A DNA stretch of 64,000 nt from Eledone cirrhosa (lineage: Eukaryota), in assembly GCA_964016885.1 (NCBI GenBank), contig OZ024740.1:424390001-424454000 (forward strand), written 5' to 3'. Below the pieces are notes generated by a model. It was not told the origin of the DNA. It was given only the letters and a program-made list of their open reading frames with translations, and did no database searches. A program made the position numbers and the translations under genes. The number at the start of each line of letters is the position of its first letter. Within the stretch, counting starts at the first letter, position 1. This document shows positions 1-64,000 of this stretch, in pieces.

Positions 1-737
1 TATAGACACAAGGCCAGCAATTTTAGGAGAGAAGAAAGTCGCTTAAATCGACCCCAGTGCGTGACTGGTACTTTAATTTATCGACCCTGTAAGAATGAAA
101 GGCAAAGTTAACCTCAGCGGGATTTGAACTCAGACCGTAAAGGGCCGTAACTCTATGCTGCAGAGCAAGACGTTTGACGCTCTTCCGATACTGCCAATCC
201 ACCAGCCCGCATTATTTAATTATAATAATTGTTTCTACTTTTGGCACAAGGCCAGCAATTATCCAGTGTAATACTGGTACTTTATTTTATCGACCCCGTA
301 AGGATGAAAGGCAAAGTTAACCTCGGCGGGATTTGAACTCAGTCCGTAAAGGGACGTAACTGTGCTGCAAAGCATGGCGTCCGACCCTCTACCGCTACTG
401 CCAAAACTACTATAGACAGAAAGCCAACAATCTTTTGGGGTAGGTGAAAGTCGGTTAAATCGACCCCAGTGCGTGACTGGTACTTTATTTTATCAACCTC
501 ATAAGAATGAAAGGGAAAGTTAACCTCGACGGGATTTAATTATAATAATTATTTCTACTTTTGGCACAAGGCCAGCAATTATCCAGTACATTACTGGTAC
601 TTTTACATTACTGGTACTTTATTTTATCGACCCCGTAAGGATGAAAGGAAAGTTAACCTCGGCGGGATTTGAACTCAGAATGGCAAGGGCCGTAACTCTA
701 TGCATCAAAGCAAGATGTCCGACGCTCTACCGATACT
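1..737 (-). mobile_element. Cluster of four tRNA-derived SINE copies (family A) at ~1-208, 221-403, 411-537 (truncated) and 540-737
   Basis: Reverse complement reads GGTGGATTGGCAGTATCGG (A-box-like), GAGTTCAAATCCC (B box), GAGGTTAACTTTGCCTTTCATCCTTACGGGGTCGATAAAATAAAGTACCAGT and GCTGGCCTTGTGCCAAAAGTAGAAACAATTATT. The same ~190-bp sequence recurs about 15 times in 1-14 kb. Confidence 0.85.
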
Positions 738-959
738 AATAATAAGAATTCCATTGCACTGTTTTTGTCTATCAAACTCTGACTAGTTCAATCCTGTTTA
801 CCTTGAAACATCAATTTGACTTTTTGATGGTTTTATTCCTAAAAATGTAATTACAAATACAAACAAAATACATGGAGTTCAAGGAGAGTTCTTGAAATAT
901 TTTCTTCACACATATTTAGCAAAATATTTTGGTCAGTGATCAAATTATGATACATGTAC

Positions 960-1360
960 TTAACACCCACACACACACACATGAAAACATTACCACATAT
1001 ACATATACACATGAATCTATTGAGACATGCATTAAAACACAAGAAAACATTAACACATACACATACACAGGCACAAGAAAACATTAACACATACACACAC
1101 ACAGGAAAACATTAACACATACACATTAACACACACAAGAAAGCAGTAAGACATACATACACACACACACACACACACAAGAAAACTTAACACATACACA
1201 CACATACACACACACACACAGAGGAAAACTTAACACATACACACACAGGAAAACTTAACACATACACACACACAAGAAAAGGTAACACATACACATACAC
1301 ATTAACACATACACACAAGAAACATAACACACACACACACATACACACAAGAAAACATAA
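960..1360. repeat. Compound (CA)n / AAGAAAACATTAACACATAC low-complexity minisatellite
   Basis: Repeated ACACAAGAAAACATTAACACATACAC motif interleaved with (CA)n. Confidence 0.8.
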
Positions 1361-1417
1361 CTCCTACGACGGAGTTATAGAAATAATTAAATATTTATAG
1401 CTATAGAAGTTTATAGA

Positions 1418-2420
1418 AGTGGTGGTGGTGGTGGTGGTGTTGATGGTGGTGGTGGTGGTGATGGTGTGGTGGTGGTGATGTTGGTGGTGGTGGTGGTGTT
1501 GATGATGGTGGTGGTGGGGGTGTTGATGGTGGTGGGGGTGTTGATGGTGGTGGGGGTGTTGATGGTGGTGGTGGTGTTGATGGTGTGGTGGTGGTGATGT
1601 TGGTGGTGGTGGTGTTGATGATGGTGGTGGTGGGGGTGTTGATGGTGGTGGGGGTGGGGGTGTTGATGGTGGTGGTGGTGTTGATGGTGTGGTGGTGGTG
1701 ATGTTGGTGGTGGTGGTGGTGTTGATGGTGGTGGTGGTGTTGATGGTGTGGTGGTGGTGGTGTTGATGATGGTGGTGGTGGGGGTGTTGATGATGGTGGT
1801 GGTGGGGGTGTTGATGGTGGTGGGGGTGGGGGTGTTGATGGTGGTGGTGGTGTTGATGGTGTGGTGGTGGTGATGTTGGTGGTGGTGGGTGGTGGGGGTG
1901 TTGATGGTGGTGGTGGTGTTGATGGTGGTGGGGGTGTTGATGGTGGTGGTGGTGGGGGTGTTGATGGTGGTGGGGGTGTTGATGGTGGTGGTGGTGGGGG
2001 TGTTGATGGTGGTGGGGGTGTTGATGGTGGTGGTGGTGGGGGTGTTGATGGTGGTGGGGGTGTTGATGGTGGTGGTGGTGTTGATGGGGGTGTTGATGGT
2101 GGTGGTGGGGTGTTGATGGTGGTGGTGGGGGTGTTGATGGTGGTGGTGGAGGTGATGTTGATGGTGGTGGTGGTGGGGGTGTTGATGGTGGTGGTAGGGA
2201 TGATGACGATGATGGTGGTGTTGGTGATGCTAGTGGTGGAGGTGGTGATGATGATGGTGGTGCTGGTGGTGGAGGTGGTGATGATGATGATGGTGGTGCT
2301 AGTGGTGCTGGTGGTGGAGGTGGTGATGATGATGATGGTGGTGCTAGTGGTGCTGGTGGTGGAGGTGGTGATGATGATGATGGTGGTGCTAGTGGTGCTG
2401 GTGGTGGAGGTGGTGACGAT
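1418..2420. repeat. (GGT)n/(GAT)n compound trinucleotide repeat with GGGGTGTTGAT units
   Basis: Directly visible. It explains the low-complexity ORFs 1861..2439 and 1889..2116. Confidence 0.95.
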
Positions 2421-2479
2421 GATAAGGAAGAAGGATTAGAGGGAGGGAGGTTAATCTGAAATCATAGGCACCCTGACAA

Positions 2480-2810
2480 ACATTCCCCGAGGACTTCATT
2501 GATGGTGAAGAAGCAATCCATGTGACCCATTAAGTATTCTACTGAAACGCCATTGTTGGAATAGTCGTCTTCCACGTTTCCCCTGTGTAAATTGCCGTTG
2601 GCACGATAATAGTCTGGTTATATAGAAAGACCTTCATGTTGATGATGAAGGAATTTACCCAGATGTTATTCATTTATCAAACCACAGCTGCTGCCCACCC
2701 CATTCTGGAGCTGCCATCTATCTTTGTATCTCCTTCTGTTGCAATAATGTTACCCAGGTAGGTGAAGTTAGTTATTTCTTCAACTGATCTTCATTGATCT
2801 CAATACCTGT
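2480..2810 (-). mobile_element. Degenerate RTE-type non-LTR retrotransposon, C-terminal RT region
   Basis: Hand translation of the minus strand gives EEITNFTYLGNIIATEGDTKID and TIIVPTAIYTGETWKTT, matching the FxYLG and LLYGxETW motifs of RTE-like ORFs. Stops and frameshifts lie between them. Confidence 0.7.
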
Positions 2811-2839
2811 TCCAGTTATTCCAACTAAAAAAGTCTAAA

Positions 2840-3070
2840 GTCTGTTTCGAACCCAGAGCTTCATTAGGCCGGTGCTTATCCTGGTTTCCGTGGCGTGAAG
2901 CGACTGAGAGTAAATGACTCCTTCTTTGGACAGGACGCCAGTCCATCAAGGGTTAAAGCCCTTGCTATTTATTGTTGGTGCTCATTTTCAGCTGAGTATA
3001 CTGGAGCAATATGAAATGAAATGTTTTTCTCAGGAACATAACACAAGACCCAGTTCAGGAATTGACCAAC
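2840..3070 (-). mobile_element. SINE family B copy inserted in the LINE remnant
   Basis: Shares GGTGCTTATCCTGGTTTC, CTCATTTTCA, TGAGTATACT and GAACA(T/C)AACAC with 10085-10300. Its reverse complement matches the body of 21693-21830. Confidence 0.75.
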
Positions 3071-3109
3071 TCCAATGGAATCTGGTCAGTTATTGTAAGG
3101 GTATGTTTA

Positions 3110-3830
3110 ATCTGGTTGATTCAACGCTTCTTTGAAATATTCTACCTCGGTTACCTCCTCTGTCTTCTACCAGCACTCTTATTCCTTTGCATCAGGTCAC
3201 ACATTATTCGGTGTACTATCTTAGTGTCATTTCTGGTTGCCGTTTCCTGTGCTTCTCTGGTCCACCCATGTTTTCTCTTCATTCTGACACCTTCCTGTCA
3301 CTAGACTGTCCGCTGTTTCGTAGTTCTTCAATTGTTTCAACCACTTCGTACCTTGGCTCTTTCTTTGATTTCTTCTTCGCTTAATTTCTTCACTTTTGTT
3401 AATCAGTTTTCAATCCCTGATCTTATCCTCTTTTCTTTTAGGGAGATTTTTTTGGTCATAAGTCGTTTGGCCACTGTCCATGAAGATTTTTTTTTTTCTT
3501 GAAAGTCGTTTGGCTACTGTCCACTGTCCACTGTCCACCATTGCGTTTCGAAACTTAACTGCACTGTTCCGCTACATCTTTAGACTATTGTAGTTCTTGG
3601 AACATGTTATTGATTTTCAGTTGAAAATTCTGCAGAGCTTGTGCTTCTTTCAATCTTTCTCTTGCGGTCTTTCTACTTTCTTTCGTTGTCATTTTATTCA
3701 ATTTCAGCTGCAACGCTGCCTCAAATGGATGGTGATCTAATTCTACATCTGCACCTTTGTAACTCTGACATCTTGTAACACTTAGCGCCATCTTTTGTTA
3801 ATACAGATGTAGTTAATTTCATTCTCGTCG
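3110..3830 (-). mobile_element. Degenerate RTE-type LINE, APE endonuclease C-terminus and linker
   Basis: Minus strand gives NEINYICINKRWR*VLQDVR, then a frameshift to YKGADVELDHH, matching NEIDY...DVRxYRGADxxSDH. The linker LKEAQALQNFQLKINNMFQEL follows (ORF 3585..3791). Confidence 0.75.
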
Positions 3831-4407
3831 ATCAAAGAAGAGCTGCAATTTACCGCCCTCCTTCATGTAGTAAACCAAGAAATTTTAATTAATTAAAATT
3901 ATACATAGACAGACATTATCATCCACTAAACACACAGAGGGGAATATCTCATTCAAATCATACCCTATTGTCTAAAATATTGGACACCGTGGATAATAGA
4001 GACCATGCTGCGCAATGTTTGAGTGAAGGACAGGATAGTCATGGTGGATGGTCTTTTCTTATCAGGCTGATGTAGACCTAAATAACGAGAGCAACACGAG
4101 CCAAACAGTGAACATCTAAGAGGATGTTCGAATATCTAGAAATAGTAGCTAAATCTTTTTATCAAACCTCAAAACCTCAAACTGAATATTAGTAGTTCGA
4201 GATATTTCTAAAACAGTGAAAGATTCAGGGTTGGAACGCTATTTATTATATATCTCATAAACCAGGGTTGTCCTGGACACGCCCCTCCTCTACATATCCT
4301 CATGTGTTCAATTAAGCTCTGATTGCAGTGTTTAATTAGAACTGTTTTACCAACATTTCAATATGAAATTCCTCAAAATCTTGAACCCGGCAGCATTTAG
4401 AGAAACT

Positions 4408-5049
4408 AGTCTCGGGTCTCGAATACCCTCCCCCCCACTCACCGCTTATTAATTTTTCAGATTTGTTTCACCCCCCGCCCACTCTTATCCCCCTCCCCCT
4501 GCTCATTAAATTTTTCTAATCTCTCTCCAGAGAAATTTTGGTTTTATAAAAAATCAACAGACAACCTAGAAAAATTACCAATTTTCCAACACCCCCACCT
4601 ATTCCACCCCCTCGCTTATTCCACCCCCATCTATTCCACCCCCTTATTCCACCTCACGTTTATTCTACCCTTCGGTTATTCCAACCCCCTGGCTTATCCC
4701 CCACCACTTATACCGACCCTTTTGTTTATCTCCTCCCAACTCGCTTATTTCACCCCTGTTTATTCCAATACCCCCTCTTATTCCAACCCCCCGCATATTC
4801 CACCCCACGCTTATTCCAGCCCTTATCTCCCCCTATTATGAGGGCGGTGGATTGGCAGTATAGGTAGAGGGTCGGACGCCATGCTTTGCAGCATAGAGTT
4901 ACGGCCCTTTATGGTCTGCGTTCAAATCCCGCCGAGGTTAACTTTGCCTTTCATCCTTACGGAGTCGATAAAATAAAGTACCAGTAATGCACAGGGTAAT
5001 TGCTGGCCTTGTGCCTAAAGTAGAAACAATTATTTGGGACCCGAGAGTA
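4408..5049. mobile_element. Non-autonomous TIR element (MITE-like), copy 1, with internal CTTATTCCACCCC repeats and a nested SINE
   Basis: Ends TAGTCTCGGGTCTCGAATA and TATTTGGGACCCGAGAGTA form an imperfect TIR with terminal TA. A second copy is at 5438-5963 and a partial inverted copy at 18817-18947. Confidence 0.6.
4843..5035 (+). mobile_element. SINE family A, full length, nested in TIR element
   Basis: GGCGGTGGATTGGCAGTA...GTTCAAATCCCGCCGAGG...GTAGAAACAATTATT. Confidence 0.85.
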
Positions 5050-5096
5050 AGTAGCGAGACTTCTCAACATAAAGAGAAATAATAAAAATCTCATTT

Positions 5097-5285
5097 AATT
5101 AATTGTTTCTACTTTTGGCACAAGACCAGCAATTAACCAGTACATTACTGGTACGTTATGTTATCGACCCCGTAAGGATGAAAGGCAAAGTTAACCTCGG
5201 CGGGATTTGAACTCAGAATGGCAAGGGCCGTAACTCTATGCGTCAAAGCATGGTGTCCGACCCTCTACCGATACTGCCAATCCAC
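5097..5285 (-). mobile_element. SINE family A
   Basis: Reverse-complement match to 4843-5035. Confidence 0.85.
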
Positions 5286-5437
5286 AATTAATGTCATTTA
5301 GTCAGCGACAAACTTAAAAATAATTAAAATGTTACTGATGCTTTAAAATTAAACTAATTGTTTCTTGTTTATTCTAGCCTCTGGTCATACTTCATTAAAC
5401 TTACATCAAACATTGGATAGTGTATTTCTAAATGTGA

Positions 5438-5963
5438 TTCTCGGGTTCGAATACCCCCCCCCCCCCTTATTAATCTTTCTGCCCCTCCACCCCCACCCAC
5501 CCACTCTTATCCACCACCCTGCTTATTAAATTTTACTAATCTATCCCCGGCAAAATTTTATTTTAAGTGGTAGCATTCCTGCGACAATTAATTTTCTTTT
5601 AAATTAAAAAAAAACATTATACATGACAATCCATTATAAATTGGATGGGTTGGGGTCTCAATGTGTAAAGGCGGTGGATTGGCAGTATCGGTAGAAGGTC
5701 GGACGCCATGCTTTGCAGCATAGAGTTACGCTCTTTTACGGTTTGAGCTCAAATCCCGCCGTGGTTAACTTTGCCTTTCATCCTTACGGGGTCGATAAAA
5801 TAAAGTACCAGTAATGTACTGGATTAATTGCTGGCTTTGTGCCAAAAGTAGAAACTATATAAACTAAACGACTAATTTGGGTTCTTAAAAAAAAAATCAA
5901 CAGAGACAACCTAGAAAAATTACTCCCCATCGTCCCCCACCCTATTATTTGGGACCCGAGAGT
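5438..5963. mobile_element. TIR element copy 2, containing SINE family A at 5670-5858 (+)
   Basis: Starts TCTCGGGTTCGAATACCCC, ends TATTATTTGGGACCCGAGAGTA, and shares internal ACAACCTAGAAAAATTAC with copy 1. Confidence 0.6.
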
Positions 5964-6078
5964 ATCCAAAAATATGATAATCTGGCCATGACTGGAATGC
6001 TTTTGTTAATAGGAGTCAAACACCAGAACAGCCGTAAGTGATTTGAGCGAGTAGAACGTAGTAAATAGACGGTGGATT

Positions 6079-6660
6079 GGCAGAGTCGTTAGAAGGTCGG
6101 ATAGAATGGTAGAGTCGCTAGAACGTCGGATAGAATGGTAGAGTGGTTAGAACGTCAGATAGAATGGTAGAGTCGTTAGAAGGTCAGATAGAATGGTAGA
6201 GTGGTTAGAACGTCAGATAGAATGGTAGAGTTGCTAGAACGTCAGATAGAATGGTAGAGTGGTTAGAATGTCAGATAGAGTGGCAGAGTAGTTAGAAGGT
6301 CAGATAGAATGGTAGAGTCGTTAGAAGGTCAGATAGAATGGTAGAGTCGTTAGAACGTCAGATAGAATGGTAGAGTGGTTAGAACGTCAGATAGAATGGT
6401 AGAGTCGTTAGAATGTCAGTTAGAATGGTAGAGTTGTTAGAAGGTCAGATAGAATGGTAGAGTGGTTAGAAGGTCAGATAGAATGGTAGAGTCGTTAGAA
6501 GGTCAGATAGAATGGTGGAGTGGTTAGAACATCAGATAGAGTGGCAGAGCCGTTAGAAGGTCAGATAGAATGGTAGAGTGGTTAGAAGGTCAGATAGAAT
6601 GGTAGAGTGGTTAGAAGGTCAGATAGAATGGCAGAGTCGTTAGAAGGTCAGATAGAATGG
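6079..6660 (+). repeat. 29-bp minisatellite (~20 copies) amplified from a SINE 5' head
   Basis: Unit GTAGAGT(C/G)GTTAGAA(G/C)GTCAGATAGAATG. It is preceded by CGGTGGATTGGCAG and matches the head of the SINE at 6879. Confidence 0.9.
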
Positions 6661-6878
6661 TTTGTTGTGAAGGTCGATTCTTCCTCTAATATCTCTTTCT
6701 CACATCCTTTCTCTCACTCTCTCTTATCCTTCTCTGAAAGAAATCTGCTGTATTCAAACCTGGAGAGATGGGTTCTGTCAGGTTTTAAAATGCCCCAGAA
6801 ATGCCATTTGTCAATACGGCACCCCAACGACTCCTTAGAAGTTACGGGTCTATACCATAATAAGGTAGTAGTAGTATA

Positions 6879-7215
6879 GGCGGTGGATTGGCAGGAGGCG
6901 TTAGAACGTCGAACAGAATGCTTTGTGGTATTTGTTCCGGCTATCTGTTCAAATCCCGCCGAGGTCAACTTTGCCTTTCATCCTTTCGAAGTCGATAAAA
7001 AAGTACCAGTCTAATACTGGGGTCGATTCTTTCTCTATATCTCTTCCTCACTGCCCTTGTCCCTCTCTCCTTCCATGGAAGAAATCTGCGTTTATTCAGA
7101 CCTGGAGAGGAAATGAGCTCCACCAGGTTTTAAAAAGCCCCAAGAGACTCCGTATGTTTATACAGCGTCACATACTAGCCCACCAGGAGTTACGGGACTA
7201 TACCATAAGGTAGTA
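6879..7215 (+). mobile_element. SINE with a family-A head and a different 3' tail; a second copy of the tail lies at 6670-6878
   Basis: Head with GTTCAAATCCCGCCGAGG. The tail GAAATCTGC..CCTGGAGAG..GGTTTTAAAA..GTTACGGG.CTATACCATAA..GGTAGTA is seen twice. Confidence 0.7.
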
Positions 7216-8589
7216 ATGGTGACAACACTGAACCTGCGGATCGCTCCTGTGTTGGTCAGTAACTGCTCTAGGTAAACCTTACAACACCGTATTGTGGAGA
7301 ATTCTGTGGAACAAGTAAGACATAACATAGGGTGGCAGGTAGGCCAGTTAATTTGGATCTACGATTATGAGGAGACATATTCTTCTTAAGTTCTATGTTT
7401 TGAATTTTGTTTTACCACTTGAAAGCTCCTATTGTACACTACATATACAAATAGATAACAATAACCCAAATATAACTCATGTATTTAGCTAAGTTTCTAA
7501 TTACGTAATGAGTTGTTGTGGGGCTTACCTTTCAATATCTAGTCTAACCCTATAGTTAGTTTTCATGACCTATATTCACATCTGGTCTTATTCTGTTATT
7601 AACTTTGAGAGTTTACTTTTCACATCTGGCCTGTGGCTAGTACCAGCTTTGCTTGAGAAGCCATGTTGGGGACTATGTCATTTCAATTCTTGTTTGAAAT
7701 CGTTTCATTTTTGTTTCAGTTACACTACAAATAATATTTTCAGGAAATGCGGAAATATCGTGTCATGGCCATTTCAACAAGTCATTAATCCTATTCTCCT
7801 TAAGTCAGTAAAAAAAAAAGAAAGACTATTTTCCACATATCAAGTTATCTCCCTTTCTTTTGCTTTCTCAGTCATAGGTCATATATGTCATGTTCCTATA
7901 ATAAGTTCTCCCTCTCCACTAAAGTCATTTCCTCGAACAACACGACTGCTATAACTTTTCCTTCTGCCAATAAATACTTCTCTACTTGTAGTTCTGCCAG
8001 ATTTCTTCAGTAGACATTTATTCAGTGGTTTATCTTTCTAATACAGTTTATTCAAAGAGAAAAGACGGCAGTGGTACAACAGCACAGCTAAAATGTTACA
8101 ATTCCTTTTTTCCTAACACTTTCATCGCTTAACTTTCAGATCCACAAATACGGCGATAGAAGGGACAGACAAAACAGCAGATTTTTTTAAGTACAATAGT
8201 TTTTATGTCTTAATGGCGTCAGTTAATTTTATTGCTGTTGTCACGTAACAGGTTTATTTACCTATTAGCTAGCGAAAGAAAAAAGAAATACCTGCACAGA
8301 AGTAACTAAATTCTCTGTGTGATGCGAGTGTCTGTGAATGTAAGCTGAAAAATCATGTCAAGCTATCACGTGATCCCCCTCCCTCTGTGCCGCTTACGAA
8401 AATGTGGAATAAGACTATAAAATCATGATGCCATGGCGGTGGAGTGTAAAACGAGACATATATATATATATTTTTTACAATGGTATTTATAAATTTTATT
8501 GAGCCTCAATAAACATTTATGATGTATAAATTTTCTATTTTCGAAATATTTAAATTCCTGTCAGTTGAAGGTGTTTGAAACTACATATT

Positions 8590-8648
<59 letters not shown>

Positions 8649-8679
8649 GTATATATACATATATATTTATGATATGTAA

Positions 8680-8727
<48 letters not shown>

Positions 8728-8803
8728 CAATCTATCTTTAATATATTTATGTATATATATATATATATATATACATATATATTTATGATATGTAAATATA
8801 TAT

Positions 8804-8841
<38 letters not shown>

Positions 8842-8893
8842 GTATAATAAAGTTAATAAAAAGTCAAATGTTTAAAATTTAGCTTCGTTTATT

Positions 8894-8948
8894 ACTGCTA
8901 TATATATTTCAGTGACAGCCATCTTTGGCTGTGACCTCTTCAGGCAGT
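8894..8948 (-). ncRNA. Minimal type I hammerhead ribozyme motif
   Basis: Minus strand: ACTGC CTGAAGA GGTCACAGCC aaagat GGCTGTCACT GAAA T ATAT A T A GCAGT. Stem I ACTGC/GCAGT, canonical core, stem II with one mismatch, palindromic loop 3, AUA cleavage triplet. Confidence 0.8.
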
Positions 8949-10084
8949 CTGAATTAGTATGGTATAGACAAGTACATATGTTGTTGAGGTGTATAATTTT
9001 GTCAATACTCTGATATGCCCAGTTCCTTGTTGGGTTGTTATTTCACTGGGGAACTGGAATCATATTGGTAGCTTACAGTTTATCGCACCTTGAATTGTTT
9101 TAATGAAGTAAAGGTGGTCGGGTTAGACAATCTGAGTGTTCTGCTAAAAATTGATAATTTGCCATCAGTAAATTATAAACATGTAGCAATGAGTTGGATG
9201 TGAGGTTATTAAGGGGACCAGGGAGATGAGTTAGAAAAAGAGGGAACACAATGGAAAATAACAGTTACAGATTAGATCCTAAATATATCACAAGTCAAGT
9301 CATTGAGCAAACATAATTAGGCAAGAGTGGGGAAATTTGGTGAAGAATATCGTATTGTGAGGTGCAATATATTGTCAATGATAACTAACCACAAACTAGG
9401 TATTCATATAATGAAAATGATAATATATATATATATATATATATTTATTTATTGTTATACTTGGGGAGGGTCATATTGTTGTAATAATTTTGCCAGAAAT
9501 AATAACAGAACACACTCACTTTATGGTTGGTTTTCGCTTCTGTATCTTTTTTATCTCCATAGTTAATTTATTTGGCAATTAATGTTTATCATTGATTGAC
9601 CAACTATATAAGAGAGAGAGAGAGAGAGACTCTACTAATACTGCCAATTCACCACACTATCATTAGCGATAACAACAACAGCAGCAACAACAGCTATATT
9701 ATGGCAGCTATTGTATTGCTGCTGCTATCGTATTTTAGAATATTGTAAGGTGTACAGTCAATCAAAGTATGATATCTATTTAATAACCATCATTGATATT
9801 TCAAATCCTGTAGAATTTAATTCAAGTAATATTTAATCCGCAGCTTTACAAACTGTTTGCTAAATGCATTAAATGGAACGATATTTTCTCGTACACTCAT
9901 CAAACTCAATAAGTTAGGAAGAGATAATTCGAGTGATAATTTAGAAAAGGTAACAATTTCTCCCGAGGAGGATTAGTTTGAACTAAACTACTCATTCCTG
10001 CTGTCGTTTAATAAATAATTTAGCAGTGTCTTAAAGAAGAAATATATTGCAAGTTAATACACTAAAGAGTCTAAAGTATGTGCT

Positions 10085-10300
10085 TACCCCGGGGGTTCAT
10101 CAGGTTGGTGCTTATCCTGGTTTCACTGGCGTTAAGTGACTGAGACTACCTTCCTCAACAGGACACTTGGTACTCATTTTCAATTGAGTATACTAGAGCA
10201 ACGTGAAGTGCTTTGCTCAAGAACACAACACACAACCCAGTCCGAGAATCGAACCGACGGCATTATGATCCTAATTCAAGACACCATTAGGTCACACGCC
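10085..10300 (-). mobile_element. SINE family B
   Basis: Reverse complement has GGTTCGATTCTCGG (B box) followed by TGTGTTGTGTTCTTGAGCAAAGCACTT. Confidence 0.75.
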
Positions 10301-10360
10301 TCCACTGAAATAATATACCGTGTCATTTATTACTAATGATTTCTAACTTCGGCCTACGAC

Positions 10361-10543
10361 TAATAATTGTTTCTACTTTTGGCACAAGGCCAGCAATTAC
10401 CCAGTACATTACTGGTACATTATTTTATCGACCACGTAAGGATGAAAGGCAAAGTTAACCTTGGCTAGATAAGAACTCAGTTCGTAAAGGGACGCAACTC
10501 TATGCTGGAAAGCATGGCGTCTGACTCTCTACCGATACCGCCC
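10361..10543 (-). mobile_element. SINE family A (an older degenerate copy follows at ~10560-10745)
   Basis: Match to the family A consensus. Confidence 0.8.
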
Positions 10544-10967
10544 TTCCCTAATAATGGTAGGTTGTATGAGAAAGTTGATTAAATTGAGTACTTGGCAGCT
10601 ACTTAATTTAATAACCCTAGAAGGATTAAATAGAAAACTGACCTCGGTGGGAGTTGAACTCACAACATCCATGACCCTAACTAATAAACTAAAGATGTAA
10701 CACAGTATTTTTCATTCGGCGCTCTATCGTTTGTGCTATCCAATTTCTTTATCTATTTAATTTTGCATCATTAATAATTCATAATATCGTATACTGATTT
10801 ATGCAAATTCCCGGATGTATAAAGGCTCCTATGAAGTCACTTTAGTGTTTGTCGGTGAATTAGAGTTTCCTATGTAGTCTCCTATCGGGTCTTTTACACA
10901 GAGCCCAATATTAGACTTTCACCACAACCTTATTATTGACAAGACTCCACTAAGGTGAAGAATTGGA

Positions 10968-11400
10968 GCGGGTGGCAGGGATGGAGATAGAGCATCGGAG
11001 ACCATGCTTTGCGGCATATAGTTACATCCCTTTACCTTCTGAGTTCAAATCTCGCCGAAGTTAAGCTTTGCCTTTCATCTTTACGGGTTCGATAAAATAA
11101 AGTACCAGTAATACAGTGGGTGGATTTTATCGACTACCCCCCCACCCCCCCCGCCCAAAAATTGTTGATGTTGTGCTAAAATCAGAAACCATTATTTATA
11201 GATGGATTGACGGTGGATTGGCAGTATCGGAGGATGGTTGGACGCCATGCTTTGATGCATAGAGTTACGGCCCTTGCCATTCTGAGTTCAAATCCCGCCG
11301 AGGTTAACTTTGCCTTTCGTCCTTACGGGGTTGATAAAATAAAGTACCAGTAATACACTGATTAATTGCTGGCCTTGTGCCAAATGTTGAAACAATTATT
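10968..11400 (+). mobile_element. Two tandem SINE family A copies (10968-11197, 11209-11400)
   Basis: Both have GAGTTCAAAT(C/T) B boxes and the shared body. Confidence 0.85.
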
Positions 11401-12161
11401 TTCAGATGCTAGGATGGGATTCGAGGGACATTATCTGATTACCTTTGGCTGCCTCGATAACATGTCTGAACCAAATACTTGCAACGGATTCATGTAAAGA
11501 CGTAGAATGACAAGGTGGGACTTGGATTAAGTTTGTTGATGTCTGAAACACGAGTATTCACGTAAATGATTTTACCTTTTATCCTTTAGAAGGATCGATG
11601 AAATAAGTTGAATAACAAGTATTGATGAGGTGGAGGGAAGGTATAGGGAGGGTGGTCTTAATTAACTATCACCCCACCCTAACTAAATCTGAGGACTTGT
11701 ACATAAGTTATAAATCAGTAATATATAATCAATGAAGGTGATGGGAGATATCTTGTGAAATTCCCACCGGGAAGAAGTGATGGTGAGGGTGGTAGGGTTA
11801 TAAATCGGACACACGAACGATACATATATAATGTATAATACGATACTATACAACAACATCAACAACAATGCCAATAACAAAAGTAACATTGAGAACAAAT
11901 TCAACTTACACCTCCATCGATGCATAAAGTGATGTAACATATCCCGTTCTAGTCGGCTGAATTTTGAACAGTTAACTTGAAGTAACAAAACACAGATAAA
12001 ACCTAAAACAATCTAAAAATGTCATTTCATCCTTCAGTGCCGACATAACGACAATCTTGTCTCATTTAGCAGCACCAAGACGCCGTCACTTACAGGAAAC
12101 ACACTCCTAACACTATATATGTATACACACACACACACATATATATATATATGTATATATA

Positions 12162-12275
<114 letters not shown>

Positions 12276-12310
12276 AAAGAATAGAGGTGTAACACACAAG
12301 TTATTATATA

Positions 12311-12508
12311 TTGGTAAACGGAATAGAAAATGCTGACAAATTGTTCACAGTTGAAAAATGGTTTAATTAGGAATAAAAGAGTATTAGTGATTGTATGGGT
12401 TAGTATTCAGTTGTGGTTTTAAGTTTTTAAGTTTTTACCGGTTGCGCATTTCTAAATGCTTTTCAAAAATAATTTTGAGATAGAGTGTCCGTGCTGTTTG
12501 CTCTGATC

Positions 12509-12558
<50 letters not shown>

Positions 12559-12594
12559 GATCAGAGCAAACAGCACGGACACTCTATCTCAAAA

Positions 12595-12600
<6 letters not shown>
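12311..12600 (-). mobile_element. (TA)n-anchored Penelope-like terminal fragment with variant hammerhead-like motif and fold-back; second copy at 26271-26460
   Basis: TTGGTAAACGGAATAGAAAATGCTGAC...GTTTGCTCTGATC is shared with 26271-26460. 44-bp inverted arms surround (AT)n. The Penelope assignment is inference. Confidence 0.55.
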
Positions 12601-12640
<40 letters not shown>

Positions 12641-12642
12641 GC

Positions 12643-12674
<32 letters not shown>

Positions 12675-12892
12675 TTCGTTTCTGAATTTGTTTAGCAAGA
12701 TTCTTTATCTGAAATTGTGTGTTGAAACCGATATTGTTATACTTTGGGAGGGTCATGTTGCCAATAAGAAACACACGCACCAGTTGCTTTCACTTCAATT
12801 TATTATAATAAATTTATAAATTTAGGAATCTATAAATTTATAAATTTCTGGTTGGTTGGTTGGTTCCACAACCAGATAGTTGTTTATATATT

Positions 12893-12935
12893 GTCAAAGT
12901 TCTTTCGTCACACATTCTGTGACCTCTTCAGTGAC
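12893..12935 (-). ncRNA. Degenerate hammerhead motif related to 8894-8948
   Basis: Minus strand: GTCA CTGAAGA G GTCACA gaatg TGTGAC GAAA GAAC TT TGAC. Confidence 0.55.
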
Positions 12936-13058
12936 TGGGGATTCTTTTCTTTGTTTTTGTGCCTCTCCTTTGTTCTGTCCTACGCCATTTTGTTGAAAAC
13001 AACAGACACACGCAGAGGCACACACACAGGCACACACACACAAACACATTCACACACA

Positions 13059-13115
<57 letters not shown>

Positions 13116-13398
13116 ATGTGGTTGACGCCTGAGAGAAAAGAGTACTCAATACTGAATTAGAGTTTAAATATTTTATTATGAGTAAACCTGTGATAAACGG
13201 GCGAAACTATAGAGTAGCAAGACTTACTATTTAGCCTTAATAAAATGAATATGTATATGTATATGTACACATAATATGTATCAAGAACAGTTTAACAAGG
13301 GTTTTAATTAAAGCATAATTAATTTACGACCGTTTCATTAGACTAACAAGAATATTCCATTCCTGTTTAAATAACTCCTCAGAATCAATTGGAAACAA

Positions 13399-14040
13399 AT
13401 AATTGTTTCTACTTTTGGCACAACCCCAGCAATTATCCCAGTGTATTACTGGTACTTTATTTTATCGACCCCGTAAGGATGAAAGGCAAAGTCAACCTCG
13501 GCGGGTTTTGAACTCAGATCGTTAAGGGACGTAACTATGCTGGAAAGCATGACGTCCGACCTTCTACCGATACTGCCAATTCACCATAAAGTCCCTCGAA
13601 TCCCATCCTAGCACCCGAAATAATGGTTTTCTGTTTTAAGCACAACACCAACAATTTTGGCGAAGGGATAAACGATTAAACCCAGCCCAGTACATTACTG
13701 GTACTTTATTTTATCGACCCCGTACGGATGAAAGGCAAAGTTAACCTCGGCGGGATTTGAACTCAGACCGTAAGGAATTGTAACTCTATGCTGCAAAGCA
13801 TTTTGTCCGGCGCTCTAGCGATACCGTCAATCCACCACCCTTTGAAATAATTGTTTCTACTTTTGGCACAAGGCCAGCAATTATCCCAGTGTATTACTGG
13901 TACTTTATTTTATCGACCCCGTAAGGATGAAAGGCAGAGTTAACCTCGGCGGGATTTGAACTCAGATCATAAAGGGCCGTAACTCTTTTGCTGTAAAGCA
14001 TGGTGTCCGACGCTCTAGCGATATCGTCAATCCACCACCT
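13399..14040 (-). mobile_element. Three SINE family A copies (13399-13585, 13620-13840, 13846-14040)
   Basis: Match to the family A consensus. Confidence 0.85.
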
Positions 14041-14385
14041 TTTAAAATAATGGAAGTAGAAATTAATTAATGCACTCGTTTATACTGTGTAAATACCACT
14101 AAAAAGTCACAGCTGGGATACCTTCGATAAGTGTGCTCGATTAGGGTTGAACCTAGGGCTAAACAATCACACACACACATCTAAACACTGACATACACAT
14201 CAAATGCTCCACATTAACAATCTGTGTTAAGCGGCTTTTATATCGACCACTGACCAGTAGCCAAACACTACATCCAAAAGACTGGCTAATCCTTTTGTTG
14301 TAGATACTAGCACAGACATGCTATCCTAAAGATAGCACGTTTGTTGATATTAAGATTTAAATATGGTAATTATCTAGCGCATGTT

Positions 14386-14432
<47 letters not shown>

Positions 14433-14448
14433 ATACACACACACATGC

Positions 14449-14488
<40 letters not shown>

Positions 14489-14710
14489 GCAAAAAGTAAA
14501 CAGAAATAACAGCAATCGACACAGTGAAATGAAGAATTATATTAGTTTAACGCTTGATATAGTAGGAGAAGAGTTTTTACGTTTTGGATACCAGTCCTTC
14601 ATCAGAAGATAGAATAAGAAACAAAAGATGAGATAAAAATATAGGGAGTGAGAAGAGGAAGCACAACAATTCTTTTGAGAAAACACACGTGTGTATTCAG
14701 TTAGTATTCG

Positions 14711-17700
14711 ACCTCTGACTCAGACAGTTTTATTGGTGGTCACTCCTCTCGGGACAGGTTTAACTTGACAGCTAGTTTTACTTCTGACTCAGGCAGTCTT
14801 ATTGGTGGTCACTCCTCTCAAGACAGACTAAACTTGACAGCTAGTTTTACTTCTGACACAGGCAGTCTTATTGGTGGTCACTCCTCTCAGGACAGGCTTA
14901 CCTTGACAGCTAGTTTTACTTCTGACTCAGACAGTTTTATTGGTGGTCACTCCTCTCAGGACAGGTTTAACTTGACAGCTAGTTTTACCTCTGACTCAGG
15001 CAGTCTTATTGGTGGTCACTCCTCTCAGGACAGGCTTACCTTGACAGCTAGTTTTACTTCTGACACAGGCAGTCTTATTGGTAGTCACTCCTTTCGGGAC
15101 AGGTTTAACTTGACAGCTAGTTTTACCTCTGACTCAGGCAGTCTTATTGGTGGTCACTCCTCTCAGGACAGGTTTAACTTGACAGCTAGTTTTACTTCTG
15201 ACTCAGACAGTCTTATTGGTGGTCACTCCTTTCGGGACAGGTTTAACTTGACAGCTAGTTTTACCTCTGACTCAGGCAGTCTTATTGGTGGTCACTCCTC
15301 TCAGGACAGGTTTAACTTGACAGCTAGTTTTACTTCTGACTCAGACAGTCTTATTGGTGGTCACTCCTTTCGGGACAGGTTTAACTTGACAGCTAGTTTT
15401 ACCTCTGACTCAGGCAGTCTTATTGGTGGTCACTCCTCTCAGGACAGGCTTACCTTGACAGCTAGTTTTACTTCTGACACAGGCAGTCTTATTGGTAGTC
15501 ACTCCTTTCGGGACAGGTTTAACTTGACAGCTAGTTTTACCTCTGACTCAGGCAGTCTTATTGGTGGTCACTCCTCTCAGGACAGGTTTAACTTGACAGC
15601 TAGTTTTACTTCTGACTCAGACAGTCTTATTGGTGGTCACTCCTTTCGGGACAGGTTTAACTTGACAGCTAGTTTTACCTCTGACTCAGGCAGTCTTATT
15701 GGTGGTCACTCCTCTCAGGACAGGTTTAACTTGACAGCTAGTTTTACTTCTGACTCAGACAGTCTTATTGGTGGTCACTCCTTTCGGGACAGGTTTAACT
15801 TGACAGCTAGTTTTACCTCTGACTCAGGCAGTCTTATTGGTGGTCACTCCTCTCAGGACAGGCTTACCTTGACAGCTAGTTTTACTTCTGACACAGGCAG
15901 TCTTATTGGTAGTCACTCCTTTCGGGACAGGTTTAACTTGACAGCTAGTTTTACCTCTGACTCAGGCAGTCTTATTGGTGGTCACTCCTCTCAGGACAGG
16001 TTTAACTTGACAGCTAGTTTTACTTCTGACTCAGACAGTCTTATTGGTGGTCACTCCTTTCGGGACAGGTTTAACTTGACAGCTAGTTTTACCTCTGACT
16101 CAGGCAGTCTTATTGGTGGTCACTCCTCTCAGGACAGGTTTAACTTGACAGCTAGTTTTACTTCTGACTCAGACAGTCTTATTGGTGGTCACTCCTTTCG
16201 GGACAGGTTTAACTTGACAGCTAGTTTTACCTCTGACTCAGGCAGTCTTATTGGTGGTCACTCCTCTCAGGACAGGCTTACCTTGACAGCTAGTTTTACT
16301 TCTGACACAGGCAGTCTTATTGGTAGTCACTCCTTTCGGGACAGGTTTAACTTGACAGCTAGTTTTACTTCTGACACAGGCAGTCTTATTGGTGGTCACT
16401 CCTCTCAGGACAGGTTTAACTTGACAGCTAGTTTTACCTCTGACTCAGGCAGTCTTATTGGTGGTCACTCCTCTCAGGACAGGTTTAACTTGACAGCTAG
16501 TTTTACTTCTGACTCAGACAGTCTTATTGGTGGTCACTCCTCTCAGGACAGGTTTAACTTGACAGCTAGTTTTACTTCTGACTCAGACAGTCTTATTGGT
16601 GGTCACTCCTCTCAGGACAGGTTTAACTTGACAGCTAGTTTTACTTCTGACTCAGACAGTCTTATTGGTGGTCACTCCTCTCAGGACAGGTTTAACTTGA
16701 CAGCTAGTTTTACTTCTGACACAGGCAGTCTTATTGGTGGTCACTCCTCTCAGGACAGGTTTAACTTGACAGCTAGTTTTACCTCTGACACAGGCAGTCT
16801 TATTGGTGGTCACTCCTCTCAGGACAGGCTTACCTTGACAGCTAGTTTTACTTCTGACACAGGCAGTCTTATTGGTGGTCACTCCTCTCAGGACAGGCTT
16901 ACCTTGACAGCTAGTTTTACTTCTGACTCAGACAGTCTTATTGGTGGTCACTCCTTTCGGGACAGGTTTAACTTGACAGCTAGTTTTACCTCTGACTCAG
17001 GCAGTCTTATTGGTGGTCACTCCTCTCAGGACAGGTTTAACTTGACAGCTAGTTTTACTTCTGACACAGGCAGTCTTATTGGTGGTCACTCCTCTCAGGA
17101 CAGGCTTACCTTGACAGCTAGTTTTACTTCTGACACAGACAGTCTTATTGGTGGTCACTCCTCTCAGGACAGGTTTAACTTGACAGCTAGTTTTACCTCT
17201 GACACAGGCAGTCTTATTGGTGGTCACTCCTCTCAGGACAGGTTTAACTTGACAGCTAGTTTTACTTCTGACACAGGCAGTCTTATTGGTTGTCACTCCT
17301 CTCGGGACAGGTTTAACTTGACAGCTAGTTTTACTTCTGACACAGGCAGTTTTATTGGTGGTCACTGCTCTCAGGACAGGTTTAACTTGACAGCTAGTTT
17401 TACTTCTGACTCGGGCAGTCTTATTGGTGGTCACTCCTCTCGGGACAGGTTTACCTTGACAGCTAGTTTTACCTCTGACTCAGACAGTCTTATTGGTGGT
17501 CACTCCTCTCAGGACAGGTTTAACTTGACAGCTAGTTTTACTTCTGACACAGGCAGTCTTATTGGTGGTCACTCCTCTCAGGACAGACTAAACTTGACAG
17601 CTAGTTTTACCTCTGACTCGGGCAGTCTTATTGGTGGTCACTCCTCTCGGGACAGGTTTAACTTGACAGCTAGTTTTACCTCTGACTCAGACAGTCTTAT

Positions 17701-17818
17701 TGGTGGTCACTCCTCTCAGGACAGGTTTAACTTGACAGCTAGTTTTACTTCTGACTCAGACAGTCTTATTGGTGGTCACTCCTCTCAGGACAGGTTTAAC
17801 TTGACAGCTAGTTTTACT
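14711..17818. repeat. 69-bp minisatellite, ~45 copies, with a 414-bp (6-mer) higher-order repeat
   Basis: Unit AC(T/C)TCTGAC(T/A)CAG(G/A)CAGTCTTATTGGTGGTCACTCCTCTCAGGACAGGTTTAACTTGACAGCTAGTTTT. Variant CAGGCTTACC recurs at 15031, 15445, 15859 and 16273. Confidence 0.95.
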
Positions 17819-18816
17819 CATTTCAGATATCGGAACGTTACTATTTCGGAGCAGGCACCGCAATCCCTAAATAGAACTGCCTACTTCAGCTAGACCACGA
17901 GGATCTGTCTAGTTTTAATGTCTTCTAAATCATTAGTGTACAGATTCCTCATTTCAGCATCTCTAGCTGCCATCTTTACCAGTTATCCATTGATTTCTTT
18001 CACTCCTGTTTAGGTGTCCGTATAGTCACAAACAGACATACACATCTTCGCAGCCATTACGTTCTTTACCCAGTAAAACATGAAATATGAGACAGCTGGA
18101 TGGAGACAAGGCAGCATCTATTTAGTGTATAGATGGAAGCAGGGCTTATTTGAAGGTGACTTTTATTCGCCTTGTCACAAAACATCGTCATAGGGTATGT
18201 ACAGCTTTTTAAAAACCCAACAGTGTTAAACGCTGGGTCACTGGTGTGTTGTTGTTCTGCGACTGCTTATTAGACATCAAGCTAACCCCTATATCTGTCC
18301 CTCTTTTTCAGTATCTTTTACCATATTCCACGTATTAGGCATTAGTCAACCCAAGGTTATAGGAAAACGCACTTTTCCAATGTGTTACTCTGTAGAAAGT
18401 TGCTCCTTAACCACACAGCGCCATTCCTGTGTGTCCTTGTAAAAATTAAAATTGCTGTAGTTTGTTTTAATTTATTAAGGATGAAAATATTATTTCAAAT
18501 ACAAACGAAATAAGCTCATATACTTAAAAAAGATTCATTTATATAAAAATAAAAATGTACTCTAGCTAACCGTATTCCGTTTCTGTTTGAACCCCCCCCC
18601 CCCCAAAAAAAAAATTTCTTTGAGGCTCCCCCTCCTCCCACGCAAAAAAACAACCTATTACCACTTTCTACAATTGTGTCCACAGGAAACCACTTCCGTT
18701 GCTATTCAAAAGTGATTAACATTTCCTTAAATAACAGATGATAGAAATATATGAAATACAGATGTATCAGTGAACAACGGCTCCTTCGTACCTTAGTATT
18801 GAGTAAAGATTACAAA

Positions 18817-18947
18817 TACTCTCGGGTTCCAAATAATAGGGGGTGGGGGTAAGTAGGTGGGGTGGAATATGCGAGGTGGGGATGGGGTTGAAATAAATGA
18901 AGGGGGGGTGGAATAAGCGGATGTTGGTGGTGAAAAATCGGTAATTT
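18817..18947. mobile_element. Partial inverted copy of the TIR element
   Basis: TACTCTCGGGTTCCAAATAATAGGGGG...GGGGTGGAATAAGCG is the reverse complement of the 3' part of 4408-5049. Confidence 0.6.
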
Positions 18948-19283
18948 CGTCCAGGTCTTTCGCGAACGCATCACGATACTCTGGCTGCTTGAGTCGTGCG
19001 ACGTCGAAAGCTGGCCTACAGACTTTCGGAGTGTTGCGATGCGTCGGGGTGATGTGCAGTGACAGGATGGTCCTGACAAGGCGATGGTCGGTCCAACATT
19101 CTGCACCACGCATGGCCCTGGTGATTCTAACATCACGGATATCCCTCCTGCGGTATATGACAAAGTCAATCAGATGTCACTGTTTGGATCTGGGGTGCAT
19201 CCATGTCGTCTTCAACTTGTTTGCCTGGCGGAACAGTGTGCTGTGATGGTGAGGTCGTCCTCGGCGCAGAAACTCAACAGTAT
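18948..19283 (-). mobile_element. RTE-clade (BovB/SR2-like) LINE fragment, endonuclease C-terminal half
   Basis: TLFRQANKLKTTWMHPRSKQ*HLIDFVIYRRRDIRDVRITRAMRGAECWTDHRLVR matches the RTE motif TWMHPRSKxWHLIDY...CWTDHRL, with a W-to-stop change and a frameshift upstream. Confidence 0.85.
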
Positions 19284-19284
19284 G

Positions 19285-19345
<61 letters not shown>

Positions 19346-19728
19346 CATAATCGGAGAAAGCTAATAGCGATACTCCGGCCAAATTCCAACTCACTCAACA
19401 AACATTAGGAAATACCTGAGTATATTCCTAATTAAACGTTCGGGGTTTTAACTAATTGTATTGTGTGGAAAATTGGCTATATCATTTCATATGAGATATA
19501 TCAAATATATCTCCTCCCAGATGGACGTCTCGTTTCACTACAAGATTTCTACAAGTTGGGTGAAATTATACCAATTTATGTAGAAGCTTGTATAAGATCA
19601 ACAGATACTTATTCAAGTGGGCTCTTATAATTATTCAGTGGGTGCCCAATAATATTAATATTGATAACCAAATCAACATCAATATTTAGCGATAATCACC
19701 ATCAGTGCTTGAGGGAGCTGCTAGGTTG

Positions 19729-20209
<481 letters not shown>

Positions 20210-20372
20210 GTTGTTGTAGGTTGCAAACCGTTGGCGGTATGCCGTTTGAGCACTCGATGCTCGCGCAGAGCAGAGTATATTATTATAGATAACTGCCTTG
20301 AGCTGATCGTCGGAGAAACATATGTAATATGTTAATAAATTGTGTATTGATGCATCACTGATTCCTCGTTAT

Positions 20373-20465
<93 letters not shown>

Positions 20466-20893
20466 AGGAAATGCACTGTAGTTTAGATGTTAAAGTCCTT
20501 TATTGATAAGGCCGTGATACATATTTCGATGGCGAGGGTGGCCACGTAATTCTGCGTAGTACCCAGTGCCATGATCTCATCAGACAGCTTCTTACCTAAT
20601 AAGGTTACAATCAGGAAGTAATCCAACATTGAAGTGACAAGGGAACGGACAAACACAATGTTCATGAAGCGAATGCCTGTTCCCCTGTACGCTTCGATTC
20701 ACGCCAACAGGTTTGCACATGTGTAGATGTGGGATATGTAGCTGACCACTATTGCTAACCACAGCAAACTATCCCATGGCGGTTTATCCTCCTTCCCTTG
20801 TTTAGGGGTCACAGGGTGCCAGTCAGCCGGCTTTGATTCCAATCTGGAAAATGCACGTTGAGTTCTCGAATTGAATTACATCAATGTTTACCG

Positions 20894-20986
<93 letters not shown>

Positions 20987-21028
20987 TGTATGTATGTATG
21001 TATGTATGTATGTATGTATTTATGTATG

Positions 21029-21140
21029 TAAAAGGTAAACAGAAATAACACAATCGGTACAGGAATATATTAGGTTAACGCTTGAAATAGCAGGGAGAGT
21101 GTCTTAACGTTTCGGACGCTAGTCTTTCATCAGAAGAAAG
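21029..21140 (-). mobile_element. Microsatellite-anchored element end carrying a minimal hammerhead motif (21102-21137); other copies at 14492-14610 and 25496-25586
   Basis: Shared GTAAACAGAAATAAC...CGCTTGA(A/T)ATAG. Minus strand TCTT CTGATGA AAGAC tagc GTCC GAAA CG TT AAGA. Confidence 0.6.
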
Positions 21141-21692
21141 AAAGAGAAATAAGATAGATTGAAGGGACGGGCGGGTTGGAATTGGAAAAGATGTCTTTAG
21201 ATAAAGATAACAGGTCCATTCATGTTGACATCCCTTTGAAAACTGTTGATGCTGGCGTTTTGTGTATGATTTATTTTTTTTAGAAAACTGGTTGATGGAG
21301 CGCGTCTACCTGAAATATATATAGATAAAGAGTCGGGGCCCGACAGCCTTTCTGTTATAGTCACACTTTACTATCCCAAGTAGAATAATAAGTGTTGAAT
21401 AATAGTTTACCAAGTTTAATACTGGTTTAATCCTAATTTAAAAAAATAGGTGAAGACAACGCAAAAACGGACGATACACAGCAGAGTCCCTTCTCATCAG
21501 TCAACTTCTGGAAGTCCTTGTGATTTCATTACATTAAGGTCGATATCACTAACTACACTGTACATAGGACTGTAAGAAATGGACACAAGACAAGACGATT
21601 GGTCTTCCGAGTATTTACAAATAGAGTAAAATAAAATAACATAAAATTTATTAGAAACCAATGTACTACAATTGAAAAGACAACACACACAC

Positions 21693-21830
21693 GCATGGCT
21701 TAGTGGTTAGAGCATTGGACTTGCAATCGAAAGGTTGCGAGTTCAATTCTCGCACCGGCTGATGTGTTGTTTCCTTGAGCAAGACACTTTATTTTACGTT
21801 GCTCCTTTTTCCTCAGCTGTAGAAATGAGA
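21693..21830 (+). mobile_element. tRNA-derived SINE family B (head plus CORE-like body)
   Basis: TGGCTTAGTGGTTAG (A box), GAGTTCAATTCTC (B box), then TGTGTTGTTTCCTTGAGCAAGACACTTTATTTTACGTTGCTCC. Confidence 0.8.
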
Positions 21831-22051
21831 TGATAGGACTGGGGTCCCTATCATTAAATCACCCAAGACACCTCCAACGAGATATTCCTTGGAGGAGGCC
21901 AGCCAAACCTGTATAGGCGTGAGCTGTCACACACACACACACACACATATATATATGCAGTAGGAATATATTATGCTCCAAGCTAAGCCACAATAACATC
22001 TTTGACATGTTTTTTTATTTAATCGTTGTATCATTTGAATCATTATTCCAT

Positions 22052-22220
22052 TAATTACCATTATCATAATATATGCTAGTAATTACCATTATCATAATAA
22101 GCTCTAGTAATTACCATTATCATAATGTATACCATTAATTACCATTATCAAAATTTATGCTAGGAATTACCATTATCATAATATATGCTAGTAAATACCA
22201 TTATCATAATATATACCATT
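22052..22220. repeat. ~28-bp minisatellite, ~6 copies
   Basis: Unit TAATTACCATTATCATAATATATGCTAG. Confidence 0.85.
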
Positions 22221-22574
22221 TACTTGATACTTCTTGATATAAAACAGTTTTAGTAAGTTTTACCTTTGATTTGCCTGATTACAGGTAATAACTTCCCTAA
22301 CAAAAACATTAGTTAATTTGAGAATGTAAGATATGACTGTCCATGACTAAATACTGGTTGTGCTAAATAAACCCCTATCTTATTAAATACTTGACCCTAT
22401 GTCATATATATTATTGATTAAACTAATCTAACTCGAAACTGAGTTCTCTGTAAGGTCCAGTCTTGTAGACGGCAGATAATTGTTCTCAAGTCCAGAAATA
22501 ACAATTGAAAGAAACAGATAGAAATTTTTGTTCAATAAAAAAGAAAAAATAGAATTCATTCTTCTCCTTCTCCA

Positions 22575-22920
22575 CCTTACTACAACTACAATCACAACCA
22601 GCTCCACCACCACCACAGCCAGCACCACCACCACCACCATCACTACCACCACCACCACCACCACCAGCAGCAGCACCACTCCCACCACCAGTACCAGCAC
22701 CAGCACCACTACCACAATCACCACCACCACCAGCACCATCACTACCACCACCACCACCACCACCACCACCACCACCAGCAGCACCACTCCCACTTCCATC
22801 ACCACCACCACTCCCACCACCGCCGCCACCGCCACCAGCAGCAATACCACCACCACCATCACCCCTACTCCCACCACCATAGCCAGCACCACCACCGCCA
22901 CTACAGCCAGAACCGCCATC
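22575..22920. repeat. (CAC/CAG)n compound trinucleotide repeat
   Basis: Directly visible; source of the poly-T, poly-G and poly-V ORFs. Confidence 0.9.
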
Positions 22921-23257
22921 TTCCTCAACCAATATCTCCCCTGGTAATGTCACATCTTAAGCAACAACAGCAGTCCTCAATATATCAAATGTGTCTCAAT
23001 GTTTGACCATTTGATTATGTCATTAAATAGGGTATCATCTGATTTTCTTCAGACTAACACCCCTCCCTCTCCCCCTCTCTATGTCACCCTCTCTCTCTTG
23101 TCCCTTCTTCAAACATCGTAACACACGTACAAGTATATTAATGTAATAAATGATACAACGCAAAAAACGATATCTTCCAGATGGTGTGTTTGCACACGCA
23201 TGTATATGTCTATATCTATCTATAACATCTAAATATATGATATATATATATATATAC

Positions 23258-23310
<53 letters not shown>

Positions 23311-23311
23311 C

Positions 23312-23461
<150 letters not shown>

Positions 23462-23486
23462 GTATATATATATATATCATATATTT

Positions 23487-23522
<36 letters not shown>

Positions 23523-23527
<5 letters not shown>

Positions 23528-23714
23528 AACAAGTATGACCCCGACGGCAGAGCTCAAGCCGTTTGGACGGCTATTTCTGGACGGAAATAGCCGTCGAAAC
23601 GGCTTGAGCTCTGCCGTCGGGGTCATACTTGTTCCTATTAGCCACTCTACTACCCTAAGTATTGAGTACTTTGGTGCGTTATGGTCCATCTAGTTCCTTA
23701 TCACAATTCCTTCG

Positions 23715-23717
<3 letters not shown>
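23523..23717. mobile_element. (TA)n-flanked short element with terminal fold-back; relatives at 25780-25862, 26120-26225 and 26745-26910
   Basis: Shared GGAATTGTG.TAAGGAAC..GATGGACCATA..CACCA.AGTACTC.ATACTTAGGGTAGTAGAGTGG and GACCCCGACGGCAGAGCTCAAGCCG. Confidence 0.65.
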
Positions 23718-23747
<30 letters not shown>

Positions 23748-23748
<1 letters not shown>

Positions 23749-23913
23749 GTAGGTCCCGGGTTGAGTCGGGGATAACCACAGTAAGTAAGGTACTCAATAC
23801 ATGGCAGAGTAAAATATATTTATTGTATAGAAGGAGCTTAATATGACACCCAGCTTCCTGAAGATTTCATCTGAATGAAACAGTACTAGTCCTGTAGAAG
23901 CTCCTTCTATACA

Positions 23914-23923
<10 letters not shown>
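23748..23923. mobile_element. (TA)n-flanked short element with inverted end; relative at 28341-28544
   Basis: Shared CCGGGTTGA.TCGG.G.TAACCACAGTAAGTAAGGTACTCAATACAT.GCAGAGTA and CTGA.GATTTC..GAATGAAACAGT.CTAGTCCTGTAGAA. Confidence 0.65.
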
Positions 23924-24003
<80 letters not shown>

Positions 24004-24301
24004 CTAGAAGGGGTGAATATTTAAATCGTATTTTAATTTATTTAGAAGATTGTTTAATGTTTACTTGTTCCGCTCATATATAGCAATCAGTTATAATTTA
24101 AAGATTTTGTTCTTGATAGATCTAGGATGATTAGAGTTAAAACTTTATATACATATATATATATATATATTTGAAAAAAAGGAAAAGAATGACTTCACTT
24201 GTAGTTCTAAATAATTTGATTTAATTTTATAATATTATAATATTATGAGTTGATAGATCTAGTAAGTTCTTTGTTAACTTCGGTGGGAAGAATTTTAAAG
24301 A

Positions 24302-24357
<56 letters not shown>

Positions 24358-24364
24358 TGCAACC

Positions 24365-24690
24365 ATAGCCCCAGCTTTGTTCTTCAGTGTTTGTAATTAT
24401 CTGGATATACCCTCGACTGGGTTCCTTAGGAACTCTGGTGGTATGTTGGTCAGTACAAGACGAATGCGTTTTGGTTTTGAGCTATAAACGTCTTACTTCG
24501 CTCACCCCCAACAGGAAAAAATCGCATGGCGTTAAGTCAGGGCTTATTGCTAGCCATTCAGGTGGACCTCGATAACCCAGCGAAAGTCCTGGAAACCACT
24601 TACAAACGTCACGTGTAAAATGAGGAGAGTCTCTGTCTTTCATGAATATGAGGTCATTGATATTCTCCCAAGTGGTCACACTAGGCTAAA
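24365..24690 (-). pseudogene. Tc1/mariner-superfamily transposase C-terminal remnant
   Basis: DRDSPHFTRDVCKWFPG...RGPPEWLAISPDLTPCDFFLLG corresponds to QDGAPPH...RGPxxWPxRSPDLTPCDFFLWG. It continues after a frameshift as NIPPEFLRNPVE. Confidence 0.85.
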
Positions 24691-24891
24691 AGCTATAAGT
24701 AATTCACTATAGGGAATTTCTTTTCATCCACCCTGCACATATATATATATCTGTGTGTGTGGGGGGGGGGGGGGCTTCTAGTCACCAGTATTACACACAC
24801 ATACATACACACATATATGTATGAACCTAATATGACGTATTTTTGCATCCCTGTGTCTCTTTGTTTTGTTTCATTTATATACACACACACG

Positions 24892-24985
<94 letters not shown>

Positions 24986-25075
24986 CAGAAGGGATATTCA
25001 ATTTGTTGGTAATTCAACAAATGTAAATGTTTATAACTGATTCAGAGCACTCGACAGTTTTCTGGAGTATAATAT

Positions 25076-25431
25076 TCAATGATATTAATAAATGGAAACT
25101 ATCTTTATAAAACCATATTTATTCTATTATATATATTTCAAGGGTACCAAAACTTTGGTACGCTATCATCAGATAAAATACGAAGTGTGTTTTCTAAATT
25201 TTGACATAACCAAGGAAAATATACCTTAACGGTTCAAGTTATCCTTGGATCCAAGGACTATCCAAGGATAACTTGAACCGTTAAGGTATATTTTCCTTGG
25301 TTATGTCAAAATTTATAAAACACACTTCGTATTTTATCTGATGATAGCGTACCAAAGTTTTGGTACCCTTGAAATATATATAATAGAATAAATATGGTTT
25401 TATAAAGATAGTTTCCATTTATTAATATCAT

Positions 25432-25434
<3 letters not shown>
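25076..25434. repeat. Near-perfect 175-bp-arm palindrome with 9-bp spacer
   Basis: 25076-25250 is the reverse complement of 25260-25434, with one mismatch seen. Confidence 0.95.
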
Positions 25435-25495
<61 letters not shown>

Positions 25496-25602
25496 AAAAG
25501 GTAAACAGAAATAACAACACAATCGGTAACGTATAGGGAAGGAATATATTAGTTTATCGCTTGAAATAGCAGGAAGAGGGTCTTAATACAACGGAGGCGT
25601 AC

Positions 25603-25649
25603 TAGGGACGTACGTTTCGTTGGCTTGGAAGACCAACTTTTTCAACCTA
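25603..25649 (-). ncRNA. Minimal type I hammerhead motif with U3:A8 core variant
   Basis: Minus strand: TAGG TTGAAAA A GTTGG tcttccaag CCAAC GAAA C GTAC G TC CCTA. Stem I TAGG/CCTA, palindromic loop 3, GUC triplet. Confidence 0.7.
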
Positions 25650-25887
25650 TATATTTTTTCCCAGTTACTTTCCACTGACATAGGATGAATAGTGGGTCCT
25701 CAAGGCCAACGAAACTTACGTTCCTGGTATAGATCAGTTGTAGTAACTGGCCTTAATGATTTTATATATATATATAAATATAGGAAAAGAGTCAGAACCT
25801 CGACGGCAGAACTCAAGCTATTTCTGATAGTCCACCTGGTTCTTTACCACACTCCCTTCATTATATGTGTATAAAAAGTCAGATTAC

Positions 25888-25967
<80 letters not shown>

Positions 25968-26222
25968 GTAATCTGACTTTTTCGAATATTAATAATAATA
26001 TTCAATTCGCTTGCAGTTATGCAAACAATCTCTTTTAAGCCATGTCAGTAGAATGAGCCCCTCATTCTTGCTCTTGTGTTGATATATATATATATATATA
26101 TATACATATATATACATATCGGAGTCCTGACTCCTTTCCTCTTACCCACTCTACTACCCTAAGTATCGAGTACTCTGGTGTATTATGTATGGTCCATCTG
26201 GTTTCTTACCACACTTTCTTTG

Positions 26223-26273
<51 letters not shown>

Positions 26274-27206
26274 TAAACGGAATAGAAAATGCTGACAAAT
26301 TGTTCACAGTGAAAATTAGTTTAATTAGGAATAAGTGATAATTAGTAATAGTATTGGTTAGTATTCAGTTTTGGTTTTAAGTTTTACCGGTTGCGCATTT
26401 CTAATGCTTTTCAAAAATAATTTTGAGATAGAGCGTCCGTGATGTTTGCTCTGATCTGATTAGTTTTGGGAATTCTACCTGTTTTTATGTTAAAAAAGTG
26501 GCTCCAGCGGTATTAAAATAAGTTTTGCGCCAATTCGTGTTGCAAAAATTCTTGTGGTCAAAACAATTTTGATTGGTCGGTAGAGGTCATGTGAATGTAA
26601 AAAATTGATTTTGCGCCAAATGTAGGTTTGTGTCGGCTGACTGAGAAAAAAGTCTTTCACAACAAATATGTGTGTGTGTGTGTGTGTAGTAGTAGTAAAG
26701 AGGTTCGTTGTTGTGATAATGGTCACAAAGGAATTGTGGTATATAACAAAGGAATTGTGGTAAGGAACCAGATGGACCATAACGCACCAGAGTACTCAAT
26801 ACTTAGGGTAGTAGAGTGGGAAATAGGAAAAAGTATGACCCCGACGGCAGAGCTCAAGCCGTTTCGACGGCTATTTCTGGACTAATTAGTCCAGAAATAG
26901 CCGCCGAAATATATAAATGAAAGGTATATATATATATATACACAAAAACATGCCCTTACACACACACTTATATATGCATATAAACACAAAGAAAATAAGA
27001 GTTGAATTTATTTAATAGTGTGGATGATGGAATGGAAGGCGATAAACTAGATTGGGGACCAGGTCATCTTTAGTGCTGGTCAGTCATATCGAATTATCAT
27101 TGTCCAAAGTGATCTAATATAAACTAGTGGAGGAAACATGTCAGTGTAGGGACTGTTTCACTACATACGCATATATATATATATACACACACACACATAT
27201 ATATAT

Positions 27207-27337
<131 letters not shown>

Positions 27338-27500
27338 CATACACACACACACATATATATATACATATATATATATACACACACATATATATAAATACAC
27401 ACACACATATATAGATACACACGCACACATATATATATATACATATGTATATATATATACATACACACACATATATATATATATACATACACACACACAC

Positions 27501-27535
<35 letters not shown>

Positions 27536-27707
27536 CATACACACACACATATATATATACATATATATATATACATACACACACACATATATATACGTAC
27601 ATATATATAGCAACACGCACATGCATTCATATAACTATATAATTATATATATATATATACATGCACGAACATATGCATATATATATATATATACATGCAC
27701 GAACATA

Positions 27708-27745
<38 letters not shown>

Positions 27746-28114
27746 TGCATGAACATACGCTTATACATATATATATATGCATACGTATACGAACATATGT
27801 AAATACACACACATGCACGCACACACACACACATATATATACACACGAACATACATTCATATAGTTATCTATATACATACACTAACATACGCATATACAT
27901 ACATACATACGCATATACATACATACATATATATATATATAGTAATAATAATAAATCTGAAGACTAAAATCCAAAGAGGGCTCGATAAGGATAAATATAT
28001 ATCAAATATATAGTTTTTGTTTAGTTTCAGAAGATCCCGTTAAGGGTGAAAGCAGCGATTCTTTGCTTAAACTTTAATCTGTTACTTTAATAAATATATA
28101 TAACGGGATCTTAC

Positions 28115-28150
28115 GAGCTGAGGATCCGCTAAGGTGAAACAATTGTTCTC
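28115..28150 (+). ncRNA. Minimal type I hammerhead motif
   Basis: GAG CTGAGGA TCC gctaa GGT GAAA C AATT G TT CTC. A degenerate tandem copy lies at ~28028-28060 (CAGAAGATCCCGTTAAGGGTGAAA). Confidence 0.6.
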
Positions 28151-28279
28151 AGTATGGTGATCTAACTGTTGTGTAACCAATTCTACCTAACTCGTCCCAT
28201 GGAATGAGTGCTCTACCACTACGGATATTAACTTCCAGTGTTCTACGTATATATATATATATATATACACATGTATATA

Positions 28280-28342
<63 letters not shown>

Positions 28343-28408
28343 GTTATTCCGGGTTGAATCGGAGGTAACCACAGTAAGTAAGGTACTCAATACATAGCAG
28401 AGTATATA

Positions 28409-28540
28409 AGTTTTAATATAGATGAGATTCTACAGGACTAGAACTGTTTCATTCATTAGAAATCATCAGGAATCACATGATTCCTGATGATTTCTAATGA
28501 ATGAAACAGTTCTAGTCCTGTAGAATCTCATCTATATTAA

Positions 28541-28544
<4 letters not shown>
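28409..28544. repeat. Perfect 67-bp-arm palindrome carrying a CTGATGA...GAAA core on each strand
   Basis: Arms 28409-28475 and 28478-28544 with spacer CA. Confidence 0.9.
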
Positions 28545-28576
<32 letters not shown>

Positions 28577-28688
28577 GCACATATATGAACACTACACATA
28601 TATATATATACCTACATACATACATATATACATGAATATAGATATATTCAGATACACACACACACTTACAAATCCACATACACATATA

Positions 28689-28957
28689 GGTATATATACT
28701 GGTATGTAGGTGTATATACTAGAATGTAGGTGTATATACTAGTATGTAGGTATATATACTAGTATGTGGGTATATATATTGGTATGTAGGTGTATATACT
28801 AGTATGTAGGTATATATACTAGTATGTAGGTGTATATACTAGTATGTAGGTATATATACTAGTATGTAGATATATATATTGGTATGTAGGTGTATATACT
28901 AGTATGTAGGTGTATATACTAGTATGTAGGTGTATATACTAGTATGTAGGTGTATAT
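28689..28957. repeat. 20-bp minisatellite, ~13 copies
   Basis: Unit GTATATACTAGTATGTAGGT. Confidence 0.9.
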
Positions 28958-29345
28958 AGTTGCACAACTGTTATTATCGGCTGTGTCTAGTATATGATTG
29001 TTTGTGTGTATATGTGTATATGGTTGTTTGTGCGTATATGTGTATATTTGCCTGGTTACTTTATATGTATGGTTGTTTTGTATATATGAATGTGTGTGTG
29101 TGTATATATGTGTATGTGAGTGATTACTTCTTATATATGCCTGTTTGTATGTATCTGTGTATATGTGTATATGTGCATTACTTGTTATGTAAGCCTGTTT
29201 GTGTGTATATGTGTATATGTGCATTACTTTATATGTATGCCTGTGTGTCATATACACACATGTTGCTTTGTGTCTATATTTATTCCAAGAAAGTCACATG
29301 GGGAAGCTTTGAAAAGTTTTACAAATGTTCACTTCATCTCTAATC

Positions 29346-29460
29346 GTGAGTATCTGAGTGGTTAGAGAATTGGATTCCTAATGGTGAGGTTGCGAGTTTG
29401 ATTCCCAGACCGGGCGATGTGTTTTGTCTTTGGAAAGGACCCTGTATTTCACATTGCTCC
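29346..29460 (+). mobile_element. SINE family B head running directly into the satellite
   Basis: TGAGTGGTTAGAGAATTGG...GGTTGCGAGTTTGATTCCCAGACCGGGCGATGTGTT aligns colinearly with 21700-21770. Confidence 0.8.
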
Positions 29461-32400
29461 TTCTACCGTGTAATGTCTTTGGTAAAACACCCTGTATTTC
29501 ATATTGCTCCTTCTACCGTGTAATGTCTTTGGTAAAACACCCTGTATTTCATATTGCTCCTTCTACCGTGTAATGTCTTTGGTAAAACACCCTGTATTTC
29601 ACATTGCTCCTTCTACCGTGTAATGTCTTTGGTAAAACACCCTGTATTTCACATTGCTCCTTCTACCGTGTAATGTCTTTGGTAAAACACCCTGTATTTC
29701 ATATTGCTCCTTCTACCGTGTAATGTCTTTGGTAAAACACCCTGTATTTCATATTGCTCCTTCTACCGTGTAATGTCTTTGGTAAAACACCCTGTATTTC
29801 ATATTGCTCCTTCTACCGTGTAATGTCTTTGGTAAAACACCCTGTATTTCACATAGCTCCTTCTACCGTGTAACGTCTTTGGTAAAACACCCTGTATTTC
29901 ACATTGCTCCTTCTACCGTGTAATGTCTTTGGTAAAACACCCTGTATTTCATATTGCTCCTTCTACCGTGTAATGTCTTTGGTAAAACACCCTGTATTTC
30001 ATATTGCTCCTTCTACCGTGTAATGTCTTTGGAAAACACCCTGTATTTCATATTGCTCCTTCTACCGTGTAATGTCTTTGGTAAAACACCCTGTATTTCA
30101 TATTGCTCCTTCTACCGTGTAATGACTTTGGTAAAACACCCTGTATTTCACATAGCTCCTTCTACCGTGTAACGTCTTTGGTAAAACACCCTGTATTTCA
30201 TATTGCTCCTTATACCGTGTAATGTCTTTGGTAAAACACCCTGTATTTCATATTGCTCCCTCTGCCGTGTAATGTCTTTGGTAAAACACCATGTATTTCA
30301 TATTGCTCCTTCTACCGTGTAACGTCTTTGGTAAAACACCCTGTATTTCACATTGCTCCCTCTGCCGTGTAATGTCTTTCGTAAAACGCCCTGTATTTCA
30401 TATTGCTCCTTCTACCGTGTAATGTCTTTGGTAAAACACCCTGTATTTCATATTGCTCCTTCTACCGTGTAATGTCTTTGGTAAAACACCCTGTATTTCA
30501 TATTGCTCCGTCTACCGTGTAATGTCTTTGGTAAAACACCCTGTAGTTCACATTGCTCCTTCTACCGTGTAATGTCTTTGGTAAAACACCCTGTATTTCA
30601 TATTGCTCCACCTACCGTGTAATGTCTTTGGTAAAACACCCAATATTTCACATTGCTCCCTCTGCCGTGTAATGTCTTTCGTAAAACGCCCTGTATTTCA
30701 TATTGCTCCTTCTACCGTGTAATGTCTTTGGTAAAACACCCAATATTTCACATTGCTCCCTCTGCCGTGTAATGTCTTTCGTAAAACGCCCTGTATTTCA
30801 TATTGCTCCTTCTACCGTGTAATGTCTTTGGTAAAACACCCAATATTTCACATTGCTCCCTCTGCCGTGTAATGTCTTTCGTAAAACGCCCTGTATTTCA
30901 TATTGCTCCTTCTAACGTGTAATGTCTTTGGTAAAACACCCTGTATTTCATATTGCTCCTTCTACTGTGTAATGTCTTTGGTAAAACACCCTGTATTTCA
31001 CATTGCTCCTTCTACCGTGTAATATCTTTGGTAAAACACCCTGTATTTCATATTGCCCCTTCTACCGTGTAATGTCTTTGGTAAAACAGCCTGTATTTCA
31101 CATTGCTCCTTCTACAGTGTAATGTCTTTGGTAAAACACCCTGTATTTCACATTGCTCCCTCTGCCGTGTAATGTCTTTCGTAAAACACCCTGTATTTCA
31201 CATTGCTCCCTCTGCCGTGTAATGTCTTTCGTAAAACACCCTGTATTTCACATTGCTCCCTCTGCCGTGTAATGTCTTTCGTAAAACACCCAATATTTCA
31301 CATTGCTCCCTCTGCCGTGTAATGTCTTTCGTAAAACGCCCTGTATTTCATATTGCTCCTTCTAACGTGTAATGTCTTTGGTAAAACACCCTGTATTTCA
31401 TATTGCTCCTTCTACTGTGTAATGTCTTTGGTAAAACACCCTGTATTTCACATTGCTCCTTCTACCGTGTAATATCTTTGGTAAAACACCCTGTATTTCA
31501 TATTGCCCCTTCTACCGTGTAATGTCTTTGGTAAAACAGCCTGTATTTCACATTGCTCCTTCTACAGTGTAATGTCTTTGGTAAAACACCCTGTATTTCA
31601 CATTGCTCCCTCTGCCGTGTAATGTCTTTCGTAAAACACCCTGTATTTCACATTGCTCCTTCTAACGTGTAATGTCTTTGGTAAAACACCCTGTATTTCA
31701 TATTGCTCCTTCTACCGTGTAATGTCTTTGGTAAAACACCCTGTATTTCATACTGCTCCTTCTACCATGTAACGTCTTTGGTAAAACACCCTGTATTTAA
31801 CATTGCTCCCTCTGCCGTGTAATGTCTTTCGTAAAACGCCCTGTATTTCATATTGCTCCCTCTGCCGTGTAATGTCTTTGGTAAAACACCCTGTATTTCA
31901 CATTGCTCCCTCTGCCGTGTAATGTCTTTCGTAAAACGCCCTGTATTTCATATTGCTCCTTCTACCGTGTAACGTCTTTGGTAAAACACCCTGTATTTCA
32001 TATTGCTCCCTCTGCCGTGTAATGTCTTTCGTAAAACGCCCTGTATTTCACATTGCTCCCTCTGCCGTGTAATGTCTTTCGTAAAACGCCCTGTATTTCA
32101 TATTGCTCCCTCTGCCGTGTATTGTCTTTCGTAAAACACCCTGTATTTCATATTGCTCCCTCTGCCGTGTAATGTCTTTCGTAAAACGCCCTGTATTTCA
32201 TATTGCTCCCTCTGCCGTGTAATGTCTTTCGTAAAACACCCTGTATTTCATATTGCTCCCTCTGCCGTGTAATGTCTTTCGTAAAACACCCTGTATTTCA
32301 TATTGCTCCCTCTGCCGTGTAATGTCTTTCGTAAAACGCCCTGTATTTCACATTGCTCCCTCTGCCGTGTAATGTCTTTCGTAAAACGCCCTGTATTTCA

Positions 32401-35400
32401 TATTGCTCCCTCTGCCGTGTAATGTCTTTCGTAAAACACCCTGTATTTCATATTGCTCCCTCTGCCGTGTAATGTCTTTCGTAAAACGCCCTGTATTTCA
32501 TATTGCTCCCTCTGCCGTGTAATGTCTTTCGTAAAACACCCTGTATTTCATATTGCTCCCTCTGCCGTGTAATGTCTTTCGTAAAACACCCTGTATTTCA
32601 TATTGCTCCCTCTGCCGTGTAATGTCTTTCGTAAAACGCCCTGTATTTCACATTGCTCCCTCTGCCGTGTAATGTCTTTCGTAAAACGCCCTGTATTTCA
32701 TATTGCTCCCTCTGCCGTGTAATGTCTTTCGTAAAACACCCTGTATTTCATATTGCTCCCTCTGCCGTGTAATGTCTTTCGTAAAACGCCCTGTATTTCA
32801 TATTGCTCCCTCTGCCGTGTAATGTCTTTCGTAAAACGCCCTGTATTTCATATTGCTCCCTCTACCGTGTAATGTCTTTGGTAAAACACCCTGTATTTCA
32901 CATCGCTCCTTCTACCGTGTAATGTCTTTGGTAAAGCACTCTGTATTTCACATTGCTCCTTCTACCGTGTAATGTCTTTGGTAAAACACCCTGTATTTCA
33001 CATTGCTCCTTCTACCGTGTAATGTCTTTGGTAAAGCACTCTGTATTTCACATTGCTCCTTCTACCGTGTAATGTCTTTGGTAAAACAGCCTGTATTTCA
33101 CATTGCTCCTTCTACCGTGTAATGTCTTTGGTAAAACACCCTTTATTTTACATTGCTCCTTCTACCGTGTAATGTCTTTGGTAAAACACCCTGTATTTCA
33201 CATTGCTCCTTCTCCCGTGTAATGTCTTTGGTAAAACACCCTGTATTTCATATTGCCCCTTCTACCGTGTAATGTCTTTGGTAAAACAGCCTGTATTTCA
33301 CATTGCTCCTTCTACCGTGTAATGTCTTTGGTAAAACACCCTGTATTTCATATTGCTCCTTCTACCGTGTAATGTCTTTGGTAAAACACCCTGTATTTCA
33401 TATTGCTCCTTCTACCGTGTAATGTCTTTGGTAAAACACCCTGTATTTCATATTGCTCCTTCTACCGTGTAATGTCTTTGGTAAAACACCCTGTATTTCA
33501 TATTACTCCTTCTACCGTGTAATGTCTTTGGTAAAACACCCTTTATTTTACATTGCTCCTTCTACCGTGTAATGTCTTTGGTAAAACACCCTGTATTTCA
33601 TATTGCTCCTTCTACCGTGTAACGTCTTTGGTAAAACACCCTGTATTTCACATTGCTCCCTCTGCCGTGTAATGTCTTTCGTAAAACGCCCTGTATTTCA
33701 TATTACTCCTTCTACCGTGTAATGTCTTTGGTAAAACACCCTTTATTTTACATTGCTCCTTCTACCGTGTAACGTCTTTGGTAAAACACCCTGTATTTCA
33801 CATTGCTCCCTCTGCCGTGTAATGTCTTTCGTAAAACGCCCTGTATTTCATATTGCTCCTGCTAACGTGTAATGTCTTTGGTAAAACACCCTGTATTTCA
33901 TATTGCTCCACCTACCGTGTAATGTCTTTGGTAAAACACCCTGTATTTCACATTGCTCCATCTACCGTGTAATGTCTTTGGTAAAACACCCTGTATTTAA
34001 CATTGTTCCTTCTACCCTGTAATGTCTTTGGTAAAACACCCTGTATTTCACATTGCTCCTTCTACCGTGTAATGTCTTTGGTAAAACACCCTGTATTTCA
34101 CATTGCTCCCTCTGCCGTGTAATGTCTTTGGTAAAACACCCTGTATTTCATATTGCTCCTTTTACCGTGAATGTCTTTGGTAAAACACCCTGTATTTCAT
34201 ATTGCTCCTTCTACCGTGTAATGTCTTTGGTAAAACACCCTGTATTTCACATTGCTCCCTCTGCCTTGTAATGTCTTTGATAAAACACCCTGTATTTCAT
34301 ATTGCTCCTTCTACCGTGTAATGTCTTTGGTAAAACACCCTGTATTTCACATTGCTCCTTCTACCGTGTAATGTCTTTGGTAAAACACCCTGTATTTCAC
34401 ATTGCTCCTTCTACCGTGTAATGTCTTTGGCAAAGGACCCTGTATTTCACATTGCTCCTTCTACCGTGTAATGTCTTTGGTAAAACATCCTGTATTTCAC
34501 ATTGCTCCTTCTACCGTGTAATGTCTTTGGAAAAACACCCTGTATTTCATATTGCTCCTCCTACCGTGTAATGTCTTTGGTAAAACACCCTGAATTTCAC
34601 ATTGCTCCCTCTGCCGTGTAATGTCTTTGGTAAAACACCCTGCATTTCATATTGCTCCTTCTACCGTGTAATGTTTTGGTAAAACACCCTGTATTTCACG
34701 TTGCTCCTTCTACCGTGTAATGTCTTTGGTAAAACACCCTGTATTTCACATTGCTCCTTCTACCGTCTAATGTCTTTGGTAAAACACCCTGTATTTCACA
34801 TTGCTCCTTCTACCGTGTAACGTCTTTGGTAAAACACCCTCTATTTCACATTGCTACTTCTGCCGTGTAATGTCTTTCGTAAAACACCCTGTATTTCATA
34901 TTGCTCCTTCTAACGTGTAATGTCTTTGGTAAAACACCCTGTATTTCCCATTGCTCCTTCTACCGTGTAATATCTTTGGTAAAACACCCTGTATTTCACA
35001 TTGCTCCTTCTACCGTGTAATGTCTTTGGTAAAACACCCTGTATTTCACATTGCTCCTTCTACCGTGTAATGTCTTAGGTAAAACACCCTGTATTTCATA
35101 TTGCCCCTTCTACCGTGTAATGTCTTTGGTAAAACACCCTATATTTCATATTGCTCCTTCTACCGTGTAATGTCTTTGGTAAAGGACCCTGTATTTCATA
35201 TTGCTCCTTCTACCGTTTAATGTCTTTGGTAAAACACCCTGTATTTCATATTGCTCCTTCTACCGTGTAATGTCTTTGGTAAAACACCCTGTATTTCATA
35301 TTGCTCCTTCTACCGTGTAATGTCTTTGGTGAAACACCCTGTATTTCATATTACTCCTTCTACCGTGTAATGTCTATGGTAAAACACCCTGTATTTCACA

Positions 35401-38400
35401 ACGCTCATTCTACCGTCTAATGTCTTTGGTAAAGCACTCTGTATTTCACATTGCTCCTTCTACCGTGTAATGTCTTTGGTAAAACACCCTGTATTTCATA
35501 TTGCTCCCTCTGCCGTGTAATGTCTTTGGTAAAACACCCTGTATTTCATATTGCTCCTTCTACCGTGTAACGTCTTTGGTAAAACACCCTGTATTTCACA
35601 TTGCTCCCTCTGCCGTGTAATGTCTTTCGTAAAACGCCCTTTATTTCATATTGCTCCTGCTAACGTGTAATGTCTTTGGTAAAACACCCTGTATTTCATA
35701 TTGTTCCACCTACCGTGTAATGTCTTTCGTAAAACACCCTGTATTTCACATTGCTCCCTCTGCCGTGTAATGTCTTTCGTAAAACACCCTGTATTTCATA
35801 TTGCCCCTTCTACCGTGTAATGTCTTTGGTAAAACACCCTATATTTCATATTGCTCCTTCTACCGTGTAATGTCTTTGGTAAAGGACCCTGTATTTCATA
35901 TTGCTCCTTCTACCGTTTAATGTCTTTGGTAAAACACCCTGTATTTCATATTGCTCCTTCTACCGTGTAATGTCTTTGGTAAAACACCCTGTATTTCATA
36001 TTGCTCCTTCTACCGTGTAATGTCTTTGGTGAAACACCCTGTATTTCATATTACTCCTTCTACCGTGTAATGTCTATGGTAAAACACCCTGTATTTCACA
36101 ACGCTCATTCTACCGTCTAATGTCTTTGGTAAAGCACTCTGTATTTCACATTGCTCCTTCTACCGTGTAATGTCTTTGGTAAAACACCCTGTATTTCATA
36201 TTGCTCCCTCTGCCGTGTAATGTCTTTGGTAAAACACCCTGTATTTCATATTGCTCCTTCTACCGTGTAACGTCTTTGGTAAAACACCCTGTATTTCACA
36301 TTGCTCCCTCTGCCGTGTAATGTCTTTCGTAAAACGCCCTTTATTTCATATTGCTCCTGCTAACGTGTAATGTCTTTGGTAAAACACCCTGTATTTCATA
36401 TTGTTCCACCTACCGTGTAATGTCTTTCGTAAAACACCCTGTATTTCACATTTCTCCTTCTACCGTGTAATATCTTTGGTAAAACACCCTGTATTTCATA
36501 TTGCTCCGTCTACCGTGTGATGTCTTTGGTAAAACACCCTGTATTTCACATTGCTCCTTTTACGTGTAATGTCTTTGGTAAAACACCCTGTATTTCATAT
36601 TGCTCCTTCTACCGTGTAATGTCTTTGGTAAAGGACCCTGTATTTCATATTGCTCCTTCTACCGTGTAATGTCTTTGGTAAAACACCCTGTATTTCATAT
36701 TGCTCCTTCTACCGTGTAATGTCTTTCGTAAAACACCCTGTATTTCACATTGCTCCCTCTGCCGTGTAATGTCTTTCGTAAAACACCCTGTATTTCATAT
36801 TGCTCCTTCTACCGTGTAATGTCTTTGGTAAAACACCCTGTATTTCACATTGCTCCCTCTGCCGTGTAATGTCTTTCGTAAAACGCCCTGTATTTCATAT
36901 TGCTCCTTCAAACGTGTAATGTCTTTGGTAAAACACCCTGTATTTCATATTGCTCCTTCTACCGTGTAATGTCTTTGGTAAAACACCCTGTATTTCACAT
37001 TGCTCCTTCTACCGTGTAATGTCTTTGGTAAAACACCCTGTATTTCATATTGCCCCTTCTACCGTGTAATGTCTTTGGTAAAACAGCCTGTATTTCACAT
37101 TGCTCCTTCTACCGTGTAATGTCTTTAGTAAAACACCCTGTATTTCATATTACTCCTTCTACCGTGCAATGTCTTTGGTAAAACACCCTGTATTTCATAT
37201 TGCTCCTTCTACCGTGTAATGTCTTTGGTAAAACACCCTGTATTACATATTGCTCCCTCTGCCGTGTAATGTCTTTGGTAAAACACCCTGTATTTCATAT
37301 TGCTCCCTCTACCGTGTAATGTCTTTGGTAAAACACCCTGTATTTCACATTGTTCCTTCTACCCTGTAATGTCTCTGGTAAAACACCCTGTATTTCACAT
37401 TGCTCCTTCTACCGTGTAATGTCTTTGGTAAAACACCCTGTATTTCACATTGCTCCCTCTGCCGTGTAATGTCTTTGGTAAAACACCCTGTATTTCATAT
37501 TGCTCCTTTTACCGTGAATGTCTTTGGTAAAACACCCTGTATTTCATATTGCTCCTTCTACCGTGTAATGTCTTTGGTAAAACACCCTGTATTTCACATT
37601 GCTCCCTCTGCCGTGTAATGTCTTTGATAAAACACCCTGTATTTCATATTGCTCCTTCTACCGTGTAATGTCTTTGGTAAAACACCCTGTATTTCACATT
37701 GCTCCTTCTACCGTGTAATGTCTTTGGTAAAACACCCTGTATTTCACATTGCTCCTTCTACCGTGTAATGTCTTTGGCAAAGGACCCTGTATTTCACATT
37801 GCTCCTTCTACCGTGTAATGTCTTTGGTAAAACATCCTGTATTTCACATTGCTCCTTCTACCGTGTAATGTCTTTGGAAAAACACCCTGTATTTCATATT
37901 GCTCCTCCTACCGTGTAATGTCTTTGGTAAAACACCCTGCATTTCATATTGCTCCTTCTACCGTGTAATGTCTTCGGTAAAACACCCTGTATTTCACGTT
38001 GCTCCTTCTACCGTGTAATATCTTTGGTAAAACACCCTGTATTTCACATTGCTCCTTCTACCGTGTAATTTCTTTGGTAAAACACCCTGTATTTCATATT
38101 GCTCCTTCTACCGTGTAATGTCTTTGGTAAAGGACCCTGTATTTCATATTGCTCCTTCTACCGTGTAATGTGTTTGGTAAAACACCCTGTATTTCACATT
38201 GCTCCTTCTACCGTGTAATGTCTTTGGCAAAGGACCCTGTATTTCACATTGCTCCTTCTACCGTGTAATGTCTTTGGTAAAACACCCTGTATTTCACATT
38301 GCTCCTTCTACCGTGTAATGTCTTTGGTAAAACACCCTTTATTTCATATTGGTCCTTCTACCGTGTAACGTCTTTGGTAAAGGACCCTGTATTTCACATT

Positions 38401-41400
38401 GCTCCTTCTACCGTGTAATCTCTTTGGTAAAACACCCTCTATTTCACATTGCTCCTTCTACCGTGTAATGTCTTTGGTAAAACAGCCTGTATTTCACATT
38501 TCTCCTTCTACCGTGTAATATCTTTGGTAAAACACCCTGTATTTCATATTGCTCCGTCTACCGTGTGATGTCTTTGGTAAAACACCCTGTATTTCACATT
38601 GCTCCTTTTACGTGTAATGTCTTTGGTAAAACACCCTGTATTTCATATTGCTCCTTCTACCGTGTAATGTCTTTGGTAAAGGACCCTGTATTTCATATTG
38701 CTCCTTCTGCCGTGTAATGTCTTTGGTAAAACACCCTGTATTTCATATTGCTCCTTCTACCGTGTAATGTCTTTCGTAAAACACCCTGTATTTCACATTG
38801 CTCCCTCTGCCGTGTAATGTCTTTCGTAAAACACCCTGTATTTCATATTGCTCCTTCTACCGTGTAATGTCTTTGGTAAAACACCCTGTATTTCACATTG
38901 CTCCCTCTGCCGTGTAATGTCTTTCGTAAAACGCCCTGTATTTCATATTGCTCCTAACGTGTAATGTCTTTGGTAAAACACCCTGTATTTCATATTGCTC
39001 CTTCTACCGTGTAATGTCTTTGGTAAAACACCCTGTATTTCACATTGCTCCTTCTACCGTGTAATGTCTTTGGTAAAACACCCTGTATTTCATATTGCCC
39101 CTTCTACCGTGTAATGTCTTTGGTAAAACAGCCTGTATTTCACATTGGTCCTTCTACCGTGTAATGTCTTTGGTAAAACACCCTGTATTTCATATTACTC
39201 CTTCTACCGTGCAATGTCTTTGGTAAAACACCCTGTATTTCATATTGCTCCTTCTACCGTGTAATGTCTTTGGTAAAACACCCTGTATTACATATTGCTC
39301 CTTCTACCGTGTAAGGTCTTTGGTAAAACACCCTGTATTTCATATTGCTCCCTCTGCCGTGTAATGTCTTTGGTAAAACACCCTGTATTTCATATTGCTC
39401 CCTCTGCCGTGTAATGTCTTTGGTAAAACACCCTGTATTTCATATTGCTCCCTCTACCGTGTAATGTCTTTGGTAAAACACCCTGTATTTCACATTGTTC
39501 CTTCTACCCTGTAATGTCTTTGGTAAAACACCCTGTATTTCACATTGCTCCTTCTACCGTGTAATGTCTTTGGTAAAACACCCTGTATTTCACATTGCTC
39601 CCTCTGCCGTGTAATGTCTTTGGTAAAACACCCTGTATTTCATATTGCTCCTTTTACCGTGAATGTCTTTGGTAAAACACCCTGTATTTCATATTGCTCC
39701 TTCTACCGTGTAATGTCTTTGGTAAAACACCCTGTATTTCACATTGCTCCCTCTGCCGTGTAATGTCTTTGATAAAACACCCTGTATTTCATATTGCTCC
39801 TTCTACCGTGTAATGTCTTTGGTAAAACACCCTGTATTTCACATTGCTCCTTCTACCGTGTAATGTCTTTGGTAAAACACCCTGTATTTCACATTGCTCC
39901 TTCTACCGTGTAATGTCTTTGGCAAAGGACCCTGTATTTCACATTGCTCCTTCTACCGTGTAATGTCTTTGGTAAAACATCCTGTATTTCACATTGCTCC
40001 TTCTACCGTGTAATGTCTTTGGAAAAACACCCTGTACTTCATATTGCTCCTCCTACCGTGTAATGTCTTTGGTAAACCACCCTGCATTTCATATTGCTCC
40101 TTCTACCGTGTAATGTCTTCGGTAAAACACCCTGTATTTCACGTTGCTCCTTCTACCGTGTAATGTCTTTGGTAAAACACCCTGTATTTCACATTGCTCC
40201 TTCTACCGTCTAATGTCTTTGGTAAAACACCCTGTATTTCACATTGCTCCTTCTACCGTGTAACGTCTTTGGTAAAACACCCTCTATTTCACATTGCTAC
40301 TTCTGCCGTGTAATGTCTTTCGTAAAACACCCTGTATTTCATATTGCTCCTTCTAACGTCTAATGTCTTTGGTAAAACACCCTGTATTTCCCATTGTTCC
40401 TTCTACCGTGTAATATCTTTGGTAAAACACCCTGTATTTCACATTGCTCCTTCTACCGTGTAATTTCTTTGGTAAAACACCCTGTATTTCATATTGCTCC
40501 TTCTACCGTGTAATGTCTTTGGTAAAGGACCCTGTATTTCATATTGCTCCTTCTACCGTGTAATGTGTTTGGTAAAACACCCTGTATTTCACATTGCTCC
40601 TTCTACCGTGTAATGTCTTTGGTAAAACACCCTGTATTTCACATTGCTCCTTCTACCGTGTAATGTCTTTGGCAAAGGACCCTGTATTTCACATTGCTCC
40701 TTCTACCGTGTAATGTCTTTGGTAAAACACCCTGTATTTCACATTGCTCCTTCTACCGTGTAATGTCTTTGGTAAAACACCCTTTATTTCATATTGGTCC
40801 TTCTACCGTGTAACGTCTTTGGTAAAGGACCCTGTATTTCACATTGCTCCTTCTACCGTGTAATGTCTTTGGTAAAACACCCTGTATTTCACATTGCTCC
40901 TTCTACCGTGTAATGTCTTTGGTAAAACACCCTGTATTTCATATTGCTCCTTTTACCGTGTAATGTCTTTGGTAAAACACCCTGTATTTCATATTGCTCC
41001 TTTTACCGTGTAATGTCTTTGGTAAAACACCCTGTATTTCATATTGCTCCTTCTACCGTGTAATGTCTTTGGTAAAACACCCTGTATTTCACATTGCTCC
41101 CTCTGCCGTGTAATGTCTTTGATAAAACACCCTGTATTTCATATTGCTCCTTCTACCGTGTAATGTCTTTGGTAAAACACCCTGTATTTCATATTGCTCC
41201 TTCTACCGTGTAATGTCTTTGGTAAAACACCCTGTATTTCACATTGCTCCTTCTACCGTGTAATGTCTTTGGTAAAACACCCTGTATTTCACATTGCTCC
41301 TTCTACCGTCTAATGTCTTTGGTAAAACACCCTGTATTTCACATTGCTCCTTCTACCGTGTAACGTCTTTGGTAAAACACCCTCTATTTCACATTGCTAC

Positions 41401-44400
41401 TTCTGCCGTGTAATGTCTTTCGTAAAACACCCTGTATTTCATATTGCTCCTTCTAACGTGTAATGTCTTTGGTAAAACACCCTGTATTTCACATTGCTCC
41501 TTCTACCGTGTAATATCTTTGGTAAAACACCCTGTATTTCACATTGCTCCTTCTACCGTGTAATGTCTTTGGTAAAACACCTTTATTTCATATTGCTTTT
41601 TCTACCGTGTAACGTCTTTGGTAAAGGACCCTGTATTTCACATTGCTCCTTCTACCGTGTAATATCTTTGGTAAAACACCCTGTATTTCACATTGCTCCT
41701 TCTACCGTGTAATGTCTTTGGTAAAACACCCTGTATTTCATATTGCTCCTTCTACCGTGTAATGTCTTTGGTAAAGGACCCTGTATTTCATATTGCTTCT
41801 TCTACCGTGTAATGTCTTTGGTAAAACACCCTGTATTTCATATTGCTCCCTCTACCGTGGAATGTCTTTGGTAAAACACCCGGTATTTCACATTGCTCCT
41901 TCTACCGTGTAATGTCTTTGGTAAAACACCCTGTATTTCATATTGCTCCTTCTACCGTGTAATGTCTTTGGTAAAACACCCTGTATTTCACATTGCTCCC
42001 TCTGCCGTGTAATGTATTTGGTAAAACACCCTGTATTTCATATTGCTCCTTCTACCGTGTAATGTCTTTGGTAAAACACCCTGTATTTCATACTGCTCCT
42101 TCTACCGTGTAATGTCTTTGGTAAAACACCCTGTATTTCAAATTGCTCCTTCTACCGTGTAATGTCTTTGGTAAAACACCCTGTATTTCACATTGGTCCT
42201 TCTACCGTGTAATGTCTTTGGTAAAACACCCTGTATTTCACATTGCTCCTTCTACCGTGTAATGTCTTTGGTAAAACACCCTGTATTTCACATTGCTCCC
42301 TCTGCCGTGTAATGTCTTTGATAAAACACCCTGTATTTCATATTGCTCCTTCTACCGTGTAATGTCTTTGGTAAAACACCCTGTATTTCACATTGCTCCA
42401 TCTACCGTGTAATGTCTTTGGTAAAACACCCTGTATTTCACATTGCTCCTTCTACCGTGTAATGTCTTTGGCAAAGGACCCTGTATTTCACATTGCTCCT
42501 TCTACCGTGTAATGTCTTTGGTAAAACATCCTGTATTTCACATTGCTCCTTCTACCGTGTAATGTCTTTGGAAAAACACCCTGTATTTCATATTGCTCCT
42601 CCTACCGTGTAATGTCTTTGGTAAAACACCCTGCATTTCATATTGCTCCTTCTACCGTGTAATGTCTTCGGTAAAACACCCTGTATTTCACGTTGCTCCT
42701 TCTACCGTGTAATGTCTTTGGTAAAACACCCTGTATTTCACATTGCTCCTTCTACCGTCTAATGTCTTTGGTAAAACACCCTGTATTTCACATTGCTCCT
42801 TCTACCGTGTAACGTCTTTGGTAAAACACCCTCTATTTCACATTGCTACTTCTGCCGTGTAATGTCTTTCGTAAAACACCCTGTATTTCATATTGCTCCT
42901 TCTAACGTCTAATGTCTTTGGTAAAACACCCTGTATTTCCCATTGCTCCTTCTACCGTGTAATATCTTTGGTAAAACACCCTGTATTTCACATTGCTCCT
43001 TCTACCGTGTAATTTCTTTGGTAAAACACCCTGTATTTCATATTGCTCCTTCTACCGTGTAATGTGTTTGGTAAAGGACCCTGTATTTCATATTGCTCCT
43101 TCTACCGTGTAATGTGTTTGGTAAAACACCCTGTATTTCACATTGCTCCTTCTACCGTGTAATGTCTTTGGTAAAACACCCTGTATTTCACATTGCTCCT
43201 TCTACCGTGTAATGTCTTTGGCAAAGGACCCTGTATTTCACATTGCTCCTTCTACCGTGTAATGTCTTTGGTAAAACACCCTGTATTTCACATTGCTCCT
43301 TCTACCGTGTAATGTCTTTGGTAAAACACCCTTTATTTCATATTGGTCCTTCTACCGTGTAACGTCTTTGGTAAAGGACCCTGTATTTCACATTGCTCCT
43401 TCTACCGTGTAATGTCTTTGGTAAAACACCCTGTATTTCACATTGCTCCTTCTACCGTGTAATGTCTTTGGTAAAACACCCTGTATTTCACATTGCTCCT
43501 TCTACCGTGTAATGTCTTTCGTAAAACACACTGTATTTCATATTGCTCCTTCTACCGTGTAATGTCTTTGGTAAAACACCCTGTATTTCATATTGCTCCT
43601 TCTACCGTGTAATGTCTTTGGCAAAACACACTGTATTTCACATTGCTCCTTCTACTGTGTAATGTCTTTGGTAAAACACCCTATATTTCACATTGCTCCT
43701 TCTACCGTGTAATGTCTTTGGTAAAACACCCTGTATTTCACATTGCTCCATCTACCGTGTAATGTCTTTGGTAAAACACCCTGTATTTCACATTGCTCCT
43801 TCTACCGTGTAATGTCTTTGGTAAAACACCCTGTATTTCACATTGCTCCTTCTACCGTGTAATGTCTTTGGTAAAACACCCTGTATTTCACATTGCTCCA
43901 TCTACCGTGTAATGTCTTTGGTAAAACACCCTGTATTTCACATTGCTCCTTCTACCGTGTAATGTCTTTGGTAAAACACCCTGTATTACATATTGCTCCT
44001 TCTACCGTGTAAGGTCTTTGGTAAAACACCCTGTATTTCATATTGCTCCCTCTGCCGTGTAATGTCTTTGGTAAAACACCCTGTATTTCATATTGCTCCC
44101 TCTGCCGTGTAATGTCTTTGGTAAAACACCCTGTATTTCATATTGCTCCCTCTACCGTGTAATGTCTTTGGTAAAACACCCTTTATTTCACATTGTTCCT
44201 TCTACCCTGTAATGTCTTTGGTAAAACACCCTGTATTTCATATTGCTCCTTCTACCGTGTAATGTCTTTGGTAAAACACCCTGTATTTCACATTGCTCAC
44301 TCTGCCGTGTAATGTCTTTGGTAAAACACCCTGTATTTCATATTGCTCCTTTTACCGTGTAATGTCTTTGGTAAAACACCCTGTATTTCATATTGCTCCT

Positions 44401-47400
44401 TTTACCGTGTAATGTCTTTGGTAAAACACCCTGTATTTCATATTGCTCCTTCTACCGTGTAATGTCTTTGGTAAAACACCCTGTATTTCACATTGCTCCC
44501 TCTGCCGTGTAATGTCTTTGATAAAACACCCTGTATTTCATATTGCTCCTTCTACCGTGTAATGTCTTTGGTAAAACACCCTGTATTTCATATTGCTCCT
44601 TCTACCGTGTAATGTCTTTGGTAAAACACCCTGTATTTCACATTGCTCCTTCTACCGTGTAATGTCTTTGGTAAAACACCCTGTATTTCACATTGCTCCT
44701 TCTACCGTCTAATGTCTTTGGTAAAACACCCTGTATTTCACATTGCTCCTTCTACCGTGTAACGTCTTTGGTAAAACACCCTCTATTTCACATTGCTACT
44801 TCTGCCGTGTAATGTCTTTCGTAAAACACCCTGTATTTCATATTGCTCCTTCTAACGTGTAATGTCTTTGGTAAAACACCCTGTATTTCACATTGCTCCT
44901 TCTACCGTGTAATATCTTTGGTAAAACACCCTGTATTTCACATTGCTCCTTCTACCGTGTAATGTCTTTGGTAAAACACCTTTATTTCATATTGCTTTTT
45001 CTACCGTGTAACGTCTTTGGTAAAGGACCCTGTATTTCACATTGCTCCTTCTACCGTGTAATATCTTTGGTAAAACACCCTGTATTTCACATTGCTCCTT
45101 CTACCGTGTAATGTCTTTGGTAAAACACCCTGTATTTCATATTGCTCCTTCTACCGTGTAATGTCTTTGGTAAAGGACCCTGTATTTCATATTGCTTCTT
45201 CTACCGTGTAATGTCTTTGGTAAAACACCCTGTATTTCATATTGCTCCCTCTACCGTGGAATGTCTTTGGTAAAACACCCGGTATTTCACATTGCTCCTT
45301 CTACCGTGTAATGTCTTTGGTAAAACACCCTGTATTTCATATTGCTCCTTCTACCGTGTAATGTCTTTGGTAAAACACCCTGTATTTCACATTGCTCCCT
45401 CTGCCGTGTAATGTATTTGGTAAAACACCCTGTATTTCATATTGCTCCTTCTACCGTGTAATGTCTTTGGTAAAACACCCTGTATTTCATACTGCTCCTT
45501 CTACCGTGTAATGTCTTTGGTAAAACACCCTGTATTTCAAATTGCTCCTTCTACCGTGTAATGTCTTTGGTAAAACACCCTGTATTTCACATTGGTCCTT
45601 CTACCGTGTAATGTCTTTGGTAAAACACCCTGTATTTCACATTGCTCCTTCTACCGTGTAATGTCTTTGCTAAAACATCCTGTATTTCACATTGCTCCTT
45701 CTACCGTGTAATGTCTTTGGTAAAACACCCTGTATTTCATATTGCTCCTTCTACCGTGTAATGTCTTTGGTAAAACACCCTGTATTTCACATTGCTCCTT
45801 CTACCGTCTAATGTCTTTGGTAAAACACCCTGTATTTCACATTGCTCCTTCTACCGTGAATGTCTTTGGTAAAACACCCTGTATTTCATATTGCTCCTTC
45901 TACCGTGTAATGTCTTTGGTAAAACACCCTTTATTTTACATTGCTCCCTCTGCCGTGTAATGTCTTTGATAAAAAACCCTGTATTTCATATTGCTCCTTC
46001 TACCGTGTAATGTCTTTGGTAAAACACCCTGTATTTCATATTGCTCCCTCTGCCGTGTAATGTCTTTGGTAAAACACCCTGTATTTCATATTGCTCCTTC
46101 TACCGTGTAATGTCTTTGGTAAAACACCCTGTATTTCACGTTGCTCCTTCTACCGTGTAATGTCTTTGGTAAAACACCCTGTATTTCACATTGCTCCTTC
46201 TACCGTCTAATGTCTTTGGTAAAACACCCTGTATTTCACATTGCTCCTTCTACCGTGTAATGTCTTTGGTAAAACACCCTGTATTTCACGTTGCTCCTTC
46301 TACCGTGTAATGTCTTTGGTAAAACACCCTGTATTCCACATTGCTCCTTCTACCGTCTAATGTCTTTGGTAAAACACCCTGTATTTCACATTGGTCCTTC
46401 TACCGTGTAACGTCTTTGGTAAAACACCCTTTATTTCACATTGCTACTTCTGCCGTGTAATGTCTTTCGTAAAACACCCTGTATTTCATATTGCTCCTTC
46501 TAACGTGTAATGTCTTTGGTAAAACACCCTGTATTTCACATTGCTCCTTCTACCGTGTAATATCTTTGGTAAAACACCCTGTATTTCACATTGCTCCTTC
46601 TACCGTGTAATGTCTTTGGTAAAACACCTTTATTTCATATTGCTTTTTCTACCGTGTAACGTCTTTGGTAAAGGACCCTGTATTTCACATTGCTCCTTCT
46701 ACCGTGTAATATCTTTGGTAAAACACCCTGTATTTCACATTGCTCCTTCTACCGTGTAATGTCTTTGGTAAAACACCCTGTATTTCATATTGCTACTTTT
46801 ACCGTGTAATGTCTTTGGTAAAGGACCCTGTATTTCATATTGCTCCTTCTACCGTGTAATGTGTTTGGTAAAACACCCTGTATTTCACATTGCTCCTTCT
46901 ACCGTGTAATGTCTTTGGTAAAACACCCTGTATTTCACATTGCTCCTTCTACCGTGTAATGTCTTTGGCAAAGGACCCTGTATTTCACATTGCTCCTTCT
47001 ACCGTGTAATGTCTTTGGCAAAACACCCTGTATTTCATATTGCTCCCTTTTGCCGTGTAATTTGTTGGTAAAACACCCTGTATTTCTTATTGCTCATTCT
47101 ACCGTGAATGTCTTTGGTAAAACACCCTGTATTTCATATTGCTCCTTCTACCGTGTAACGTCTTTGGTAAAACACCCTGTATTTCATATTGCTTCTTCTA
47201 CCGTGTAATGTCTTTGGTAAAACACCCTGTATTTCATATTGCTCCCTCTACCGTGGAATGTCTTTGGTAAAACACCCGGTATTTCACATTGCTCCTTCTA
47301 CCGTGTAATGTCTTTGGTAAAAAACCCTTTATTTTACATTGCTCCCTCTGCCGTGTAATGTCTTTGATAAAAAACCCTGTATTTCATATTGCTCCTTCTA

Positions 47401-50400
47401 CCGTGTAATGTCTTTGGTAAAACACCCTGTATTTTATATTGCTCCCTCTGCCGTGTAATGTCTTTGGTAAAACACCCTGTATTTCATATTGCTCCTTCTA
47501 CCGTGTAATGTCTTTGCTAAAACAGCCTGTATTTCACATTGCTCCTTCTACCGTGTAATGTCTTTGGTAAAACACCCTGTATTTCACGTTGCTCCTTCTA
47601 CCGTGTAATGTCTTTGGTAAAACACCCTGTATTTCACATTGCTCCTTCTACCGTCTAATGTCTTTGGTAAAACACCCTGTATTTCACATTGCTCCTTCTA
47701 CCGTGTAACGTCTTTGGTAAAACACCCTTTATTTCACATTGCTACTTCTGCCGTGTAATGTCTTTCGTAAAACACCCTGTATTTCATATTGCTCCTTCTA
47801 ACGTGTAATGTCTTTGGTAAAACACCCTGTATTTCACATTGCTCCTTCTACCGTGTAATATCTTTGGTAAAACACCCTGTATTTCACATTGCTCCTTCTA
47901 CCGTGTAATGTCTTTGGTAAAACACCTTTATTTCATATTGCTTTTTCTACCGTGTAACGTCTTTGGTAAAGGACCCTGTATTTCACATTGCTCCTTCTAC
48001 CGTGTAATATCTTTGGTAAAACACCCTGTATTTCACATTGCTCCTTCTACCGTGTAATGTCTTTGGTAAAACACCCTGTATTTCATATTGCTCCTTTTAC
48101 CGTGTAATGTCTTTGGTAAAGGACCCTGTATTTCATATTGCTCCTTCTACCGTGTAATGTATTTGGTAAAACACCCTGTATTTCACATTGCTCCTTCTAC
48201 CGTGTAATGTCTTTGGTAAAACACCCTGTATTTCACATTGCTCCTTCTACCGTGTAATGTCTTTGGCAAAGGACCCTGTATTTCACATTGCTCCTTCTAC
48301 CGTGTAATGTCTTTGGCAAAACACCCTGTATTTCATATTGCTCCCTTTTGCCGTGTAATTTGTTGGTAAAACACCCTGTATTTCTTATTGCTCATTCTAC
48401 CGTGAATGTCTTTGGTAAAACACCCTGTATTTCATATTGCTCCTTCTACCGTGTAACGTCTTTGGTAAAGCACCCTGTATTTCATATTGCTTCTTCTACC
48501 GTGTAATGTCTTTGGTAAAACACCCTGTATTTCATATTTCTCCCTCTACCGTGGAATGTCTTTGGTAAAACACCCGGTATTTCACATTGCTCCTTCTACC
48601 GTGTAATGTCTTTGGTAAAACACCCTGTATTTCATATTGCTCCTTCTACCGTGTAATGTCTTTGGTAAAACACCCTGTATTTCACATTGCTCCCTCTGCC
48701 GTGTAATGTATTTGGTAAAACACCCTGTATTTCATATTGCTCCTTCTACCGTGTAATGTCTTTGGTAAAACACCCTGTATTTCATATTGCTCCTTCTACC
48801 GTGTAATGTCTTTGGTAAAACACCCTGTATTTCAAATTGCTCCTTCTACCGTGTAATGTCTTTGGTAAAACACCCTGTATTTCACATTGGTCCTTCTACC
48901 GTGTAATGTCTTTGGTAAAACACCCTGTATTTCACATTGCTCCTTCTACCGTGTAATGTCTTTGCTAAAACATCCTGTATTTCACATTGCTCCTTCTACC
49001 GTGTAATGTCTTTGGTAAAACACCCTGTATTTCATATTGCTCCTTCTACCGTGTAATGTCTTTGGTAAAACACCCTGTATTTCACATTGCTCCTTCTACC
49101 GTCTAATGTCTTTGGTAAAACACCCTGTATTTCACATTGCTCCTTCTACCGTGAATGTCTTTGGTAAAACACCCTGTATTTCATATTGCTCCTTCTACCG
49201 TGTAATGTCTTTGGTAAAACACCCTTTATTTTACATTGCTCCCTCTGCCGTGTAATGTCTTTGCTAAAAAACCCTGTATTTCATATTGCTCCTTCTACCG
49301 TGTAATGACTTTGGTAAAACACCCTGTATTTCATATTGCTCCCTCTGCCGTGTAATGTCTTTGGTAAAACACCCTGTATTTCATATTGCTCCTTCTACCG
49401 TGTAATGTCTTTGCTAAAACAGCCTGTATTTCACATTGCTCCATCTACCGTGTAATGTCTTTGGTAAAACACCCTGTATTTCACGTTGCTCCTTCTACCG
49501 TGTAATGTCTTTGGTAAGACACCCTGTATTTCATATTGCTCCCTCTGACGTGTAATGTCTTTGGTAAAACACCCTTTATTTCACATTGCTCCCTCTGCCG
49601 TGTAATGTCTTTGGTAAAACACACTGTATTTCACATTGCTCCTTCTACCGTGTAATGTCTTTGGTAAAACACCCTGTATTTCATATTGCTCCTTCTACCG
49701 TGTAATGTCTTTGGTAAAACACCCTGTATTTCACATTGCTCCTTCTACCGTGTAATGTCTTTGGTAAAACACCCTGTATTTCACATTGCTCCTTCTACCG
49801 TCTAATGTCTTTGGTAAAACACCCTGTATTTCACATTGCTCCTTCTACCGTGTAACGTCTTTGGTAAAACACCCTCTATTTCACATTGCTACTTCTGCCG
49901 TATAATGTATTTCGTAAAACACCCTGTATTTCATATTGCTCCTTCTAACGTGTAATGTCTTTGGTAAAACACCCTGTATTTCACATTGCTCCTTCTACCG
50001 TGTAATATCTTTGGTAAAACACCCTGTATTTCACATTGCTCCTTCTACCGTGTAATGTCTTTGGTAAAACACCTTTATTTCATATTGCTTTTTCTATCGT
50101 GTAACGTCTTTGGTAAAGGACCCTGTATTTCACATTGCTCCTTCTACCGTGTAATATCTTTGGTAAAACACCCTGTATTTCACATTGCTCCTTCTACCGT
50201 GTAATGTCTTTGGTAAAACACCCTGTATTTCATATTGCTCCTTCTACCGTGTAATGTCTTTGGTAAAGGACCCTGTATTTCATATTGCTCCTTCTACCGT
50301 GTAATGTGTTTGGTAAAACACCCTGTATTTCACATTGCTCCTTCTACCGTGTAATGTCTTTGGTAAAACACCCTGTATTTCACATTGCTCCTTCTACCGT

Positions 50401-53400
50401 GTAATGTCTTTGGCAAAGGACCCTGTATTTCACATTGCTCCTTCTACCGTGTAATGTCTTTGGCAAAACACCCTGTATTTCATATTGCTCCCTTTTGCCG
50501 TGTAATTTGTTGGTAAAACACCCTGTATTTCTTATTGCTCATTCTACCGTGAATGTCTTTGGTAAAACACCCTGTATTTCATATTGCTCCTTCTACCGTG
50601 TAACGTCTTTGGTAAAGCACCCTGTATTTCATATTGCTTCTTCTACCGTGTAATGTCTTTGGTAAAACACCCTGTATTTCATATTTCTCCCTCTACCGTG
50701 GAATGTCTTTGGTAAAACACCCGGTATTTCACATTGCTCCTTCTACCGTGTAATGTCTTTGGTAAAACACCCTGTATTTCATATTGCTCCTTCTACCGTG
50801 TAATGTCTTTGGTAAAACACCCTGTATTTCACATTGCTCCCTCTGCCGTGTAATGTATTTGGTAAAACACCCTGTATTTCATATTGCTCCTTCTACCGTG
50901 TAATGTCTTTGGTAAAACACCCTGTATTTCATATTGCTCCTTCTACCGTGTAATGTCTTTGGTAAAACACCCTGTATTTCAAATTGCTCCTTCTACCGTG
51001 TAATGTCTTTGGTAAAACACCCTGTATTTCACATTGGTCCTTCTACCGTGTAATGTCTTTGGTAAAACACCCTGTATTTCACATTGCTCCTTCTACCGTG
51101 TAATGTCTTTGCTAAAACATCCTGTATTTCACATTGCTCCTTCTACCGTGTAATGTCTTTGGTAAAACACCCTGTATTTCATATTGCTCCTTCTACCGTG
51201 TAATGTCTTTGGTAAAACACCCTGTATTTCACATTGCTCCTTCTACCGTCTAATGTCTTTGGTAAAACACCCTGTATTTCACATTGCTCCTTCTACCGTG
51301 AATGTCTTTGGTAAAACACCCTGTATTTCATATTGCTCCTTCTACCGTGTAATGTCTTTGGTAAAACACCCTTTATTTTACATTGCTCCCTCTGCCGTGT
51401 AATGTCTTTGCTAAAAAACCCTGTATTTCATATTGCTCCTTCTACCGTGTAATGACTTTGGTAAAACACCCTGTATTTCATATTGCTCCCTCTGCCGTGT
51501 AATGTCTTTGGTAAAACACCCTGTATTTCATATTGCTCCTTCTACCGTGTAATGTCTTTGCTAAAACAGCCTGTATTTCACATTGCTCCATCTACCGTGT
51601 AATGTCTTTGGTAAAACACCCTGTATTTCACGTTGCTCCTTCTACCGTGTAATGTCTTTGGTAAGACACCCTGTATTTCATATTGCTCCCTCTGACGTGT
51701 AATGTCTTTGGTAAAACACCCTTTATTTCACATTGCTCCCTCTGCCGTGTAATGTCTTTGGTAAAACACACTGTATTTCACATTGCTCCTTCTACCGTGT
51801 AATGTCTTTGGTAAAACACCCTGTATTTCATATTGCTCCTTCTACCGTGTAATGTCTTTGGTAAAACACCCTGTATTTCACATTGCTCCTTCTACCGTGT
51901 AATGTCTTTGGTAAAACACCCTGTATTTCACATTGCTCCTTCTACCGTCTAATGTCTTTGGTAAAACACCCTGTATTTCACATTGCTCCTTCTACCGTGT
52001 AACGTCTTTGGTAAAACACCCTCTATTTCACATTGCTACTTCTGCCGTATAATGTATTTCGTAAAACACCCTGTATTTCATATTGCTCCTTCTAACGTGT
52101 AATGTCTTTGGTAAAACACCCTGTATTTCACATTGCTCCTTCTACCGTGTAATATCTTTGGTAAAACACCCTGTATTTCACATTGCTCCTTCTACCGTGT
52201 AATGTCTTTGGTAAAACACCTTTATTTCATATTGCTTTTTCTATCGTGTAACGTCTTTGGTAAAGGACCCTGTATTTCACATTGCTCCTTCTACCGTGTA
52301 ATATCTTTGGTAAAACACCCTGTATTTCACATTGCTCCTTCTACCGTGTAATGTCTTTGGTAAAACACCCTGTATTTCATATTGCTCCTTCTACCGTGTA
52401 ATGTCTTTGGTAAAGGACCCTGTATTTCATATTGCTCCTTCTACCGTGTAATGTGTTTGGTAAAACACCCTGTATTTCACATTGCTCCTTCTACCGTGTA
52501 ATGTCTTTGGTAAAACACCCTGTATTTCACATTGCTCCTTCTACCGTGTAATGTCTTTGGCAAATGACCCTGTATTTCACATTGCTCCTTCTACCGTGTA
52601 ATGTCTTTGGCAAAACACCCTGTATTTCATATTGCTCCCTTTTGCCGTGTAATTTGTTGGTAAAACACCCTGTATTTCTTATTGCTCATTCTACCGTGAA
52701 TGTCTTTGGTAAAACACCCTGTATTTCATATTGCTCCTTCTACCGTGTAACGTCTTTCGTAAAACACCCTGTATTTCATATTGCTCCCTCTGCCGTGTAA
52801 TGTCTTTGGTAAAACACTCTGTATTTCACATTGTTCCTTCTACCGTGGAATGTCTTTGGTAAAACACCCGGTATTTCACATTGCTCCTTCTACCGTGTAA
52901 TGTCTTTGGTAAAACACCCTGTATTTCATATTGCTCCTTCTACCGTGTAATGTCTTTGGTAAAACACCCTGTATTTCACATTGCTCCCTCTGCCGTGTAA
53001 TGTATTTGGTAAAACACCCTGTATTTCATATTGCTCCTTCTACCGTGTAATGTCTTTGGTAAAACACCCTGTATTTCATATTGCTCCTTCTACCGTGTAA
53101 TGTCTTTGGTAAAACACCCTGTATTTCAAATTGCTCCTTCTACCGTGTAATGTCTTTGGTAAAACTCCCTGTATTTCACATTGGTCCTTCTACCGTGTAA
53201 TGTCTTTGGTAAAACACCCTGTATTTCACATTGCTCCTTCTACCGTGTAATGTCTTTGCTAAAACATCCTGTATTTCACATTGCTCCTTCTACCGTGTAA
53301 TGTCTTTGGTAAAACACCCTGTATTTCATATTGCTCCTTATACCGTGTAATGTCTTTGGTAAAACACCCTGTATTTCACATTGCTCCTTCTACCGTCTAA

Positions 53401-56400
53401 TGTCTTTGGTAAAACACCCTGTATTTCACATTGCTCCTTCTACCGTGAATGTCTTTGGTAAAACACCCTGTATTTCATATTGCTCCTTCTACCGTGTAAT
53501 GTCTTTGGTAAAACACCCTTTATTTTACATTGCTCCCTCTGCCGTGTAATGTCTTTGATAAAACACCCTGTATTTCATATTGCTCCTTCTACCGTGTAAT
53601 GTCTTTGTTAAAACACCCTGTATTTCATATTGCTCCCTCTGCCGTGTAATGTCTTTGGTAAAACACCCTGTATTTCATATTGCTCCTTCTACCGTGTAAT
53701 GTCTTTGCTAAAACAGCCTGTATTTCACATTGCTCCTTCTACCGTGTAATGTCTTTGGTAAAACACCCTGTATTTCACGTTGCTCCTTCTACCGTGTAAT
53801 GCCTTTGGTAAGACACCCTGTATTTCATATTGCTCCCTCTGACGTGTAATGTCTTTGGTAAAACACCCTTTATTTCACATTGCTCCCTCTGCCGTGTAAT
53901 GTCTTTGGTAAAACACACTGTATTTCACATTGCTCCCTCTACCGTGTAATGTCTTTGGAAAAACACCCTGTATTACATATTGCTCCTTCTACCGTGTAAT
54001 GTCTTAGGTAAAACACCCTGTATTTCATATTGCTCCTTCTACCGTGTAATGTCTTAGGTAAAACACCCTGTATTTCATATTGCTCCTTCTACCGTGTAAT
54101 GTCTTAGGTAAAACACCCTGTATTTCACATTGTTCCTTCTACCGTGTAATGTCTTTGGCAAAACATCCTGTATTTCACATTGCTCCTTCTACCGTGTAAT
54201 GTCTTTGGTAAAACACCCTGTATTTCATATTGCTCCTCCTACCGTGTAATGTCTTTGGTAAAACACCCTGTATTTCACATTGCTCCCTCTGCCGTGTAAT
54301 GTCTTTGGTAAAACACCCTGTATTTCACATTGCTCCCTCTGCCGTGTAATGTCTTTGATAAAACACCCTGTATTTCATATTGCTTCTTCTATCGTGTAAT
54401 GTCTTTGGTAAAACACCCTGTATTTCACATTGCTCCTTCTACCGTGTAATGTCTTTGGTAAAACACCCTGTATTTCATATTGCTCCCTCTGCCGTGATAT
54501 GTCTTTGGTAAAACACCCTGTATTTCACATTGCTACATCTGCCGTGTAATGTCTTTCGTAAAACACCCTGTATTTCATATTGCTCCTTCTAACGTGTAAT
54601 GTCTTTGGTAAAACACCCTGTATTTCACATTGCTCCTTCTACCGTGTAATATCTTTGGTAAAACACCCTGTATTTCACATTGCTCCTTCTACCGTGTAAT
54701 ATCTTTGGTAAAACACCCTGTATTTCATATTGCTCCTTCTACCGTGTAATGTCTTTGGTAAAGGACCCTGTATTTCATATTGCTCCTTCTACCGTGTAAT
54801 GTGTTTGGTAAAATACCCTGTATTTCACATTGCTCCTTCTACCGTGTAATGTCTTTGGTAAAACACCCTGTATTTCACATTGCTCCTTCTACCGTGTAAT
54901 GTCTTTGGCAAATGACCCTGTATTTCATATTGCTCCTTCTACCGTGTAATGTCTTTGGTAAAACACCCTGTGTTTCATATTGCTCCTTCTACCGTGTAAT
55001 GTCTTTGGTAAAACACACTGTATTTCACATTGCTCCTTCTACCGTGTAATGTCTTTGGTAAAACACCCTGTATTTCATATTGCTCCTTCTACCGTGTAAT
55101 GTCTTTGGTAAAACACCCTGTATTTCACATTGCTCCTTCTACCGTGTAATGTCTTTGGTAAAACACCCTGTATTTCACATTGCTCCTTCTACCGTCTAAT
55201 GTCTTTGGTAAAACACCCTGTATTTCACATTGCTCCTTCTACCGTGTAACGTCTTTGGTAAAACACCCTCTATTTCACATTGCTACATCTGCCGTGTAAT
55301 GTCTTTCGTAAAACACCCTGTATTTCATATTGCTCCTTCTAACGTGTAATGTCTTTGGTAAAACACCCTGTATTTCACATTGCTCCTTCTACCGTGTAAT
55401 ATCTTTGGTAAAACACCCTGTATTTCACATTGCTCCTTCTACCGTGTAATGTCTTTGGTAAAACACCCTGTATTTCATATTGCTCCTTCTACCGTGTAAT
55501 GTCTTTGGTAAAGGACCCTGTATTTCATATTGCTCCTTCTACCGTGTAATGTGTTTGGTAAAATACCCTGTATTTCACATTGCTCCTTCTACCGTGTAAT
55601 GTCTTTGGTAAAACACCCTGTATTTCACATTGCTCCTTCTACCGTGTAATGTCTTTGGAAAATGACCCTTATTTCACATTGCTCCTTCTACCGTGTAATG
55701 TCTTTGGCAAAACACCCTGTATTTCATATTGCTCCCTTTTGCCGTGTAATTTGTTGGTAAAACACCCTGTATTTCATATTGCTCCTTCTACCGTGAACGT
55801 CTTTGGTAAAACACCCTGTATTTCATATTGCTCCTTCTACCGTGTAATGTCTTTGGTAAAACACCCTGTATTTCACATTGCTCCCTCTGCCGTGTAATGT
55901 CTTTGATAAAACACCCTGTATTTCATATTGCTTCTTCTACCGTGTAATGTCTTTGGTAAAACACCCTGTATTTCATATTGCTCCCTCTGCCGTGTAATGT
56001 CTTTGGTAAAACACCCTGTATTTCATATTGCTCCCTCTGCCGTGTAATGTCTTTGGTAAAACACCCGGTATTTCATATTGCTCCTTCTACCGTGTAATGT
56101 CTTTGGTAAAACACCCTGTATTTCACATTGCTCGTTCTACCGTGTAATGTCTTTGGTAAAACACCCTGTGTTTCATATTGCTCCTTCTACCGTGTAATGT
56201 CTTTGGTAAAACACACTGTATTTCACATTGCTCCTTCTACCGTGTAATCTCTTTGGTAAAACACCCTGTATTTCATATTGCTCCTTCTACCGTGTAATGT
56301 CTTTGGTAAAACACCCTGTATTTCACATTGCTCCTTCTACCGTGTAATGTCTTTGGTAAAACACCCTGTATTTCACATTGCTCCTTCTACCGTCTAATGT

Positions 56401-59400
56401 CTTTGGTAAAACACCCTGTATTTCACATTGCTCCTTCTACCGTGTAACGTCTTTGGTAAAACACCCTCTATTTCACATTGCTACATCTGCCGTGTAATGT
56501 CTTTCGTAAAACACCCTGTATTTCATATTGCTCCTTCTAACGTGTAATGTCTTTGGTAAAACACCCTGTATTTCACATTGCTCCTTCTACCGTGTAATAT
56601 CTTTGGTAAAACACCCTGTATTTCACATTGCTCCTTCTACCGTGTAATGTCTTTGGTAAAACACCTTTATTTCATATTGCTTTTTCTACCGTGTAACGTC
56701 TTTGGTAAAGGACCCTGTATTTCACATTGCTCCTTCTACCGTGTAATATCTTTGGTAAAACACCCTGTATTTCACATTGCTCCTTCTACCGTGTAATGTC
56801 TTTGGTAAAACACCCTGTATTTCATATTGCTCCTTCTACCGTGTAATGTCTTTGGTAAAGGACCCTGTATTTCATATTGCTCCTTCTACCGTGTAATGTG
56901 TTTGGTAAAATACCCTGTATTTCACATTGCTCCTTCTACCGTGTAATGTCTTTGGTAAAACACCCTGTATTTCACATTGCTCCTTCTACCGTGTAATGTC
57001 TTTGGCAAATGACCCTGTATTTCACATTGCTCCTTCTACCGTGTAATGTCTTTGGCAAAACACCCTGTATTTCATATTGCTCCCTTTTGCCGTGTAATTT
57101 GTTGGTAAAACACCCTGTATTTCTTATTGCTCATTCTACCGTGAATGTCTTTGGTAAAACACCCTGTATTTCATATTGCTCCTTCTACCGTGTAACGTCT
57201 TTGGTAAAGCACCCTGTATTTCATATTGCTTCTTCTACCGTGTAATGTCTTTGGTAAAACACCCTGTATTTCATATTTCTCCCTCTACCGTGGAATGTCT
57301 TTGGTAAAACACCCGGTATTTCACATTGCTCCTTCTACCGTGTAATGTCTTTGGTAAAACACCCTGTATTTCATATTGCTCCTTCTACCGTGTAATGTCT
57401 TTGGTAAAACACCCTGTATTTCACATTGCTCCCTCTGCCGTGTAATGTATTTGGTAAAACACCCTGTATTTCATATTGCTCCTTCTACCGTGTAATGTCT
57501 TTGGTAAAACACCCTGTATTTCATATTGCTCCTTCTACCGTGTAATGTCTTTGGTAAAACACCCTGTATTTCAAATTGCTCCTTCTACCGTGTAATGTCT
57601 TTGGTAAAACACCCTGTATTTCACATTGGTCCTTCTACCGTGTAATGTCTTTGGTAAAACACCCTGTATTTCACATTGCTCCTTCTACCGTGTAATGTCT
57701 TTGCTAAAACATCCTGTATTTCACATTGCTCCTTCTACCGTGTAATGTCTTTGGTAAAACACCCTGTATTTCATATTGCTCCTTCTACCGTGTAATGTCT
57801 TTGGTAAAACACCCTGTATTTCACATTGCTCCTTCTACCGTCTAATGTCTTTGGTAAAACACCCTGTATTTCACATTGCTCCTTCTACCGTGAATGTCTT
57901 TGGTAAAACACCCTGTATTTCATATTGCTCCTTCTACCGTGTAATGTCTTTGGTAAAACACCCTTTATTTTACATTGCTCCCTCTGCCGTGTAATGTCTT
58001 TGCTAAAAAACCCTGTATTTCATATTGCTCCTTCTACCGTGTAATGACTTTGGTAAAACACCCTGTATTTCATATTGCTCCCTCTGCCGTGTAATGTCTT
58101 TGGTAAAACACCCTGTATTTCATATTGCTCCTTCTACCGTGTAATGTCTTTGCTAAAACAGCCTGTATTTCACATTGCTCCATCTACCGTGTAATGTCTT
58201 TGGTAAAACACCCTGTATTTCACGTTGCTCCTTCTACCGTGTAATGTCTTTGGTAAGACACCCTGTATTTCATATTGCTCCCTCTGACGTGTAATGTCTT
58301 TGGTAAAACACCCTTTATTTCACATTGCTCCCTCTGCCGTGTAATGTCTTTGGTAAAACACACTGTATTTCACATTGCTCCTTCTACCGTGTAATGTCTT
58401 TGGTAAAACACCCTGTATTTCATATTGCTCCTTCTACCGTGTAATGTCTTTGGTAAAACACCCTGTATTTCACATTGCTCCTTCTACCGTGTAATGTCTT
58501 TGGTAAAACACCCTGTATTTCACATTGCTCCTTCTACCGTCTAATGTCTTTGGTAAAACACCCTGTATTTCACATTGCTCCTTCTACCGTGTAACGTCTT
58601 TGGTAAAACACCCTCTATTTCACATTGCTACTTCTGCCGTATAATGTATTTCGTAAAACACCCTGTATTTCATATTGCTCCTTCTAACGTGTAATGTCTT
58701 TGGTAAAACACCCTGTATTTCACATTGCTCCTTCTACCGTGTAATATCTTTGGTAAAACACCCTGTATTTCACATTGCTCCTTCTACCGTGTAATGTCTT
58801 TGGTAAAACACCTTTATTTCATATTGCTTTTTCTATCGTGTAACGTCTTTGGTAAAGGACCCTGTATTTCACATTGCTCCTTCTACCGTGTAATATCTTT
58901 GGTAAAACACCCTGTATTTCACATTGCTCCTTCTACCGTGTAATGTCTTTGGTAAAACACCCTGTATTTCATATTGCTCCTTCTACCGTGTAATGTCTTT
59001 GGTAAAGGACCCTGTATTTCATATTGCTCCTTCTACCGTGTAATGTGTTTGGTAAAACACCCTGTATTTCACATTGCTCCTTCTACCGTGTAATGTCTTT
59101 GGTAAAACACCCTGTATTTCACATTGCTCCTTCTACCGTGTAATGTCTTTGGCAAATGACCCTGTATTTCACATTGCTCCTTCTACCGTGTAATGTCTTT
59201 GGCAAAACACCCTGTATTTCATATTGCTCCCTTTTGCCGTGTAATTTGTTGGTAAAACACCCTGTATTTCTTATTGCTCATTCTACCGTGAATGTCTTTG
59301 GTAAAACACCCTGTATTTCATATTGCTCCTTCTACCGTGTAACGTCTTTCGTAAAACACCCTGTATTTCATATTGCTCCCTCTGCCGTGTAATGTCTTTG

Positions 59401-62400
59401 GTAAAACACTCTGTATTTCACATTGTTCCTTCTACCGTGGAATGTCTTTGGTAAAACACCCGGTATTTCACATTGCTCCTTCTACCGTGTAATGTCTTTG
59501 GTAAAACACCCTGTATTTCATATTGCTCCTTCTACCGTGTAATGTCTTTGGTAAAACACCCTGTATTTCACATTGCTCCCTCTGCCGTGTAATGTATTTG
59601 GTAAAACACCCTGTATTTCATATTGCTCCTTCTACCGTGTAATGTCTTTGGTAAAACACCCTGTATTTCATATTGCTCCTTCTACCGTGTAATGTCTTTG
59701 GTAAAACACCCTGTATTTCAAATTGCTCCTTCTACCGTGTAATGTCTTTGGTAAAACTCCCTGTATTTCACATTGGTCCTTCTACCGTGTAATGTCTTTG
59801 GTAAAACACCCTGTATTTCACATTGCTCCTTCTACCGTGTAATGTCTTTGCTAAAACATCCTGTATTTCACATTGCTCCTTCTACCGTGTAATGTCTTTG
59901 GTAAAACACCCTGTATTTCATATTGCTCCTTATACCGTGTAATGTCTTTGGTAAAACACCCTGTATTTCACATTGCTCCTTCTACCGTCTAATGTCTTTG
60001 GTAAAACACCCTGTATTTCACATTGCTCCTTCTACCGTGAATGTCTTTGGTAAAACACCCTGTATTTCATATTGCTCCTTCTACCGTGTAATGTCTTTGG
60101 TAAAACACCCTTTATTTTACATTGCTCCCTCTGCCGTGTAATGTCTTTGATAAAACACCCTGTATTTCATATTGCTCCTTCTACCGTGTAATGTCTTTGT
60201 TAAAACACCCTGTATTTCATATTGCTCCCTCTGCCGTGTAATGTCTTTGGTAAAACACCCTGTATTTCATATTGCTCCTTCTACCGTGTAATGTCTTTGC
60301 TAAAACAGCCTGTATTTCACATTGCTCCTTCTACCGTGTAATGTCTTTGGTAAAACACCCTGTATTTCACGTTGCTCCTTCTACCGTGTAATGCCTTTGG
60401 TAAGACACCCTGTATTTCATATTGCTCCCTCTGACGTGTAATGTCTTTGGTAAAACACCCTTTATTTCACATTGCTCCCTCTGCCGTGTAATGTCTTTGG
60501 TAAAACACACTGTATTTCACATTGCTCCCTCTACCGTGTAATGTCTTTGGAAAAACACCCTGTATTACATATTGCTCCTTCTACCGTGTAATGTCTTAGG
60601 TAAAACACCCTGTATTTCATATTGCTCCTTCTACCGTGTAATGTCTTAGGTAAAACACCCTGTATTTCATATTGCTCCTTCTACCGTGTAATGTCTTAGG
60701 TAAAACACCCTGTATTTCACATTGTTCCTTCTACCGTGTAATGTCTTTGGCAAAACATCCTGTATTTCACATTGCTCCTTCTACCGTGTAATGTCTTTGG
60801 TAAAACACCCTGTATTTCATATTGCTCCTCCTACCGTGTAATGTCTTTGGTAAAACACCCTGTATTTCATATTGCTCCCTCTGCCGTGTAATGTCTTTGG
60901 TAAAACACCCTGTATTTCACATTGCTCCCTCTGCCGTGTAATGTCTTTGATAAAACACCCTGTATTTCATATTGCTTCTTCTATCGTGTAATGTCTTTGG
61001 TAAAACACCCTGTATTTCACATTGCTCCTTCTACCGTGTAATGTCTTTGGTAAAACACCCTGTATTTCATATTGCTCCCTCTGCCGTGATATGTCTTTGG
61101 TAAAACACCCTGTATTTCACATTGCTACATCTGCCGTGTAATGTCTTTCGTAAAACACCCTGTATTTCATATTGCTCCTTCTAACGTGTAATGTCTTTGG
61201 TAAAACACCCTGTATTTCACATTGCTCCTTCTACCGTGTAATATCTTTGGTAAAACACCCTGTATTTCACATTGCTCCTTCTACCGTGTAATATCTTTGG
61301 TAAAACACCCTGTATTTCATATTGCTCCTTCTACCGTGTAATGTCTTTGGTAAAGGACCCTGTATTTCATATTGCTCCTTCTACCGTGTAATGTGTTTGG
61401 TAAAATACCCTGTATTTCACATTGCTCCTTCTACCGTGTAATGTCTTTGGTAAAACACCCTGTATTTCACATTGCTCCTTCTACCGTGTAATGTCTTTGG
61501 CAAATGACCCTGTATTTCATATTGCTCCTTCTACCGTGTAATGTCTTTGGTAAAACACCCTGTGTTTCATATTGCTCCTTCTACCGTGTAATGTCTTTGG
61601 TAAAACACACTGTATTTCACATTGCTCCTTCTACCGTGTAATGTCTTTGGTAAAACACCCTGTATTTCATATTGCTCCTTCTACCGTGTAATGTCTTTGG
61701 TAAAACACCCTGTATTTCACATTGCTCCTTCTACCGTGTAATGTCTTTGGTAAAACACCCTGTATTTCACATTGCTCCTTCTACCGTCTAATGTCTTTGG
61801 TAAAACACCCTGTATTTCACATTGCTCCTTCTACCGTGTAACGTCTTTGGTAAAACACCCTCTATTTCACATTGCTACATCTGCCGTGTAATGTCTTTCG
61901 TAAAACACCCTGTATTTCATATTGCTCCTTCTAACGTGTAATGTCTTTGGTAAAACACCCTGTATTTCACATTGCTCCTTCTACCGTGTAATATCTTTGG
62001 TAAAACACCCTGTATTTCACATTGCTCCTTCTACCGTGTAATGTCTTTGGTAAAACACCCTGTATTTCATATTGCTCCTTCTACCGTGTAATGTCTTTGG
62101 TAAAGGACCCTGTATTTCATATTGCTCCTTCTACCGTGTAATGTGTTTGGTAAAATACCCTGTATTTCACATTGCTCCTTCTACCGTGTAATGTCTTTGG
62201 TAAAACACCCTGTATTTCACATTGCTCCTTCTACCGTGTAATGTCTTTGGAAAATGACCCTTATTTCACATTGCTCCTTCTACCGTGTAATGTCTTTGGC
62301 AAAACACCCTGTATTTCATATTGCTCCCTTTTGCCGTGTAATTTGTTGGTAAAACACCCTGTATTTCATATTGCTCCTTCTACCGTGAACGTCTTTGGTA

Positions 62401-64000
62401 AAACACCCTGTATTTCATATTGCTCCTTCTACCGTGTAATGTCTTTGGTAAAACACCCTGTATTTCACATTGCTCCCTCTGCCGTGTAATGTCTTTGATA
62501 AAACACCCTGTATTTCATATTGCTTCTTCTACCGTGTAATGTCTTTGGTAAAACACCCTGTATTTCATATTGCTCCCTCTGCCGTGTAATGTCTTTGGTA
62601 AAACACCCTGTATTTCATATTGCTCCCTCTGCCGTGTAATGTCTTTGGTAAAACACCCGGTATTTCATATTGCTCCTTCTACCGTGTAATGTCTTTGGTA
62701 AAACACCCTGTATTTCACATTGCTCGTTCTACCGTGTAATGTCTTTGGTAAAACACCCTGTGTTTCATATTGCTCCTTCTACCGTGTAATGCCTTTGGTA
62801 AAACACACTGTATTTCACATTGCTCCTTCTACCGTGTAATCTCTTTGGTAAAACACCCTGTATTTCATATTGCTCCTTCTACCGTGTAATGTCTTTGGTA
62901 AAACACCCTGTATTTCACATTGCTCCTTCTACCGTGTAATGTCTTTGGTAAAACACCCTGTATTTCACATTGCTCCTTCTACCGTCTAATGTCTTTGGTA
63001 AAACACCCTGTATTTCACATTGCTCCTTCTACCGTGTAACGTCTTTGGTAAAACACCCTCTATTTCACATTGCTACATCTGCCGTGTAATGTCTTTCGTA
63101 AAACACCCTGTATTTCATATTGCTCCTTCTAACGTGTAATGTCTTTGGTAAAACACCCTGTATTTCACATTGCTCCTTCTACCGTGTAATATCTTTGGTA
63201 AAACACCCTGTATTTCACATTGCTCCTTCTACCGTGTAATGTCTTTGGTAAAACACCTTTATTTCATATTGCTTTTTCTACCGTGTAACGTCTTTGGTAA
63301 AGGACCCTGTATTTCACATTGCTCCTTCTACCGTGTAATATCTTTGGTAAAACACCCTGTATTTCACATTGCTCCTTCTACCGTGTAATGTCTTTGGTAA
63401 AACACCCTGTATTTCATATTGCTCCTTCTACCGTGTAATGTCTTTGGTAAAGGACCCTGTATTTCATATTGCTCCTTCTACCGTGTAATGTGTTTGGTAA
63501 AATACCCTGTATTTCACATTGCTCCTTCTACCGTGTAATGTCTTTGGTAAAACACCCTGTATTTCACATTGCTCCTTCTACCGTGTAATGTCTTTGGCAA
63601 ATGACCCTGTATTTCACATTGCTCCTTCTACCGTGTAATGTCTTTGGCAAAACACCCTGTATTTCATATTGCTCCCTTTTGCCGTGTAATTTGTTGGTAA
63701 AACACCCTGTATTTCTTATTGCTCATTCTACCGTGAATGTCTTTGGTAAAACACCCTGTATTTCATATTGCTCCTTCTACCGTGTAACGTCTTTGGTAAA
63801 ACACCCTGTATTTCATATTGCTTCTTCTACCGTGTAATGTCTTTGGTAAAACACCCTGTATTTCATATTGCTCCCTCTGCCGTGTAATGTCTTTGGTAAA
63901 ACACCCGGTATTTCATATTGCTCCTTCTACCGTGGAATGTCTTTGGTAAAACACCCTGTATTTCACATTGCTCCTTCTACCGTGTAATGTCTTTGGTAAA
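29425..64000. repeat. 50-bp satellite DNA array, ~690 monomers, continuing past the window end
   Basis: Consensus TAATGTCTTTGGTAAAACACCCTGTATTTCA(C/T)ATTGCTCCTTCTACCGTG, head-to-tail in a single orientation with no insertions noticed. Confidence 0.99.

Follow-up and report, generated by a model that had tools for sequence, protein, structure and literature searches.

SINEs are among the established sources of satellite DNA (PMC9659126, PMC12692304), and the accessible parts of the literature describe systems close to the locus presented here. In squamate reptiles the satellites sSat1-3 derive from SINEs: their units measure about 70-290 nt, their longest loci reach up to about 950 and over 1200 units, and usually one SINE end is kept, both ends being uncommon in the accessible text—the supplements of that paper may bear on such both-ended loci (Vassetzky, Kosushkin and Ryskov 2023; PMC10702118). 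In human and mouse, minisatellites derive from Alu and B1 elements, and 2663 human minisatellites are linked to Alu in what is accessible of PMC9659126. CORE-SINEs, the octopus OR1 and OR2 included, are named in the accessible parts of PMC4824008, PMC5804259 and PMC4758252; the first of these reports the 5' 45 bp of the CORE as conserved among all CORE-SINEs, a length close to that of the segment amplified here. Like sSat1-3, as the accessible text of PMC10702118 presents them, the array described below consists of tandem units taken from part of a SINE, here one whose head looks tRNA-like, with SINE sequence at the array ends.

A single SINE-shaped element carries, enclosed by its head and tail, 836 tandem copies of a 50-bp stretch of the SINE body; this array very probably arose on the spot, unequal exchange having repeatedly enlarged a seed of two units. 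The window, i.e. the whole stretch of 64,000 nt analysed (G000:C1:424,390,001-424,454,000, in a genome of 3.0 Gb), contains the beginning of the array only: from 29425 onwards, TRF gives a period of 50 bp and 692.3 copies up to the end of the window. The next 200 kb downstream were fetched to locate the far end, which falls at extended position 71179 (L031:7179), 7.2 kb past the window; extended coordinates are G000:C1 positions minus 424,390,000. The satellite that the initial annotation gave as longer than 34 kb, with ~690+ copies, is real but larger: it measures 41,761 bp (41.8 kb) in 836 units of 50 bp—one assembly's number, since near-identical multi-kb blocks may include assembly duplication—and no N occurs in the 264 kb inspected. 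An element of originally ~250 bp is now stretched to 41,957 bp, on a contig of 443 Mb whose end is 18.4 Mb away. As had also been noticed initially, the array adjoins the SINE head without a gap; the A-box string at 29355-29365, the B-box-like string at 29394-29405, the first monomer at 29418-29460 and the T4 run at 29422-29425 are all in place, the latter falling inside the first unit (Table 1).

Table 1. Coordinates of the expanded SINE, its array and the other arrays discussed; positions are those of the window unless given as extended, locus or contig positions.
Feature	Position	Strand	Remark
Comparator SINE	21693..21830, limits approximate	+	related, other subfamily
Candidate 5' TSD, 8 bp, TCTAATCG	29339..29346	+	directly 5' of SINE start
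SINE head, damaged 5' end	29347..29418	+	A-box-like 29351-29361, B-box-like 29394-29405
First unit, 49 bp, collinear with head	29419..29467	+	rank 1 of 836 in score to SINE segment
50-bp tandem array, part inside window	29468..64000	+	about 692 units
Largest block duplication, youngest	50448..63890, end approximate	+	137 units (about 6.8 kb), lag 132 units
SINE 3' body and long tail	extended 71180-71303 (L031:7180-7303)	+	in register directly after last unit
Candidate TSD partner, 8 bp	extended 71304-71311 (L031:7304-7311)	+	directly 3' of SINE end
Nine 45-bp arrays with identical SINE tail	L109, L111-L117, L129 (C16, C19, C20, C27)
257-unit array of 45-bp unit	L149-L150, G000:C2:7,542,094-7,553,877		11.8 kb; SINE head and tail kept
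Loci of foreign 45-bp unit	L089-L092, L120 (C20:9.3-11.3 Mb); L096 (C26:2.5 Mb); L097 (C26:5.7 Mb)
Private 62-bp unit, about 9 copies	L098 (C26:19.43 Mb)		young-subfamily SINE, joined at 6-bp microhomology

The parent of the array belongs to a dispersed high-copy family: a head-plus-body pattern matched the genome 34,998 times and its reversed control not once, and the best 40 of 3,872 candidates scored in a search with the head and first unit were dispersed copies, at 85-89% over 111-122 bp. Family copies are about 230-250 bp long. Of these copies 29 were aligned, to give the majority of a young short-tail subfamily; their body runs through TTCTACC exactly like the monomer, and head plus first unit are identical to this majority at 100 of 114 positions. 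The monomer contains no foreign sequence: it corresponds to the SINE segment from just past the B-box region to TTCTACC, that is 49 bp plus one inserted base. The initial proposal depended on a similarity between monomer and SINE better than that of shuffled controls, and the typical monomer indeed scores 52 against its own SINE family majority, compared with 16.8±2.5 for dinucleotide shuffles, none of 2000 reaching this value. Against the SINE at 21.7 kb the score is 36 (0 of 2000 shuffles reach it, about 17±2.5), and the first monomer agrees with its positions 21763-21805 at 32 of 43 sites, ungapped; the alignment pointed out initially holds, but the comparator is of a different subfamily. 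Past the TTGCTCC motif, this copy no longer follows the monomer; it was rejected as parent, its tail scoring only 20 at the far end, a value reached by 623 of 2000 shuffles.

The central segment of the SINE may resemble a CORE domain, the family being a candidate CORE-SINE; of the segment seen in the 21.7-kb copy, the host subfamily keeps the 5' part only. An older SINE copy with a fuller central segment also lies at L031:7540-7790, 240 bp past the SINE tail of the array. As for the expanded segment itself, a pattern specific to the monomer was matched 512 times in the genome, always on the forward strand, a number equal to the 512 matches in the local array: the monomer occurs at a single locus, this array.

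At the near end, the A-box-like motif of the head shows AT in place of the GG of family copies, and the B-box-like motif carries a C>T change at 29399; judged by eye, the box-like motifs stand at tRNA-like spacing. Rfam returned neither a tRNA nor a credible family for the head, just microsatellite noise below gathering scores, and for a family copy no tRNA match at E<=10, with one hit at E 7.6. At the far end, where the initial annotation recommended looking for the SINE 3' tail, the tail was found, in register: taken alone it scores 94 against 19±3 in shuffles, of which 0 of 2000 reach 94, and its best 39 other genomic matches are at 80-83%. The two outer borders of the element carry the same 8 bp. 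A match of this length was met in 0.5% of 20,000 random flank windows (null 0.005); since the search windows were picked by eye and a similar motif is present inside the SINE head, the 8-mer is only a candidate target-site duplication (TSD), which would bracket the whole 42-kb element.

Inside the array, the units differ on average by 4.3% from the majority unit and fall into 218 variants. The closest to the SINE among the 836 is unit 1, and the SINE-type TTA is found in four units only, three of them within the last seven (units 830, 833 and 836). The interior is made up of nested block duplications, from 0.6 to about 6.8 kb: repeated blocks appear at lags of 14, 43, 68, 132 and 175 units, and blocks of 12, 27, 42 and 44 units are free of mismatches (0/600, 0/1349, 0/2097 and 0/2197). 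The largest block shows 5 mismatches over 6,841 aligned bases, and could stem either from an unequal exchange of recent date or from duplication in the assembly. Unequal exchange in the middle of an array, the edges being spared, is the established model of satellite growth, and the pattern of edges and interior seen here would be its signature. We propose that a SINE inserted, leaving an 8-bp target-site duplication; that a segment of 49-50 bp was then duplicated; and that the array was enlarged and homogenised by unequal crossover or replication-based block duplication, which its distal position on the chromosome may have favoured. This last step may also have fixed about 10 differences from the family across all units. 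The amplification in place of a SINE-body segment, put forward in the initial annotation, is thereby sustained by the far-end tail, the candidate TSD, the private monomer and the SINE-like edge units.

The unit is nevertheless about 20% diverged from both of the SINE subfamilies compared below, while the head and tail are diverged by 6-7%, and foreign 45-bp units are found inside other SINE copies. One could then imagine that the 50-bp unit, or a short array of it, was formed elsewhere and copied into the host SINE by ectopic conversion, as seems to be the case for the 45-bp unit. We consider this improbable: no second genomic locus bears the 50-bp unit, its derived letter set occurs in none of the 29 aligned closest head relatives, and the sequence approaches that of the SINE at unit 1 and in the last units. 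Another rival is that misassembly brought a SINE next to a satellite block unrelated to it; the array does contain long near-identical blocks. No listed read or contig bridges the flank, the head and the array, so that the junction rests on the assembly and on its internal consistency. The latter is high: matching SINE halves lie in register on both sides, with the candidate TSD and the edge gradients, over 264 kb uninterrupted by any N. Three runs of one sample, possibly the source of the assembly, contain 0.66-0.88 of 32 sampled words of 29230-29730, the value of 0.88 being that of run X1. A misassembled junction is therefore hardly credible. Other SINE copies account for most of the read depth on the head. 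Besides, RAD reads of two other samples thinly cover the units, and a contig from a run labelled as a different organism matches 29453-29530 (78 bp) with one difference, spanning the private unit junction; the unit is thus no artefact, and probably occurs in more than one individual. We also note that one X1 contig skips 53 bases from the head into the array, at a depth of 9.

The origin of the two-unit seed may be examined by comparing the host with the young subfamily and with an old long-tail one, for which 24 relatives were aligned of 39 tail-picked matches (8 of these 24, truncated in 5', were dropped from the old majority). The head is identical to the young majority at 61 of 65 positions and to the old one at 56, whereas the tail agrees with the old subfamily at 63 of 68 and with the young at 58, a contrast inflated by the choice of both sets for their likeness to the host head or tail. 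On the 5' side of the host, 4 of 5 diagnostic columns show the young type; on its 3' side, 8 of the 9 columns that precede the parting of the tails show the old type, and the tail is the long one. The head marker CCTAAT accompanies the young downstream motif in 68 copies and the old one in 2 of 362 old-type copies. Among the 836 units themselves, 678 have the young state and 157 the old one, which is also that of the last three units. A young head, an old tail and both states among the units would follow if a copy of the young subfamily and one of the old had exchanged sequence out of register, either by gene conversion at the locus or by template switch during reverse transcription; the conservation of the TSD would fit these two routes better than a deletion between two loci. 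Such a chimeric seed is the origin that we favour, with some reserve. Indeed the unit is identical to the young majority at only 39 of 49 positions and to the old at 37-38, so that a third, diverged donor might still be envisaged for it; the head is off the young majority at 4 of 65 positions, more than most copies with the CCTAAT marker; one head and one tail column disagree, and copies intermediate between the subfamilies exist (L024, L027, L177).

For this second step of the scenario only, the same expansion could have started in one ordinary SINE of the old subfamily whose 50-bp segment was doubled through slippage or repair; the young markers of its head would then be due to chance. Heads of the old subfamily vary and often have the B-box spelling of the host, CCTAAT does occur in the two old copies mentioned, and the TSD implies one insertion; moreover, private local duplications of 39, 55, 60 and 62 bp are found elsewhere, that of 62 bp with a 6-bp microhomology. 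Yet the host head lies at +5 toward the young type while 16 old heads range from -7 to +2 (in selection-biased sets), and the prevalence of the young state among the units also speaks against a single old SINE, which we regard as possible, but as the less probable origin. No microhomology is evident at the junction of the 50-bp unit. An initial 57-bp unit with a 3-bp microhomology and a later 7-bp loss, prompted by two GGG-starting units near the 3' end, was discarded, one substitution explaining them equally well.

Could the array be transcribed from the promoter of its SINE? The array is immediately preceded by the A- and B-box-like motifs in the sense orientation, and most units lack a four-T run (46 such runs in 42 kb). 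On the other hand, both boxes are mutated where young family copies are intact, the change at 29399 hits the C that is invariant in the B boxes of tRNA genes, and the T4 run starts 17 bp past the B box. Judging from these motifs, functional satellite transcripts driven by Pol III appear very improbable, and read-through into the array unlikely. Most likely the array is neutral satellite DNA, poorly transcribed or untranscribed, and no function is indicated.

The initial annotation implied a rarity that turned out to be too high: at least 18 other SINE copies have tandem duplications of the body, a class described in squamates. A tandem-pair pattern has 4,084 genome matches, 553 of them in the local array, and a head followed by a duplicated body is found at 19 loci at least, host included (by exact match to a pattern slightly different from that of the 34,998 matches). 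Six of these 19 have private breakpoints—the host, the four duplications of 39 to 62 bp cited above and a rearranged one—and the other 13 share one common 45-bp unit with an identical junction. This junction occurs 4,213 times genome-wide, and 29 loci of the 45-bp unit end in a SINE tail, not all independently since nine share one identical tail and three another. The tail common to the nine arrays indicates that the array was copied to several chromosomes as part of a larger segment. Copies of the host's young subfamily, which is devoid of the junction letters of the unit, contain the 45-bp unit at L090 and L096; the same situation is met in other subfamilies at L089 and L097 and, less clearly, at L091, L092 and L120. 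Five of these loci cluster in a 2-Mb stretch of C20 and differ in their flanks. As the junction letters are absent from the subfamilies hosting them, local slippage cannot make these 45-bp units, while exchange between copies can, which suggests an ectopic transfer of the 45-bp minisatellite between SINE copies. By contrast, the 62-bp array of L098 is a clean case of local slippage.

Array loci also seem to have preferred places. Among the matches listed on C1-C3, a contig end is no more than 25 Mb away for 9 of 10 array loci, compared with 7 of 108 unexpanded copies (Fisher p about 1e-8, with a threshold of 25 Mb set post hoc, junction matches listed only to within C2 and an old-type control that omits C3). 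The young-type head and old-type tail of the host, and the occurrence of the 45-bp unit in subfamilies without its junction sequence, both suggest that recombination between SINE copies seeds arrays. In a broader and more tentative reading, to which we give a little less than even credit, the central segment of the SINE would act as a landing pad: units would be copied across SINE copies and subfamilies by ectopic recombination, without retrotransposing, and would sometimes explode near chromosome ends, the 42-kb array seeded by young and old copies being the extreme case.

The 264-kb region is without an obvious host gene: among stop-to-stop frames of at least 80 aa only retroelement-like fragments and noise were recognised by eye, a survey that short exons would escape. 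Fragments resembling LINE- or Penelope-type reverse transcriptase or endonuclease, also assigned by eye, lie at window 18796-19176 (minus strand) and at extended 133445-134005, 138200-139474 and 185467-187556. Other tandem arrays are present. About 2.6 copies of a 209-bp dispersed repeat, whose unit matches 41 retrieved loci, occupy window 1-537; a 29-bp array of 20 copies at 6078-6661 has a unit resembling the A-box start of another SINE type, and a single head similar to this unit is seen at about 6880-6990; a 69-bp array of 45 copies at 14714-17818 has no match among the retrieved loci. Downstream, a second large array (extended 77624-97354, L032-L034; 51-bp unit, 387 copies, 19.7 kb) starts 6 kb past the end of the 50-bp array and has a common dispersed repeat as 3' flank. 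A 50-bp array of 6.5 copies at extended 146990-147313 (L039) runs into the tail of a dispersed repeat, and is probably another repeat-derived array. Compared with the 346 kb of retrieved loci, a small database, the units of 10 of the 13 other local arrays gave no match.

The birthplace of a satellite is usually erased, so that its origin is hidden. At this locus the element of origin can still be read, together with its two junctions, a likely scar of insertion and the succession of block duplications, and the arrays of the same genome grade in size from 2 to 836 units; the birth and growth of satellites thus become testable by comparing orthologous loci. In the literature covered, short of subscription papers and supplements, we found nothing on SINE-derived satellites in cephalopods nor on units moving between SINE subfamilies, and the accessible part of PMC10702118 carries no report of such moves for squamate sSats.

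Measured against the definition of an sSat, the unit is homologous to a SINE and shorter than it, the array has far more than the minimum of four head-to-tail middle units (836), both terminal units run into the remainder of the SINE, the units are homogenised (mean difference of 4.3%), and the array loci are biased toward subtelomeric positions according to the counts given above (9/10 vs 7/108 among the matches listed, threshold post hoc). The kinship with sSat1-3, in the accessible account of PMC10702118, extends to the hundreds of units, the homogeneous long arrays, the alternating subvariants and the subtelomeric bias; the present array differs by its 50-bp unit confined to a single locus, by the retention of both SINE ends with a candidate TSD, and by a genome that, from the resemblance of its SINEs to those of octopus, is presumably that of a cephalopod. 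Like CORE-SINEs, as far as the accessible descriptions go, the family associates a head that looks tRNA-like with a conserved central segment common to subfamilies with different tails. With the Alu and B1 minisatellites of PMC9659126, in its accessible part, the array shares the birth of short tandem units inside SINE copies. However, 42 kb and multi-kb higher-order blocks are of satellite scale, unlike those minisatellites. Alu- and B1-derived minisatellites mostly form short arrays. The array, unusually complete for a SINE-derived satellite, is likely a clear example of an already known route of satellite birth, which it extends beyond squamates—a wider range left open by the squamate authors in the accessible text of PMC10702118—while repeating the bias toward chromosome ends.
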